A stretch of DNA of 64,000 nucleotides, taken from Podarcis muralis (lineage: Eukaryota). This document shows, piece by piece, positions 1 through 64,000 of the stretch. The translations under genes and the position numbers were made by a program. Position 1 is the stretch's first letter, and each line of letters opens with the position of its first letter. The notes under the pieces are model-generated. The model ran no database searches and had not been told where the DNA came from. It worked only from the letters and a program-made list of their open reading frames with translations. Where the stretch lies: the NCBI RefSeq assembly GCF_964188315.1, contig NC_135667.1:24490001-24554000 (forward strand), given 5' to 3'.

Positions 1-747
1 ATGAGAACTGCAGGTGCTGAAGGCTTTCTTCCTACCTTGGGCTGAGGGCATCCTGATGACAGTAACAATGATGCAGAGGTAGGAGATGGCTGTCACAGAG
101 ACGGAGCTCAGGAGTGTGAAACAAGATGAGGCAAATTCAATATTTTCAACCAGGGTGGTGTCTGCACAGAGTAACAGTGTCAACGGGGCTGTGTCGCAGA
201 AGAAATGATCGATGACATTGGGGCCACAGTAAGGTAGTCCCGACTTGAAGATGATACCAAGAGCTACACAAATGAAGCCTCCAAACCAACAAAAGAGCAT
301 CATCAGCATGCAGACCTGGCTACTCATTATGGCCGTGTAGCGCAGTGGGTTACAGATGGCTAAGTAACGATCCACAGACATGGCCCCAAGCAGGAGAACT
401 TCTGTGGTCCCACAAAGGAAGTACAGTGTTATCTGGATAGCACATCCAAAAAAGGAGATGGTTTTTTTCTTTGTGATGAGGAGGTTTAGCATCTTAGGTG
501 TGACTGTGGTGGTGATGATAATCTCCAGCCAGGAGAGTTTGCTCAGAAAATAGTACATGGGCGTGTGAAGGCGGCAGTCAAGACGGATTATGAGGATGAC
601 CAGAGCATTGCCAATTAATGATAATGTATACATGACCAGGAAGATGCAGAACAGTGGCAGCTGCATCCCCTGAAGACTAGAGAAGCCAAGCAACACAAAC
701 TCTGTCACGACTGTTCCCGATATATTTTCTTTTCCATTCAGGATCAT
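1..747 (-). CDS. Olfactory receptor (family 6/11-like), 5' 249 codons; runs off the left window edge
   Basis: Manual translation of the minus strand from ATG at 747: MILNGKENISGTVVTEFVLLGFS...LHTPMYYFLS...MSVDRYLAICNPLRY...KKAFSTCSSH, no stop before base 1; close paralog of 6973-7941. Missing from the ORF track because there is no stop in the window. Confidence 0.93.
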   Translation of the reverse strand, partial: MILNGKENISGTVVTEFVLLGFSSLQGMQLPLFCIFLVMYTLSLIGNALVILIIRLDCRLHTPMYYFLSKLSWLEIIITTTVTPKMLNLLITKKKTISFFGCAIQITLYFLCGTTEVLLLGAMSVDRYLAICNPLRYTAIMSSQVCMLMMLFCWFGGFICVALGIIFKSGLPYCGPNVIDHFFCDTAPLTLLLCADTTLVENIEFASSCFTLLSSVSVTAISYLCIIVTVIRMPSAQGRKKAFSTCSSH

Positions 748-1666
748 TGTGCCATGGAACTGTAACCAGAACCCCTCTACAAAAGTTTGATGTCACTAAG
801 GATTGTGGATATGAGGCTGGACACAATATAAAGAGTGAAAGAACAAGAATGATATTAGAAATCTGGGCCAAACATTTCTGATAAAGTAGTTTTGGTACAA
901 TTCCTCTTTCAGAAAACAGAACACTGAATCTTACTTCAATGCACACAATCACCAACTAACTAAAGACTTGGTGCATGGAGGCTGTCTTTTGTTTCATTTT
1001 GTTAGAGTGTTCAAGATCTTAGTACAGCTTTTAGTTAAAATAGAAAATGCAACAAATAAATTGCATACAAAATCCATACAATTTATATTCAAACATTTTT
1101 GTTTAAATTTTGGTTCCTCTGTTTTGTTTTTGCTGGATTGGGGTTGATTAAATTTGTTGGAGTTGGTGGTTATTTTAATTCAGATATAACTGTAAACTGA
1201 TTGTTGTTGTTTTCTATTGATTTATTGGATTATTTATAGTCTGTATATTCTGTCTTTTAAAGACAGAAGTGTCTGGGTAAAACCCAGTCAGATGGGTGGG
1301 ATATAAATATTATTATTATTTCAGAATTTTTATGTGAATGTCATGACAGATATGGAAGTTTCTTTTCACTTCCCTCTTCCCCCCCAAAAGCCATGCAATA
1401 AACTTCAAGGAACCCGACATTTGTGGCTACTATCATCGTGCTCATCAATCATTTGCCATAAATTTTTGTCTAATGCACAAATCAAAGTAAATATGAGGAT
1501 TCGTATAGAAATTTGAAATAAGAACAAAAGATCAATGAAATGCATCTTAGCATTGGTTATGAACAACCCCATAGCCAGCTAACCCACAGACTGCTTTTAC
1601 AGTGGCTGAGTTGAAGTCAGGGAGATCCAATAGACATGGAATCCGTGGATCAAACATGCTATAAAC

Positions 1667-1804
1667 CAGATATGGGGAATATTTGGTCCTCCAAATATTG
1701 CTGAACTACAACTCCCAGCAGCCCCAGCATGCATGGTCAATGGCCAGTAATGATCCAAGTTGTATTTCAGTAACATCTGGAGGGTGAAAGGTTCCCAATA
1801 CCTG
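1667..1804. mobile_element. Palindromic non-autonomous element (MITE-like), degenerate
   Basis: Imperfect terminal inverted ends (CAGATATGGGGAAT... / ...AGGTTCCCAATACCTG) and internal dyad (gctgaactacaac / gttgtatttcag); related copy near 55243-55370. Confidence 0.4.
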
Positions 1805-2303
1805 CTTTAAACACATTTATCCCCCAAAGAAAGAGCTTACTAAAATATTGTTGATCATGGAAACCATTGCTCACTCCCATATTTTGTCTTTTCATTTATT
1901 GTTGCTAACTGCCTCCAAAACAGAGAAGAGGCAGGGAATTAGCCTCAAGTTCTGAATGAATTCTAAAATGGATGACAATATGAAACCATCAATACTTACA
2001 GCACTGCAGTGACACAAGGCGGTTGGAGTGGGGCAACAGCTGAAGGCAAGGACATGTGTTCCAGATTTTCTAGATGAGAAACTCAAAAGTTGATCAAATC
2101 AGAAATAGTTTAGTTTATCTTCGTTGTTTAGCAGCTCTCGCCATGTCCCTTTCTGTATGGCTCCAACTTCAAAACCATAAAATGAAAACTATTAAACTAT
2201 GTTGAGGTATCTCATCATCACCATTTGCCATTCAAGTCATAGCCTGACAAAGAAAATCCTAGATTCAGGTAGGTAGCTGTGTTGGTCTGACGCCGTCGAA
2301 ATA

Positions 2304-2383
2304 CAGGGTGAGTCTTTTAAAAGAGGCCCTGTGAATACAGAGTACTCATGTTCCACGGGTCCTCTTTTAAAATATTCACCCTG
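2304..2383. mobile_element. Tc1/mariner-type MITE (80 bp)
   Basis: TIRs CAGGGTGAGTCTTTTAAAAGAGG / CCTCTTTTAAAATATTCACCCTG, flanked by TA on both sides. Confidence 0.7.
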
Positions 2384-3137
2384 TATATTAAAAAATAAGA
2401 AAATAATACAAATAAAGAAAATAAAATAAAATACTGATTTAACTAGTGAAAATTACAAAATTATATGCAGCAAAAAGAGAAAATATCCATATACACCCTG
2501 AACTGTTAATTAATTGCCCACTGGAGCAGCTTTTAAACACAACATACGGGTACTTGATTACAATAGCCTATTTCATTCTCTTTGTGGATCATTAAAATGA
2601 GGACAATCACATGGGGATTCCTATCACAACCCTTGAGATTCAGCTGTGTGAAACCTTGATGTCTGATCTCACTGCCATGACCAGAGATAGACTGAGCTCC
2701 CCAGATCCTCCAGGTGCCAGGGTTTTCCATTCACCACCACAGAGGCAAAAGTCTAAAGAACATGTGGGCTACTCACAACCCTGGTGGGTCTTCCTTGTAG
2801 CTGCCCTGAATCCCCCGCCATTGCAAAATTTTACATTGTGATTGCAGCGGGGACAACACACACAGGAAGTGCCATCTTGCTCATTCATATCACACTAGCC
2901 CTGGTATGCCCCAAAGTTGCAGTGGGAAGAATAATTTTTTTTTTTGGGGGGGGGGACACTGAGCTTTATTATTAAAGATTTTCTTGTTTAACAGAAGTAT
3001 GTGTAATGTCTCTCATATTTTTTCTGTGTAACATTTTTACAAATCAGTTTCATAATTTACATGAACAGGAGGGAGTGCAGGTAAGGGGATATCAACATGT
3101 TGCCCCTGCCTATGTAGATTACACTCTTGCTAGCCAG

Positions 3138-3214
3138 GTGTGTGTGTGTGTGTGTGTGTTTGTGAGTGTGTGTGTGTGCTTGTGTGAGCATGTGTGTGCG
3201 TGTGCGCACACACA
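3138..3214. repeat. (GT)n microsatellite, imperfect
   Basis: Direct reading. Confidence 0.9.
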
Positions 3215-3642
3215 CTTGTAAATGCCCCCCTCAGTCCAGACACCAGCCACCCCCATTGGCAGGTAGGTGCTTACTATTGACCCACCACCACATGAGGCAA
3301 AAACCTCGGAGCAGACAGCATTTTCTCTTTCCTGGAGAAGGCATTGGGAGGGCCTGTGCCCTTCTGCTCCCCTTCCAATCATTAGTTCCTATGGCAACCA
3401 AGCAACCAAGTCACTCTGTAGTTATGCAAAGAGATGCTTAACATATTTTTCTTCACAAATAAAGTGGAAACAGGTGTGACCATTGTAGTAGTCCCCCGTT
3501 TCTGTATTTACCACATTATGTGGTTCTTACTAGTGTATAAAACGGGGATGCATAGGTGCAATTGTTTGTAAATGATGGGATTTATGAGCACTTTTTCTTA
3601 GATAGAAAAACAGTGTTCAGAGTCAAAATATTCTGAAAAAAA

Positions 3643-3790
3643 TCATAGAATCACAGAATTGTAGAGGTGGAAGTGACCCTGAGGGTCATCTAGTCCAATC
3701 ACTTGCAATGCAACCATGTTTGATGGCCATCAAACCTCTGCTTAAAACCTCCCAATGAGGAAATGGAATCCATTCCACTGTCTGCAATGG
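3643..3790 (-). mobile_element. CR1 LINE 3' end, degenerate
   Basis: tcatagaatcacagaatt tail followed by CR1 3'UTR-like gtggaagtgaccctgagggtcatctagtcc. Confidence 0.55.
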
Positions 3791-6278
3791 CAAGTTTGAA
3801 GGTGAAATAAGTGCCTTGACTAGTGATACAATTTATTTTTCAAGTCCATCAGGTGTTTATACAGGAGAATATTCATTATGCCCAGGAGGAAAACACTGTT
3901 GTCATGAATGCAAGGGGTAGTAAGATATTTGATAAGGTGCTTATACAAAAATCCTGAAGCAAAATGGGTTTCAAGAAAGGACACATGTTATGTGCAGAAA
4001 TACTTCTCGTACGTAGTATTGGAAAAGTACTTTAGAGAAGAGGCTGTGTTTGTTGTGGGGGAGTTGTGTTCTATCCTCATGGACAATGCTGGTACCCTTT
4101 GCCAAGTCAGTCCATTTTTCTCAGCATTGTCTAGGCTGACTAACAGAGGCTCCCCAGGGATCTTTTCCAGCAATATTCAGGGACTGTATCTGGGACTTGT
4201 CCTATGAAAAACATATGCTATACAAGTGGTTGCTGCGTGTTTTATATTTGTATTCTGCATTCCTTTCATGCTGGAACTCCAGGCATCCTAAACTGAGCTT
4301 CCATACACATAACCGGTTAGCTGCACTGAAAGACTGCTGCAATGCAGTGCCATTTTAGGGGATGGAACTTAATTTTTGCAAATTTCTTCAGTGAGGGCTC
4401 TTAAAAATATGTTTTAAGGTGCAAGAAATTCAAACCCACTATTATTTCAGTGATTGCACATTTCTCTTGGCAATCCTATGTTTGATGATGAACTGCTTTT
4501 AGAAAACCAAAGAATTTAATTTTACCTTCTGAAAATGTCAGCTAATCTTTTAAAATAATTTATATAGAATGTTACACACATTTTACTCACCAAGCAAAAC
4601 TAAATTGTATCAATTTAATAAAAATGCCGTTTGAATTCCCAAGTCATGTTACAACCTTTTAGCACCCCTCATTTTTGGAATATGAAAGTTGAAAAATTCT
4701 ACATGCACAACTGCTGCATCATGCCCCTTTAAACCCCTTGAAGACAATTACTCTAATTGTCTTTGCCTACATTTCTCAAAAGAACTTGCAGTCAAGAGGG
4801 TTGTGGAAAATCTTAATGAATGTATAAAGCAATGCATTTTAATGAAAAGGAGCAATAGAATTGAAATGAAGTTGTCGTAAGTTAATTATTCTCAGGGGGA
4901 GGGGAGCAAATAAGTTGGAATGAATACAGAATGCAGAAACTTTTAGAGATTCTAGACAATAACATTGAAATTCCAAGGCTCCCAAGGGTGTTAGGAGACC
5001 ATATGTCTCTGAATTAAACTAAAACAAACTGATAATATGCTGGTTATTTCTAGTTATTCTGTAACATTTGTTAAACTTTTTAACAATCAATGTCACTATA
5101 AAATTTTATATTCAGGATGCTATTGTTGGTAGATATACATAGGTATGCAAGAACCTGCTGCTTTTTGATATTAACCGAGTATATTTTAAATTATAGGCCC
5201 AACAATTACATAATTGGAATAATCAAGCTTCCAACTGTTTCTACTACATTTGTTCCTTGATATTTGAAATCTAGAACCTTAATTATTGGATGGGGGTAGA
5301 AAATCTGAAGTGGATGGCATGAGTTTGTACCCATTCTCCTTCCCTTCCCAGAGAGCTGTTGTTAATGAGCAGCAATGAAGAAGGTTCACAGCTTCCCCCC
5401 CCCCCATGTTGTGGGAAATGTCCAGATTTGATGAGTGTTGGTGTCAACATTTACATGCAAATTTTGTCAATTTCTATGAACGTCAAGTTTTTGGTTGCAC
5501 ACTTCCCTGCTTGTCAAATACAATATATGAATGCTCATATATATGACTATAAACATTTTAAAGCAAACTAGTATGGGTAACATTCACCAGATTTTGGATA
5601 GTAATTGTTAACATGTCAGAAACCCAGTGAATATTGGCATTTAACAATAATTCATACAGTTAAACCTCACGGCCATCAAATTCCTGTGGGAATGCCTGCC
5701 TGATTTACATCATTTACCAGATTACTGTTGCCTGGATGCAATGTCTATTGCAAGTCTTCTGACATGATTATTTCTTATATTTATTGGGAAACCAAGTGCA
5801 TTCATTAAGATATTTCACCCCATCTCCAGAACTTATAGGAACTGAAAAGAAGATGTGAAGAAATTTCAACATTTTTACATGGTTTATGGCTTTATTTAAG
5901 ACTAAAACACCATGTCCTGCTATTAAAGAATGTTTTGGTACTCTGGATATTAAAAGATGCAGAAGAAAGCAATTACTGAAGTATGACAATGTCCACAAAA
6001 ATGATAACTCAGTCATAAATATTGGGCTTTCTGATGAGGTGTTACTGATCACAGTTGGGACTAGAACGCCAGTCTTCTCATTTTGTGAGGGCTAGGTCTC
6101 TGTCTGATGGTGCTAGTGACCCCAGAAGAGAGCTGGATTGTACATTATGTGCTGCCATCAAAATGGTGCTCTGTTAGCAGCAGCTAAGGAAGCAGACACT
6201 AAAAAGCTGATATTTATTATCCAAAGCACTTTTGCAGTTCCATCTCCTCTAAGAAGTACTTGAGAAAGGATGACATTT

Positions 6279-6895
6279 CATAGAATCATAGAATCATAGA
6301 ATCATAGAGTTGGAAGAGACCACAAGGGCCATCGAGTCCAACCCCCTGCCAAGCAGGAAACACCATCAGAGCACTCCTGACATATGGCTGTCAAGCCTCT
6401 GCTTAAAGACCTCCAAAGAAGGAGACTCCACCACACTCCTTGGCAGCAAATTCCACTGTCGAACAGCTCTTACTGTCAGGAAGTTCTTCCTAATGTTTAG
6501 GTGGAATCTTCTTTCTTGTAGTTTGGATCCATTGCTCCGTGTCCGCTTCTCTGGAGCAGCAGAAAACAACTTTTCTCCCTCCTCTATGTGACATCCTTTT
6601 ATATATTTGAACATGGCTATCATATCACCCCTTAACCTCCTCTTCTCCAGGCTAAACATGCCCAGCTCCCTTAGCCGTTCCTCATAAGGCATCGTTGCCA
6701 GGCCTTTGACCATTTTGGTTGCCCTCCTCTGGACACGTTCCAGTTTGTCAGTGTCCTTCTTGAACTGTGGTGCCCAGAACTGGACACAGTACTCCAGGTG
6801 AGGTCTGACCAGAGCAGAATACAGTGGCACTATTACTTCCCTTGATCTAGATGCTATACTCCTATTGATGCAGCCCAGAATTGCATTGGCTTTTT
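6279..6895 (-). mobile_element. 5'-truncated CR1 LINE (ORF2 C-terminus plus 3'UTR)
   Basis: (CATAGAAT)n tail; ORF 6366-6830 encodes the CR1 ORF2 C-terminal motifs [19 protein letters not shown] and [21 protein letters not shown], uninterrupted, so a young copy. Confidence 0.92.
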
Positions 6896-6972
6896 AAAAC
6901 ACATTTGACAAGGCATAACAGAAAGGTTCTAAGTTAAGTTAGGAACTTGAGTGACAAAGAAGCAAGAGATGC

Positions 6973-7941
6973 CTAATCGACTGTTTTCCTAAATATTGCA
7001 CCAATTTTCTTCACTGCATCTTTTAGCACATCCTTGACCACTTTGTTTCTAAAGCTATAGATAAGTGGATTAAGGAATGGAGTTACCACAGAGTTGAACA
7101 CAGTGGCCACCTTATTAAACTCCATAGAAGAACTTCCAGGTGGTCTGACATAGATGAATATGGAGCTGCCATAATAGAGGGTGGCCACAGTGATATGGGA
7201 GCTGAATGTGCTGAAGGCTTTCCTCCTGCCTTGCGCTGAAGGCATCCTGATCACAGTGAAAATGATGCTCAGGTAGGAGACAGCTGACACAGAGACGGAA
7301 CTCAGGAGTGTGAAACAGGATGAGGAAAATTCTACAGTTTCAACCAGAGTGGTGTCTGCACAGACCAACTTTAACAAGGGACCAGTATCACAGAAGAAAT
7401 GGTCAATGACATTGGGGCCACAATAAGGAAGGCCTGTCTTGAAAACGGCACTAATTGCAACACAAAAGAAACTTCCAAACCAACAGAAAAGCATCATCAG
7501 CATGCAGACCTGGTTACTCATGATGGCCGTGTAGCGCAGTGGATTGCAGATGGCCAAGTAGCGATCCACAGACATGATTCCTAATAGGAGAACTTCTGTG
7601 GTCCCACAAAGGAAGTACAGTGTTAGCTGAACAGCACATCCAAAGAAGGAGATGGTTTTTTTCTTTGTGATGAGAAGGCTGAGCATCTTAGGTGTGACTG
7701 TGGTGGTGATGATCATCTCCAACCAGGCAAGGTTGCTGAGAAAATAGTACATAGGGGTATGGAGGCGGGCATCGAGGCGGATTATGAGGATGATCAGACC
7801 ATTGCCAATTACTGACAACACATATATGACCAGGAAGAGGCAGAACAATGGTAGGTGCATCTTCTGCAGACTAGAGAATCCAATCAGCACGAACTCTGTC
7901 ACAACTGTTCCTGAGATATTTTCTTTTTCATTCAGGATCAT
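6973..7941 (-). CDS. Olfactory receptor (family 6/11-like), 322 aa, intact ORF
   Basis: OR motifs LHTPMYYFL, MSVDRYLAIC, HFFCD, PFLNPLIYSFRN; N-terminal NIS sequon; TM6 motif reads KAFSTFSSH. Confidence 0.93.
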   Translation of the reverse strand: MILNEKENISGTVVTEFVLIGFSSLQKMHLPLFCLFLVIYVLSVIGNGLIILIIRLDARLHTPMYYFLSNLAWLEMIITTTVTPKMLSLLITKKKTISFFGCAVQLTLYFLCGTTEVLLLGIMSVDRYLAICNPLRYTAIMSNQVCMLMMLFCWFGSFFCVAISAVFKTGLPYCGPNVIDHFFCDTGPLLKLVCADTTLVETVEFSSSCFTLLSSVSVSAVSYLSIIFTVIRMPSAQGRRKAFSTFSSHITVATLYYGSSIFIYVRPPGSSSMEFNKVATVFNSVVTPFLNPLIYSFRNKVVKDVLKDAVKKIGAIFRKTVD

Positions 7942-8594
7942 TGTGCCATCATTGAACTGTAACCAAAAGACCCCGACGAAAGAAACATCAATGTGGCATT
8001 ACTACTATGCATTATAAACTTGAGACTAAACCATCGTATATATTGAATGGGTCAATTTTAGCCTTCTGGTCTGATTTATAATAATAGTCCTAGTGCTGCT
8101 TTAGCTGATTTATATCCTTGTTGATGGGGAATTTTAAATTGTTTAAGTATTTTGTTTTTGAAAATTGCATGGAGAACTATAGTTATGGTGTGATTTAGGA
8201 ATAGAGCAAAACAACAAAAACAAACAAACAAGTAGAAAGGAGAAAAAATGATTTAAATAATCTGAGCCAAAAAGTTGTGACTAAAATTTTTAAATAAATA
8301 AAACCTTTTCTGTAACATTCTAGTGTCAAAGTTCTGGATAATCTGAGGGAACATCTGAGGGAACATGCTGTCATTTGTGGGAATCCCTTCCCTAGTCAAG
8401 ACTAGCATGTAAGTGCCAAAATGAGAAAAAGGATTGTGACAGACTTCTAAAGGGAGTTTCCACACTGGCTGAATGGGCAACAAAATAGCAAATATGGTTC
8501 ACTGTTAATAAGTGAGAGGTGATGCACTATGAGACAAAAATCCCTGACTGCACACATGTACCCAATGGGGTCATAGCAGACAATGACTGACCAA

Positions 8595-8931
8595 TAAAGA
8601 TAAGGGTTAAGGACCCCTGGATGGTTAAGTCCAGTCAAAGGTGACTATGGGGTTGTGGCAGTCATCTGGCTTTCAGGCTGAGGGAGCTGGCGTTTGTCCA
8701 TAGACAACTATCCGGGTCATGTAGCCAGCATGACTAAACTGCTTCTGGCGCAATGGAACACCGTGATGGAAACCAGAGCACACAGAAATGCCACTTATCT
8801 TCCTACCTATTTATCTACTTGCACTGGCATGTTTTCGAACTGCTAGGTTGGCAGGAGCTGGGACAGAGCAATGGGAGCTTACTCCATTGCAGGGATTCGA
8901 ACCGCCAAACATCAGATCAGCAAGCCCAAGA
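8595..8931 (-). mobile_element. Sauria SINE, older degenerate copy
   Basis: Shares ctatttatctacttgcac...ttcgaactgctaggttggcagg and gggattcgaaccgcc with the full copies at 17399 and 43998. Confidence 0.75.
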
Positions 8932-9074
8932 TAACCTGCATTCATCATGATAGCTCAATGGATATGTTGACTTAGTGAGTAGCAGCTGAGAAAAAGCCAA
9001 ATCCCATATGAGGGATCAGTTAGGAAAGGGATTAAAAATGAACCCACCAATTTTGTAATGGTTCAAAAATATTT

Positions 9075-9430
9075 ATAGTGCAACCACATTTGCAATACTG
9101 TCCACAGCTCTGGTTGCCATACTTCAAAAAGTATCTTGTAGAGTTCAGAAAGGGGTGAGGGGAGGCAACCAAAATGAACACAGAGCTGGAACAAATTCCC
9201 TTCAAGGAAAGGTTACACTGCTTGGCTTTTTGGTTGGGAAAAGGGGTAAAAAAGAAAATTCTTTTCCCTCCTCCATAATACTAGATCTTGAGGCCAACCA
9301 ATGAATGGTGGGAGAATCGGGACAGCTAAAAAGCTTTCACACAGAAAATTGTTAGTAATCTTTGGAAGTTTGCAACCACAAATTGGTCACCAATCTGGAT
9401 GGCTTTAAGGTGGTTAGACAAACTTGATAA
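9075..9430 (+). mobile_element. Ancient CR1/L3 ORF2 3' fragment
   Basis: caaccacatttgcaatactgtccacagctctggttgccatacttcaaaaa corresponds to a decayed [16 protein letters not shown] motif; rest highly decayed. Confidence 0.5.
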
Positions 9431-10800
9431 ACCTCTACTGTATCCCTCCCTACTCTTTGCTATAAAAACATAAGGTTATTGGCATTTAGTCATATGTTAC
9501 TCCAGTTTGAAGAGGATGAACCCTACAAAACTAGAACATTTCACACAAGATAATATTCTTCACAGATGATTGGAACAAAATGGCATTAAATTCATACCAT
9601 GCACATAGATGCAATTAATGGATAACAAGAAAAAAAATTATTAATTTTTTTGCTTGTACCTGATTTAAAGATGGAGAAAACGTTGATTCCCTCATTTGAC
9701 AGCACTTATCTAGGTAGCCACTTTTGCGGGGGTGGTGGTGGTTTGAAGGAAACAAAAATAATTGTCTGAGCTTTAGGATATTAAGCAGTTAATTAACTAG
9801 CAGAATCTTAACTCTGGGCTATCAGGCGTCAGAAGATGTGATGTGGGAGCCAGTAGGAATGTTGGTATTCATTTGCAGGCTCCATGAAAGCAGAAATCTT
9901 TGAAGATTATAAAACCAAGGGAAAAGAGAAAGCAAAGAGGGAGAGAGAAATCTAAGTATTTCAGTCCTCATGTTCTCTTCTAGAGGGATAAACTTTCTCT
10001 ATAATTGTTATTTTTTTTGTGTGTGTGTGTGTTGGGGATGTCTGCAGTGTTTAGTATTATCTGTTGAGCTTGGGGATATGCACACTTGGGGCATTGCTCC
10101 TTGCAACATAAGAAAACACAAGAATTCCAAAATGGAAAGTTACATTGTCTCATCAGTATAATTTGGTTTTCACTGTGAAACAGGCATTCTCCTTATCCAC
10201 ACACAATTTATGACTAATTAAATTAAAACAGTAATAAAACTTTCCCAAGATGCATAAGTATATTCACAAAAACTTCAGAGACTCATTCTGTGAAATAATA
10301 TCTGACTTCTTATGTTGTGTGACAAATGCGTGGTTTTTTTCGGGGGGGGGGATTCAGCTCAGCACTACTAATTACCTTTGTAGTGCATATTGTCTTTTTG
10401 CTACTTTTTTGCTTTCCTTATTTGGGAAAAAAAGCATGTTTGCCCACCCCCGCCCCAGCTAACTTCTTTAACAATTTAAATTAACTTCTGAGCCTTAAAA
10501 TCACTGATACATTGCAAACTGAAGGGGGCACTGTGGGATTGCTAAGCAACTTAAGTTATTTGAGTTCAGAAATAGCTACTGTGGACAATATTTTGTGAGC
10601 TGTATGTATTAAGTATGGCAATGTATATTTTGCAGTCAGTTGCTTTATTTTATTGTTACACTCTTGTCACTTATCTTGTGGTTCAATTCAAATGTCTGAT
10701 GCACATTTGTGTCTCCTGTACATTTGTGTCTCCTGAACTCAAAAAGTTCAGTCTACTCATGCACAGTACTCTTTATCAAGAGCAAAAGAATGGAATTGCA

Positions 10801-11194
10801 TGGCAAGTTCCAAGCCACAAAGTTCCCAGGAGAACAATAAAGCACACGGACACAAAGTATTTTGGTTTATGGGTTCAAAAAGGCCACAACTTTATTGGTT
10901 ACAAATGTGAGCAGTTTGGCTTAGGCCAGTGATGGAGAGAAAGAGAGTGTGAAAGCTGGTTGTGCCACGGTTAAATGTGCCCGCAGCCACACCCACACAG
11001 AGTTCTGATTGGCTGGGGCTATCCAACAAGGGCAGAACTCCAGCAACAACAACCCAGGAAGCAAATGGACACCATAATAGCCAGTCTCTACCTGAAGAAA
11101 GATGGCTGCCTACATTGATATCTGTATCTATAACTCTTTGTTATGACATGTGGTCCTTGGAAGCACTTTATATGACTTTTTTACCCACATGACA
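10801..11194 (-). mobile_element. Possible solo LTR
   Basis: Minus strand begins TGTCATGTGGG and contains AATAAAGTTGTGGCCTTTT, also seen near 42783 (AATAAAATTGTGGCCTTTT); no target duplication found, boundaries uncertain. Confidence 0.3.
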
Positions 11195-11501
11195 GTCACA
11201 TTACTAGCTGCTTTGAACATTTAAATATAAATAAGGCAGACTTTGCATCAGCTTTTAAATACATAAATGCTTAGATACGCAAAACAGATTCATCTCCATA
11301 TCTCTGTTGCAATCCACACATGGGACCCAGAGGGACAAAATGTTTAAGCTCACTGCAAAACGTAGAGTGAACCAAAATTCTCTGCCATTGCCAATTCAGG
11401 CAAAATGTGCATGTAATATTTATTTGATTACATTTCTGACAAAATCAGAAGAAGCAATAATGAGGGTGAAAATTATTGTTATGAAAGTTATTGTTTGGAC
11501 A

Positions 11502-11746
11502 CATGGGAACAATTTGTCAAAGTACCAAAGTGCACATCCAATTAACCTCCTTTCTACATGAGCATATTTAAAAAGCCAGTTTAGAAAGGAGCTGCTACAC
11601 AATATTTAGTCAAATCTGAAAAGCAGATGAAAGACTCTCAGATGACCCAAGGGATGCATGACCAGTCATAACCTAAAGCAGCTACCCCCAAAAAATGTCA
11701 TTTACCCACATTGAGAGCCAACTGCTCTTAAAGGGGCTAGGTAAGT
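11502..11746 (+). promoter_or_regulatory. Candidate OR proximal promoter and non-coding exon 1 for OR 13834
   Basis: CATGGGA (O/E-like) at 11502, CAATTA (homeodomain TAATTG) at 11539, AG|GTAAGT donor at 11741; same block and spacing upstream of ORs 19878 and 25164. Confidence 0.55.
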
Positions 11747-12509
11747 TTTATTTTAATTTTAAAAAATGTAAATTTAATACTATCTACAGTTTTAAAAGTC
11801 TGACATTTCCCCCCTCTTTATTCATTGGCACACCACCTACATTTCTCTCTTACACAACAACATTCCCTTTGAAATTTCCCATTCACTGAAGTCAATGTCA
11901 TTAAAGTGTAATAATACAAGCAGTATGCATTAACTGGGGGGCAGGGGCAGCAGTATGTCTGTGGGAAACATCAAGGCAAGACTTCCAAGATGTGGAAGTA
12001 ACATGTAAGCATCTTTGTACACTTAACTGAGAAATCTGACCAAAAGAAAAATAATGAAATTGCAAGCAATTAGGGAAAAAGTGGTCTTACAACCAATTCA
12101 GCCTCCCACCATTATACTTCTCCCATGAGTAGACACTGATGTGATAAATTATTCATTTGCATAAGCTGTCTGCACCAGAATACAAATCCAGAGTAGGCTA
12201 GCAGGAGGACCAGCAGATCAGTTGGGGCTGATCCAAGGCATTCTTCTGGCTGAGGCAACATATAAGTCGGCACTCCCTGCCACACTCAGCAGCATCTTAC
12301 GCCACACCAAAGGCTAGTTTAGGCACCACAAAGCAGGTCACATGACACACACTTGGTTTATCCTCCAATAGTGTTTGCTCACTCTCCCAATTAGCGGCTA
12401 TTTTTCTTATGTTCAAGCAAGTCACCTCCTCACTAAGGGTCTAACATTGGGTAAGACAGTACCATAATGATTTCTTAAATACTAAGGCAGCTAAATACTG
12501 ATGGGGTGC

Positions 12510-13005
12510 ATGAGGTGTTAGGGGAGGGGCAGTACCTCTGGTGGGGGATATGTCATGCTCCTTCTGGGGTAGCTTGTTGACCTTTGGTCCCCAACCTGCA
12601 CTCAGCTCTCACCTGTGGCTCCTAGGAGCTGTCAGCATGTGACAGTGGCCACAAACTGGGAACAGCTTTGCCTGGCCAGCTAAACCAGCTGAAGGTAGGC
12701 AATGGGTCTCAAACCCTTGGTGAATTAAGGACTTCCTCTGCATGCAAAGATTTAGTGGATCTTAATCTGGCGGATTGAGCAAACAAGACCAATGGTGGGT
12801 CCAGTGGTCAAGAAGGTGGTTTCTGGAGGTGCTGTAGAGGGAAGTGAGGCAGATGGGGCTTGCCAAACTGGGAAGGTAGCCCATTTAGGTAGGAGAAGGA
12901 AAACTCCGATCCTAAACCTCTGCTGCCTTGCAGGATTTCTTCAGGAGATGAAAAGCTAAGAAGTAAACACTACACAAATCTGGAGAGCAGTCCCTCCGAC
13001 AATTG
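12510..13005 (+). mobile_element. GC-richer interspersed repeat resembling an RTE-clade LINE 5' UTR
   Basis: Recognised by general similarity only; interrupts the upstream block shared with ORs 19878 and 25164. Confidence 0.3.
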
Positions 13006-13833
13006 GATGGTGGCTTGTACACTATTAATAATAGTGTGTACAGTGATATAGTGATCCCCTGTACTAGTCTTCAGATATGTTTATGTGGGACTATGATACA
13101 ATGGTGCTGCATTCATCTGAGAGTCCTCCATCTTCTAATGGGACCTGACAGAATATTGAGTAGCAGTTCCTTGTTTATGGGGGGGGGGGAGGTGAAGCCT
13201 GCTAACTGTGAAAAGGACCTGCTGTTTGGTGACCTTTCTGGGGTGGGCAAAGGAACTGGGGCAAATGTGTTCACACAGTTTGTGAGAAGGATGAGAGGAA
13301 AGGCACCTGTATCTGCATCACCAATGAAAATAGTTGATCTACCCTGCCTTCTCAGGCTGCATTAAGTTTCATATTTCCTTCCACGTCCAGCCAAACACCC
13401 CAAAGGAAGGCTATATGTGAATATTGTGTGCAAATAATCTAGCAGTTTAATTGAGAACCCTGAATCATTGAGACCTATAGCTTGGTGGTGAACTCCTAGG
13501 ACATAGATGTGCCTGCATGTTGGCTTCTCTTTCTGAGCTCCCTCTGAATGCATAGATGTCAGGAGAAGAGAGTATGGATATAATCAGACCTTGCCCTGAA
13601 CACATTTGCAACAGATATAGAGGCTCAATGAGTGGACAGGGATTCTCTCATGACAATACAGAGGGGTCAGACAGCGTATCATCATATGTCTTCATTTCAT
13701 ATTTCAGCAAAGAAATATCAGCTTCATTTGATTATTACACAGAAGGAGTCCAGCTTAAATTAAACTGTTTACTCAATATTTCTTTCTATCTTATTCTGGT
13801 ACAGGTAATATGTGAATATGCCCAGTGAAAAAA

Positions 13834-14769
13834 ATGCACAATCTTACCTCCATGTCTACATTTCTGCTGCTGGGATTCTCAGACATTCGAGAACTGCAGA
13901 TCTTGCACTTCTTTGTGTTCCTAGCATTGTACATTATAGCAATCATAGGGAATCTCCTCATTGTTGCTGCAATTGTCCTTGATCACCAGCTTCACACACC
14001 CATGTACTTCTTTCTACTGAATTTGGCTATGCTGGACATCGGAACAATTTCCGTCATGGTACCCAAATCAATAGTTCTTTCCCTTCTAAACAGCAGGTTT
14101 ATTTCTTATTTTGGATGTGTTGCTCAAGTTTTCTTTATGTTATTTGGAACATCAGATTTTGCTCTCCTAACTATAATGGCACATGATCGCTATGTTGCTA
14201 TCTGCAACCCATTACAATATGAGTCAATAATGCACAAAGCAGCCTGTATTCGTATGGTAGCGATTGTGTGGACTATTTGTGTTTTATATTCTGTGTTACA
14301 TACTGGGAGCACCTTTGCAAATACCTTCTGTTCTAATGCTGTTAATCAGTTCTTCTGTGAAATCCCACCACTACTGAAGCTCTCCTGCTCTAACTTCTAC
14401 CTGGTTGAAGTTGGGTTTCTTGTGCTAAGCTCTGGTATAGCACTAGGTTGTTTTGTTTTCGTCATCTTAACATATATGCAGATCTTTTCTACAGTGTTAA
14501 AAATCCCCTCTGTTCATGGAAAGAAAAAAGCCCTCTCCACTTGCCTTCCTCACCTCACTGTTGTCTCTGTGTTTCTTATAAGTGGGGTGTTTGCCTATGC
14601 AAGGCCTCCTAGTGATTCTTCTTCTGATCTGGATATAGTTGTGTCTGTGATGTACACCATAATCCCTCCCACATTGAATCCATTCATCTACAGCATGAGA
14701 AACAAAGAAATCAAGACTGCTTTGTGGAAACTCTTAAATTTTGGGAAATCTTCTAAAGTTTTCTCCTGA
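13834..14769 (+). CDS. Olfactory receptor, OR14-like
   Basis: True start MHNLTS (ATG 13834, downstream of acceptor TACAG at 13804); LHTPMYFFL, MAHDRYVAIC, KKALSTCLPHL, PPTLNPFIYSMRN. One-residue deletion in TM3 relative to paralogs. Confidence 0.95.
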   Translation: MHNLTSMSTFLLLGFSDIRELQILHFFVFLALYIIAIIGNLLIVAAIVLDHQLHTPMYFFLLNLAMLDIGTISVMVPKSIVLSLLNSRFISYFGCVAQVFFMLFGTSDFALLTIMAHDRYVAICNPLQYESIMHKAACIRMVAIVWTICVLYSVLHTGSTFANTFCSNAVNQFFCEIPPLLKLSCSNFYLVEVGFLVLSSGIALGCFVFVILTYMQIFSTVLKIPSVHGKKKALSTCLPHLTVVSVFLISGVFAYARPPSDSSSDLDIVVSVMYTIIPPTLNPFIYSMRNKEIKTALWKLLNFGKSSKVFS

Positions 14770-15769
14770 GTTGTTCTGTGAAAATGGGATTTTGTGGTCT
14801 TCGGTATGAGAATAGTTTCCTTTAAATAAAGCGCCACACACATTTCAGTAACCAGCAAACATTACTTCTATCACAAATATTACCCTCTGCCTCCTCTAGC
14901 CTACATTGAATTTCTTTCATCCATCATTTTTCATATTCATAGTTTGGCTACAGTCAACCTAATATCAGCTGAGTTATAATCTATGCAGAAATCAACATGG
15001 CATTCTAATATTGTGTGGACTTTATTGACTAGGTTCCTTTTCTAAACACTGGTGTAGGCCTCATCCCTTGCTACTACCAATAACAATGGGTGAGAATTTC
15101 ACCTCAACTCTCATTTTAAACTGAATCTATCAAATTCACACTTTCAATATATGAACTTAACCACAAATTCAGTTCTCTGAATTTTCCAATGAAGTTTGCC
15201 CATAAGCCAATGTTTTAGAAAACTCCATATATTCAGGGAATTGAATTTATGGTTAGAAAAATGTGCAACTGAGATAGGACCTTTCTCTGGGACCAAAGAG
15301 AGAATGTTTTTGGACAATGTCAAGGACTTTAAAAAGACTGGAACTTATTGCTAGTTTGTTTAGAGAAATGTGTTACTTTGCATTTTGTAACATTTTATTT
15401 TGTAACTAGTTTAAAACATTTTTGCAGTAAAACTTTTTGGAATTCATTCTTGTGGTGGAGCTTATTCACTTCTATGGTGCACAAGATCCAGAGCAGGGAA
15501 TTCCACTCTAATATCTCTAACAAGAGGTGCTGAGGAAACGGGAAGGCACATTCCTTTCTGTTTCTTGGGAAGCCTCACACAGATCCCATGTCAACTTGGG
15601 GAAATCCAGAATCCACCCTTCTGCCTCCCTCAAGGCACCCTGCTTTTGCTCAGGATGAATTTGGTATTTGTCTGAATTCACTGCACACATCCTTAATATC
15701 CATGCTCTTTTACAAGACAAATATCACATAAATTGCAGGTCTCCAGCAGGATGGAGGACCCAGAGTGCT

Positions 15770-15975
15770 TCTACATAATACAGTGGGGTTTTCTTATTTC
15801 TTGGGCAATAGCACAATTGGAGGTTACCAGAGTCTGAGTGACGGTAGCCAAGCTATCCCTGTCCATTAAAGACAATAGTTGTGCACCAGCTGAAGCTTGG
15901 CATAAGCACTTCAAGCCACTGACTCCTGATCCCAAGTGATTACGAACCTGCTCCTTTAAGGGGAGTGGGACACTA
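15770..15975 (-). mobile_element. L2 LINE reverse-transcriptase fragment
   Basis: Minus-strand translation LPLKEQVRNHLG...DRDSLATVTQTLVTS matches the L2-type RT C-terminal region. Confidence 0.6.
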
Positions 15976-16736
15976 TACAGGACAGATTGTTTTTCCATCT
16001 CCCAAACTCAGGAACCATACACCCAGAACAACTCCATCTTGCCTTGATTTCATTTCATTGTCTGGGCCCACATCAAGATTCCGGACACCAGTCAAGTACT
16101 TTACAAGCCTCTCCTGGTACCGATGGAAAAGAGAGAGAGAGAGAGAGTTGTGTGTCATCACTACATATTCTTTGGGGACTATTCACGGTGGGCCAGGAAC
16201 CGGCAATACCTGTTTTGCTTCAATAACCCCCATATCAATGCAGCCTTAGTTCCCTTAACCCACCTCCAATCATAATAGTACAATGTGGGGTTGGGGGTGT
16301 TGCGGGGAGAGACAGATCCAGCCATCCCAGCCAGAACCACCCCATCTCTAACTGGCAAATTTATGACATCATCTCTGAGAGAAGTTTTTCATCTTAATTT
16401 AATAGCATCATATTGTTTAAAAATATCAGCACATCCTCCGTTGAATTTTTGGCATTAATGAGATCAATTAGAATCTCAAGATCTTTCCCAATGTTCCTCT
16501 GAAGTGCCAGATCTATGACAATCTGTTTGATTGAAGGGGCACATGGAACAACCTGCTGGACCTACTGCGCAGGAATGTACTTAATTACAGGCACATAAGG
16601 GGAAAGATGTACTATCATTGTAAGTGGGGGCTCACTTCAGAAGACTGAATCTTCCATCACCTTTGGTCACAACAAGATTCCTCAGGTATGTGCATGTGTT
16701 TGTTGGCATGGTCAGAGTATTCCTGCTTTTCATATA

Positions 16737-16988
16737 CAGCCATACCTCATGTTGCGTCCGCTTCAGGTTGCATTTTATCAGGTTGCGGACTGCCGAAACC
16801 CGGAAGTACCGGAACGGGTTACTTCCGGGTTTCGGCAGTCGCGCATGTGCAGAAGCACTAAATTATGCTTTGCACATGCGCAGAAGCGCCGAATCCCAAC
16901 CCGCGTGTGCACAGACATGGGTTGCCAACACTCCGGGTTGTGAACGTGCATCCCACATGGATCACATTCGCAACCCGAGTGTCCACTG
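16737..16988. mobile_element. Tc1/mariner (Tigger-like) MITE with internal 21-bp perfect hairpin
   Basis: TA|CAG...CTG|TA ends; GACTGCCGAAACCCGGAAGTA (16788-16808) pairs with 16820-16840. Confidence 0.65.
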
Positions 16989-17398
16989 TATAATCTTTTC
17001 ATGTGTATGTGCGTGCGCATACACATGCTTAACTCTTGACTGCATTCTGATCTGCTTGTTGTTGTTTTTATGTCCTGGAAACATCTACAGGTATAGAACA
17101 GCCTGGTGACTTCAGCTTTGTCTTTACAGGCAGAGACACTACCCACACAATGATATTTTATTTTGTTTTAAGTAACTCAACTTTCAGAATTGGATAGTTA
17201 AAGTGGTTGGAGCCTGTAATTTAAGTGCTGCATGATCTATGTCTAGAAATTTCTCTTTATTAACACCGTATTTTGCAAGGAGTAAACAACCAACATTGGA
17301 GTCAGCTAGGGGACCTTTCAATCAAATACAGTCCAATCCTGTGCATGTCTTATTGGAAGCAAACCTTACTGACCTCAATGAGATTTCCTCCAAAGTAA

Positions 17399-17762
17399 AG
17401 GTAAAGGTAAAGGTACCCCTGCCCGTACGGGCCAGTCTTGACAGACTCTAGGGTTGTGCGCTCATCTCACTCTATAGGCCGGGAGCCAGCGCTGTCCGCA
17501 GACACTTCCGGGTCACGTGGCCAGCGTGACAAGCTGCATCTGGCGAGCCAGCGCAGCACACGGAAACGCCGTTTACCTTCCCACCAGTAAGCGGTCCCTA
17601 TTTATCTACTTGCACCCGGGGGTGCTTTCGAACTGCTAGGTTGGCAGGCGCTGGGACCGAGCAACGGGAGCGCACCCCGCTGCGGGGATTGGAACCGCCG
17701 ACCTTTCGATCGGCAAGCCCTAGGCACTGAGGCTTTTACCCACAGTGCCACCCGCGTCCCTC
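17399..17762 (-). mobile_element. Sauria SINE, full length
   Basis: (AAAGGT)n tail, tRNA-like head; 14-bp target-site duplication TTCCTCCAAAGTAA at 17385-17398 and 17763-17776. Confidence 0.93.
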
Positions 17763-18629
17763 TTCCTCCAAAGTAAGCATATATAAATTTGCAAACTTCA
17801 GTTGAACTGTGTCTTAGACTTGCAGCAACATAAAATTTATGAGGGCATAGTAGGCTAGATTATGTAGTTTGACTGTAAAGACTTATCCTTTGGGTAGTGG
17901 GATACACTACATAGCTTTTAGACACTTTCTAAGTGTAAATCAAAATGCTGAATGCATAGAGGAGAGATATTTTTAATCCAGTATGTATGCTGTGGAACAT
18001 TGGGGGGGGGGGGGAGAGAACCGAAATGTGAATTTATTCCAAGCACAGCCAAGCAAGACTTAATCCTCCATTCACCAACTGGTGAGAGGAGAATTCAATC
18101 CTATGGGGTGCAGGGTACTCCTTTATCATTGTGCCCCTTTGCTTGTAAAGAAATGTCCTGCAGAATCCACACTCTGACCCCCTAGCTTTCTCACAGCCCA
18201 TTTCCAAGGCCCCATTGACACGGGAACCACCTAGGCCTACCAACAGACATTGCTCTACTGCTGGTGGCCAGCCATGTCAGATGATGACTGAAAGCACACT
18301 GGGACCCACAGCTAGCAGAGCCCTTCTGCAGAGACTGTACTGTTCCTGGATGTACGTCTGGGTAGTTTCCATGGCAATGGGACTTAGGGAACTGGTTGTG
18401 AGGAGGTCTGCTAGCAAGATATTTGGGATTCATTTCTGTGGGATGCTCCTTTGCAAACTCATTCCCTGGAGGGAAGACACTTGCATGGGAATGCCTTGTA
18501 TCACACAGGAATGAACCCTCCTCCTCTTATTCTCAGTGTGCCCATATTAGTTATTTGTTTATGTTTGTGACACAGATTATGTAATAACTGAGGTGAGGGA
18601 GTTCTGTTTCTGATAAGCTGTTTTGGACT

Positions 18630-18819
18630 CATGGGAGCAATTTGCCAAAATGCCAGAGTAGATATACAATTAACTTCCTTCCTACACAGAGTGCTCGAAA
18701 AATCAGTTTGGATATAAAACTGCTAGGCAATATTCTGGAAAGGGCTTGTGCAGCAGCTTAATGAAATACTTCATTTACCCACACTGAAACCCAACTGCTT
18801 TTAAAGGAGCGAGGTAAGT
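18630..18819 (+). promoter_or_regulatory. Candidate OR proximal promoter and non-coding exon 1 for OR 19878
   Basis: CTCATGGGAG (O/E-like), CAATTA 30 nt later (18667), AG|GTAAGT at 18814. Confidence 0.55.
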
Positions 18820-19267
18820 TTTATTTTTTTAAAAAAACAACTGTCAATCCATAAACACTACCCATGATGAAAAAAACGACTATTTTTTCTTTCTTCTCAT
18901 CAATCCCTTTCTCTCAGCCTACAACCCTCTCTGACTGCTACTCTTACACTACATTTCTCCCTTAGAAATTTTTCTCACAGTGAAGTCAATGAATTGAAAG
19001 TATAATTAAAAAACATGTTGCATTAACTGGGACATTAATATATCTGTGGAAAACACCAGGATTAGAATTCTAAGATGTGGAAGTAACACACGAGTACACC
19101 TGACCAAGAAACATGACAAACAGAAAAAAGAAAGGTAAGAAGTCACCTCCCATTACATTCAGTCCTCCAGCTGTATACTGCTCACAGGAGTAGACACTCT
19201 TGTAATCAATTATTTTGGGGACTTAGTTGACTGAATAAATTTTATTGGATCAGTTTTTTCTGCTGTA

Positions 19268-19511
19268 CAGTGGTACCTCTGGTTACGTACTTAATTCATT
19301 CCGGAGGTCCGTTCTTAACCTGAAACTGTTCTTAACCTGAAGACCACTTTAGCTAATGGGGACTCCCGCTGCTGCCACATTGCTGCCGCCGCACGATTTC
19401 TGTTCTCATCCTAAAGCAAAGTTCTTAACCTGAGGTACTATTTCTGGGTTAGCGGAGTCTGTAACCTGAAGCATATGTAACCTGAAGCATATGTAACCCG
19501 AGGTACCACTG
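19268..19511. mobile_element. Tc1/mariner (Tigger-like) MITE, family with four copies in the window
   Basis: TIR CAGTGGTACCTC, TA flanks; homologs at 35925, 51323, 54660. Confidence 0.9.
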
Positions 19512-19877
19512 TATTTGGGCACACAAATCCAGATTAGGCTACAATTGCAACCCAGTCAACCAGGGTTGATCCAAACATTTTGATGACTGAGGTGAAAGCT
19601 GAGTTGTCCCCATCCCCATTAACCACTGAAAGACTGGGGATGGGAAAGCATCTTACAACAAACGTGAAGGTGGAAAGGGAAAATGAAAGGACAGTAGTAC
19701 TCTCGTGACAATACCAAGGGAACAAAGAGTCCATAATAACATTTGCCTATCTGGTATATGTGACTGCTAGATTAAAGGAATCTTGGTTAAATTAAATTCA
19801 TAAATCAACATTTGTATATTAACAGTTATTTCCTTCTTATTTGCACAGCAAGCATCTGAACAAGTCCTGTGAGCATA

Positions 19878-20828
19878 ATGCACAATCTTACCTCCATGTC
19901 TGCATTTCTCCTGCTAGGATTCTCGGACATTCGAGAACTGCAGATCTTACACTTCTTTGTGTTCCTAGCCTTGTACTTGATGGCAATAATAGGAAATCTT
20001 CTCATTGTCATTGCATTTGTCCTTGATCACCACCTTCACACACCCATGTACTTCTTTCTGATGAATTTAGCCATGATGGACGTTGGAACAATTTCAGTCA
20101 TCGTACCCAAATCAATGGCTATTTCCCTCCTAAACAGCAGGTCAATTTCTTACTCCGGATGTGTTGCTCAAGTTTTCTTTTATTTCTTATTTGGGACGTC
20201 AGATTTTTTCCTCTTAACTATAATGGCACATGACCGCAATGTTGCTATTTGCAACCCACTCCACTATGAGACAATTATGCACAAAGGAGCCTGTATTCAG
20301 ATGGTGGCCACTCTGTGGATTACGAGCCTTCTTTTTGCCATGTTACATACAGGTAGCATCTTTGCAAACACTTTCTGTTCTAATGCTGTCAATCAGTTCT
20401 TCTGTGAAGTCCCAACATTACTGAAGCTCTCCTGCTCTGATTTCTACTTAGTTGAAGTTGGATTCCTGGTGCTGAGCTGGAGTGTGGGACTAGGTTGTTT
20501 CATATTCATTATCATAACATACATTCAGATTTTTTCTACAGTGCTCAGAATCCCTTCTGTTCATGGTCAGAAAAAAGCCCTCTCCACTTGCCTTCCCCAC
20601 CTCACTGTTGTCTCTGTGGTTCTCTTCAGTGGAGTCTTTGCCTATGCAAGGCCTCCCAGTAATGCTTCTTCTTATACAGATATCTCTTTTGCTGTGGTCT
20701 ATACCATCATTCCTCCCACACTGAATCCATTCATCTACAGTATGAGAAACAAGGAAATCAAGGCTGCTTTGTGGAAACTCTTAGATCTTGGACATTCCTT
20801 TAAAACATTTTTCAGAGTTATTATTTAA
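19878..20828 (+). CDS. Olfactory receptor, OR14-like (DRN variant)
   Basis: Start MHNLTS (ATG 19878, acceptor at 19848); complete OR motif set; MAHDRNVAIC. Confidence 0.95.
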   Translation: MHNLTSMSAFLLLGFSDIRELQILHFFVFLALYLMAIIGNLLIVIAFVLDHHLHTPMYFFLMNLAMMDVGTISVIVPKSMAISLLNSRSISYSGCVAQVFFYFLFGTSDFFLLTIMAHDRNVAICNPLHYETIMHKGACIQMVATLWITSLLFAMLHTGSIFANTFCSNAVNQFFCEVPTLLKLSCSDFYLVEVGFLVLSWSVGLGCFIFIIITYIQIFSTVLRIPSVHGQKKALSTCLPHLTVVSVVLFSGVFAYARPPSNASSYTDISFAVVYTIIPPTLNPFIYSMRNKEIKAALWKLLDLGHSFKTFFRVII

Positions 20829-21011
20829 AAATAAGTTTGCATGCTTTTATGTGTGTGGATGCACTTTTTAACACAAGTGCTATACACATTTCACTTTTCA
20901 GCAAACATTTTTATAAGTGAATTTCTCTCTGTCCTCCTTCAGTGTCACTTGTTGCTTTCCTGTGCATCTTGAGAATTTTGCAGATCCTCAAGTTGTTATA
21001 TTTCATAAATA

Positions 21012-21249
21012 GAGTCGTACCTTGGATCTCGTACACCTCGTACACCTTGTGACTCAAACATTTTGGCTCCCGAATCCGGCAAACCCAGAAGTGAGTGTTC
21101 CAGTTTGTGAATGTTCTTTGGAAGCTGGATGTCCGGCACGGCTTCCATGGCTTCCGATTGAGTGCAGGAAGCTCCTACAGCCAACTGGAAGCCACACCTT
21201 GGTTGTCGAACTTCCGGAATGGATTTCGTTTGACAACCAAAGTACAAAG
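21012..21249. mobile_element. Degenerate Tigger-like MITE
   Basis: Ends resemble GTACCTTGG...CCAAAGTAC; GC-richer than flanks. Confidence 0.4.
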
Positions 21250-21689
21250 TACAACCTATTTATTCACATTTGGTTGTGTTGATTCTTCTTCCTGGTATGT
21301 TGGCAAATACAATACAATACAATAGCATTTGGAAATGTAATTTACATCCTGAGCGGCAACAAATGATCTTTGATACTGATAACAGACAGATGCACTTTAA
21401 CCCTTTAAAATGCCAGAACAAACAAAAGAATGTAGTGCAACCTATGAGGGTTATCTTGAAGAGCTGGGGCATCTCTCTCTCTCTCTCTCTCTCTCAACTA
21501 TCTATATATTTGTAGTGTAGTGCATGCAGAATGCAGCTGTGCTGAGGGAAAACACTAGGCAAAAGGACTTAACAAAAAATCTTAAGGGACAAGCAGGATG
21601 CTATGGAGGGTAGCATTTTAAAGGTAAACTCCATTGCCAGCCACTTTTAAATGGAGTAACATTACTCCACCTGGTTGAACCAGTTAGAA

Positions 21690-22045
21690 TATTCAAGGGC
21701 AGAAGACTGAAATGTTATAGCCATCTTCAAATATCCAAAGAGCTGTCACATGGAAGATGGCACAAGCTTGTTTTTCACTGCTCCAAAGGGTAGAACCTGA
21801 ACCAATGGATTCAAATTACAAGAAAGGAGATTCTGATTGAACATTAGGAAGAACTTTCTGATGGTAAGAGCTGTTGAACAATGGAACCGACTACCTCAGA
21901 AGGTGGTGGACTATTATTCATTGGAGGCTTTTCAATAGAGGTTGGATGGCTCCCTGTCAGGGATTATTTACTTGTTATTCCTGTATTGTAACGAGTTGGG
22001 CTATATGGCCATTGAGGTCCCTTCCAACTGTTCAATTCTAGGTAT
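21690..22045 (+). mobile_element. CR1 LINE 3' end
   Basis: gaaaggagattctgattgaacattaggaagaactttctgatggtaagagctgttgaacaatggaac and ggtcccttccaactgttcaattcta tail. Confidence 0.75.
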
Positions 22046-22469
22046 AATTCAATGCAACAATTCAAGCAAGAGGTAACCAGAACATGGATTGCTCATATAA
22101 AAGACTTCATGGAATGCTGCATGACTATTAAAAATCTAGTAAACTCTATCCACCATCTTTATATTCAAGGCCACAATATGGTATATCTAGAGATTGTATG
22201 TAACGTGAAGGAGATTATGCGTTGAAATATTTTAGTTATTATTTTAGAATGTAAAATGCTATTTTATTTATTGATTGGTTTTACCTTGTGGGCTTATAGC
22301 CAAATAAAGTATCTGACTGAGTAATCAGTCAAAGCTGGCAGAATACATTCCATGTCACCAAGTGACAATGATGGATCAAAGATCTCCTTCAAAGTCGTGC
22401 AGTTGGCCCTTTCGATGGGGGGTATTGGACTGTAAAAAAATGGTTGAACCTCATGGTTTGAAGCTTCAT

Positions 22470-22940
22470 AATGATGATGAAGATGGTTTTACTGTACTTT
22501 TATCAGTGAGGTCAGGAAAAGCTGTGTGTGGTGGACATTCCTTTGGTCAGCCCCCTGAAGACTCAGTAGCCAATCACAGCAAGGTGAAGTGCTTGTTAGG
22601 ATATTTCCGTTCCACCTTAAAAAGGGGACAGGCTGTTGTGAGTCACAGCCTACGTATTTCCTGTTCACAGGATGTTTCTGTTTTGTATATGCTTTCTTTT
22701 TCTCTCTGTGCCTGGACATCGAAGCAGGCAGTCATGTTTTCTCTTTGTTCTGACCAACGCTGACTAAAGTTGTAAATAATGCTCTCTTGAGTGCATCTTT
22801 CACTGTACGAACTCTGCTGATAGAGCGTGCACCAGTCCTTGGAATGTGGAAAGCTATTTCCGAGGCTTTTGTCGCTAATTGATTGATACTGCGTTTCTAC
22901 GGGAGGTCGATGGATCGTCCGGAGACAGCGTGGGGCCATG
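22470..22940 (-). mobile_element. RTE-clade LINE 3' fragment, degenerate
   Basis: Minus strand has RCLRTI, a decayed IGLLSH-like C-terminal motif and a (CAT)n-like tail. Confidence 0.45.
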
Positions 22941-23810
22941 ATGGCTTTTGTCTCCCTGGCAGTATCCCAACAGTGCTAGCCAATCAGGAGGGAGTGGAAA
23001 AGTAAAAGGTAAAACCTGACAGTTAAAGTGTTAGATAGGGCTTGGATGGGAGAATAGCTGAGCAGCTAGAGGTTTGCTAGGCAGGGCAAACCAGATTATT
23101 TTATAAAACAATTATAACATATTATATCATAAAGGGGGGCTAGATGTGTTTTACTAGCATGGTGGGACAAAGAGCCATTCTAGGATGAATCAGATGATTT
23201 AGGAACACTGTTAAAGTCATAAGTAAAAGTCTTAAACACTTCTGTAAAAAAAGAATTTGACCAAAATCAAGCTTGTACTTTACCAAAGTAACCATCAAGC
23301 TGTAACGCTCATTGGGTGTGTATAAATAAAATACCAGTTTTGTTTTAAACATGTCTAATTTAATTTATTCCCACTTTAAGGGATAAGTGGTCACAGATTG
23401 TGAGTGAATGCCTGGAACCCCACGGGCTCCTGCCACCGCTCAGCAAAGAGAGAGGGAGGCACCCAACGTTTGTAACAGTATGTTTTATCAGTATGGTGGA
23501 CAATTTACCAGGCAATCCAATAAACTTTTTTAAAAAACATGGAAAGAAAGAAGGCAGTCCTCAGACATCTTCCAAGTACCATTGTGGAACCCATGTATGG
23601 ATTGATTCATAGATATGCAGACAAATCCTCTTTTCATGTTCCAATGTGCACATAGGTCTGCCAGGGCCAAGATGGAAAACCTCTCTGTATACGCAGTGCG
23701 ATCTGGAATCCTCTATAAGACAGTGAGCATATATTAGTTGCTTACATTTGTGACAGAAACAGAGGAAACAATAATTGGGGAGTTCTGGTTCTGATCAACT
23801 GTTTTGGACT

Positions 23811-24048
23811 CATGGGAGCAATTTGCCACAATGCCAAAGCACATATCCAATTATGCTCCTTCTAACACACACACCTTTTAAAAACCGGTTTATAAATATA
23901 TCTGTTACACAATATTCTGGCATGTGCCAGAAGAAGAAGAAATCATCTCAGATGTCTCAATGAATGTCTGAGTAGTCATGGCCTATAGTAGTGAAATGAA
24001 AAACTTCACTTACCCAGGCTGAAACTGTTTTAAAAGGAATAGGTAAGT
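23811..24048 (+). promoter_or_regulatory. Candidate OR proximal promoter and non-coding exon 1 for OR 25164
   Basis: CTCATGGGAG, CAATTA 30 nt later (23848), AG|GTAAGT at 24043. Confidence 0.55.
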
Positions 24049-24170
24049 GGTTGGGGTGGTTTTTAGCTGTGAACTTAACAATACCTGTGGCAAGAAAACT
24101 GTAACTCCTTATTTCTTCGCATCATTCTTCATCACCACACCTACATCTTTCTGCATGTTACTCTTACACT

Positions 24171-24328
24171 CAGTGCTTTTCTTGGGGGGGGGGGGAGAGA
24201 TGCATGGGTACGCATACCCCTAAACATTTTGTGAATCTAAGTTTGGCTAATTCAGGGGCAGTATTTCAATATGAGTAGGAAAATGAGAGTACCCCAAACA
24301 TTTTTTTTTTTTAAGAAAAAAAGCACTG
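24171..24328. mobile_element. hAT-type MITE
   Basis: TIR CAGTGCTTTT / AAAAGCACTG; perfect 8-bp TSD CTTACACT (24163-24170, 24329-24336); empty site visible in the paralogous block near 18941. Confidence 0.9.
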
Positions 24329-25163
24329 CTTACACTTCATTTTGACCTAAACAATTTCTCAGAACTGAGGTTGATGAATTGAAAGAAAAATAATACAAGC
24401 ATGTTACCGGTACATTAACTAGCATTCCTCTATCTGTGGAATGTATCAGAATCAGACTCGGAAGATAAGGTGGTAACACTCAAGTATCTTTGTACATTTA
24501 AGCTGGAAACATAACAAATCTAAGAATACTGCAAATTGTGATTCCACATACCCACCCATCTCCAGTAGGGAAGAAGTGGTCTCAGATTAAAATCAGTCTC
24601 CCAACAGTATATTGCTCACAGGGCATAGGCAGATTTCTGATGAACTATTTGTGGATATTAGCTGGCTGAAGAAATGTTTGCACCAGTTGTGTTTTTAAAA
24701 AAATCCAGATTAGACTAGGACTTCCACCCAGTCAATATATATTGTGTACATTGTGTGTCTTTAGTCTGTCCACCTTATCTGGCACCCTGCATAATTGGAG
24801 CCAGCAACTGATTGGTGAGCTCCTATGCACATATAAATGTATGCTTGTAAACTTCCCTTTCTGATGCTTCACTGAATGCATAGATGCCAGGGGAAGGATT
24901 TTAGGGAGTATAGACTCACCACACCTTGCCTACATTTGCAAATGGTGTGTGTGTGGGGGGGGGCACAAGTGGACAGGGATCATCTGATGAGAAAACAGAG
25001 GGGACAACAATTATTGCTGATTATGCAAAGGAATATTTGGTGGACTTGATTTCTAGATCAAAGCAGCTCAGTTTAAATTAAATTGATGAATCAATAATTG
25101 TACACTAATAGTCCTTATCCTCTTGCTTGTACAGGTAACATGTGGATAAGTGCTGCGAACATA

Positions 25164-26105
25164 ATGCACAATCTTACCTCCATGCCTGCATTTCTGCTGC
25201 TGGGATTCTCAGATATTCGAGAACTACAGATCTTGCACTTCTTCATGTTCCTAGCCTTGTACTTGATGGCAATAATAGGGAATCTTCTAATTGTCATTGT
25301 CATTGTCCTTGATCACCACCTTCATACCCCTATGTATTTCTTTCTAATGAATTTGGCCATCATGGACCTTGGAACAGTTTCAGTTATGGTGCCCAAATCA
25401 ATGGCTATTTCCCTTTACAACAACAGGTTAATTTCTTATTTTGGATGTGTTGCTCAGGTTTTCTTTTTACATTTATTTGGAATATCAGATTTTGCTCTCC
25501 TAACTATAATGGCACATGACCGTTACGTTGCTATTTGCAGACCACTGCAATATGAGACAATTATGCACAAAGGAGCCTGTATACGGATGGTAGCCATTGG
25601 GTGGATCACAGGCTTTCTTGCTGCCATGTTACATACTGGGAGCACCTTTGGCAATACCTTCTGTGCTAATTCTGTCAACCAGTTCTTCTGTGAAATCTCA
25701 AAATTACTGAAGATCTCTTGCTCCGACTTTTACTTAGTTGAAGTTCGGGTTCTTGTGATAGCCTTTATTATATCAGTAGGATGCTTCATTTTCATCATCA
25801 TAACATACATGCAGATCTTTTCTACAGTGCTCAGAATACCTTCTGTAGATGGTCAGAAAAAAGCCCTCTCCACTTGCATTCCCCACCTCACTGTTGTCTC
25901 TTTGCTAATGTTCACTGGTGCCTTTGCCTACGCAAGGCCACCCACTGATTCTTCTTCTGATCTAGATATAGTTTTTGCTGTGATATATACCATAATTCCT
26001 CCCACATTAAATCCATTTATTTACAGTATGAGAAACAAAGAAATTAAGACTGCTTTGTGGAAACTGTTCTATAAAAATAGTGTTGTATACTGTTCTATAT
26101 GTTAA
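25164..26105 (+). CDS. Olfactory receptor, OR14-like
   Basis: MHNLTS start at 25164 (in-frame alternative ATG at 25140 after acceptor 25134); complete OR motif set. Confidence 0.95.
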   Translation: MHNLTSMPAFLLLGFSDIRELQILHFFMFLALYLMAIIGNLLIVIVIVLDHHLHTPMYFFLMNLAIMDLGTVSVMVPKSMAISLYNNRLISYFGCVAQVFFLHLFGISDFALLTIMAHDRYVAICRPLQYETIMHKGACIRMVAIGWITGFLAAMLHTGSTFGNTFCANSVNQFFCEISKLLKISCSDFYLVEVRVLVIAFIISVGCFIFIIITYMQIFSTVLRIPSVDGQKKALSTCIPHLTVVSLLMFTGAFAYARPPTDSSSDLDIVFAVIYTIIPPTLNPFIYSMRNKEIKTALWKLFYKNSVVYCSIC

Positions 26106-26137
26106 AGTTTGGCAATGCCATTTTTAACCCAGCAACA

Positions 26138-26317
26138 TAACTTTTGGTAGAGTATCTGCTTTCCATGCAGGAGGTTCCTGCCTTTACCCCTGGCAAGTCC
26201 TGGCTGGGGAATAATGATTCCACGTCTGAAGTCATAGAGGGTTACTGCAAGTCAGTGCTGACAATACTGAACTAAATGGACCCAGTGAAATAAGTGTAAA
26301 CAGTTTGTTCTGTTCCT
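26138..26317 (+). mobile_element. tRNA-derived SINE (Squam3/MIR-like), degenerate
   Basis: tggtagagtatctgctttccatgcagg head, gacaatactgaactaaatggacc body; orthologous copies at 31160-31346, 33939-34045 and 39196-39380. Confidence 0.6.
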
Positions 26318-27544
26318 GAATCTGTGATACAAATCATTCCATAATTCCTCCACCTCCTTTTTCATATAATTCATCGTCAATTGATCACGCATTTCACCAT
26401 CTTCTCAAGACAGTGTATTTCACTTACAAGTGATACATGTATACGACAATCGAATGTAACCATATTAACAAATATTCCATGTAAACATTTAGTTAGAAAA
26501 AGAAAGTTGAAGAACATAAAATGTATCATTTTCCCAAAATGTTCTGAACAGAACATGGCCTTGTGGGGCATTTTGTTCTTGATCATTCTACAATTTTATA
26601 AAATTTATTTTTGCATAAAAATGTCATCTGGCAATTTTCTTTCTATTGTTTTATAATATTGATTAGTAGAACCATCTAATTTGAACTTTTGTTGTCCAGT
26701 GGGTTGTGTTCGCGATAAATTATCCCTCCAAGAGCTGCATGCCAGAGCTGGGTCTCCACTCTTAGTCTATTATACTCATACTACACACACCGGCAGACAT
26801 GCAGCACACAAACCTACAGATATGGACACACACTGATCATAAAAAGAAAACAAGAACACAAGCAACCCCCCCCCCCAAATTGACCCAGGGAGACAGTTCC
26901 CTTCATGTGCAGATAACACTTGTGCAGAGCAAATTTTCACACATCATAGCACAAGACTGCTTGGAGATTGGGGTGACAATATGATAAAATTTATACATTC
27001 AGAAATTACTAAGCAAAATATTAAATGATTATATGCTTTTACGACAGAGATGTGCAGAACATTATGCAGAACATTAACACAACAAATCTTTAGCCTCTCC
27101 ACTCTTTTCAGTTCACACAACCATCATTTCTAATGTATATGAACACCCTGAATGACAGGAACCAACTGGAAACTAAAAGAAAAATACAAGGGACAATTAC
27201 TGACCACATACCTCATCATTCATTAATGGAGGCCATTCCACATGTACTATACTGTGAAGGCTTGAGATCAGTTTACTTGTGAGCTTGCTATACCCCATTT
27301 ATGCCCATCTGACTGTTTTTGTCTGTGGAACTGGCAATGTTACAGGTGCCACATACCGGTAATTTAGGACTAAAAAAAGAAAAGAAACTGTTTTTAACTG
27401 TTTTTATTAATAATTATATCTTTCTTGTTAGCCATGTGGAGGCTTTATTACAATCAAGTGGTATATAAACTTTGTTAAATGAAACAAATAAACAGAGGTT
27501 ATTCCTACAGCAACTGGGTCGGATAGGTCAGTCTGGGACTGACT

Positions 27545-27727
27545 CAGTGGCGTAGCGTGGGTTGTCAGCACCCGGGGCAAGGCAAGTAATTTGCGCCCCC
27601 TAACCCGTGGATTTGCGCCCCCTAACCCGTGGATTTGCGCCCCCTAATCTGTGGATTTGCCCTAACCCCAGATGTTGCGCCCGGTGCGGCCGGCCCCCCC
27701 CCCTGCACCCCCCACACTACACCATTG
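27545..27727. mobile_element. hAT-type MITE with internal ~21-nt tandem repeats
   Basis: TIR CAGTGGCGTAGCGTG / CACACTACACCATTG; perfect 8-bp TSD GACTGACT (27537-27544, 27728-27735). Confidence 0.88.
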
Positions 27728-28278
27728 GACTGACTATCCCAAAGTCACACAATATGTTTTATGACTGATTTTATCTATGGTCTCTCACATCCTACTCCAC
27801 TTAATATTCCTCCGTCCCCCCCCCCCCACATACTGGAAAAATGACATAGAAGTGAGTAAACGGGGGTGGGTGGGGGTGGAAGTAATCTTTTCTGATAGGT
27901 CTGGAAATGTATTGCAGATAGAGGCACATGACGGCAAATAAATAAATAAAAGATAAAAAATGGAATGGTAGTTAGAGTTCTCTTCAGTTAGAATTATTGC
28001 AGCCAGGTTTTGCACTAAAGGAGTCATATTGAAGGGCAGCCCCATGTATAATGCAATATAGCAATTCAGCCAGGATGTAACCAGGAAATGGATAGTTTGT
28101 GAAAGCCTGTCTCTATCTAGAAATGGCTACAGTATTTGGATATAACTAAATAAATAGCCATAGAGTGATCATTTTTCATGTACTGAAGCACATGTTGTAT
28201 CTGTTGTTGTTTGTTTGTTTCTACTACCAAAGTCGAAGCAGCAAAATTGCCTTGAGGATTCCGATCAGCTCTGCTGCG

Positions 28279-28302
28279 CTCTTGGGAGTAGGATCCCAAG
28301 AT
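28279..28302 (+). promoter_or_regulatory. Paired O/E(EBF)-like motif upstream of OR 30157
   Basis: CTCTTGGGAGTAGGATCCCAAGAT inside a ~200-nt block conserved upstream of four ORs (also 38437-38459, 42165-42188, 43630-43653). Confidence 0.4.
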
Positions 28303-30156
28303 GCCTAAACAGAATTAACTAACGCTCCCTCCCATGCCTGCTGGCACTAAGAGCTGATGCTACATTTAGTGACTATTACCTTTAAATATGCTGTCTTTTT
28401 TAAAGGGGAAAAATACTTGGTTACATGTTTGGGGGTAAGTGCCAAGGGAAGGTTGAAAGTGCCTGGTTGAGAAGGTACATGGGCTCTCGCATCTGAAGCA
28501 TATCATACCCTATGAATTTTTACACTTGAAGGTATTTCAATTGCTTGCCAACTTTTTCTAACTGGATTATAATTTTGTTCGATTAAATCCAGACTTGGTG
28601 ATGCTATTAGCAGACCCATTGACTGCAGAGGTTCTGTTACAAGTATATGACTAAATGTGAGTCCAACCCAATACGTTCGATTATAGTTGTATAATTGTGA
28701 GATCTGGTACGCCACATTGAATGGGAAATTGTGACAAAAATGGAAGTGCACAAGCCAAGTTATAAAAGACGATATAAGTATTTTATTATTCATGTGACAG
28801 TAATAACCGCAAAACCAATACTGTGTGGTGAGCTCTTATGTACATGTATGTGTATGTAGGCTTCTCTTTTGGATGTTCCATCAAACGCACAGATATTAGA
28901 AGAAGGATTGAGGGGGTATAATCTATACCCTCCAACATTCCTCATATGAAACTAGGGATATTCTGTTTACATAAGTGTCATTCCACCCCATGCCCATTAG
29001 ACAAAGTCAAGTGAACACCTCAAGCAGCAAATGCTGGGGATTGGTGAAGCGGCAGTGAGGTTGGGAGGTTAGGGCGGTGTGTACAAGGTGCCCTGCCCTG
29101 TATTAACTCATTGTATTCTTATAAGCTGTTTAGGACCATGCCCTCACAATGCAACATACAAACAAGAGCAAGGCAAGATATAAAGGTATAATAGCTACAT
29201 GACCAAACATACAACATACTTTAAGAAGCTGTCCTGTAAAACCTAATTATGACCTAAGTTAAAGGTAGCATTAAACATAAAGGTCTTCACCGCTTGCCTA
29301 AGTGCCTGTACACATGGGGTAAGGCACAAGTCAATAGGAAGGGAGGGTATGAGTTCATGATATAATAAGCCAGAAAATTAACAGTGAAATATTTGATTTT
29401 CCTATCCCTTATTTTTGCAGTCCCAAGCAGAAACCGACCTACCAAACCTTCAGGGAGCCTCTGTTCATACTGCGTGTTCTGTCTTCAATTTACGGAGGTT
29501 ACCTAATTTGTGCAGGCCTGCTGCGAATTATCCCAAATTAAAAGCATGTGCATGTGTGCATAGTGATAACAAAGTCAGTTTATACGAGCTCCAATTCCAG
29601 TTCTTACCCGGGTGCTGCTGCAAGCCACTGCCAGACTCAGGAGCACATATATATAATGGGTATAATAGTAACCTGCCATTTATTTTGGCTAAAAGAAGTA
29701 GATTGATTTTGAGCACATAACTCTGAAATTATCTGATGATATGTGTTGTGCTCTTAACTCTTAATATTGTATAGGTCACATGCAAGGACATGCAGATTGT
29801 TCTGAGTAAACAAAACTGCCTTGCAAGAAAGCTCACAATGCAAGTTGAAAATCAGTGTTGCTGGGAGCAGTTGGGACAATCCTGGATAAAATTAGAAGCC
29901 AAAATGACTTCTGTAATTCCAGGAGTGTCCTGGGAAAATTGTGACACTTGAAGGCTATGCTAGCCTCCCCACACCATGCACAAATTTCAAATAGGTGCTG
30001 GGGGGGGGGTTCATTGACAATCTGAGGGGGAAAGCATAGAATGCATGGTGGATTTGACTGTTTAAAGGAACTTTAACGGGTTAATAAATATTTATAAACA
30101 AACAATCCTATCTTCTTCCTTGTACAGGTAATGTGTGAACACGTTGTGTGAATAAA

Positions 30157-31095
30157 ATGTCCAATCTTACCTCCATGTCTACATTTCTGCTGTTGGGATT
30201 CTCAGACATTCGAGAACTACAGATCTTGCACTTTTTTGTTTTCTTATTGTTGTACTCGGTGGCAATAATGGGCAATTTTCTCATTATTGTAGTAGTTGTC
30301 TTCGATCACCACCTTCACACCCCCATGTACTTCTTTCTCATGAATTTGGCCATGATGGACCTTGGAACAATTTCTGTCATGGTACCCAAATCGATGGCTA
30401 TTTCTCTTTTAAACAGCAGGTTCATGTCTTATTCTGGATGTGTTGCTCAAGTCTTTTTTTCATATTTATTTGGAACATCAGATCTTGCCCTCCTAACTAT
30501 AATGGCACATGACCGCAATGTTGCTATTTGCAACCCACTCCAATATGAGTTAATTATGAACAGAGGAGCCTGTATACGGATGGTAGCCATTGTATGGATT
30601 ATCAGTCTTCTTAATGCCACCCTACATGCTGGTTGCACCTTTGCAAACACCTTCTGTTCTAATGCTGTCAATCAATTCTTCTGTGAAATCCCAAGGTTAC
30701 TGAAGCTTTCCTGCACTGACTTTTACTTAGTTGAAGTTGGGTTTCTTGTGCTAGGATGGAGTATAGGGCTCTGTTGCTTCATTTTCATCATCATAACATA
30801 CATTCAAATCTTTTCTACAGTGCGTAGAATCCCTTCTGTTCATGGTCAGAAAAAGGCCCTTTCCACTTGCCTGCCTCACCTCATGGTTGTCTCTGTGTTT
30901 ATGTTCACTGGAGTATTTGCTTATGCAAAGCCACCCACAGATGCTGCTTCTAATGTGGACTTAGCTTTTGCTGTGGTCTATACCATCATTCCTCCCACAT
31001 TGAATCCATTCATCTACAGTATGAGAAACAAGGAAATAAAAACTGCTATGTGGAAACTCTTAGATTATGGGCATTCTTCTAAAAATATATTTTGA
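30157..31095 (+). CDS. Olfactory receptor, OR14-like (DRN variant)
   Basis: MSNLTS start at 30157 (acceptor 30127); complete motif set; MAHDRNVAIC. Confidence 0.95.
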   Translation: MSNLTSMSTFLLLGFSDIRELQILHFFVFLLLYSVAIMGNFLIIVVVVFDHHLHTPMYFFLMNLAMMDLGTISVMVPKSMAISLLNSRFMSYSGCVAQVFFSYLFGTSDLALLTIMAHDRNVAICNPLQYELIMNRGACIRMVAIVWIISLLNATLHAGCTFANTFCSNAVNQFFCEIPRLLKLSCTDFYLVEVGFLVLGWSIGLCCFIFIIITYIQIFSTVRRIPSVHGQKKALSTCLPHLMVVSVFMFTGVFAYAKPPTDAASNVDLAFAVVYTIIPPTLNPFIYSMRNKEIKTAMWKLLDYGHSSKNIF

Positions 31096-31660
31096 GTTTT
31101 TAAAAATGGGATTGTATATTCAATGTGAATGTTTTGATATACAGTTTTTAACCTAGCACTAGAACCTTGGGGTGGACATTTGCTTTGCATTTAGGAAGTT
31201 CCTGCTGTAACCCCTGGCATCTGCAGGTGGAGGAATGAATGGTTCCATATCTGAAGCCATAGGGAGCCACTACCAATCAGTGTCAACAATACTGAGCTAA
31301 ATGCACCAATGGGCTGATTCAGTGTAAAGTAACTTCCTGTGTTCCTCACTCTGCAATGCAAATAGTCTTATAATTTATTCACCTTATTCTCCATGCCATT
31401 CATTGCCATTTGTTCATCCTCTTCACCCTTCTCCCCCCAAAAATGTGTTTTACTTACTACTGATACAAGTATAGTACAATTAGATATACTGTAACTGTAT
31501 CAGCAAATACTATTTCCAATGCCTTTAGTAAGAAAATGAAAGTTCACAAGCATAAAATGTATGTCCCCAAAATAATTATCAATTTTATTATATTTTTGCT
31601 TGCCACTCCAATATCTGAGTGGTGTGAGATTCCAGGGGTTCCAGGAATTTATCCAGGGTT
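31051..31660. repeat. Segment duplicated in inverted orientation at 38889-39492 (OR last codons plus 3' flank)
   Basis: About 10 differences per 300 nt by hand alignment. Confidence 0.9.
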
Positions 31661-31680
31661 AAACTCACAGTACCTAGGAA

Positions 31681-32479
31681 CGTAACCCCCACTTAATGGA
31701 GGTTGCCTATATAGAGCAATCAAATGTAATAAATATTCATTCTAATAAGAAAAAGTGTTGAAAAATGTGTAATTTTCCCATCAGAATTTTCAGTTTTACT
31801 GTAGTGTAGACAGAATCATACATTATCATTCTAAATTATAAAACTTGTTTTTTGATAAAATAATATATGATGTTGCAATCTTCCTTCTCTTATTTTGATA
31901 ATATTAATTGCTAGAAACATTTCCCTTGCCATATTCCATCTTCCCATCAGTCACCCTGGAGACTGCCTCTACCTCTGGGGTTGTTAGGATCCACCTCTGG
32001 CTCAGTCCATTGGGATTTCTTTCCACTAAATAGTGCCATTCACCGCTCTAAGAGATACTGCTGTCAAAAACCCAGCCACCCTTGCAGTTACTTCCAGGCT
32101 AACATAATTAACAGGAAACTAAAATATTATCTTAAAGATATTGAAATAAAACATTACCAAAGGAAATCAAATGCAAAATGCACATTTAAAACAGCACAAT
32201 TAGGAAGATAATATTATCATAGATACCACGCTCTCTGTATCCAGTATCCAGTATCTAGTATCCAGTATCCAGTAACTAGTTGTAATTGCACATTCTAACC
32301 ACGACGTGCATTCCCTGATGAACCAATTTATCATAGTTGATTCTTCCATGAAATAATCCATCATGGAATGTGGTATTCTGCCCCCACACAAACTCTCACC
32401 TTCGCATTTTTCCAGCACTTTTATTACAGGTAATCCTAATGTCCAGTTTGCACATTATGGTCAAATATGCAAACATTAT

Positions 32480-32518
<39 letters not shown>

Positions 32519-33644
32519 ATTAATCATACCCTCACAGCAAGCTCATGAAGTACATTAGACTGAGAGGCAGTGACTCAGTGAGTTTCATAAGCTGGGTGAA
32601 GGGGATAATCTTTTCCTATAGGTCTGGAAATTTATTGGGTTTCTTGTTAGCAGTCCTATGTAGCACTTTTAAGATTCACCAATTCAGTTTGCTAACCTGT
32701 ACATACTTATCACAGCTCATTGGCCACTCATTCATGACATTCTGCAAGCCTCACTAGGTCCAATGAGCACCAATTGCCACCGACAGAGCCTGTTATATTA
32801 ACAGCAGTGGCATTTACAGGGTACCCTGTTAAAGGGGTCTTGAGGGGGAAGTCTCTGTCCATATAGAGCCAGAAGTGGTTGGCCAGCGGGCCATAGAGCC
32901 CCCCCCCAACATTTGGGTTTCCCCATCTCTGAACTGCCCTGAGATCTCTGGGTATAGAGCGGTATATAAAGGAGGAGGAGGAGGAGGAGGAGGAGGTGAG
33001 AGTGTGTGCGAATGGGAAGTGGGGGCAGAATACCACATTCCATGATGGATTATTTCATGGAAGAATCAACTATGAAAAATTGGTTCACCAGGGAATGCAC
33101 ATTGTTGCATATGTGGTTAGAGTGTGCAATTACAACTAGCTACTGGATACTGGATACAGAGAGCGTGGTATCTATGATAATATTATCTTCCTAATTGTGC
33201 TGTTTTAAATGTGCATTTTGCATTTTATTTTCTTTGGTAATGTTTTATTTTGAAATCTTTAAGATAATGTTTTAGTTTGCTGTTAATTATGTTAGCCTGG
33301 AAGTAACTGCAAGGGTAGCTGGGTTTTTGACAGCAGTATCTCTTAGAGCGGTGACTCCAGGGTGACTGATGGGAAGATGAAATATGGCAAGGGAAATGTT
33401 TCTAGCAATTAATATTATCAAAATAAGAGAAGGAAGATTGCAGCATTATATATTATTTTACCAAAAAAACAAGTTTTATAATTTAGAATGATCACAATCA
33501 AAACGTCTGATTCTGTCTACACTACAGTAAAACTGAAAATTCTGATGGGAAAATTACACGTTTTAAACACTTTTTCTTTTTAGAATGAATTTTCGTTACC
33601 TTTGATTTTTCTATATAGGCAACCCCCATTAAGTGGGGGTTACG
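31681..33644. repeat. Inverted repeat: arms 31681-32400 and 32996-33644, ~600-nt spacer
   Basis: Arms align as reverse complements along their length with scattered substitutions and one ~80-nt indel; spacer holds (AACT)n and (GGA)n tracts. Confidence 0.92.
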
Positions 33645-34385
33645 TCTGAACGCACCACGAGTTTAAGCAAAATAATGTGTATTTGAAACATCATTGAAAA
33701 AGCCTGTAAACACCTCTTTCCACCCCTTTCTGTGACATTTTTAGGTCACTTCTGGGTTCGGTGTGATGCACTTTTGTGAGGTTGAGCACAGATTGAAAGT
33801 CTGTAAATGGCAGGTTGGCTGTATTTATGTCAGTTGTAAGTGAAATAAACAATTTTAAAAATAGGGTGAAATGACAATGAATGACATGGAGAATTTCGTG
33901 GGGAAACCGGATGGGAGGGAAATATGTATCACAGAATTAGGAGCACGGTAAACTCTCTTCAGACAGGGCATCATTCCTGCCTCTATTTGGAGATGCCAGG
34001 GTTAAATTGAGAACTTTCTGCATCCATAGCAGATGATCCATCCCTGGAGATGGCAGGGATTATCAACATGCAAAGCAGATGTTCTACCAAGTTCAAGGTA
34101 AAAAATTGCAGAGCCAAATATTAACATACCAAAACTGCAATATTCTGAATGAGAATATTTGTCCATTTAGCTCTGTAATGCCTACAATGGCTTTCAGTGG
34201 CTCTCTAGGGCTTGAAAACAGGAAACAATTCCTTCCCATGCCGTTTGAATTCAAAGGATTTATTTTATCAAAGGTTACAATTCTGGGTTAAAAAATTGCA
34301 TATCAAAAAAATTAATAAAAAATAAAAAAAAATAAAAAATTGCATATCAAAATGCTCACACATTGAAGGGTATAGAATTGCATTT

Positions 34386-35318
34386 TTAGAGAACTCTAAA
34401 TTGAGTTTTAGAAGGCCCCAAATCTAAGAGTTTCCACAATGCAGTCTTGATTTCTTTGTTTCTTATGCTGTAGATGAATGGATTCAGTGTGGGGGGAATA
34501 ATGGTATATATTCCAGCAAAAGCAATATCGAGATCAAAAGAAGCGTCATTTGGAGGCTTTGCATAAGCAAAGATCCCAGTGAATATAAGCACAGATACAA
34601 CCGTGAGGTGAGGAAGGCAAGTGGAGAGGAGTTTTTTCTGACCCTGAACAGAAGGGATTCTGAGCACTGCGGAAAAGATCTGCATATATGTTATGATAAT
34701 GAATATGAAACACCCCGTTCCTATGCTAAAGGTTAGAACAAGAAGCCCAACCTCAACTAAGTAGAAGTCAGAGCAGGAGAGCTTCAATAATTTTGGGATT
34801 TCACAGAAGAACTGATTGACAGCATTAGAACAGAACGTGTTGGCAAAGGTGCTGCCAGCATGCAATATGGCAGCAAGAAGGCCTACAATCCACCCAATGG
34901 CTACCATCTGTATGCAGGCTCCTTTGTGCATAATTGTCTCATAGTGGAGTGGGTTGCAAATAGCAACATAGCGATCATGTGCCATGATAGTTAGCAGAGC
35001 AAAATCTGATGTTCCAAATAAATATAAAAAGAAAACTTGAGCAACGCATCCAAAATATGAAATATATCTGCTGTTTAAGAGGGAAATAGCCATTGATTTG
35101 GGTACCATGACGGAAATTGTTCCAACATCCAGCATAGCCAAATTCAGTAGAAAGAAGTACATGGGTGTGTGAAGGTGGTGATCAAGGACAATTGCAGCAA
35201 CAATGAGCAGATTCCCTATGATTGCTGTCATGTATAATGCTAGGAACACAAAGAAGTGCAAGATCTGTAGTTCTCGAATGTCTGAGAATCCCAGCAGCAG
35301 AAAAGTAAGATTGTGCAT
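34386..35318 (-). CDS. Olfactory receptor, OR14-like
   Basis: MHNLTFLLLGF start at 35318 (in-frame ATGs at 35327 and 35342 after the acceptor at 35348); 12-bp in-frame N-terminal deletion; KKLLSTC variant; otherwise intact. Confidence 0.93.
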   Translation of the reverse strand: MHNLTFLLLGFSDIRELQILHFFVFLALYMTAIIGNLLIVAAIVLDHHLHTPMYFFLLNLAMLDVGTISVMVPKSMAISLLNSRYISYFGCVAQVFFLYLFGTSDFALLTIMAHDRYVAICNPLHYETIMHKGACIQMVAIGWIVGLLAAILHAGSTFANTFCSNAVNQFFCEIPKLLKLSCSDFYLVEVGLLVLTFSIGTGCFIFIIITYMQIFSAVLRIPSVQGQKKLLSTCLPHLTVVSVLIFTGIFAYAKPPNDASFDLDIAFAGIYTIIPPTLNPFIYSIRNKEIKTALWKLLDLGPSKTQFRVL

Positions 35319-35506
35319 TTTGTTCATAGGGCTTATTAACATGCTACCTGTACAAGGAAGAAGATAAGGATTGTTAGGGTACAAATATTGATTAACCAGT
35401 TAGATTTAAGCACAGTGCCTTTTATCTAACCATCAAATCTAATGGTATTCTTTGCTTAATTGATTAATAGGCAAATGTTGTACTGGCCCTTTTGCCCCCT
35501 CAGTTT

Positions 35507-35644
35507 TAGAACCATAGAACAATAGAACTGTAAAGTTGGAAGGGACTCCAACCCCCTGCAAAGCAAGTATCTTTTACCCAACATGGAGCTCAAGCCCATG
35601 ACCGAGTTTAAGAGTCTCAGGTCTACCAACAAAGCTATCCCAGC
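35507..35644 (-). mobile_element. SINE with tRNA-Lys(CUU)-derived head and CR1 3' tail
   Basis: Minus strand GCTGGGATAGCT..GTTGGTAGA..TGAGACTCTTAA..CTC..GGTCATGGG..GAGCTCCATGTTGGG followed by CR1-type gcagggggttgga...cccttccaact...ttctatggttcta. Confidence 0.7.
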
Positions 35645-35679
35645 ATGGATATTGTCCTGAGAGTATCTGTGTCCATTCA

Positions 35680-35825
35680 TTTTATTTTTTTTTATTTTTA
35701 TTTTTATTTTTATTTTTATTTTTTTTATTTTTATTTTTATTTTTATTTTTATTTTTATCATAATCATCATCATCATCATTATAATAATAATAATTATAAT
35801 AATAATTATCATTATTATTATTTTC
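35680..35825. repeat. Compound microsatellite (TTTTTA)n(CAT)n(AAT)n
   Basis: Direct reading. Confidence 0.95.
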
Positions 35826-35924
35826 TATACCGCTTTAAAGAAAAAAATCTCAGAGTGCTTTTCAGCACATTAAAACATCAAATAAAACAATCCAGAATAA
35901 AACATTTTTAAAGAAAGTCAAATA

Positions 35925-36147
35925 CAGTGGTACCTCAGGTTACAGACGCTTCAGGTTACAGACTCCGCTAACCCAGAAATAGTACCTCGGGTTAAGAACT
36001 TTGCTTCAGGATAAGAACAGAAATCGCACGGTGGCACGGTGGCAGCGGGAAGCCCCATTAGCTAATGTGGTGTCTCAGGTTAAGAACAGTTTCAAGTGAA
36101 GAACAGACCTCCGGAACGAATTAAATTCTTAATCCGAGGTACCACTG
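35925..36147. mobile_element. Tigger-like MITE (same family as 19268)
   Basis: CAGTGGTACCTC TIRs, TA flanks. Confidence 0.9.
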
Positions 36148-39100
36148 TATATACAGTCAAGGCAACATGATTAACAGGAAACTAAAATATTACCTTAAAA
36201 CTTTCAAAATAAAACATTACAAAGGAAGTCAACTGCAGAATACATATTTAACACAAACCAAGTTAACAAAAGCACAAACATTTCAAAAGAAAACATTGCT
36301 AAATGAAGTCAAATATAAAATGCACCTTTAAAACAACATACCGGTAATTAACAAGAGAGAAAAAAACATTATCATAGGCATAGAACATATCTGCTGCTGT
36401 TGCTGCCAGTCCTGCCTCTACATCTCTTGCAAATGTGTGCAGAATGGCGTGAGACTATCCCCTCCACTCTTCACTTACAGTTGTGCATTCAATGGAACAC
36501 CAGAAAGGGAAACCTATGTTCACACATTTATATGTGTGTAAGAGCTCATCACACAGTTGTTGGCCCAAATCATGAAGGGTTCTGATTAAGGTGCACTGAA
36601 TACATGCACAAAACCACATGCTTCTTTTCTGATGTTTGGGTGGACATGCAGATGTCAGGGAGAAGGATGGAAGGATGGAAGAAGTTACTCATTGTAGGGT
36701 TGTGGAACAGATGTAGTTTAAAAGGGAGCCCAAAGAAAAAAGTTTGAGAACCACTGCTTTAGTTCAATAGTCTAATGAAATAATGAATGGTCATGGTTAA
36801 ATGGTTAAAGGAGAACATTGGTTCAAGGGCAATTCTGCAGAGGGGGAGAATCTGCATTCTCCATGAAGCCTAACCTACCTTGCAGGCCTTTTCTTAGAAT
36901 AAGGTGGAGTAATCCACCTCCCCCATTGTCCCCATTGGGATAGACGGAAAACAGTGCAACTGGGCAACCCTAGGTTTCTTTCTAAAACTTATGCAGCAGA
37001 GTGCAGCATAGGAAATGACAACACATCAGCCACCAGCCTCCATGATGCAGAGAGATGTTGCCTTCCTCCAACCCTCAATACAAACTGATTTGGATGCACT
37101 GGCTCCAGTTTCCCACCTCAGATACACCACATCATTTTTACAGCAATTTTCATTGGGGGGGGGAGGAGACATTTGTACCATTTTAGCTCAGACCTACGCA
37201 GGAGTAAGGGAACAGTAGTGCAGGAGGAGGAACAAAACAACTACTCACACCCTTGTTTGATGCATATCACAAGGTGTGCTTCCACATGGCAGTTTATTGT
37301 GGACTCGGTGCTGGTCATGCTCAGAAAGTTCTCACGTCATCCACACAATTTAGTTACCATCAAAATTCCAGCCTATACTTTTTTCTTTCTTTAACCTGGA
37401 TTATCTGCATTGAGGTCGAAAAAATAACTCATCGTGCATCTGCTTTCCTTGCTGGTGTGGAAACTCCTAAGCACATTTTTGTTGTGAATGAATGGGCTGT
37501 TTCTCAGCTAGGTGGTAACTTTTCAGTGAGCAGCCTTTATTCCCACAACCCCACTTCAATTGACTCCTTTCATGAACAGTTTTCAAAAGATATGTAATGG
37601 TGGAAATCAATGCTTGGGGCTGCTTGCTCTGATCACAGAGCTGCTTTGTGTTATGTGATCTGCCCTGGACCTCCTAAGAGCTAGTCTACCGTCTCCTTGT
37701 GTAGTAAGATTCTGTCCTAACCTCAGTCATTCAGTGGGGGATAGGGTTGGGTTTCAGTGTGGTAGGGGATTTTGTTTTGGTTGTTGCTGTTACAGGAATA
37801 ATAAAATATTTATACCACCATTTATAACTTGGTTTATGCGCTGCCTTTTTAGCCACAGCTTCCCATTAAATGTGGTGTACCAGAATTAACAAATATGAAA
37901 CATACTGGGTTGGATCCATATTTAGTCCTACTTGCAGGAGACCTGCTGAAATCAATGGGTCTATGCCAAGTGTTACCAAGTCTGGACCCAGCCTAACAAA
38001 ATGATAATCCAGTTAGAAAGAAACTATACATTTTTAAAAGTAGAGCAGTGTAGTGATGGCTTCATTGTTTCAAGTATGTGTGTATGAGATCCCTTGAAAA
38101 CTGATAGAAGACCAGAAGACAAACAAATTGGCAAACACCTTGAGATTGCATAAAAGGAATAGGAAACTACTGAACCCCCTTACATCATTTTGAAATACAG
38201 TACCTTTAATTGGGAAATTCAGTTTCCCCTCCAGCTGTTTTAAGGTAAAATGCAGTTCATATGTGAGAGTCCATGCATCTTCTTTCAATCTTCCTGTGGA
38301 ACTTACCACTGAAGATGTAGCTGTTTTCCCCATTTTAAAAAGATTGCGTATATGAGAATAATGGTCACTAAAGGTTACATCGGGTATTAGTGCCAGCAGA
38401 CATGCCAGAGAGAGTTATTTTAAGCCTGTTTTGCCGTCTTGAGAGCTTACTCCCAAGAGTAAGCACAACTGATCACACTCCTCAGGTATATGTTGGTAGT
38501 CCTTTGGTAGCAGACACAAAGAAATAGCAGTTACAACATGTGCTTCAATACATGAAAAATGATCACACATGTGGTGAAATCCAAGGCTATTTATTTTGCA
38601 ATATTCAAATAGTGTAGCCATGTCTAGATAGATTTCCATAGCAATCCATGTTGAATTGTGGTATTGCATTATACATAGGGCTGCCCTTCAGAAGCCTCAG
38701 TTAGTGCAGGGACTGACTGCAGTATTTCTAACTGAAGTTGTATGATGGATAGTGACACCCCAAACTTTTTGGAGTCTTAATGCTTTCAAACCCCTCCAAT
38801 GTAGGCACAAGTTGTATATATGTGCAAATTAAGCATATATCATAAAGACACAACAGTCTCTGTTGTCCCTCATTCCAAAGGAAACACAAACCCTGGGTAA
38901 ATTCCTGGAACCCCTGGAATCTCACACCACTCAGATATTGGAGTGGCAAGCAAAAATATAATAAAATTAATAATTATTTTGGGGACATACATTTTATGCT
39001 TTTGAACTTTCATTTTCTTACTAAAGGCATTGGAAATAGTATTTGCTGAAACAGTTATATCTAATTGTACTATACTGGTATCAGTAGTAAGTAAAACATT

Positions 39101-39446
39101 GTTTGGGGGGAGAAGGGTGAAGAGGATAAACAAATGGCAATGAATGGCATGGATAATAAGGTGAATAAATTATAAGACTATTTGCATTGCAGAGTGAGCA
39201 ACACAGGAAGTTACTTTACACTGAATCATCCCATTGGTCCATTTAGCTCAATATTGTTGACATTGATTGGTAGTGGCTCCCTATGGCTTGAGATATGGAA
39301 CCATTCATTCCTCCACCTGCAGATGCCAGGGGTTACAGCAGGAACTTCCTACATGCAAAGCAAATGTCCACCCAAGGTTCTAGTGCTAGGTTAAAAACTG
39401 TATATCAAAACATTCACATTGAATATACAATCCCATGTTTAAAAAC

Positions 39447-40367
39447 TCAAAATATATTTTTAGAAGAATGCCCATAATCTAAGAGTTTCCACAAAGCAGT
39501 CTTGATTTCTTTGTTTCTCATGCTATAGATGAATGGATTCAACATAGGAGGAATTACAGTATAGATCACAGCAAAAGCTATATCCAGATCAGAAGAAGCA
39601 TTAGTGGGAGGCCTTGCATAGGCAAAGAGTGCAGTGCCCATAAACAAAGAGACAACAGTGAGGTGGGGAAGGCAAGTGGAGAGGGCTTTTTTCTGACCAT
39701 GTACTGAAGGAATTCTGCGCACTGTAGCAAATAGCTGCATGTATGTTATGATAATGAACATGAAGCATCCTAGTCCCAGGCAACACCCTAACACAATAAC
39801 CCCTACTTCGACAAGGTAGATATTAGAGCAGGAGAGCTTCAGTAATGTTGGAACTTCACAGAAGAACTGATGGACGTCATTTGAACAGAAGGTGATTGCA
39901 AAAGTGCTACAAGCGTGTAACATGGCATAAAGAAGACTAGCAATCAACACAATGAGGGTCATCTGAATACAAGCTCCTTTGTGCATAATTGTCTCATATT
40001 GTAATGGGTTGCAGATGGCAACATAGCGATCATGTGCCATTACTGTTAGAATGGCAAAATCTGCTGCGACAAAGAACATATAGAAGAAAACCTGGGCCAC
40101 ACACCCAGAGTAAGAAATAGACCTGCTGTTCATGATGGAATTGGCTAATGATTTGGGCATCATGACAGAAGCAGAGCCCATGTCCATCATTGCCAAATTA
40201 GTTAGGAAAAAGTACATTGGTGTATGGAGGTGATGGTCTAGCACTATTGCAGCAATAATGAGAAGATTCCCAGCCATGGTGGTCAAGTACAATCCTAGGA
40301 ACAGAAAGAAGTATAAGATCTGTAGTTCCCGTACTTCTGAGAATTCCCACAGCAGAAACGTTGACAT
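39447..40367 (-). CDS. Olfactory receptor, OR14-like, ancestral start codon lost (N-truncated or incipient pseudogene)
   Basis: About 98% identical to 52116-53051, but the ATG equivalent at 40385-40383 reads AAG; next in-frame Met is residue 7. Confidence 0.8.
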   Translation of the reverse strand: MSTFLLWEFSEVRELQILYFFLFLGLYLTTMAGNLLIIAAIVLDHHLHTPMYFFLTNLAMMDMGSASVMMPKSLANSIMNSRSISYSGCVAQVFFYMFFVAADFAILTVMAHDRYVAICNPLQYETIMHKGACIQMTLIVLIASLLYAMLHACSTFAITFCSNDVHQFFCEVPTLLKLSCSNIYLVEVGVIVLGCCLGLGCFMFIIITYMQLFATVRRIPSVHGQKKALSTCLPHLTVVSLFMGTALFAYARPPTNASSDLDIAFAVIYTVIPPMLNPFIYSMRNKEIKTALWKLLDYGHSSKNIF

Positions 40368-40516
40368 GGAAGTAAGATTGCTCTTTTTTTCTTCAATATT
40401 TGCATTTTCTCTGTTGGAGGAAGAAGCTAAAAAGTGTTAATATTGATTAACAAGCTAATTTAAGCATGCTTCTTGAAATTTCATTATATATTCCACATTA
40501 TTTTGCTAATCAAGTA

Positions 40517-40833
40517 CAGTGGTGCTCCGCAAGACGAATGCCTCGCAAGACGAAAAACTTGCTAGACGAAAGGTTTTTCCGTTTTTTGAGTCGTTCCACA
40601 AGACGAAATGTCTTGCGAGTTCTTGCAAGTTTGTTTCCTTTTTCTTGAAGCCGCTAAGCCACTAAGTCGTTAATAGCCGCTAAGCCGCTAAGCCATTAAT
40701 AGCCGCTAAGCCGCTAAGCCGCTAATAGCCGCTAAGCTGCTAAGCTGCTAATAGCCGTGCTTCGCAAGACGAAAAAACTGCAAGATGAAGAGACTCATGG
40801 AATGGATTAATTTCGTCTTGCGAGGCACCACTG
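40517..40833. mobile_element. Tc1/mariner-type MITE with internal (GCCGCTAA)n repeats
   Basis: TIR CAGTGGTGC.CCGCAAGACGAA / TTCGTCTTGCGAGGCACCACTG, TA flanks; absent from the right arm. Confidence 0.88.
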
Positions 40834-40999
40834 TAGTGGAAAAGCAATTGAAATTAAAGATTATGCCAAAATAGCCAGTTTGTAAATTGAAGCTTCTATA
40901 TCTGTTATTATCTAAAGTATCTCAAACACTTTCACTCCAAAATTTATATATAAACACATATTGTCTATTTTTGTTCAGTCTTCATGTTTAGAGGATTCT

Positions 41000-41099
41000 G
41001 TGGGAGGCAGTGGAAGACAGGAGTGCCTGGCGTGCTCTGGTCCATGGGTCACGAAGAGTCGGACGTGACTAAACGACTAAACAGCAGCAACAACAACAA
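41000..41099 (+). mobile_element. Bov-B/RTE LINE extreme 3' end
   Basis: gcctggcgtgctctggtccatgggtcacgaagagtcggac...aaacgactaaacagcagcaacaacaac; absent from the right arm (~51730). Confidence 0.8.
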
Positions 41100-43997
41100 G
41101 TAATCTTACAGTAATATGAAGCTATCTGGGGGCTTTTAAACTACTTCCTTTAGTTGCCTTACCCCACAAAAGAAGTTGCTATTAATGCCACTTGGAGAGC
41201 TGTCCCATCACTTGTGGCATTCAAACCCAGGTTTTTCAAAACTAAGTAATAGAGTATATATGTGTTTGTGAATAAGGCAGAATTCTAAGGCAACAGCCTA
41301 TTATGAATGTAGTCTGCTACAGATAAATAGTAAATTGAATGCATTATATTGACAAAAAATCTCCTAATGAATTTCACCTGCCAGTAGTGCTACTGTTTGT
41401 GCCAATATATGTCTCTAATACTTCAGTGGGTGATAATGATCTGGGGTGGATTCGTGTCCCCATGAAATGTAACACAAATCTAGTTCTGCCTGCATGAATT
41501 TTCATGTCATCACTTTCTTATTTTTATGACATGGGGAAAAAAAACCTGCTGCAAATTACCCAGTTACTGGGATCAAGGGTGCAGCCTCGATTGGGATCGT
41601 TCTTCCAGCACACAGACTGAATGGAACTGAACACAGCCCAGTTCCATCATACACGCATAACAAATGGACCACACAGTTGAATGATACAATATATCTGCAT
41701 CAGCTACATCTATTTGCCTTTGGAGCAACAATTAGGAATGTGTTTAGTATACCAGTTGGTCATCATTCATTTTAAAGTTGAGCACTCTAATAAGGACTGG
41801 TATCAGCATACAAGAGTATATAAGACCCCTTTAAAATTGATAGATGAGAAGAAAATAAAATGCTGATAGACACATCTAGATTACATCAGAGTAGAAGGAA
41901 ACTACCAAACCACCTTAAATCATTTTAAAATACCTTTGATGATAAGATTCAATTTTCTCTCCAGCTACTTTAGGGTACGATATGGTAAAGATGTCAGAAT
42001 CCATGCGTCTTCTCAATCAAGCTCTTTCAGCCTTCTTGCAGCACTTGCCACAATATGTGTAACTTTCCTCCCCTCCTTAAAATAGACTGCATATGTGAGG
42101 ATAATAGTCACTAAAGTGGCAACAGTAGACAAGGGAGGGATCATTTTTTTAAGTCTTATTTGTCATCTTGGGATCTTACTCCCAAGAGTCCAGCACAGCT
42201 GATTTGAAAACATTGTTGAAAGTTACTGCTTCTACTTTCACAGTAGACCCCCCCCCCAAAAAAAAGTATTTATATAGAAATTATACAGGAGGGGGCCCAA
42301 ATCAAACTTGTTTTACACCCCCTGGGAAAACTATTAAACCTGAAAGAAAGCCCACAAGTCGATGCAAAATTTTAGTGCAAGGATCAGAGGAGAGCTAGAG
42401 TATAACATTTATCCAGTGAAGTGACAATGGCCACTTACCCTTCTTCCACGGTGAGTGGCAGTTGCGGCCCACTACGGTGCCTCCCTAAGTCCCTGGAGCC
42501 TCGCCATGTTGCCCTGACTTTTGGGTTCCTCCCCAGCCACCACAGAGCATCTTGCCAATCCACGGTGGCCTAGGGGGGCGGTGGAGCTTTTGCAGGCTTC
42601 ACTCAGGTCCACTCCCTGGACTTATAATCAGGCCAACGCAACTCACTGTAGCCCAGTCAGCCTTGTAGTTTTGCTATGGACCCTTCCTCCCAACCACACC
42701 CTGTCATGCCTCGGTTCCCCACCGGGGGCTGAGGGGGATACACGCCCAATGCCTATGCCACGTTTTGCCTACATATGAAATTAATAAAATTGTGGCCTTT
42801 TAATCCCATTACAGTTGTCATGTCTATTCATTCTTCCCACCAGTCAGCTAGGCTCCCTGGGGGCATGGACCTGGGGGTACCCTGTAAATGCTGCTGCTGT
42901 TGGGGGGGGGGTGTATCACCCGTCCACCCCTCCAGGTCAGAAGATAGACTAAAGGATTCCGCCAAAGGACTAACCTGCCAAAATTGTGACTAGTGCTGCG
43001 GGGAAGGCAAAACCTAACAATCAGGGAAAATTCCTTCCCAGCTCCGAAAAACAGCAACCATTAAGGAATCATAGGAAAGCCCACTAAGCTGGATAGGAAA
43101 AGGTTAGAAGAAAAGCAGAAAAACAATAGCAATGCTAAAGGGTGGACATGGTGGGTCACATTACAAGGCTGACTGGGCTACAGTGAGTTGCGTCGGCCTG
43201 ATTATAAATCCAGGGAGTGGACCTGAGTGAAGCCTGCAAAAGCTCCACCCCCCAGGCCACCCTGGATTGGCAAGATGCTCCGCGGTAGCCGGAGAGGAAC
43301 CCAACAGTCAGGGCAACATGGCGAGGCTCCAGGGGCTTAGGGAAGCACTGTGGTGGGCCGCAACTGCCAATCACCATGGAAGAAGGGTAAGTGGCCATTG
43401 TCACTCCACTGGATAAATGTTATACTCTAGCTCTCCTCTGATCCTTGCACTAAAATTTTGCATGGACTTGTGGACTTCCTTTCAGATTCAATAGTTTTCC
43501 CAAGGGGTGTAAAACAAGATTGATTTTGTGTCCCACTCTTGTATAATTTCTACATAAATACTCCCCCCCCCCTACTGTCAATGTAGAAGCAGTAACTTTC
43601 AACAATGTTTTCAGATCAGCTGTGCTGGACTCTTGGGAATAAGATCCCAAGATGACAAATAAGACTTAAAAGTATGATCCTTCCCATGTCTACCGTTGCT
43701 AATTAAGTGACTATTATCCTCACATATGCAGTCTATTTAAAGGCGGGAAAAACAGTTACATGTCCTGTGGCAAGTGCTGCAAGAAGGCCGAAAGAGCTTG
43801 GTTGAGAAGATGCATGGATTCTGACATCTTTATAATATCGTCCCCTAAAGTAGCTGGAAAGGAAATTGAATCTTATCATTAAAGGTATTTTAAAACAATT
43901 TAAGGTGATTTGGTAGTTTCCTTTTACTCTGATGTAATCTAGAGGTGTCTATCAGCATTTTATTTTCTTCTCATCTTTCAATTTTAAAGGAGTCTTA

Positions 43998-44353
43998 AAG
44001 GTAAAGGTAAAGGGACCCCTGGCCATTAGGTCCAGTCGTGGCCGACTCCAGGGTTGCGGCGCTCATCTCACTTTACTGGCTGAAGGAGCCGACATACAGC
44101 TTCCGGGTCATGTGGCCTGCATGACTAAGCCGCTTCTGGCGAACCAGAGCAGCGCACTGAAATGCCATTTACCTTCCTGCCGGAGCGGTACCTATTTATC
44201 TACTTGCACTTTGAAGTGCTTTCGAACTGCTAGGTTGGCAGGAGCAGGGACCGAGCAATGGGAGCTCACCCCACTGTGGGGATTCGAACCGCCAACCTTC
44301 TGATTGGCAAGTCCTAGGTTCTGTAGTTTAACCCACAGCGCCACCCGCATCCC
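43998..44353 (-). mobile_element. Sauria SINE, full length
   Basis: 12-bp TSD AAAGG(A/G)GTCTTA (43986-43997, 44354-44365); single-copy empty site in the left arm near 41822-41833. Confidence 0.93.
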
Positions 44354-44832
44354 AAAGGGGTCTTACATACTCTTGAATGCTGATACCAGTCCTTATTAGA
44401 GTGCTCAGCTTTAAAATGAACAATGACCACCTGGTATGTTAAACAAATTCCTAATGAATGTTCCAAAGGCAAAAAGATGTAGCTGATGTAGATATATTGC
44501 ATCATTCAACTGTGTGGTCCGTTTGTGATGGCCGTATGATGGAACTGGGCTGTGTTCTGTTCCAATCAGTCTGTGTGCTAGAAAAAAGATCCCGATCAAG
44601 GCCACAGCTTTCCCCCCAGTAACTGCATAATTTGCAGCAGGTCTGCCCCCCCTATGTCAGAAAAATAAACGTGATGACATGAAAATTCATGCTGGCAGAA
44701 CTAGATTTGTGTTACATTTCATGGGGACACAAATATACCCCAGATCATTATCACCCACTGAAGTATTAGATACATATATTGGCACAAACAGTACCACTAC
44801 CAGCCTGTGAAATTCATCAGAAGATTTTATGT

Positions 44833-45090
44833 CAGGGGTCAGCAGACTTTTTCAGCAGGGTGGTGGTCCACTCTCCCTCAGACCTTGTGGGGCGGGGCGG
44901 ACTATATTTTGAAAATAAATATAACAATGAATGAATTCCTATGCCCCACAAATAATCCAGAGATGCATTTTAATTAAAAGGACACATTCTACTCATGTAA
45001 AAACACGCTGATTCTCGGACTGTCCGTGGGCCGGATTTGGAAGGTGATTCGGCCAGATACGACCCCCAGGCCTTAGTTTACCTACCCATG
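44833..45090. mobile_element. hAT-type non-autonomous element
   Basis: CAGGGGTCAGCAGACT / AGTTTACCTACCCATG ends; degenerate 8-bp TSD (TTTTATGT / TTTTGTGG); absent from the left arm. Confidence 0.7.
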
Positions 45091-45207
45091 TTTTGTGGCA
45101 ATATAATACATTCAATTTAATATTTATCTGTAGCAGACTACATTCAAAATAGGCTGTTACCTTAGAATTCTGTCTTATTCCCAAACACATGTATACTCTG
45201 TTACTTA

Positions 45208-45467
45208 CCGTATTTTTTGCTCTATAAGACTCACTTTTCCCCTCCTTAAAATTAAGGGGAAATGTGTGTGCGTCTTATGGAGCAAATGCAGGCTGTGCAG
45301 CTATCACAGAAGCCAGAACAGCAAGAGGGATTGCTGCTTTCACTGTGCAGCGATCTCTCTTGCTGTTCTGGCTTCTGAGATTCAGAATATATTTTTTCTT
45401 GTTTTCCTCCTACAAAAACTAGGTGCGTCTTGTGGTCTGGTGTGTCTTATGGAGCGAAAAATACGGG
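45208..45467. mobile_element. Tc1/mariner-type MITE
   Basis: TIR CCGTATTTTTTGCTCTATAAGAC / GTCTTATGGAGCGAAAAATACGG, TA flanks; absent from the left arm. Confidence 0.85.
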
Positions 45468-45542
45468 TAGTTCTGAAAAACCAGGAGCACCTATAACTGA
45501 GGATAGCAGTATGTTATAGTTTCCAATTTCAATACCTGACAT

Positions 45543-45592
<50 letters not shown>

Positions 45593-45601
45593 TTAGGTAG
45601 T

Positions 45602-46009
45602 TGTCAGGGAACTGCCATCGGAAGGACAGGAGGTGCAAAGGCTCCCTCAGGTTGAAAGAGACGGAGCAGCTGAAGAGGGAACCAGTAGGGGGCGAGCAGG
45701 AACTTCCAGGGAAAGTGAGTCGGAGGGGTGGCTCAGAGACGTTTCCAGCGAAAACAGTGGAGAGGTCTCAGGACCTCCTATAGGGACACCCACGCCTCGC
45801 CGGAAACTGTCACGCAGAGAGTCCAGAAGACGTGTTTCCGTGAAAGAGCTTTTATGTTGGAAACGTTTCCGAAAGCAACCACTTTCGGATTCTACTAGCG
45901 ATTGACGCAGCCATGCCGGAGGGGCTCCGTCACAGGCAGAGGTTTGAAAACCTGATCAAACTCTGAGGGACTTGCATTTTACGCACAAGCAGCTCATCAT
46001 CCCACCACA
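45602..46009 (+). repeat. 5' LTR
   Basis: TGTCAGGGA...CCCACCACA; matches 50692-51099. Confidence 0.96.
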
Positions 46010-46011
46010 GC

Positions 46012-46022
46012 AATCCGAAAGT
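46012..46022 (+). other. Self-priming primer-binding site (candidate)
   Basis: AATCCGAAAGT is the exact reverse complement of ACTTTCGGATT at 45881-45891 in the LTR; no TGG tRNA-type PBS follows the LTR. Confidence 0.8.
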
Positions 46023-46055
46023 CACTGAAAGCCAGCTTGTGCAAGCAGCGGCATC

Positions 46056-47075
46056 ATGAGCGACCCAGCCGGAACCGGAGGAGCAGGAGCAGCTGGAGGA
46101 GGTCCAAGCCTGGAAGAAAGGTACAGGGCGTTGGAGATCCAGCTGGCCATGCAAACGGCGAGGCTTGAGGAGAGGAGGGCTCAGGATGCAGAAAAGGGAA
46201 AGGAGAAAACCACCTCGATAGCCAGAAAGGTGCCAGGATTGGTGCAGAAATTCGGGGGAGATCCCAGAAACTATCATGCCTTTAGAACTGAGATGCAATA
46301 CGCTCTCAATCTGCAGTATGATGACTTCCCCGACGAGGAATCGCGAGTGGCTTTTGTAATTGGCCATCTCGAAGGGGGGGCGAAGGATTGGGTTCGACCC
46401 CTGATGGCAGTGAATAATGAGATACTAAAGGACACGAGGAAGTTTTTTCGTGCCATGGACCTGATGTTTTCCAGTGACATTGAGCAGGGGGTGGTACGAA
46501 GGCAGTTAATGGCTTGCAAACAGGGGAGCCGATCTGTCCGTGAGTACTGGACTGAGTTTACTATGCTGATTCATAAATTGGGGTGGGACCTATCAGCGGA
46601 ACCCATCCAAATGCTTTTTGAAGAGGGGCTTTCTTCGGCCGTTAAAGATGAACTTTCCCGGGGGCCAAGGGCGGAGTCTATGGACCAGCTGACCAAATCC
46701 GCGCTGGCCATAGGAGCGCGCCAGGAAGCGAGAGCTTTGGAAAGGCGGGAAGGGAAAGGAGAACGTTGGAGGGAACTGCGCATTCCGGACATTCCAGAGC
46801 CACCTTTCCCGCCGGCAGAGCCGATGGAAGTTGGAACAGCGCGGGCGCGCGCAGTTTCAAATCCCAGTGAAGGGCGGAAGAAGGAGGGAAAGAGCGCCAA
46901 GAAATGTTATCTCTGCCAACAGCCAGGGCACTTTGCCAGAGTCTGCCCACAAAGAAAGGAATGGCAAGGGATGGCAGGAGCTGTGGGGGAAAGGGAGGAG
47001 GAAAACAAGGAGCAAGTAAAAGCCAACGCCTGGCTGCCACCGTCGGGGCACAGCAGCCAGGCCAAAGAGCAGTGA
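46056..47075 (+). CDS. gag: Gag (retrotransposon capsid domain plus CCHC zinc knuckle), 339 aa
   Basis: ATG 47 nt after the LTR; retrotransposon-gag-like core (RVAFVIGHLEGGAKDW...CKQGSRSVREYWTEF); CYLCQQPGHFARVC. Confidence 0.93.
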   Translation: MSDPAGTGGAGAAGGGPSLEERYRALEIQLAMQTARLEERRAQDAEKGKEKTTSIARKVPGLVQKFGGDPRNYHAFRTEMQYALNLQYDDFPDEESRVAFVIGHLEGGAKDWVRPLMAVNNEILKDTRKFFRAMDLMFSSDIEQGVVRRQLMACKQGSRSVREYWTEFTMLIHKLGWDLSAEPIQMLFEEGLSSAVKDELSRGPRAESMDQLTKSALAIGARQEARALERREGKGERWRELRIPDIPEPPFPPAEPMEVGTARARAVSNPSEGRKKEGKSAKKCYLCQQPGHFARVCPQRKEWQGMAGAVGEREEENKEQVKANAWLPPSGHSSQAKEQ

Positions 47076-50000
47076 AAGTGCCCACGCCAGAACCACCCAG
47101 ACCTGCTTTAGTGATAGAAGTGTTACTAGAGCTGCCAAATGGACACCCCCTACAGGTCAAGGCGCTTTTGGATTCAGGCAGCTCCTGTAATTTTATGAGT
47201 AAGGAGTTTGCAGCTGAGCACCAGATACAGACCATCCCTTTAAGTAATCCCTTGCAGGTGACCACGATTGATGGCAGAGAGCTGTTGGGAGGAGAAGTTA
47301 GCCAACAGACTGTCCCGATGATAATGAGGGTGGCAAGGCACACCGAACGGATAGCGTTTAATGTGGCCACCTTGGGAGGAGCTCCCATCATCTTGGGGAT
47401 GAGCTGGCTGGCGCTACACGATCCGCTAGTGGGCTGGCATCAGAGGGTGGTCTCCTTTGGGTCAGCGCATTGCCTAGAACACTGCAAGCAGGGGAAGGTT
47501 CAGGGCGGAGACAGAGTCACCCTAGCCGGGATGGAAGTAATGGGCAGAGGGAAGGTGCCCCCGCAATACGCAGATCTGAGCAACGTATTCAGCGAAAGGG
47601 AAGCAGACAAACTGCCGCCGCATAGACCCTTTGACTGTCAAATCAACCTACTCCCTGGGGCCCAACTCCCAGTGGGCAAGCTGTACGCCATGTCCGACAG
47701 GGAGATGCAGGAGCTGAGGGAGTTCATTGACAAAAACCTGAAGCGAGGTTTCATCAGAGAGTCCCGAGCGGTGGGGGGCAGCCCAGTGTTTTTTGTGGAC
47801 AAAAAAAACACAGATAAGCCGAGACTTGTGTGTGACTTCAGGGCCTTGAATGCAGTGTCGGAACCCCTGGCTTTCCCTATGCCCCGAATTGATGACATTT
47901 TGACCAGGGTAAGGAAGGGAAAGATTTTTACAAAGCTGGACCTGCGGGGGGCGTACAATCTGATACGCATAAGGAAGGGAGATGAATGGAAGACCACCAT
48001 GTTCACCCCTTTGGGAGCCTTTGAATACCTCGTTATGCCCTTCGGTCTACAAGGAGGCTCCGCGTGCTTTCAAGCGTTTATTAACCACGTTCTGGGGCCT
48101 TTGCTCTACAAGAACTGTGTGGCCTTTTTAGACGACGTGTTGGTGTATTCGGAGGATGAGGAGCAGCATGTGAGGGACGTTCGAGAAGTGTTGGGCAGGC
48201 TGCAAGCCAACCAGCTGTGGGTGAAACTGGAGAAGTGCCAGTTTCATACCAAGGAGGTGGAATTCCTGGGGTACCGCTTGTCAGACAAGGGATTGGCCAT
48301 GGATCCAGGCAAGGTCCAAGCGGTACTGGAATGGAAGACACCGAAGACCAAGAAGGATGTGCAAAGATTCTTGGGGTTTGGGAACTTTTATCGGAAGTTC
48401 ATCAAGAACTTTGCCCACTTGACGGCGCCCATCACCGACTGCCTCAGCAGCAAGAAGAAATTTGTTTGGACGGCGGAGGCGGAGCGAGCATTTGAAGAAC
48501 TGAAAAGGGCTTTCGCCTCGGAAGAACAACTTCTGCATGTGGATTTACGAAAACCCATGAGAGTGGAAACCGATGCGTCCGACCGGGCGGTAGGGGCGGT
48601 ACTTCTTCAACCGGGGAGGAGTATGTCAGAGTGGAGACCGTGTGCCTTCTTCTCGCGGAAGCTGAATAAATCCGAGAGGAACTACACGGTGTATGACAGG
48701 GAACTACTTGCCATTCACGAAGCGTTCCGGAGGTGGAGACATTTATTAATTGGGGCGCAACACAAGGTGCAAGTGTGCACCGACCACAAGAATTTAGAGT
48801 ATTGGAGAACAGCTCGAGTGCTCAACCAACGACAAGTGAGATGGGCACAGGAATTCTCTAAATTCAACTTTGAAATTTGTTATGTGCCAGGTCCAGAAAA
48901 CGTCAGGGCGGACGCTCTCTCACGCAAACCAGAGTATTGGGAGGGGGAGGGGGCGATTGAAGAGAGACATGTCATCCCTGAGGACCGCTGGGTGTGTGGG
49001 GCGGCGCTGGTGGGGCAACGAGAACTGGTAGAGGAAACGGAAAATGATGAATATGCCCAGGATAAGCTCAGAGGACTCAGGGGGGAGGGCGAGAGCCCCG
49101 AAGGTTTTGAGGAAAGAAATGGGGCATTGTATTACAAAGGGGCACTGTATATACCCGAAGGTGAATTGAGGGGGAGAGTACTCAAGCAGTTGCACGATAG
49201 CCCCACGGCGGGACATTTTGGGCAACACAAGACCATGTGGTTGGTTACCAGGGAATTCTGGTGGCCCAAGGTGAGGGAAGATGTAAGGGAGTATGTAAGA
49301 GGGTGTGACCAATGTCAGCGAGCCAAAGGGGAAAGACGGGCGCCGGCAGGGTTATTAGAACCATTACCCACACCAGAACGGCCTTGGGAAGCGGTATCAA
49401 TAGATTTTATGACGGATCTGCCGAAGTCCAAGGGGAAAACAGCCATCATGGTAGTAGTAGACCTGTTAACAAAGATGTGCCACTTTGTAGCATGCTCACA
49501 TGCAGTCACAGCGGAAGAAACAGCGAAGTTGTTTGTAGAACACATCTTTAGGTTGCACGGGGCTCCCTTGAGGGTGATCTCGGACCGCGGCAAACAATTT
49601 ACTTCCAGGTTCTGGAGGAAGCTCATGAGCTTGCTGCACGTGGAAGTCAATTTTTCAACGGCCCGGCACCCTGAAACCAACGGGCAGGCGGAAAGAGCAA
49701 ATGGCATTCTTCAACAATATCTGAGGTGTTATGTCAATGACAGAGAGAACGATTGGGTCGAAAAGTTGGCGCTGGCAGAATTTGCCTACAATAATGCGGA
49801 GAATGTGTCCACAGGGATGAGCCCCTTTTTGGCTAATTACGGGTGTCACCCCAGGGCATTTCCAGGGGAGGGAGGGGAGAGATGGAGCGTTCCAGCGGCT
49901 GAACATTTTGTAGAAGAGATGGAAGCGATCCATCATCAGCTCCAGCTCAACTTAGAAAGGGCCAAGGCACAATATAAGAAGCAGGCAGACAAGAACAGAA

Positions 50001-50995
50001 GGGAAGGTGAAACCATAAGGGTGGGGGATCAAGTGTGGCTGTCAACCCAAGGGTTGCCGTTCAAAGGGGGTTGTAAGAAATTGAGGCCCAGAAGATTGGG
50101 ACCCTTTGAGGTCATTCAGCAGGTCAACCCGGTGGCTTTCAAACTCCGGTTACCCAACCACATGAAATTGCACCCAGTGTTCCACAGGTCGTTACTGTCA
50201 CCATACAGGGGGGGACGTGAAGGGGAGCACGTCAGGGGACCAGCCTTGGAAGAGAGGGAACGCAGCAACCATGTAGCGGAAATCCTCGATTCCAGGTGGA
50301 AGGGAAATCAGGTAGAGTATTTGGTGGCGTGGGAAGGGGAACCGGAGTCAGAAAACACCTGGGTGACTGCAGGGGAGGTCAATGACGAGGTTTTAACAGA
50401 AACGTTCCACCAAAGATTCCCTAGGAAACCACAGCCGGTAGAAAGGTTTAGGAGGGAGTACTTCGGCACCACCGACGAGGAACAGGAAATGGAAGGATTC
50501 ACGGAGTCGGAGTTGGAAGAGGGAATAGACTCCGAAGACGAGGAGTATCGAGAGACGAGGGACAGTAGCAGGTGGAGGGAAGTGTTCGAAACTTCGGACG
50601 ATGAGGAAGGTTCTTTCAGGGGTTTTACTTCCTCCCAGCCCGGAGGGGAGGAGACGGGAGGGGGTGAAGGGGGCCCTGGAGGGGAGGTGGATGTCAGGGA
50701 ACTGCCATCGGAAGGACAGGAGGTGCAAAGGCTCCCTCAGGTTGAAAGAGACGGAGCAGCTGAAGAGGGAACCAGTAGGGGGCGAGCAGGAACTTCCAGG
50801 GAAAGTGAGTCGGAGGGGTGGCTCAGAGACGTTTCCAGCGAAAACAGTGGAGAGGTCTCAGGACCTCCTATAGGGACACCCACGCCTCGCCGGAAACTGT
50901 CACGCAGAGAGTCCAGAAGACGTGTTTCCGTGAAAGAGCTTTTATGTTGGAAACGTTTCCGAAAGCAACCACTTTCGGATTCTACTAGCGATTGA
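46904..50995 (+). CDS. pol: Pol (protease, RT, RNase H, integrase, chromodomain, C-terminal extension); -1 frame relative to gag, entered by frameshift rather than at the TTG shown in the ORF track
   Basis: LLDSGS protease; KLDLRGAYNL and FLDD RT motifs; ETDASD RNase H; HHCC (LHDSPTAGH...CDQC), D-D-E core, GPF motif; chromodomain VAEILDSRW...YLVAWEG...ENTWV. Confidence 0.95.
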   Translation: MLSLPTARALCQSLPTKKGMARDGRSCGGKGGGKQGASKSQRLAATVGAQQPGQRAVKVPTPEPPRPALVIEVLLELPNGHPLQVKALLDSGSSCNFMSKEFAAEHQIQTIPLSNPLQVTTIDGRELLGGEVSQQTVPMIMRVARHTERIAFNVATLGGAPIILGMSWLALHDPLVGWHQRVVSFGSAHCLEHCKQGKVQGGDRVTLAGMEVMGRGKVPPQYADLSNVFSEREADKLPPHRPFDCQINLLPGAQLPVGKLYAMSDREMQELREFIDKNLKRGFIRESRAVGGSPVFFVDKKNTDKPRLVCDFRALNAVSEPLAFPMPRIDDILTRVRKGKIFTKLDLRGAYNLIRIRKGDEWKTTMFTPLGAFEYLVMPFGLQGGSACFQAFINHVLGPLLYKNCVAFLDDVLVYSEDEEQHVRDVREVLGRLQANQLWVKLEKCQFHTKEVEFLGYRLSDKGLAMDPGKVQAVLEWKTPKTKKDVQRFLGFGNFYRKFIKNFAHLTAPITDCLSSKKKFVWTAEAERAFEELKRAFASEEQLLHVDLRKPMRVETDASDRAVGAVLLQPGRSMSEWRPCAFFSRKLNKSERNYTVYDRELLAIHEAFRRWRHLLIGAQHKVQVCTDHKNLEYWRTARVLNQRQVRWAQEFSKFNFEICYVPGPENVRADALSRKPEYWEGEGAIEERHVIPEDRWVCGAALVGQRELVEETENDEYAQDKLRGLRGEGESPEGFEERNGALYYKGALYIPEGELRGRVLKQLHDSPTAGHFGQHKTMWLVTREFWWPKVREDVREYVRGCDQCQRAKGERRAPAGLLEPLPTPERPWEAVSIDFMTDLPKSKGKTAIMVVVDLLTKMCHFVACSHAVTAEETAKLFVEHIFRLHGAPLRVISDRGKQFTSRFWRKLMSLLHVEVNFSTARHPETNGQAERANGILQQYLRCYVNDRENDWVEKLALAEFAYNNAENVSTGMSPFLANYGCHPRAFPGEGGERWSVPAAEHFVEEMEAIHHQLQLNLERAKAQYKKQADKNRREGETIRVGDQVWLSTQGLPFKGGCKKLRPRRLGPFEVIQQVNPVAFKLRLPNHMKLHPVFHRSLLSPYRGGREGEHVRGPALEERERSNHVAEILDSRWKGNQVEYLVAWEGEPESENTWVTAGEVNDEVLTETFHQRFPRKPQPVERFRREYFGTTDEEQEMEGFTESELEEGIDSEDEEYRETRDSSRWREVFETSDDEEGSFRGFTSSQPGGEETGGGEGGPGGEVDVRELPSEGQEVQRLPQVERDGAAEEGTSRGRAGTSRESESEGWLRDVSSENSGEVSGPPIGTPTPRRKLSRRESRRRVSVKELLCWKRFRKQPLSDSTSD
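47028..47083 (+). promoter_or_regulatory. Predicted H-type RNA pseudoknot (frameshift stimulator)
   Basis: Stem 1 GCCTGGCTGC (47028-37) with GCAGCCAGGC (47053-62); stem 2 GGGCAC (47046-51) with GTGCCC (47078-83). Confidence 0.7.
50678..50691 (+). other. Polypurine tract
   Basis: GGAGGGGAGGTGGA immediately 5' of the 3' LTR. Confidence 0.85.
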
Positions 50996-51099
50996 CGCAG
51001 CCATGCCGGAGGGGCTCCGTCACAGGCAGAGGTTTGAAAACCTGATCAAACTCTGAGGGACTTGCATTTTACGCACAAGCAGCTCATCATCCCACCACA
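50692..51099 (+). repeat. 3' LTR
   Basis: Identical by eye to the 5' LTR; first 304 nt lie within the pol ORF. Confidence 0.96.
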
Positions 51100-51322
51100 G
51101 TAGTGGACTAGTCATGTAGATGTAGACAGTATTTTGCAAGATAGACATATAGAAGAACCCTAATTCAGTGGTATACAAAGTGCTTTGTATGCAAGATCTC
51201 CCCATTTGACAGATGGTTTCAGGTTTGGGAGCTGCCAGTCCAACACTGTCTTCTTCAAGTGATATCTAAATGCCATATAAAACATATGTTTAACATCATG
51301 ATTATCTCTTCAAAGATTACTA

Positions 51323-51564
51323 CAGTGGTACCTCGGGTTACATACGCTTCAGGTTACATACACTTCAGGTTACAGACTCTGCTAACCCTGAAATATTACC
51401 TCAGGTTAAGAACTTTGCTTCAGGATGAGAACAGAAATCGTGCAGCAGCGGTGCAGGAGCAGCAGGAGGCCCCATTAGCTAAAGTGGTGCTTCAGGTTAA
51501 GAACAGTTTCAGGTTAAGAACGGACCTCCAAAATGAATTAAGTTCTTAACCTGAGGTACCATTG
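51323..51564. mobile_element. Tigger-like MITE (same family as 19268)
   Basis: CAGTGGTACCTC / GAGGTACCATTG, TA flanks. Confidence 0.88.
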
Positions 51565-52115
51565 TATAGCAGATGAGGGTTTGAATTAGGCCACAAGTGA
51601 TGGGACAGCTCTACAAGTGACATTAATAGCAGCTTCCTTTGTGGGGCAAAGCAACTAAAGGAAGTAGTTAAAAAACCCCCAGATAGCTTCATGTTACTGC
51701 AAGATTACTTAGAGTCCCCCAAACATGCAGACTGAGCAGAAATAGAAAATATTAGTTAATATATAAAGTTTGGAGTGAAATCAGTGTTTGAGATACTTTA
51801 GATACTTTATATAATAACAGATATGCAAGCTTCAATTTACAAATGGGCTATTTTGGCATAATCTTTAATCTCAATTGTTTTTACACTACTTGATTGGCAA
51901 AAGAATGGGGAATATATAATTAAATTTCAGGAAGCATTTTTTAAAAAATGTTCTATATTCTGATTTTAATCTGTTGGGATCAGCCCAGAGTGGCTGGGGA
52001 AACCTAGCCCGATGGATGGGGTATAATAAATAAATGATATAATTAGCTCATTAATCATTATTAACACATTTTAGCTTCTTCCTCCAACAGAGAGAATGCA
52101 AATACTGAAGAAAAA

Positions 52116-53051
52116 ATGAGCAATCTTACTTCCATGTCAACGTTTCTGCTGTGGGAATTCTCAGATGTACGAGAACTACAGATCTTATACTTCTTTCTGT
52201 TCCTAGGATTGTACTTGACCACCATGGCTGGGAATCTTCTCATTATTGCTGCATTTGCGCTAGACCATCACCTCCATACACCAATGTACTTTTTCCTAAC
52301 TAATTTGGCAATGATGGACATGGGCTCTGCTTCTGTCATGATGCCCAAATCATTAGCCAATTCCATCATGAACAGCAGGTCTATTTCTTACTCTGGGTGT
52401 GTGGCCCAGGTTTTCTTCTATATGTTCTTTGTCGCAGCAGATTTTGCCATTCTAACAGTAATGGCACATGATCGCTATGTTGCCATCTGCAACCCGTTAC
52501 AGTATGAGACAATTATGCACAAAGGAGCTTGTATTCAGATGACCCTCATTGTGTTGATTGCTAGTCTTCTTCATGCCATGTTACATACTTGTAGCACTTT
52601 TGCAATCACCTTCTGTTCAAATGACGTCCATCAGTTCTTCTGTGAAGTTCCAACATTACTGAAGCTCTCCTGCTCTAATATCTACCTTGTCGAAGTAGGG
52701 GTTATTGTGTTAGGGTGTTGCCTGGGACTAGGATGCTTCATGTTCATTATCATAACATACATGCAGCTATTTGCTACAGTGCGCAGAATTCCTTCAGTAC
52801 ATGGTCAGAAAAAAGCCCTCTCCACTTGCCTTCCCCACCTCACTGTTGTCTCTTTGTTTATGGGCACTGCACTCTTTGCCTATGCAAAGCCTCCCACTAA
52901 TGCTTCTTCTGATCTGGATATAGCTTTTGCTGTGATCTATACCATAATTCCTCCCATGTTGAATCCATTCATCTATAGCATGAGAAACAAAGAAATCAAG
53001 ACTGCTTTGTGGAAACTCTTAGATTTTGGGCATTCCTCTAAAAATAGATAA
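52116..53051 (+). CDS. Olfactory receptor, OR14-like, 311 aa, intact
   Basis: MSNLTS start (acceptor CAG at 52090); complete OR motif set. Confidence 0.95.
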   Translation: MSNLTSMSTFLLWEFSDVRELQILYFFLFLGLYLTTMAGNLLIIAAFALDHHLHTPMYFFLTNLAMMDMGSASVMMPKSLANSIMNSRSISYSGCVAQVFFYMFFVAADFAILTVMAHDRYVAICNPLQYETIMHKGACIQMTLIVLIASLLHAMLHTCSTFAITFCSNDVHQFFCEVPTLLKLSCSNIYLVEVGVIVLGCCLGLGCFMFIIITYMQLFATVRRIPSVHGQKKALSTCLPHLTVVSLFMGTALFAYAKPPTNASSDLDIAFAVIYTIIPPMLNPFIYSMRNKEIKTALWKLLDFGHSSKNR

Positions 53052-53694
53052 ATATATATATATATATATTTCTATAAAACGACATCTGCACTTCTTCCTG
53101 TGAATTGTTGGCCTTGCAATGCCATTGTTCTTTGACCCTCTCACCTTATTATTCATGGAATTCATCCATTTGTTTTTCATCGCCCACTTTTAAAATTGTA
53201 TCTTTCATCTGCAACTGTTTCAATGATCAGATCTAATTCACCATGTGTCTTCTTAGATATAATACCTAAAGGAGAGACATTAAGAGTGGGGCAGGGTGGG
53301 AAATCAGGAGGGCTCAGAACCCTCCCGTCCCCTTCCTATTTCTATTTTCCAATGCCACTGATTTTAAATTATAGATCTGGTTTACTGATCAGTAACAGTG
53401 GATGAGTAGGAAAATTCCAGCCTGATGTTTACACAAGTCCGTGTTGTTATGGTGTTTTAAATTTCATGGTATATATTGTTGTACACCATCCTATGATAAT
53501 ATATGAATTGGTGATATATACCTTTGATATTAAAAACAAATAAACCAGATTTGTGAGAATATCGAGACAGTCGGTGGCTCATAGACAGCAAGACAGTTGT
53601 GTGGGTATGGACCTGAGTAGTCCAAATAGATGGTACTTAGAAAAAATTGTTTCAAACGTGCAGCCAGTGTTCATGTCTTCCCTAGGTTGATTGT

Positions 53695-54030
53695 AATTTT
53701 TTTTAAAGATATTTATTAAAGTTTTCAAAGTATTACAAAAAGAAAAAAGAAAAAGAGAAAACACAAAATAAAAACAGTTAAAAACAATTCAATCTTTCCG
53801 TATCTTATCTTTCATTTGTTTATTTCCCAGACCTCCTCACACCTCCCTTTTTTGTATTCCAGTTCAATTTATTGGTTCAGCAAATCCTTTCCCTCTTTGT
53901 TTTTATCCTGATCTTTAATCTTAATATATTATAGCTTTAGATTATCACCTGTTAACAATCCATTTTTACATATTCCTTTATGACATTACTGCTAAAAACC
54001 ACTTAACTTCAATCCAACATCATAGCAAGT
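53695..54030 (-). mobile_element. L1/Tx1-like LINE 3' end
   Basis: T-rich terminus with TTTATT (AATAAA on the minus strand) followed by a long compositionally biased 3'UTR-like tract; family call by general resemblance only. Confidence 0.4.
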
Positions 54031-54659
54031 CTTTCAATACTGGGACATGACTGATGCCATGGCTGGTCATGGCTGTAGCCAATGCCCAGCCAACCAGCAA
54101 AGGAACTCCCCAAGACCTGGGCCCTTACTGGCCCATTTGAACCTGGCTTTTGACTGGGAGGTAACACCCCCATGGTTGCAATGACAGGGGAATTCCCCAC
54201 TGGCCAGAGACCAGGCGGGTCTGGCCGGCCAGGAAGGAGGCAGAGGGTTAGGGTCTGCAACAGATGCCCACCGGGGAAGTGGTGAGCATCCATTATAGTA
54301 ATCATATTCAGGCCCGGAATACAATACAGCAAGTCACTATTTGCTATCAGCAATTCTTAAGAAGGCCTGGAGGTACACCAAATGGGTTTTAGATATTTTG
54401 ATCTTTTGAATTCATAGACATATCTCTTTAGTATTTCACTGTAAAACTCTCTTGTTAGACATAACACACAATTCCAATTCTAGCCAAAGTTTATTGATGG
54501 TCCAAGTTAAAGGTTATATATGTATATTGGAACTGCTGAATAGTTTTGATTTTCCTTATGAGTTTTAGGTACCTGATCCCCTTAGGACAGCCAAGGGTTG
54601 ATCTACAGTTTTTGGGATGTGAAAAACTTCCCTGTATCCACAAATTTAGAAACAAAGTA

Positions 54660-54876
54660 CAGTGGTACCTCAGGTTACATACGCTTCAGGTTACAGACTC
54701 CGCTAACCCAGAAATAGTACCTCAGGTTAAGAACTTTGCTTCAGGATGAGAACAGAACTGCTTCAGCAGCGCAGTGGGAGGCCTCATTAGCTAAAGTGGT
54801 GCTTCAGGTTAAGAACAGTTTCAGGTTAAGAACAGACCTCTGGAACGAATTAAATACTTAACCCGAGGTACCACTG
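54660..54876. mobile_element. Tigger-like MITE (same family as 19268)
   Basis: CAGTGGTACCTC TIRs, TA flanks. Confidence 0.9.
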
Positions 54877-55458
54877 TATACAATTTTATTAGTTACATGC
54901 AACATTCTACATCATGGCAATCAACAATAAATAATTGTAAAAGGAATACATTTGCATCCATAATTAATTATTAGCTAATTAATACAATTTGTATCTCAAC
55001 CTACATCACTGGAACAAAAACATACATCATGCCTTTCAACCATTAAACAGTTGAGGTGTGCTTTGTCCAGGGCTTCTTTCCCCCAGCCAGAATTGAGTTC
55101 TGTCACCTTTCAGGTCAGCGTCTTTGCCATTATAAGAGAACAAGGTGAGTTCATGATGCATTCCAGCCCCTCGTTATCTAGAAAAATAGCACTACCTTTG
55201 CCTCTTACTTCCAGATGTGAAACAAAAGAAAAAAGCATGTTATAGGGTGGGGAACCTATGGACAGTCATATGCTGTTGGATTCTATGCCCCAGATAGCAT
55301 GACCTATGGATAGGAATCATGAGAACTGTACTCCAGAACATCTAGAGAGCACAGGTTCATCACTTCTGTTCTAGAGAGACAAATAGCTTAGGAAAGAGAA
55401 AGAATCAGTCTCACAGGAAAACTGTAGCAAACTGTGATGGCTTGGTCTCTCCCACAAA

Positions 55459-55867
55459 TGTGAGACGACTCTGCCTGTTAATTATTTCAGATTTATTGCT
55501 AAAACAACAAACTAGGATGGAGCTCCTATACTCATCATCCTCCCCAGAAGATGGAATTGCCCGGACTGAGCTCATCCCCGTTCCCCAGCACGGAAGCCCC
55601 CACCTTCTCTTCCGGTAACTTTTGTGCGTCTTGGCCACTTTTGAGATCCTACGAGATTTGGGAGAGAATGTTTCCTGCATTCCAACTTCTGGCTCACTAT
55701 TGGAACTCCAACACAGCTGCCTGTCACTTTGGCCCTGTTTTTCTCCTCCCCTTTGTTCCAAGCTCAGATTACAGCTGCTCTCCCCCTCCTCTCTGCTTTC
55801 CGCTGCTAACTGTTCTCTCCTTATGCCTGCTTCTGATCCTCCTGTCAGCACCTGAGCTTCGCTGACA
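55459..55867 (-). mobile_element. Solo LTR (409 bp) of a second Gypsy-like family
   Basis: Minus strand TGTCAG...CTCACA, 4-bp TSD CAAA on both sides, AATAAA near the 3' end. Confidence 0.8.
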
Positions 55868-56529
55868 CAAACTCTGGGATAGTCTATGGGATAAGCAGAA
55901 ATATATCACTGCAAATGGAACACTTGAACTTTGCAAGATAATATTTAATACACATAACACATTCATGTGTTCCATTGAAGTAAAAATTCAGTTCCATTGA
56001 ACTGAAAATTCTGAGAAAACTGGTTTCATGGCTGTGACCAAAAAGATGATGCATTTAAGTTTCCTTCCTGGCAGTAAGCAGGGGGGGGGGGGGAATCCAG
56101 AAACAACTTTCAAATCACAAAGCAGTTTCAGAAGAGGTTGCAAAACAATATATCCACCAGATGGTGGCCAAAGCAGGGTGTTCATATATGGTGCAGATCA
56201 GTGGCAGAGTGTATGCTTTGTAGGCAAAAAATAAATAAAATGCTGAATTTCTGGAACCTTGGGTGAAAAGATCCTAAAAGTCAGGTTAGTCAGTTCTGAG
56301 AAAAAAAATGATTTGGAGAGCTTTAGGGAAGACCTGCAAATGGGAAAATGCCAAGGGTGAATTTCCCAGAGGTATACTAGTGCATATGCATCCAAAAGGT
56401 ACTGCACAGCTGAATATGACTGAACACAAACACATTTGAGTATGTCAACATTTGAGTATGTCATGCTTTTCTTCTTATTATCTGTTCCCTTCTTCTCTTC
56501 TTCTTCTTCTTCTTCTTCTTCTTCTTCTT

Positions 56530-56790
56530 CTTCATTGTCATCATTATCATCGTCATCATTGTCGTCCATTTTTTAGAAAGCAACTGAACAACAAGGCATT
56601 CAGGGGAAAGATGGAACTCAGCAGTGCAGATGTAGTGGTTGAACATTTATCAAATCTGAGTATCTACAACATCGTTAAAACAAAACAACTAGAAGTGACT
56701 TTTAAAACTTTGAGGCAGCTGCCAAGACAAAATGCCTTAGGAAATATCAACACTCTTATAGACAAAATATAATCACATTTCTTTCTTATT
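56530..56790. repeat. Direct duplicate of ~63740-64000 (3' end and 3' flank of a V2R paralog)
   Basis: Near-identical sequence from ccattttttagaaagcaactg to aatcacatttctttcttat. Confidence 0.93.
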
Positions 56791-56868
56791 AGATGTTCCC
56801 TGTTGCTCAGACCAGGCTGCCAGTACTGCATAGTAGAATATAAATAAACACAGATATATCTAGGTACG

Positions 56869-57770
56869 TCATGCTTTTCTTCTTATTATCTGTTCCCTGT
56901 TATTCAACTCAGGCCTCAACACAATGATATAAAATTTGGGTGCAAATATGCAGCCCAGCAACCCAGCACTAGAGGCTAAAATAGAAAAGATCTCCACAGC
57001 TACCATGTACTTTCCCTTAGAGCTTAGATAGGTTGGGATAAAGGATAACCAAACACTGCAAAAGACCAACATGCTGAAGGTGATGAATTTGGCTTCGTTG
57101 AAACTGTCAGGTAACTTTCTGGCAAGGAAAGCCACACTGAAGCTGATAATGGCCAGAAAGCCCATATAGCCTAAAACACAATAGAAGAAAGTCAGAGATC
57201 CCTCATTGCACTCCAATATAAGTTCTTCTCTTACTGAATGAATGTCAACATCTGGGAATGGGGGAGAAGTTACCAACCACACAAAGCAAATGCCTGCTTG
57301 GATGAATGAGCAGGGAAGAACAATGGAGTTAGCTAATGACTTCCCCACCCAATTCCTCATGCTGGATCCCGGTCTGGTGGCCATGAAAGCCAGGACCACT
57401 GTGGTGGTTTTGGCCAACACACAAGAAACAGCTACTGAGAATATGATTCCAAAAGCAGTTTGTCGGAGAAGACATGTCACCTTCTGTGGCTGGCCAATGA
57501 ATAGCAATGAACAAAGGAAGCAGAGCAAGAGGGAGACAAGGAGAGTGTAGGTGAGGCCCCGGTTGTTGGCTTTGACAATGGGAGTGCTGCGGTGCTTCAG
57601 AAATGTTGCTAGCGCCAGAGCTGTGATCAAGGAAGAGAAAAGGGCAAAAAGGGCTAAAGCGACCCCCAGTGGTTCTTTGAAAGACAAGAAGGAAGCCAGT
57701 CTGGGAACACAGGAATCTTGGTTCTTGCTTGGATAGCTTACGTCACTGCATTTGGAACAGTCATTCATAT
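56869..57770 (-). CDS. V2R exon 6 (7TM domain)
   Basis: Acceptor TTTTCAG|AT; [29 protein letters not shown] motifs. Confidence 0.95.
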
Positions 57771-60700
57771 CTGAAAAGGGAAAGATAGGTGCTTTATGCC
57801 GCCATCTCTGCTAGTTCAAGGCAACCGGAGGAACACCAAATGGATACAATGCAAAGGAATGGTTATGTACCTTTTTATGTTCATCTGGTAACACTCTAAT
57901 GTTTAAGGAGAAGGTGGGGGCAGGTGAGATTTACATCCTTTGGAGCAATAAACATGTAGCCTGCATCTGCTGCATTGTCACTTGCTTCTGCTTTCTGCTG
58001 CTCTATCTTTGGTGTGCTCTGTTGTTTATCAAGAAGGTTTGACATCATTTGGCAATATATTTCTTACCGTGTTGGACTGAAATCTTCCCTTCTGGACATG
58101 GGATGCAATCATAGCAGCAAAATGGATCCCCTTCCTTCACTTTCTTGCTAAAACCAGGACGGCAACTTTCACTACATACAGAATGAGGCTTTGCCTAATC
58201 CACAAATGAAAGAGGACCATGTAAGTATTAAAGAACAAAAGAAGAACAAAATATGGCTCAAGGTGGTACCACCTCCGTTTTACTCCAGCCCTGCCCACTG
58301 AAATTACTAGCAATTGGCTCCTACCTGATTAAACCAGCTGTGCCACGTTATGGCACTCTCATTGAGGCTGAATACATTGCCCAGAAGACCTTGGGGGTCC
58401 ACCTGTCCAACTTTCACTCTATGAAAGGATTGGTTTGAAGAAAAAATCCAGTTGAAGATGTCAAATCCAGCTACTAACTCCCCATTCTGGTCAAAGGAAA
58501 CCTGGTCACCAGCACTGTTGTTAAAGGAGACTCTTCTCAGAAAGTGATGGAACTAGAATGCAAAGGGAAATGTAAGAGTGTAGGGCATGATGCATTTTAA
58601 CAGTAGTTCATTGAATCTTTTAGATGGAGTTATAAAAATGCTTTCCCTTGATGAAGAGATGTCCCCCCCACCTCTACTCCCCTTTCCTCAAATTGCAGTA
58701 TAGCAATAACCAAATGAGAAAGAGTATTCATACATTTAAAGTTTACTTTTGAGAAGCTTCACTGAAATCTTTTTAGTTATTCCTGACTGGTAGCCTCCTT
58801 AAATACACCTAGAAACAAATGGTTTCTCACGTTATTATTTAAAACAACAACAACAGTTTTTTGAGTATATAATTGTTTAAAAGAGTAGATAATATCTTGG
58901 TCTCGATATAGTTAGATACAGACATCCTTTTTCCTACTTCATAGAGAAATGACGTAATAGGAAATTGGGAGCCATATGAAGTTTGGGAGTCAGTTCACTT
59001 GGCTTTTTGAGCCTGGTGGAATGTGTGCATAGACAAGCTAGGTGCTGTACTCCTTGGGTCCATTACCTGCCAGAACTGTAGATTCCAAAGGTTCATCCCC
59101 CTTTCATCCCCCATTGCTCTGTATGGGAGTCTAGATGAGAACATCGTTTGTAAAGCATAGGCCACAGCATAGACAGCGTTGTAGATGCTGTAGCTGTGGC
59201 CAATCATCCTTGTTTCAAAAAAGGGCCCCGGAAGACTCTTCAGTTTCTCTTCCGCAGTACAAAAATCTCCACCCAATCGCTCAGTTACTCTATTTGCAAA
59301 TATACAACCAAATGCTTGTTGCCAGAAGTCCAGGATAAAGCCATCGCCTTTTGCATTCAGAGGCTTCCTATTCTCAACATAATGTTGAAATCCTGAAGGA
59401 TCCTTGGAGTGAATTGAGAAGGAGAGAGCACCATGGATCATGTCTATACTCCAAGTCCTTTGATGTGTGATAGATGTGAGCTCCATCTGGGCTGTCAGTA
59501 TCCACACAATACCTTTTTCTTTATTTGTCACATGTTGTTGTTCTGACAGGTATGAGAACCATCTCAATAATATAACTGAAAAAGATTCTCCATAGGCAAC
59601 CACTGCATTGGCTTTACCATCAATAATTTTATCATGTATTTTTGCCCCCTGAGTTAACATGCTATTAATTTCAGTGACAATTCCTTGTGTGTGACTTCTT
59701 TCTATGAAGGCAAAACAGATACCACTCTGGGAGAAAAGTGGAAATACAGTTTGGACAAATCTATCTCCATATTCATCATTGGTAGTAAGGATTCCAATCC
59801 ATATCCACTTGAAATGCAGAAGCAAAGAGAGAATCCCTGCATACTGAGTGGCTTCCTGAGGTGCCATCTGGTAAAAAGAAAGGCCTGGGGTTTTGTCATT
59901 CATCACTGGAGCAGGGCTATATATGAGCTAAAGGAGGTGTGAAGGAGAATAGAGAATGAGAGAAGTTCCACCCCCCCCCCTATTTGAAGTCTTCAAAGTA
60001 ATCTACATTCATCAAATGAACAATTCTTATAACTCTCTTGGAACGTTAAAATTGTATTCTTCCCATGTAGCATTTTGGCTTCAGTGACAAGTTACTGAAA
60101 CGTTACGCAGCTACTCTACTACTAGGGAAAATTCACTTTCCAGATGAGGTGTAGAAGAGGACCCCTCTGACTCCCACTCCCCTTCCAGGACCCCTGATGA
60201 CACTGTGGTAGGACCCTTATCCAGACCTCTGTGCTGATGTTCCACTTCTGCCAAATTGGAGGCTTCCTCCTTCTCCCCTTCAGAACAATCCTGCCAACCT
60301 CACTGTGTCCTGATTGTCTTCATGGGACCCATGATAAGTTTATGCTTTTAAAGTACATTTCTTAATTCAGATTTACAGATCAATTCAGCGGGCTGTATTG
60401 CTTGGCTTAGATTTGATGTCCATCTCTTTATAAGGAAAATCTACCTGTTTGCTCCAATTGTACCTCCTTCTGTCCCTTTCACCCTTTGTCTGCCTCTAAA
60501 AATCTGGAAGGATCTGTCCTACCTGTGGAATCTTGTAAATATCCAAGACTGTTGCCATGTGCAAGGAGGTCAGTGGGTCCAGTCCTCCAATAACTGCAAT
60601 GAGGTTATCCTGGATGTCACATTTGTAGTTTGGGAGATGTTTCCATGGTGTGAATATAAGTAGCAATGTAGCATGGTAGGTCCCTTTGGCAGTGAAATAG

Positions 60701-61964
60701 CTGTCATAAATGCGGAAACCCAAGGTGATGTTGGGCAACAGCTGAGGGTTTTCATTTATTTCCTTGATGGCAAAGGCCAAGGTGAGAATGTGTTGGTAAT
60801 TCTTTGTCACCACACTAGAAGGAGAGATGTGTTGTGTATGAGAATGTCATTCTCCAGTAGGGTTAGGGCACTGGTGGCCTATAGATAACCAGATCAAACT
60901 CATTAAGCCTTTTCAGCCATTCTCCACCCCAGCAGCGAAATAAATTGACAGGCTTAAAGCCACCATCTACTGCAGTGTGCTCTCATTACTGTACTTCCAA
61001 ATCATGCTTGGAGCAAGGAGGTAGCTGCAAGGGCTCTTCTGATTTCAGCCAAGCAGAGCAGCATACCTGCCCTGCTGCCTGCTTTCATCTAATTCCACCC
61101 ATGATTGTCAAAAACATATATTCATTTTGTTAAAAGGCCAATTCCATGGAAGCAACAAAGCAGTGCGCCTGTTGAAATATGTTAAATGAGCAAGCCATAT
61201 TTCCAGTATCAACTGAGAGGGCAGGAGACGGGAGTTTTAAATATCTCTTTCAGGTGACATCTCCCCAATGAAGAGGGCGATGTGTATGCATGTGTGGTTT
61301 GTGTGTTTGCCCTTTATGCATGTGTGTGTTTTGTGTACAGTACATGTAAAGGTTGTATACAAGAGATTTTAGAGATGCTGGCATGTGACTCTAGACGCAA
61401 AGGGTAGATATGGACCTTGGCTGAACATTTCCCCTCACCTGTGTACTGCATTTTGTAAGATGATCACCATCTTCATTACTAGAGCAATTAAATAGACAAT
61501 TTATTGAAGCAACACTTGGCTTAGTGGTCCTATATGAAGATTAAATAAGCAAACCATATAACAGTTAAATAAGCAAACCATACAAAGGTTGGTGTACTTC
61601 AACACTGCAGTTTATTGAGTGCTTGTTGCTGCAAACAGTATTAGCGGGGGTTCCACAGTGGAACCTATTAAAAGTGGAACAACTGCCAAGACACATTACT
61701 CAAGTGACAGAAAGAAAGAATAATGCATTAAAAACAAACTCCTTACAGAAGCTCTTCATGCAGAGTCTGTGGCGGAACCTCTGTGAAGGGGATGAAATTG
61801 GAGATGATGATGCTCTGGGAAACAATTCCACCAATGAAGAAGTCACCTGACTGCTGATAGTCCTGAAGTGGAGGGTGTGGATCTTTAACCCTGCAGGTAA
61901 CAGTGTGATCCTTGCATGCCATAGGAGGAAGCAGTATCAGAAGAAATGCTACTAGAATCTCCAT
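56869..61964 (-). CDS. Vomeronasal type-2 receptor (V2R), six exons, predicted 875 aa, intact
   Basis: Exons 61964-61747, 60814-60523, 59927-59067, 58552-58325, 58194-58068, 57770-56869 (218+292+861+228+127+902 = 2628 nt); all GT-AG with compatible phases; signal peptide, Venus-flytrap domain, cysteine-rich domain (CCYDCIPC) and class C 7TM ([15 protein letters not shown]). Confidence 0.93.
58068..58194 (-). CDS. V2R exon 5 (cysteine-rich domain)
   Basis: [42 protein letters not shown]; TAG| and |GTAAGA. Confidence 0.92.
58325..58552 (-). CDS. V2R exon 4
   Basis: [26 protein letters not shown]...ITWHSWFNQ; 228 nt, CTAG| and |GTAG. Confidence 0.92.
59067..59927 (-). CDS. V2R exon 3
   Basis: [13 protein letters not shown]...HFKWIWIG...[14 protein letters not shown]...FWQ; TTTAG| and |GTAATG. 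Confidence 0.92.
60523..60814 (-). CDS. V2R exon 2
   Basis: [28 protein letters not shown]...YKIPQ; 292 nt, TTCTAG| and |GTAGGA. Confidence 0.93.
61747..61964 (-). CDS. V2R exon 1
   Basis: Signal peptide [17 protein letters not shown] and [14 protein letters not shown]; donor |GTAAGG. Confidence 0.9.
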
Positions 61965-63669
61965 CCTGTATACATTATTATTATTATTATTAGTAGTAGT
62001 AATAGTAGTAGTAGTAGTAGTAGTATACAGCCCTTCCTCTGAAGATTGCAGGGCAGTTTACAATATTTTAAAAAAAGACAAAATGTGTAACATAGTAACA
62101 AAGGAATTAAGAATGAAGACAAAAATGGGGAACAAATCCAGACTGGTACACATAATTTTTCTTCTCATGTCCAAAATCAGAAAACAAATTACCATTCAAC
62201 AGCAATACAGCATTTTAAAAAGTGTGCACATTTTCCTTGCCTTTAAAATGACTTCTTCTGATTCCTTCTATTCCTGTCTTTTACGGTTCCAACTTAAATG
62301 CAGAACATCAGGGATCAAACTGGAAGTCTTTTGTCTATATTTTCTTCTGGCCCCAGATTGGAATACTATGAGGTATATTTATATCATCCTACAAATTTTG
62401 TAATTTGTTTATTTTTTGTTTTTGGAGGTGGCCACTGCAACTCCTTGGGGTTTTAGAAAAAGAGGGGAAATAATTATAGTCCTTTTGATAATTAAAAGGC
62501 AGGGTAATCTCCAGTCTGAAGTTGCGAATTCTCTGCGGAATTGCTGCAGACCGCCCCCCCCCCCCCCCCGAACAAATTTGTTCCTTTTCATTTAACTAAG
62601 TTGAGTTCTGGCCATAGAGAAAAGGGTCAAAATTCAGGACTGTTCTTTATTTTTAAGGACAAACTTTAATATTGATATGTGAGTGAATCGCATAATTGTT
62701 TGGGATAGAAACACATGAGCCAGTTTAATTAAAGGGCTAAGAAAACTAGGAATTATTATTATTATTAGGAATATTCATTTTTTATTGGTTATTTAAACAT
62801 GATTTTTTTAAAAAAGGAACCTAGGACTAGATACATAATTTTGAGGAAGATTTATACTGGGCAGCTGGTGAACAGTAGGTGGTGAGCAGCATTTCAGTCC
62901 CTGACTACAAGAACGACTCTGGACTTCAGACTGCAAGAAAATGAAGAGATAATTATACCCTTTTATTTCTCCTTCACGTTAACTTTTCCCTGATTCTAGA
63001 TATGTATCACTAAGTATGAGTTTAACAGGAAAGCAAGCAACTTATGTAAGGAACCGTGAGACAGTGAACCTGATAAGCAGCCACATATCTAGATTATCAA
63101 AAGAGACACGTGCAAAGTTTTATTGTCCTGCTTATGGTGACAAATGTACTGTGCATGTATTTCATGCGATACCTCAGATGCATTTTCATGATGTTCATTC
63201 GTTCCACTGAGCTGAAGCTTCTGAGAGAACATGTTTTATATATATTACCCATTTGTGCCCCCAAACACAAACTGTTATTTAGCAAAATACACAAGTAATT
63301 AGCAAGCCTTCAGTTTATAAGACATTCCCTTTTTAAGGGGGGGGGGGTGAGCAGGAATTTGCGGGAACTGAGTTCCCTTACCTTTTTTCTGCTGGGGCTG
63401 GAATGGATATACACCCAATGCCTGAGCCAAAAATCTACCTATATCTGTAATCAGTAAAGTTGTGGCCATATCTAATCCAGATCATTGTCTCCTTGGGTGT
63501 TTAAATCACATCTTACTTTAGCCACTGCCTGTGTTTGTGTGTGTGTGCGTGTGGCACTGCAACTAAGTCCACAGTAAACAAACCAACAAGCAGACAAGCA
63601 AGCAAGCAAGCAAGCAAGCAAACAAACTTCATGGTGAGTTCCTCTACCTTTTCTTCCAGAACATGACCC

Positions 63670-63711
<42 letters not shown>

Positions 63712-63780
63712 GTTATTATTATTATTATTATTATCATCATCATCATCATCATTGTCATCATCATCGTCGTCATCATCCAT
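63670..63780. repeat. (TAT)n(CAT)n microsatellite
   Basis: Direct reading. Confidence 0.95.
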
Positions 63781-63874
63781 TTTTTAGAAAGCAACTGAAC
63801 AACAAGGCATTCAGGGGAAAGATGGAACTCAGCAGTGCAGATGTAGTGGTTGAACATTTATCAAATCTGAGTAT

Positions 63875-64000
63875 CTACAACATTGTTAAAACAAAACAAC
63901 TAGAAGTGACTTTTAAAACTTTGAGGCAGCTGCCAAGACAAAATGCCTTAGGAAATATCAACACTTTTATAGACAAAATATAATCACATTTCTTTCTTAT
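63875..64000 (-). CDS. Probable C-terminal tip of the next V2R gene, entering from the right edge
   Basis: The duplicate at 56770-56830 extends this sequence into a V2R-like end (PGLSNREHLIRKK); frame is open from 64000 to TAG at 63875. The rest is outside the window. Confidence 0.35.
   Translation of the reverse strand: MRKKCDYILSIKVLIFPKAFCLGSCLKVLKVTSSCFVLTML

Follow-up and report, generated by a model that had tools for sequence, protein, structure and literature searches.

Does the integrase of a Ty3/Gypsy retrotransposon in the lizard Podarcis muralis dock on LEDGF/p75 or HRP2 through linear motifs of host type, and does it choose its insertion sites in this way? The question is raised by the window, the whole stretch of 64,000 nucleotides that was analysed, in which the acidic tail behind the chromodomain of one element carries two candidate TND-interacting motifs (TIMs). 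The features of the element, in order along the window, are:

45597..45601, no strand: left copy of the 5-bp target-site duplication, identical to 51100-51104
45602..46009, plus strand: 5' LTR, 408 bp, TG...CA, identical to the 3' LTR
46012..46022, plus strand: 11 nt complementary to LTR positions 45881-45891, likely the self-priming site
46029..47075, plus strand: gag frame with capsid and zinc knuckle (PF03732, PF19259, PF00098)
46871..50995, plus strand: pol frame, -1 relative to gag (open frame and Pfam domains)
50273..50416, plus strand: chromodomain (PF00385, E 1e-7, above cut-off; cage scoring)
50438..50500, plus strand: TIM-like motif 1 (helix-like 50438-50464, acidic linker 50465-50488, MEGF 50489-50500)
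50564..50626, plus strand: TIM-like motif 2 (helix-like 50564-50587, acidic linker 50588-50614, FRGF 50615-50626)
50678..50691, plus strand: polypurine tract before the 3' LTR (from the sequence)
50692..51099, plus strand: 3' LTR, identical to the 5' LTR
51100..51104, no strand: right copy of the 5-bp target-site duplication, identical to 45597-45601

Pol encodes protease, RT, RNase H, integrase, SH3, chromodomain and the acidic tail. With gag followed by PR-RT-RH-IN, LTRs, a target-site duplication and a chromodomain at the integrase's C-terminal end, the element is an intact Ty3/Gypsy chromovirus; an env frame is absent. The closest named protein to its pol is a Podarcis muralis entry (98%). 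The family is multi-copy, and we call it young because chromodomain and tail are 100% identical in 145 of the 150 scored matches, among the matches listed, and because the DNA of motif 2 has 159 exact copies in the genome (reversed control, 0). Near-identical element DNA is present in two organisms. The 11 nt complementary to the LTR make self-priming likely, presumably of the Tf1/sushi type; a TGG-type primer site is absent behind the 5' LTR. Gag and pol overlap at 46871-47075, where a G-run/A-run may be the site of the -1 frameshift. Pol extends for 101 codons into the 3' LTR (50692-50995), where its last part is basic and resembles an NLS. The short LLCWKR-like pol end, also seen in distant relatives, coincides with a TATA-like run some 30 bases upstream of the presumed transcript start, and may persist for the sake of the DNA.

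The window copy is adjoined by olfactory-receptor and V2R-like frames and is intergenic, outside gene bodies. Eight olfactory-receptor-like frames are clustered at 6973-59927 together with V2R-like exons, the genes at 39447-40436 (minus strand) and 52065-53051 (plus strand) are arms of an inverted duplication that flank the element, and nested inverted repeats at 41098-45207 form a large imperfect palindrome with its centre near 42900. No element-bearing RNA data are on record. The reads of one RNA run cover the element thinly and on both strands, which is no evidence of expression, and no joint excising the motifs was seen among them.

An earlier note on this DNA had proposed two related acidic repeats behind the chromodomain, each with FxGF and CK2-type sites. 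Within the open pol frame (46871-50995) the repeats lie where they had been placed: EYFGTT begins at 50456 and EVFETS at 50579, and the Pfam Chromo match (pol residues 1135-1182) is upstream of both. Their common layout is a hydrophobic helix-like segment, an acidic S/T linker and (F/M)xGF. Two S/T-x-x-D/E sites are indeed present in each (50468 and 50471; 50591 and 50594), with 3 further sites between the motifs. The FxGF itself is borne out for the second repeat, FRGF at 50615-50626, but the first reads MEGF, although FxGF is the form found in most relatives. At this place LEGF is found in close relatives and FEGF, FVGF or FKGF in those further removed, so the M or L at the first F looks derived.

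Our motif definitions are drawn from reviews. In the published description a TIM has three parts: a helix, a linker that is acidic, 8-16 residues long and furnished with CK2 sites, and FxGF, which is optional in general but required by all known LEDGF and HRP2 partners (PMC9987994). Both window motifs have such a linker, of 8 residues in motif 1 and 9 in motif 2, acidic and with S/T CK2 sites. A stricter consensus, D/ExExFxGF, is given together with MLL1 helix phenylalanines at i,i+4 (PMC8022399). It is matched by relatives such as P0251, L061 and L074 and by neither window motif: both are off at the second E, motif 1 is also off at the first F (M), and motif 2 has G at the conserved E. Single-sequence folding places short helices at the helix-like segments, with low confidence (mean pLDDT 42.5). 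Shuffling the 191-residue tail yields a bare FxGF in 2.6% of cases, helix, linker and FxGF together in 0.03%, and two relaxed copies not once in 200,000; the latter two figures are flattering, as the shuffle pattern was composed after the motif was seen.

The reading that we favour, with fair confidence, is that both motifs are look-alikes of host TIMs and act as a tether, by way of the IBD of LEDGF/p75 or HRP2, to H3K36-methylated transcribed chromatin. Once processed, the integrase would offer the IBD two disordered motifs, the helix filling one pocket and the FxGF the other. Phosphorylation of the linker by CK2 would raise affinity and strengthen docking, and the two motifs may add avidity. 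The PWWP domain of the reader would then hold the complex at H3K36-methylated nucleosomes, with a consequent effect on insertion sites. Binding to LEDGF or HRP2, taken by itself, is likely; for binding together with a site bias the balance tips only slightly in favour.

The site bias was approached through the combined T-A and G-C skew, the planned proxy for transcribed DNA. A link between skew and transcription is known from mammals; replication can also skew DNA. Flanks of 10 kb were compared in three sets: young copies of the window family (60, taken from 146 of the 150 listed), a family that is caged but has no motif (40 copies) and random windows (40); masking removed one flank from each family, leaving 59 and 39. 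Mean absolute skew was 0.064 in young copies, 0.045 in the motif-less family and 0.044 in random windows. Eight flank measures were compared in all. In skew, young flanks differed from the pooled others at p 0.003-0.004 under four maskings, half-window agreement of skew gave p 0.001-0.004, and skew above 0.07 was found in 26/59 young flanks vs 18/79 others (p 0.01). GC, CpG and repeat content of young flanks showed no difference from random. The proxy is poorly calibrated: the windows in or at PSIP1 and HDGFL2, sense-positive in 4/4, reach just +0.02 to +0.04, which does not exceed random. RNA reads on one high-skew flank were repeat reads only. Neither an orientation bias (25/59, p 0.30) nor a strong target-sequence preference (30 sites) was found, and the chromosome-level distribution of the window family shows no clear departure from length (p 0.07). 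Insertion is non-random and fits transcription units without proving them.

Apparent insertion hotspots at the pairs L122/L124 and L126/L127 were rejected, as the target duplications are shared; these are segmental, tandem or assembly duplicates, not separate insertions. The first PSIP1 exon has a copy of the related subfamily (G000:C17:25482674-25483036) some 30 kb upstream of it, probably by chance.

A motif-bearing sister family, family B (L034-L045, P0009-P0012), has one FxGF, a linker rich in S/T rather than D/E and a chromodomain that is heavily eroded. Contig C20, which is probably the W chromosome, carries 20 of the 30 youngest copies of family B vs 1 of 150 in the window family; the motif-less control family is dispersed as well (2/42 on C20, p 0.12). 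The youngest copies of family B also crowd near chromosome ends, unlike those of the window family.

The crowding on contig C20 and the position of the window copy between olfactory-receptor genes argue against the targeting part of the reading. The motifs might instead bind LEDGF or HRP2 for integrase stability, chromatin retention or catalytic stimulation, and not for site choice. All the evidence on the motif fits this account equally well, and so do the wide differences in genomic distribution among motif-bearing families and the intergenic position of the window copy. In flies, the contact between an FxGF and a LEDGF-type domain, that of JIL-1 with JASPer, is reported as stabilising (10.1101/624023). 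We nevertheless regard this account as unlikely, given that the flanks of young copies differ in strand asymmetry from both random windows and the motif-less family.

The predicted tether requires a partner, and both readers, PSIP1 and HDGFL2, are encoded by the host genome, where the PSIP1 exon is 100% identical to a Podarcis entry. The identity of the partner was approached by running motif profiles made only from retroelements against 177,635 PDB sequences (E<=10). The 16-motif long-linker profile returned two matches, JPO2 in 5YI9 (E 0.22) and MLL1 in 2MSR_A (E 0.99), both of them LEDGF ligands, and the JPO2 and MLL1 peptides align directly with the retroelement profile. The 34-motif profile also returned two, 5YI9 (E 1.6) and an unrelated TIR protein, and one single-motif query returned three, 5YI9 among them. 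The window tail alone retrieved no TIM-bearing chain from the PDB, its 3 matches being unrelated. Individually the matches to LEDGF ligands are non-significant (E 0.2-1.6); chains with an IBD ligand are few in the PDB (six fusions), and the chance of one of two matches being such a chain is about 7e-5. The motif is a close mimic of LEDGF/HRP2-binding motifs. The original suggestion of a LEDGF/TFIIS-N-type mimic is thus upheld in that the profiles retrieve LEDGF ligands, and narrowed in that the FxGF favours LEDGF/HRP2 over TFIIS/IWS1.

Complex prediction with LEDGF, which the earlier note had called for, lends weak support to binding of the lizard protein. For the 33 residues of motif 2 paired with the IBD of Podarcis LEDGF, the score is 0.39 vs 0.02 for the best of 3 controls; at least 90% of contacts are shared between runs, and the partner has a pLDDT of at least 57. 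The pass mark admits 51/78 solved and 2/108 mismatched pairs in a microbial benchmark, a calibration that does not cover peptides, and 39/65 solved pairs without a like complex and 2/126 unrelated pairs in eukaryotes. Passing scores of 0.60 or below include only 5/78 solved pairs, yet all 4 passing mismatches. Since like complexes have already been solved, the pass may be memory.

A pass of this kind does not tell which family member binds, which lends some weight to the idea that the docking motifs are real but meet another partner, either the TND of IWS1, TFIIS, ELOA, PNUTS or MED26 or an unrelated acidic-Phe reader. Readers of the latter kind include the adaptin ear and histone-chaperone surfaces. 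The linker of family B is not acidic, as this idea would allow, and TIMs are described as able to bind several TNDs promiscuously (PMC9987994). The same source describes FxGF as special to LEDGF/HRP2 (PMC9987994), and it is the best-kept part of the motif here; moreover, the long-linker profile finds its only PDB look-alikes among LEDGF ligands. These two points make a different partner quite improbable.

Conservation in relatives was followed at several distances. Among 120 listed homologues (98 with a scorable chromodomain, 39 with a tail of at least 30 residues), the motif is present in 7, all Podarcis entries. Among 150 representatives of a 50%-identity library it is present in 3 of the 79 with a scorable chromodomain, all 3 in the clade described below, and all named carriers among the homologues and representatives searched are Podarcis. 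A profile search gave 17 proteins, some 46-64% identical over SH3, chromodomain and tail, that keep the helix, the linker and FxGF or a near variant. Further subfamilies came from host-genome searches with three motif-bearing relatives, and the motif is kept across subfamilies about 37-64% identical over the same region, despite indels between the motifs. An in-frame, acid-preceded FxGF occurs in 40 of 50 genome loci, a biased sample in that the queries used to collect them bore the motif themselves; the other 10 are basal copies or carry frameshifts or substitutions. Further afield, a metagenome scan gave 5 distant loci and a viral scan 1, and an ESM Atlas query returned chromodomain clusters only, under 0.9.

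Alignment of 34 motifs, for which xxG[FL] and acidity upstream were the sole selection criteria, shows at least 90% retention of each of three residues: the F at the helix end, the linker T and an E. The codon of the first F is TTC in 19 and TTT in 13, with one M and one L, and that of the last F is TTC in 20 and TTT in 14; all four GGN codons are used for G, and 8 different residues occur at the x position. The motif is constrained as protein rather than as DNA, because change at F, G and F is synonymous while x varies freely. The earlier note had staked its proposal on conservation across vertebrate chromovirus Pol tails. The motif is kept throughout one clade and is not general to vertebrate chromoviruses; the loss of conservation that was to count against the proposal did not appear, the protein-level constraint extending over the whole clade. 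It is very improbable that the acidic tail is a by-product of purine-rich DNA near the polypurine tract and that FxGF is kept by descent or nucleic-acid constraint: the low complexity of the tail, the frequency of bare FxGF in its shuffles and a clade known so far from a single genus would suit such an origin, but the synonymous variation with a free x largely refutes it, and the motif was retained across the divergent subfamilies with indels between the motifs and was doubled and kept in a 15-row subclade.

An integrase tree of 65 rows was built by a quick method, with an outgroup that is not cleanly separated and basal forks left open; L083, L094 and L096 were left off, having too little integrase. 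One clade of 32 rows (SH-aLRT 99) has the motif in 27/32. Of its other 5 rows, 4 are without an in-frame motif and 1 was missed by the pattern yet bears the motif by eye. Outside the clade the motif is found in 0/26 scorable rows, 7 further rows being unscorable. Within it, the 15-row subclade (support 98) has mostly two motifs.

The chromodomain changes in the same clade. Type I, methyl-lysine-reading chromodomains are defined by three aromatic cage residues (PMC6317226), and the window chromodomain falls outside this type, with N, W and E at the cage vs Y/F, W and Y/F, or one aromatic of three. All three aromatics are found in 0/27 motif-bearing clade rows vs 25/26 rows outside. In the two clade rows that branch earliest or are unresolved, the cage is intact or nearly so and the tail is acidic but has no motif, L087 has an intact cage and the halves of the motif in two frames, and in later clade rows cage positions 1 and 3 are lost. 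Off the tree, L083 (1705-1788) combines an intact cage with an acidic tail ending FVGL, possibly an early or decayed motif. This single event suggests an order in which the motif was gained from an acidic tail, the cage decayed and the motif was then doubled. As both changes belong to a single clade, they do not testify independently to a swap, and loss of the cage does not prove loss of function, since plant type II chromodomains are also without the same two cage residues (PMC6317226). Just short of even, in our judgement, is the prospect that the lineage swapped its means of chromatin targeting, the motif arising de novo while the cage was intact, before cage decay and doubling, that it so arrived at the tether of HIV through mimicry of a linear motif, and that the 159 young insertions record that targeting.

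If the tethering reading is true, LEDGF tethering had an independent origin, in a Ty3/Gypsy element and by way of a host-type linear motif, and this would be the first mobile-element TIM found in print in the literature searched. The clade holds intermediates, namely an intact cage without the motif, an intact cage with it, and, where the cage is eroded, either one motif or two; a change of targeting mechanism can thus be traced on the tree. The roughly 159 nearly identical insertions constitute a natural site library. Use of such a motif by an integrase would be a new form of host-tether hijacking, in which binding is likely and targeting plausible.

The claim that LEDGF-type targeting had not been described for Gypsy elements agrees with our literature search, which took in few subscription papers: no description of an FxGF or TND-interacting motif in a retroelement was found. 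Judging by a reference title in a review, LEDGF use is considered specific to lentiviruses among integrases (PMC9987994).

The host TIMs and IBD-binding motifs, those of JPO2/CDCA7L, MLL1, IWS1, MED1 and CDC7-ASK and of fly JIL-1, have the helix, the acidic S/T linker and FxGF in common with the window motifs. JPO2 has tandem copies of the motif, as the window element does (PMC9987994). The host motifs sit in host regulators, whereas those of the window are in the integrase of a mobile element and their binding is predicted. PogZ, a domesticated pogo transposase and LEDGF partner, is a transposon-derived IBD binder (PDB fusion 6EMP), but it is a domesticated DNA-transposase gene, not an active retroelement integrase, and in a reported assay it failed to transpose the Passer element (PMC9976928).

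The chromoviruses of the Tf1/sushi-like vertebrate lineage, related to PEG10/RTL1, share with the window element the domain order, chromodomain, LTRs, 5-bp target duplication and self-priming-like complement. Unlike them, the window element has lost cage residues 1 and 3 and has added an acidic motif tail. In MLV (IN-BET), Ty1 (IN-AC40) and Ty3 (IN-TFIIIB), the integrase also has a C-terminal segment by which it docks on a chromatin or transcription protein of the host. The segment of Ty5 that docks on Sir4 is also C-terminal and has a phospho-switch. The motifs of MLV, Ty1, Ty3 and Ty5 are different ones with other host targets, and none is reported with LEDGF or HRP2.

The same tether as that predicted here is used by the lentiviral integrases, which bind LEDGF/p75 with HRP2 as back-up. 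They contact LEDGF through the folded catalytic core, and to our knowledge they contain no FxGF motif; the window element would use a disordered linear motif in place of a folded core. The outcome in lentiviruses is described as integration into transcribed, H3K36me3 chromatin (PMC5053271; PMC9987994). Because the window element is a Ty3/Gypsy element without an env frame, its tether would be convergent with the lentiviral one.

Follow-up and report, generated by a model that had tools for sequence, protein, structure and literature searches.

Read-through of pol into the 3′ LTR and candidate LEDGF/HRP2-binding motifs in a self-priming Gypsy chromovirus of the lizard Podarcis muralis

INTRODUCTION

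The retroviral nef and sag genes are coded in U3 and overlap the promoter region of the 3′ LTR, but they are separate genes, whereas LTR coding in the lizard element described here continues pol. A sequence-only reading of this locus had regarded U3 coding as known mainly from retroviral accessory genes; these are indeed examples, but plant CRM elements already have LTR-coded integrase ends, so the generalization does not stand. Entry of pol into the 3′ LTR is known in CRM group A and in some beet chromoviruses (parts of PMC3059260 and PMC3605345). As in CRM group A (CR motif/CHDCR), pol of the lizard element crosses the polypurine tract (PPT) and the 3′ LTR codes for the integrase C terminus, proposed in CRM to be a targeting domain (parts of PMC3059260, PMC3605345, and PMC6317226). 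According to the same parts of these sources, the plant elements use a tRNA-Met primer-binding site (PBS), have the CR motif in place of the chromodomain, and are clustered, whereas the lizard element has a vertebrate host, primes itself, keeps its chromodomain 5′ of the PPT, and is dispersed along the five contigs surveyed (C1-C5). The likeness is most likely convergent.

Self-priming is known for Tf1-type elements (parts of PMC4600332 and PMC6317226). With the Tf1/sushi V-clade (Sushi-ichi, Amn-san), as covered in part of PMC6317226, the lizard element shares Gag, the PR-RT-RH-IN order, SH3_Tf2-1, a chromodomain, a 5-bp target duplication, and a self-priming PBS. To this plan it adds a 187-aa post-chromodomain tail, 100 LTR codons, and two FxGF motifs, and its chromodomain cage is degenerate. 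The fish and other pol matches inspected finish at or shortly after the chromodomain.

A TND-interacting motif (TIM) combines a helix, an acidic Ser/Thr linker of 8 to 16 residues, and FxGF (PMC9987994, section 6), and FxGF is carried by all known LEDGF and HRP2 partners according to the part of that review used here. The lizard motifs resemble the TIMs of JPO2, IWS1, KMT2A, POGZ, and JIL-1 in their hydrophobic segment, acidic Ser/Thr linker of 8 to 9 residues, and FxGF, and also in their tandem copies and disordered context (parts of PMC9987994 and bioRxiv 10.1101/624023). Unlike these host motifs, they are candidate binding motifs on a retrotransposon integrase; POGZ, for its part, is a DNA-transposase gene that has been domesticated rather than an active LTR element. 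Lentiviral integration is positioned through the same host domain that is predicted to serve the lizard element (parts of PMC9987994, PMC10854676, and PMC6382798), but lentiviral integrase uses a prefolded surface, whereas the lizard element would rely on the short linear motif that the host itself uses.

Among the titles and abstract openings searched, mostly of non-subscription papers, none points to this lizard family or to a retrotransposon integrase with TIM or FxGF motifs. Family descriptions in Repbase/GyDB could already mention the long ORF. The main text of PMC3601003, which deals with LTR structure including Sushi LTRs, contains neither "ORF" nor "open reading frame." The LTR-coded integrase end itself is already known from plant CRM, and the probable LEDGF-type docking motif is the new part.

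RESULTS

Architecture of the element

The window is the whole 64,000-nt stretch analyzed (P. muralis assembly GCF_964188315.1, contig NC_135667.1, positions 24,490,001 to 24,554,000, forward strand), and all coordinates below are positions within it. A single intact LTR retrotransposon with LTRs at both ends occupies positions 45602-51099.

45602..46009, plus strand: 5′ LTR, 408 nt, TG...CA, with target duplication GTAGT ahead of it at 45597-45601
45881..45891, plus strand: self-primer, 11 nt, complementary to the PBS; putative transcript 5′ end and R start
46012..46022, plus strand: primer-binding site (self-priming), directly 3′ of the 5′ LTR
46029..47075, plus strand: gag ORF (Retrotrans_gag/Ty3_capsid, zf-CCHC)
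46871..50995, plus strand: pol ORF, −1 relative to gag; protease, RT, RNase H, integrase, SH3_Tf2-1, chromodomain, 187-aa tail
50273..50416, plus strand: chromodomain (Pfam Chromo, aa 1135-1182), first and third aromatic cage residues missing in this copy
50441..50500, plus strand: TIM-like motif 1; hydrophobic segment, Thr/acidic linker, MxGF in this copy
50573..50626, plus strand: TIM-like motif 2; WxxVF, 9-residue Ser/Thr/acidic linker, FRGF
50678..50691, plus strand: polypurine tract, translated in the pol frame as Gly/Glu/Val codons
50692..51099, plus strand: 3′ LTR, 408 nt, followed by target duplication GTAGT at 51100-51104
50693..50878, plus strand: U3-coded acidic, Ser/Gly-rich spacer, 62 aa (13 D/E, 7 K/R), predicted disordered
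50879..50965, plus strand: U3-coded basic block, then a predicted short helix with an invariant Cys-Trp
50971..50995, plus strand: putative R start in the 3′ LTR, with the self-primer copy (50971-50981), the final codons, and the stop (50993-50995)

The PR-RT-RH-IN order, flanking LTRs, and 5-bp target duplication are those of Ty3/Gypsy chromoviruses. The pol frame comprises 1374 aa from stop to stop (46871-50995) and overlaps gag in the −1 frame at 46871-47075; its Pfam Chromo match, at the integrase C terminus, scores 32.2 bits (cut-off 25.1). The two LTRs are identical across their aligned part. The start of R was placed at 50971 because an 11-nt stretch there complements the PBS, which puts the Cys-Trp codons of this copy (50945-50950) at −26 from the inferred start. 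This 11-nt match between the PBS and the R 5′ end is the mark of self-priming, and the two segments pair in MFE and centroid folds alike; the 5′ leader fold as a whole is not significant (z-score −0.18). Self-primer and PBS covary in five sequence variants (the window element, L031, L104, L107, and L123), and despite this covariation the 3′ self-primer copy remains within the coding frame, so the putative R start would double as primer and coding sequence. The element is thus a Gypsy chromovirus, young, intact, and self-priming, probably of the Tf1/sushi type. Its nearest named proteins are from Podarcis muralis and match at 96%, 89%, and 73% over the C-terminal 345 residues of pol.

Read-through in this copy and among its relatives

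The sequence-only reading held that pol stays open across the PPT and U3 and stops 25 nt into R. This is what we find: the first full codon inside the 3′ LTR lies at 50693, 100 codons precede the TGA at 50993-50995, putative R runs from 50971, and the basic peptide quoted in that reading occurs in the translation exactly as written. The other two plus-strand frames contain 3 and 6 stops across the LTR. Dinucleotide shuffling (20,000 trials) nevertheless yields a 100-codon open frame at a rate of 4.1% for the U3 stretch and 6.2% for the entire LTR, so the read-through of a single copy is only suggestive, and it is the divergent relatives that carry the evidence. The 187-aa post-chromodomain tail matches no Pfam family and was assigned to none in ESM Atlas and PDB profile searches. 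Pfam likewise has nothing matching the ORFs antisense to the LTR and tail. No AATAAA occurs 3′ of the pol stop in this copy.

The family is very young, in that all 40 scored matches show 100% identity over 900 nt (at least 40 copies), and exact PPT-LTR junction matches for the clade of this element, termed here the TIM clade, number 309. Because such copies are identical, they are useless for dN/dS, and divergent subfamilies were used instead. A search with a 73% relative, whose ranking favors intact tails, supplied 36 elements; a search with the SH3 domain only, which is blind to the tail, supplied 30 loci plus 20 longer stretches, most of the latter chosen for long open frames. Both LTR starts were located in 50 of the 57 elements examined. 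The frame is open to Cys-Trp in both LTRs of 42 of these 50 and in the 5′ LTR of 48; it is broken in the 3′ LTR only in six, in the 5′ LTR only in none, and in both LTRs in two. The 3′-LTR-only breaks are postinsertion changes or assembly errors. One of the two elements broken in both LTRs has the same early stop in each (L109; the other is L108), and copies lacking the tail in cis can therefore insert, which argues against a strict cis requirement.

In the 30 SH3-ranked loci, many of them old and decayed, a 3′ LTR start was found in 25 and an open frame through Cys-Trp in 15, and the Cys-Trp hexamer, searched independently of frame, was present in 21 and in phase in 17. This frame-independent count takes the place of an argument from the triplet spacing of nine U3 length classes (16 representatives), which was set aside as circular, the representatives having been chosen for an open frame. 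Families down to ~73% integrase identity read 70 to 125 codons into LTRs with unalignable middles, and the lengths of noncoding R-U5 differ by nontriplet steps (126-132 and 149 nt). Maintenance of the ORF, proposed earlier as a check on the read-through, is thus evident in most relatives, and a stop ahead of the LTR is not the rule.

Several structural variants were recorded along the way. One subfamily (L031-L040) has a 75-nt in-frame duplication in U3 and an LTR of 483 rather than 408 nt. Recurrent single-base indels in G runs, located in U3 of the 3′ LTR only or in the PPT, cut the tail in L052-L054 and L129-L131; these are slippage hot spots or assembly errors. An LTR-type peptide coded on a 680-nt contig (P0155) diverges further and likewise ends in a basic Leu-Leu-Cys-Trp. 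Tail-profile searches matched only Podarcis-labeled proteins and two contig proteins, in predicted-protein databases that contain few intact lizard retrotransposons.

Selection on the LTR-coded stretch

For five pairs sharing no branch on the integrase tree, dN/dS of the LTR-coded stretch is 0.25, 0.26, 0.35, 0.29, and 0.23; dS is saturated in a sixth pair, and all pairs are significant (Fisher p 4e-3 to 8e-10). The independence of the pairs is only approximate because subfamilies recombine. Within one pair, dS differs up to ninefold among RT, integrase, and SH3 (window pol versus L057, L031, and L041), an unevenness pointing to probable recombination between subfamilies. The range of 0.23 to 0.35 indicates purifying selection on the LTR-coded stretch, as the dN/dS check suggested in the sequence-only reading was meant to reveal.

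Codon positions concur. Across the final 39 codons of eight subfamily copies, variable columns at positions 1, 2, and 3 number 21, 14, and 34 of 39 (p = 8e-6). Extra synonymous codons outnumber extra amino acids by 46 to 28 when this segment is read in the pol frame, whereas the counts are 13 to 64 and 13 to 62 in the other two plus-strand frames, which also contain stops; composition does not account for this excess of synonymous change. The stop codon itself interchanges among TGA, TAG, and TAA at one position across subfamilies, and of the 25 elements examined, 11 have their pol stop at +22 relative to where the self-primer begins. The claim that promoter DNA doubles as code therefore gains footing from dN/dS and codon positions alike, both of which place the LTR codons under protein-level purifying selection.

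Constraint is uneven along the protein. Within the tail it is strongest over the final 45 codons (dN/dS 0.08-0.18 in four more distant pairs). Among the more distant pairs the acidic spacer, which changes length freely, evolves faster (0.32-0.53), and the core enzymes stand far below the tail (0.03-0.11). Such a gap between tail and core would be expected where folded domains adjoin a disordered tail. Read-through and selection are real, with very little room for doubt. From these substitution patterns we infer that purifying selection maintains, on the pol frame, a protein-coding tail that finishes with the 100 LTR codons.

Tail motifs and chromodomain

Four blocks of the tail survive across families: the two TIM-like motifs, the PPT/LTR junction, and the basic Cys-Trp end, which has 12 K/R in 28 residues by composition. 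The U3-coded acidic spacer differs in length from subfamily to subfamily. Each TIM-like block consists of a hydrophobic segment, a Ser/Thr-acidic linker, and FxGF, with linkers of 9 residues in motif 2 and about 8 in motif 1, within the 8 to 16 residues of an acidic Ser/Thr TIM linker. FxGF is exact for motif 2 in 14 of 16 representatives (absent or altered in the other 2) and for motif 1 in 11 of 16, where M or L replaces the first F in 5, this copy among them. The F, G, and F positions show synonymous codon variation. The W and F anchors of motif 2 are invariant in 17 aligned copies picked by that very pattern and nearly invariant in the cross-family alignment. The motif pattern is missing from all 23 other scanned matches of the protein search with the pol C terminus. 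A shuffle value of 0.0004 for the TIM pattern was not used, as the pattern had been written after the motif was seen. The AlphaFold model of the tail has a mean pLDDT of 55 and one helix, over Cys-Trp; in this free model motif 2 has no more than a 3-residue helix, and motif 1 lacks one.

The third cage aromatic of the chromodomain is missing in all 16 representatives and the first in 14 of 16, so the three aromatics of a type I chromodomain (H3K9me reader) are not assembled here. Loss of cage residues is the type II state (parts of PMC3059260 and PMC6317226). The TIM-like motifs and the degenerate chromodomain together are the best clue to the role of the tail.

Predicted complex with LEDGF

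The lizard's own LEDGF exons and protein were found, and the integrase-binding domain (IBD) was folded with motif 2. The complex scored 0.44 versus 0.01 for the best of three controls and was graded as weak support; runs agree in at least 85% of contacts, with partner pLDDT of at least 57. In a calibration set devoid of peptides and disordered chains, 51 of 78 solved pairs attained the mark, as did 2 of 108 mismatched pairs; only 5 of the 78 solved pairs passed at scores of 0.60 or below, a range that took in all 4 of the passing mismatches, and 0.44 falls in the range that the tool calls more often wrong than right unless the complex is likely beforehand. Like complexes have been solved in the PDB (6emo, 6emp, 6emq, 5yi9, and 6emr), and the pass may therefore reflect memory, indicating likeness and not binding. 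A motif 2 profile searched against the PDB did not retrieve these LEDGF-partner chains at E values up to 10.

A sister clade in the same genome

A second clade with 55% RT identity and 207 exact junction matches (L067-L070 and L124-L133, e.g., G000:C14:2438500-2445500) carries a tail unrelated to that of the TIM clade. It reads 111 to 118 codons into an LTR of 635 to 730 nt, acidic first and basic last, and its pol stops just 5′ of a TATA-like GATAAAA. LTR-coded dN/dS is 0.39 in one pair (p = 0.008). All three cage aromatics are kept and the TIM pattern is absent. Frameshifts in the PPT G run affect 3 of 10 full copies. The tail ends in an Arg-rich RRSARL stretch, which may resemble nucleosome acidic-patch anchors, and tandem repeats of variable length lie 3′ of the R start. 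In a tree built without a named Sushi or Amn reference, the TIM clade, the sister clade, and a Naja protein group together at 91/90. Read-through may be ancestral to the two clades or convergent.

Genomic setting and RNA

The 96 TIM-clade junctions listed on C1-C5, contigs on which centromere positions are not marked, fit a uniform spread (KS p = 0.59), and a centromeric concentration of the CRM type is not seen there. Sister-clade junctions on C1-C5 lie nearer to chromosome ends than uniform (KS p = 0.002; post hoc, partial). The two spreads differ (two-sample p = 0.016-0.03) in a post hoc comparison of 96/309 and 54/207 junctions that includes tandem copies and is confounded by age. The old, decayed copies from the SH3 search are mostly on contig C20 of G000, perhaps a low-recombination chromosome.

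This copy adjoins olfactory-receptor genes (ORFs 52065-53051, 39447-40436, 30139-31095, and similar). Segments 39452-40467 and 52034-53049 are 97% identical inverted copies flanking the element, and class C GPCR (vomeronasal-type) exons at 56869-59927 adjoin the olfactory-receptor cluster. Raw RNA reads from four runs in two studies cover the element thinly, with a strand bias in two bulk runs that fits sense RNA. Read starts or ends do not pile up at R in these four runs, and 34 to 47% of the placed reads continue into unlike sequence.

DISCUSSION

In our main reading, to which we give a probability of about 0.55, integrase retains the 187-residue tail, predicted to be disordered, as an arm for targeting, and the two FxGF motifs of this arm would attach to a host TND protein, for example, LEDGF or HRP2. 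Gag-Pol would arise by −1 frameshifting on an RNA that begins within the 5′ R and includes the 3′ U3-R, and the tail would be translated from the 3′ LTR only. The protease would leave the tail attached to integrase, and the TIM-like motifs would engage the integrase-binding domain of LEDGF/HRP2, perhaps once CK2 had phosphorylated the Ser/Thr-acidic linkers. Docking would replace methyl-lysine reading by the degenerate chromodomain and bias integration to transcribed chromatin. U3 would act as an elastic spacer, and the basic block and helix might serve nuclear import or contact with chromatin or DNA. Reverse transcription places copies of U3 in both LTRs, so the promoter and the tail would have to evolve together. 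A broader proposal, that the clade traded a methyl-lysine-reading chromodomain for tandem mimics of LEDGF/HRP2 motifs and built the rest of its tail from its own promoter, is tentative, at somewhat below even odds. The olfactory-receptor neighborhood, no obvious H3K36me3 target, and the uniform spread over C1-C5 count against a tether of this kind.

Selection on the tail might have other causes. With the tail still on integrase, the selected job could be nuclear import or direct nucleosome/DNA binding by the basic end, and FxGF could bind another TND elongation factor or an element protein. The strong constraint and Lys/Arg richness of the final codons would suit that role, as would the low LEDGF complex score and the sister clade, whose unrelated tail is also basic at its end, lacks TIMs, and is itself constrained. 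We consider it unlikely, however, as it leaves unexplained two FxGF motifs kept across families with unalignable flanks, and all known FxGF-bearing TIM partners in the review (PMC9987994, in the part cited) are LEDGF/HRP2 binders. Cleavage by the element protease would instead turn the tail into an accessory peptide, for example, one associated with membranes or particles through the basic Cys-Trp helix, or a chromatin factor aiding the element's own transcription. An invariant Cys-Trp in a predicted amphipathic helix between basic residues and a long disordered linker open to protease are compatible with this product, and retroviral U3-coded proteins are separate products. It appears distinctly improbable given an alignment with no conserved internal start or recognizable cleavage site, and the LTR-coded part of plant CRM is described, in the parts of the literature cited above, as the integrase C terminus.

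Two further explanations dispense with a selected protein. The frame might be open only to bring the stop near the RNA 3′ end, for stability, with the Cys-Trp and basic codons kept as core-promoter and self-primer DNA. The Cys-Trp hexamer does lie at −26 to −31 from the inferred transcription start, a TATA-like core-promoter distance that counts against pure protein constraint, and the free length changes and faster evolution of the acidic spacer point the same way. DNA-level constraint would, however, suppress all three codon positions alike, and third positions vary in 34 of 39 codons, including those for Cys (TGT/TGC), Arg, Lys, Phe, and stop, which largely refutes this explanation; moreover, the distance from hexamer to start differs by 5 nt between families, and dN/dS is well below 1 over the entire LTR stretch, leaving it with very little credence. 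The other explanation is that a purine-rich U3 happens to be open in a young family of nearly identical copies; 4 to 6% of shuffles are open, and at least 40 identical copies carry no independent information. That scenario is barely credible against read-through down to ~73% integrase identity, selection in every pair tested, and nine U3 length classes in one phase among representatives chosen for an open frame.

If the broader proposal of a traded chromodomain is true, a retrotransposon would for the first time reach the lentiviral chromatin tether through a short linear motif, and promoter, primer, and protein would offer a natural example of evolution within a single DNA stretch. Insertion-site choice of animal Gypsy elements is poorly known, and the finding names a concrete candidate for the host partner. 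A comparison is built into the lizard genome, where two young clades coexist, one with TIMs and a broken cage (309 junctions) and one with an intact cage and no TIMs (207). The LTR-coded integrase end, so far known mainly from plant centromeric elements, occurs in vertebrates, and the LTRs and solo-LTRs of such families bear a coding signature that annotation and LTR-based dating ignore.

What the first reader, a model, noticed from the sequence alone, without database searches (positions are those of the whole stretch)
55459..55867. A second, sequence-unrelated solo LTR keeps an ORF in the same phase with a similar basic/LxCW signature
Seen: 409-bp LTR (versus 408) with CAAA TSD; its frame is open from base 2 (T|GTC AGC GAA, VSE; compare T|GTC AGG GAA, VRE) through the whole LTR, giving an acidic/Ser-Gly stretch and then SPKSRRISKVAKTHKSYRKRRWGLPCW, parallel to TPTPRRKLSRRESRRRVSVKELLCW. 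No nucleotide similarity is evident beyond the termini. Inference: independent support that LTR-encoded Pol tails are a conserved feature of a squamate chromovirus lineage.
Basis: partly seen in the sequence, partly recalled or inferred. Interest (0 to 1): 0.7.

Follow-up and report, generated by a model that had tools for sequence, protein, structure and literature searches.

The report
Lizard solo LTR with open frame
A 409-base leftover end-piece (solo LTR) of a lizard retrotransposon keeps an unusually long stop-free reading frame that may be a fossil of the element's polymerase gene running into its own LTR, but the parent element could not be retrieved and the claimed shared peptide signature is no better than chance.

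Summary
The structure is real. Window 55459-55867, minus strand, is a 409-bp TG...CA unit with a 4-bp target duplication, a TATA and an AATAAA near its 3' end, and a sharp composition boundary.

Its frame starting at base 2 has no stop in 136 codons, while the other sense frames have 12 and 7. Dinucleotide shuffles give P = 0.0015 for that frame and 0.005 for any sense frame.

The neighbouring full-length chromovirus (45602-51099) does read pol 100 codons into its 3' LTR in the same phase. Podarcis Pol proteins from at least two families carry such tails.

The link of this LTR to a chromovirus Pol is unproven:
- The peptide has no relative in 1.84 billion representative proteins or among 198 chromovirus Pols.
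- The "basic/LxCW" parallel fails BLASTP, Smith-Waterman shuffles and a profile test.
- The target duplication is 4 bp, against 5 bp for the neighbour.
- The frame has no stop before the poly(A) signal.

This scan had already reported and followed up LTR-encoded Pol tails elsewhere in this genome (s1-152516, s1-179018). This case is therefore a weak extra instance, not independent proof.

The parts
55459..55867 (-). Solo LTR 'B', 409 bp, TG...CA termini (starts TGTCAG, ends CTCACA)
   Evidence: Sequence read. Purine-rich composition block with sharp edges. No pol or gag remnant anywhere near it (tblastn). No Rfam family and no tandem repeat.
55455..55458 (.). Target-site duplication, left copy (CAAA on the plus strand)
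55868..55871 (.). Target-site duplication, right copy (CAAA on the plus strand)
55414..55905 (-). Stop-to-stop open frame of 164 codons. It covers the whole LTR in the phase where LTR base 1 is a third codon position. There is no ATG at its start; the first Met is at LTR codon 62.
   Evidence: shuffle statistics
55585..55668 (-).
   Evidence: similarity tests negative
55527..55530 (-). TATA at LTR position 338, a candidate core promoter
55492..55497 (-). AATAAA at LTR positions 371-376, 33 bases before the LTR end, on the same strand as the open frame
   Evidence: A poly(A) signal this close to the 3' end is described for Sushi-clade chromovirus LTRs (PMC3601003).
45602..51099 (+). Comparison element A, a full-length chromovirus. 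Its 408-bp LTRs (45602-46009 and 50692-51099) are 100% identical, and its 5-bp target duplication is GTAGT. It carries gag at 46056-47075 and pol at 46904-50995.
   Evidence: Pfam finds PR, RT, RNase H, integrase, SH3 and chromo domains.
50692..50995 (+). The part of A's pol that lies inside its 3' LTR: 100 codons plus the stop, in the same phase as the frame in B
   Evidence: The tail is conserved in Podarcis muralis proteins and includes an in-frame 15-residue indel.

Best explanation
55459-55867 (minus strand) is a fairly young solo LTR, left when the two LTRs of a retrotransposon insertion recombined. The most likely parent is a chromovirus (Ty3/Gypsy) of the lacertid lineage that also contains element A. 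In that lineage the integrase C-terminal extension is translated across the polypurine tract into U3, so the LTR base T completes a codon and GTN (Val) follows. On this reading U3 served both as promoter and as coding sequence for a disordered tail, acidic/Ser-Gly first and basic later. The stop-free frame in the solo LTR is a fossil of that coding constraint and has no function now.

Shown here: the LTR anatomy, the phase, and the statistical excess of the open frame. Inferred: the parent's identity and that pol used this frame.
For: LTR anatomy: TG...CA ends, a 4-bp duplication, TATA at 338 and AATAAA at 371 on the same strand as the frame, plus a sharp composition block.

Open frame: 0 stops against 12 and 7 in the other sense frames. 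P = 0.0015 by dinucleotide shuffles. For the first 94 codons alone P = 0.027, comparable to 0.04 for A's proven coding tail. There is no start codon at the head of the frame, which fits a continuation from upstream.

Likeness to element A: same phase, same first six bases (TGTCAG) and near-identical length, 409 versus 408 bp.

Podarcis Pol proteins of a second family, 53% identical to A, show a Gly-rich stretch followed by D-V-R and then more than 200 further residues. That is what a translated polypurine tract plus TGTCAGG would give.

Genuine tails of the two families are themselves barely alignable, with a best E of 0.027 in a 10-sequence database. B's lack of similarity is therefore weak evidence against the reading.

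Scan notes s1-152516 and s1-179018 report confirmed Pol tails in LTRs elsewhere in this genome.
Against: No parent was found. There were no hits in 1.84 billion representative proteins, in the word search, or among 198 chromovirus Pols including 78 extra Podarcis cluster members.

The peptide signature is not significant.

The target duplication is 4 bp, against 5 bp for A. This points to a different integrase.

The frame has no stop before AATAAA or before the LTR end. As it stands, a pol mRNA ending in this LTR would lack a stop codon, whereas A stops 104 bp before its LTR end.

The protein language-model 'recognition' score for the peptide is at the level of shuffled sequences.

Only one copy is available, so selection cannot be measured.
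Confidence: 0.5

Rival explanations
1. It is a genuine solo LTR of some family, but the open frame is a chance product of a purine-rich U3. It was picked out because it is open, and it was never translated.
For: For a pre-chosen frame the probability is small but not negligible, about 0.5% for any sense frame. The last 42 codons alone are open in 10% of shuffles. The frame runs past both LTR ends and past the poly(A) signal without a stop. There is no protein relative and no codon-usage signal. The language-model recognition score is at the level of shuffled sequences. The genome holds very many solo LTRs (127 scan notes), so some open ones are expected.
Against: The open frame is exactly the phase used by element A, a 1-in-3 coincidence on top of P = 0.005. 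The other two sense frames carry 12 and 7 stops. A's proven coding tail also shows no codon-usage signal and only P = 0.04, so these tests have little power.
Confidence: 0.3
2. It is the LTR of a different kind of retroelement, an endogenous retrovirus or a non-chromoviral Gypsy that makes 4-bp duplications. Its last gene (env, or an accessory gene) overlaps U3, or U3 holds a separate ORF as in MMTV sag.
For: The target duplication is 4 bp, against 5 bp for the chromovirus next door. There is no similarity to any chromovirus Pol tail.
Against: The frame has no ATG at its head; the first Met is at codon 62. The first six bases and the length match element A. AATAAA lies close to the 3' end, as in Sushi-clade chromovirus LTRs. 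There is no hit to any retroviral protein in Pfam or in the large searches.
Confidence: 0.1
3. It is not an LTR at all. The TG...CA ends and the 4-bp repeat are coincidental, and the block is some other purine-rich insertion or exon-like relic.
For: No second copy could be examined. No paralogous empty site exists in the window. A given 4-mer preceded by CA recurs by chance about once in 4 kb.
Against: Too many features coincide: a length within 1 bp of A's LTR, a 9/10 match of the first ten bases, TATA then AATAAA near the 3' end on the sense strand, and composition edges at the proposed ends.
Confidence: 0.1

Closest known systems
Element A in the same window (45602-51099) and its Podarcis muralis relatives (UniRef 'Gypsy retrotransposon integrase-like protein 1', P0001-P0003, P0121-P0143)
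   Same: LTR of nearly the same length that also starts TGTCAG. The reading frame enters the LTR with base 1 as a third codon position. The encoded peptide is acidic/Gly-Ser-rich and then basic.
   Different: There is no nucleotide or peptide similarity beyond the termini. The duplication is 4 bp rather than 5 bp. A's frame stops 104 bp before the LTR end, whereas B's never stops. A is a complete element and B is solo.
Plant CRM-clade group A chromoviruses, and Beetle7 and Bingo1-4/7 of Beta vulgaris
   Same: The gag-pol ORF extends past the polypurine tract into the 3' LTR, which then encodes the integrase C-terminal (targeting) motif (PMC3059260; PMC3605345).
   Different: Those are plant lineages. 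In CRM the LTR encodes the chromodomain-like CR motif itself, whereas in the lizard elements the chromodomain lies upstream of the polypurine tract and the LTR encodes an extra low-complexity tail. For B the link to pol is not shown.
Sushi-clade (vertebrate/fungal) chromovirus LTRs as modelled by Benachenhou et al. 2013
   Same: [quoted passage not shown]
   Different: That study describes U3 as T-rich and reports no coding. B's U3 is purine-rich and open.
U3-overlapping genes of retroviruses (MMTV sag, HIV nef); comparison from general knowledge, not tested here
   Same: Protein-coding sequence lies inside U3.
   Different: Those are separate genes with their own start codons and spliced mRNAs. 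B's frame has no start codon at its head.

Membership tests
Solo LTR of an LTR retrotransposon | TG...CA termini with short inverted repeats | tested here: met
   Starts TGTCAG and ends CTCACA.
Solo LTR of an LTR retrotransposon | Direct target-site duplication of 4-6 bp | tested here: met
   CAAA on both sides.
Solo LTR of an LTR retrotransposon | Promoter and poly(A) signals in one orientation | tested here: met
   TATA at 338 and AATAAA at 371 on the minus strand. These are motif matches only.
Solo LTR of an LTR retrotransposon | No adjoining internal gag-pol region | tested here: met
   tblastn of A's gag and pol finds nothing outside element A.
Solo LTR of an LTR retrotransposon | Multiple genomic copies with the same boundaries | not testable with these tools
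   There is no other copy in the window.
Chromovirus (Ty3/Gypsy with chromodomain) of the element-A lineage | LTR linked to a pol with an integrase chromodomain | not testable with these tools
   Parent not retrievable.
Chromovirus (Ty3/Gypsy with chromodomain) of the element-A lineage | Same target-duplication length as the lineage's integrase produces (5 bp in A) | tested here: not met
   4 bp in B against 5 bp (GTAGT) in A.
Chromovirus (Ty3/Gypsy with chromodomain) of the element-A lineage | Shared integrase-recognition terminus | tested here: met
   9 of the first 10 bases are identical to A. The 3' ends agree only in CACA.
LTR-encoded Pol (integrase) tail | ORF continuous from integrase across the polypurine tract into the LTR | not testable with these tools
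   Met for element A. For B only the phase and the openness of the LTR part can be seen.
LTR-encoded Pol (integrase) tail | Peptide similarity to known tails of the lineage | tested here: not met
   BLASTP E = 8.7. Profile of 21 C-termini scores -6.8 bits. No phmmer hit among 198 Pols. The test has low power: genuine tails of the two families reach only E = 0.027.
LTR-encoded Pol (integrase) tail | Stop codon upstream of the poly(A) site | tested here: not met
   No stop in this frame anywhere in the LTR.
LTR-encoded Pol (integrase) tail | Purifying selection on the frame among copies | not testable with these tools
   Only one copy is available.

The most novel reading that the evidence does not exclude
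Several lacertid chromovirus families with mutually unalignable LTRs, this one included, all translate their integrase tail out of U3 in one fixed phase and have each arrived at an acidic-then-basic, Trp-containing tail. U3 would then be a dual-use promoter and coding segment across a vertebrate retrotransposon lineage, and the tail a fast-evolving chromatin-tethering module.
Probability: 0.35. Interest if true: 0.55.

Novelty: new member of a known kind. Interest (0 to 1): 0.27.

Why it matters
If this LTR's frame really is a Pol tail, it would be a third, sequence-unrelated family showing that lizard chromoviruses routinely encode the end of integrase inside their promoter region. Published reports describe that arrangement for plant centromeric and beet chromoviruses, and I found no report of it for vertebrates in the papers searched. 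It would constrain how such LTRs evolve, because the same DNA is both promoter and protein. It would also point to a rapidly changing integration-targeting tail.

On its own, however, this solo LTR proves little. The phenomenon is better shown by the full-length element next to it and by cases this scan has already followed up elsewhere in the genome.

Tried and rejected
1. Searches for relatives of the 136-aa peptide, all blank:
- Word search restricted to 75-238 aa.
- Pfam.
- phmmer against 1.84 billion cluster representatives.
- ESM Atlas, best score 0.80, with recognition at the level of shuffled sequences.

2. phmmer, blastp and tblastn of the peptide and its DNA against 120, then 198, chromovirus Pols. 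The set included seven Podarcis clusters expanded with the listing of cluster members. Nothing was significant, and the weak tblastn matches (E about 0.001 per query, without composition correction, across 120 queries) reflect shared Glu/Gly/Ser richness.

Against the six-frame translation of the window it finds only A's own LTRs, and B scores -6.8 bits.

4. Nucleotide homology between A and B. blastn finds nothing. Global alignment gives z = 2.8, but this falls to p = 0.07-0.14 once the termini are trimmed and regional composition is kept.

5. A post-hoc motif test (basic cluster followed by L.CW) gives P = 0.00015 under residue shuffling. I reject it as evidence because the pattern was written after seeing both peptides.

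6. A codon-usage log-likelihood trained on A's gag and pol is uninformative. It also fails on A's proven LTR-encoded tail.

7. No paralogous empty site exists in the window.

8. Exact 20-23-mers of B are absent from viral contigs and metagenome contigs.

I did not try to get round either.

10. The word-based protein search cannot see full-length Pols when queried with a 136-aa piece.

Full report
**What is there.** On the minus strand, window 55459-55867 is a 409-bp unit that starts TGTCAGCGAA and ends CTCACA. It is flanked by the same four bases on each side, CAAA on the plus strand at 55455-55458 and 55868-55871.

Read from its second base, the frame gives VSE... and has no stop in any of the 136 codons. 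It contains the quoted basic stretch ending LPCW at codons 67-94.

**Is it an LTR?** Several independent features say yes.
- The ends are TG...CA with a short imperfect inverted repeat.
- There is a 4-bp direct duplication.
- The block is purine-rich on the minus strand and about 50% G+C, against 30-40% in the flanks. The change falls at the proposed ends.
- A TATA at LTR position 338 is followed by AATAAA at 371-376, 33 bases from the 3' end, on the same strand as the open frame. A poly(A) signal unusually close to the LTR's 3' end is what Benachenhou et al. describe for Sushi-clade chromovirus LTRs (PMC3601003).
- It is solo: tblastn with the neighbour's gag and pol finds nothing near it.
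- It matches no Rfam family and contains no tandem repeat.

What I could not show is that other copies exist. There is none in the window, and there is no paralogous empty site.

**Is the open frame more than chance?** The three sense frames have 12, 0 and 7 stops.
- In 20,000 dinucleotide-preserving shuffles, the frame starting at base 2 was fully open in 0.15%. Any sense frame was open in 0.5% and any of the six frames in 1%.
- Split in two, the first 94 codons give P = 0.027 and the last 42 give P = 0.10. The proven coding tail of the neighbouring element gives P = 0.04 by the same test.
- The stop-to-stop frame (55414-55905, 164 codons) overruns the LTR by 13 and 15 codons. It is one of only a handful of frames this long in the window that lie outside recognised genes.

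**The comparison element.** Copies at 45602-46009 and 50692-51099 are 100% identical and bound a 5.5-kb element with a 5-bp duplication, GTAGT. It carries gag at 46056-47075 and a 1363-aa pol at 46904-50995. Pfam finds protease, RT, RNase H, integrase, SH3 and chromodomain.

Pol crosses the polypurine tract and runs 100 codons into the 3' LTR. LTR base 1 is a third codon position, so GAT|GTC AGG reads D V R.

Podarcis muralis UniRef proteins are 88-97% identical over the whole Pol. A subfamily that is 75% identical over the last 254 residues keeps the tail, including an in-frame 15-residue indel. That element's LTR-encoded tail is therefore genuine coding sequence.

**Is B like A?**
- At the nucleotide level it is not. 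blastn gives no match. A global alignment scores z = 2.8 against shuffles, but this drops to p = 0.07-0.14 when 12 bases are trimmed from each end and shuffling keeps regional composition. What the two LTRs share is 9 of the first 10 bases, the length (409 versus 408) and a purine-rich-then-AT-rich layout.
- At the peptide level it is not either. BLASTP gives E = 8.7. The Smith-Waterman score of 41 is reached by 16% of residue shuffles.
A profile was made from the last 50 residues of 21 distinct Podarcis Pol C-termini from family A and a second family; their ends align without gaps around [LI]L[CSN]W. Against the six-frame translation of the window it recovers only A's two LTRs. The B peptide scores -6.8 bits, E = 1 even with a search space of one sequence.

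The "basic/LxCW signature" is therefore not supported. A motif test that does look significant (P = 0.00015) was written after seeing both peptides, and I discount it.

**Search for the parent.**
- The peptide has no hit in Pfam.
- It has none in the word-indexed protein collection at 75-238 aa.
- It has none at E <= 0.001 among 1.84 billion cluster representatives of any length.
- It has no meaningful neighbour in the ESM Atlas.
- A search with A's integrase-chromodomain region returned 807 relatives, of which 120 were listed. Expanding seven Podarcis clusters added 78 more. No protein in this set of 198 matches the B peptide or its DNA in any frame beyond compositional noise.

Exact words of B are absent from the viral and metagenome contig collections.

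These blanks are weak evidence. Representatives at 50% identity may carry a different tail, and repeat-masked annotation rarely reports transposon ORFs.

**What the Podarcis Pols do show.** A second family (P0009, P0015, P0161 and others) is 53% identical to A in the integrase region. It has a Gly-rich stretch followed by M-D-V-R-G-S-G and then more than 200 further residues, ending in a basic run plus ILSWC. That junction is what a translated polypurine tract followed by TGTCAGG in A's phase would give. This is my inference from the proteins, not checked on DNA.

Two further families, in Podarcis and in Anolis, end in RRSARL/RRSARI after a G-D-G-V or G-D-S-V junction. Pol tails that begin at a Val encoded by LTR bases 2-4 therefore seem common in squamate chromoviruses.

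The genuine tails of families A and F2 are themselves barely alignable. The best BLASTP E-value is 0.027 in a database of ten sequences. Failure to align B is thus only weak evidence against its being a third such tail.

**Points against.**
- The target duplication is 4 bp in B and 5 bp in A. Its length normally reflects the integrase, which suggests a different enzyme.
- The frame has no stop before AATAAA or before the LTR end. A pol mRNA polyadenylated in such a 3' LTR would lack a stop codon, whereas A terminates 104 bp before its LTR end. One copy cannot show whether other copies of the family terminate earlier.
- A codon-usage likelihood trained on A's gag and pol gives no signal for B. 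It gives none for A's own LTR-encoded tail either, so the test has no power.

**Verdict.**
| Reading | Probability |
|---|---|
| A real solo LTR (all readings below except the last) | about 0.9 |
| Frame is the fossil of a chromovirus Pol tail | about 0.5 |
| Chance open frame in a purine-rich U3 | about 0.3 |
| LTR of another retroelement type with a U3-overlapping gene | about 0.1 |
| Not an LTR | about 0.1 |

**Relation to what is known.** Extension of gag-pol into the 3' LTR is documented for plant CRM group A elements, whose LTR encodes the CR motif, and for Beetle7 and Bingo1-4/7 of beet (PMC3059260; PMC3605345).

Within this scan the same arrangement was already reported and followed up on other DNA of this genome: s1-152516 (a 356-residue tail) and s1-179018 (the last 116 codons of gag-pol in a solo-LTR family). 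First-reader notes s1-181820 and s1-179055 are similar. I did not verify those notes.

This LTR is at most one more member of that kind, and its evidence is weaker than theirs.

Noticed in passing
window 6973-7941(-), 13825-14769, 19869-20828, 25098-26105, 30148-31095, 34386-35384(-), 39447-40367(-), 52116-53051: A cluster of at least eight intact, single-exon ORFs of about 310 aa. Three were scanned against Pfam and match the olfactory receptor family 7tm_4; the others are assigned from the 5-6 kb repeat families. These repeat families account for most of the window's direct and inverted repeats.
   Followed up: partly
window 39452-40467 versus 52034-53049: A 1016-bp inverted repeat with 97% complementarity, which looks like a very recent inverted duplication of an olfactory receptor gene. 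The full-length chromovirus (45602-51099) lies between the two arms.
   Followed up: no
window 56869-57768(-) and 58995-59906(-): Exons of a type-2 vomeronasal receptor (Pfam 7tm_3 and ANF_receptor), about 75% identical to an NCBI Podarcis muralis model. The solo LTR lies about 1 kb downstream of the last coding exon on the same strand, so its AATAAA could lie in or near the gene's 3' UTR.
   Followed up: partly
protein P0005 (NCBI 'vomeronasal type-2 receptor 26-like', Podarcis muralis): This public gene model fuses Gypsy RNase H and integrase segments (83% identical to element A's pol) to V2R exons. It is probably an annotation chimera caused by a chromovirus insertion in a V2R locus.
   Followed up: partly
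window 41098-45207: A nest of inverted repeats just upstream of element A: arms 41821-42246/43572-43997, 41518-41832/44354-44668, 42299-42577/43248-43526, 41350-41536/44648-44834 and 41243-41359/45091-45207, at 86-92% complementarity. Together they form a palindrome of about 4 kb. It could be a long-TIR DNA transposon or an inverted duplication.
   Followed up: no
window 45602-51099: Element A has 100% identical LTRs, intact gag and pol, and a 5-bp target duplication, so it is a very recent insertion. Its LTR has no canonical AATAAA or ATTAAA.
   Followed up: partly
proteins P0016, P0194-P0196 (Podarcis) and P0011, P0014 (Anolis): These chromovirus Pols end in RRSARL or RRSARI. From memory, this resembles the HMGN nucleosome-binding core; I did not test it. 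Other notes of the scan mention the same motif.
   Followed up: no
window 35665-35843 and 63638-63807: Two related short-period (9-15 bp) tandem arrays 28 kb apart. In addition, 56523-56789 is repeated at 63734-64000 with 94% identity.
   Followed up: no
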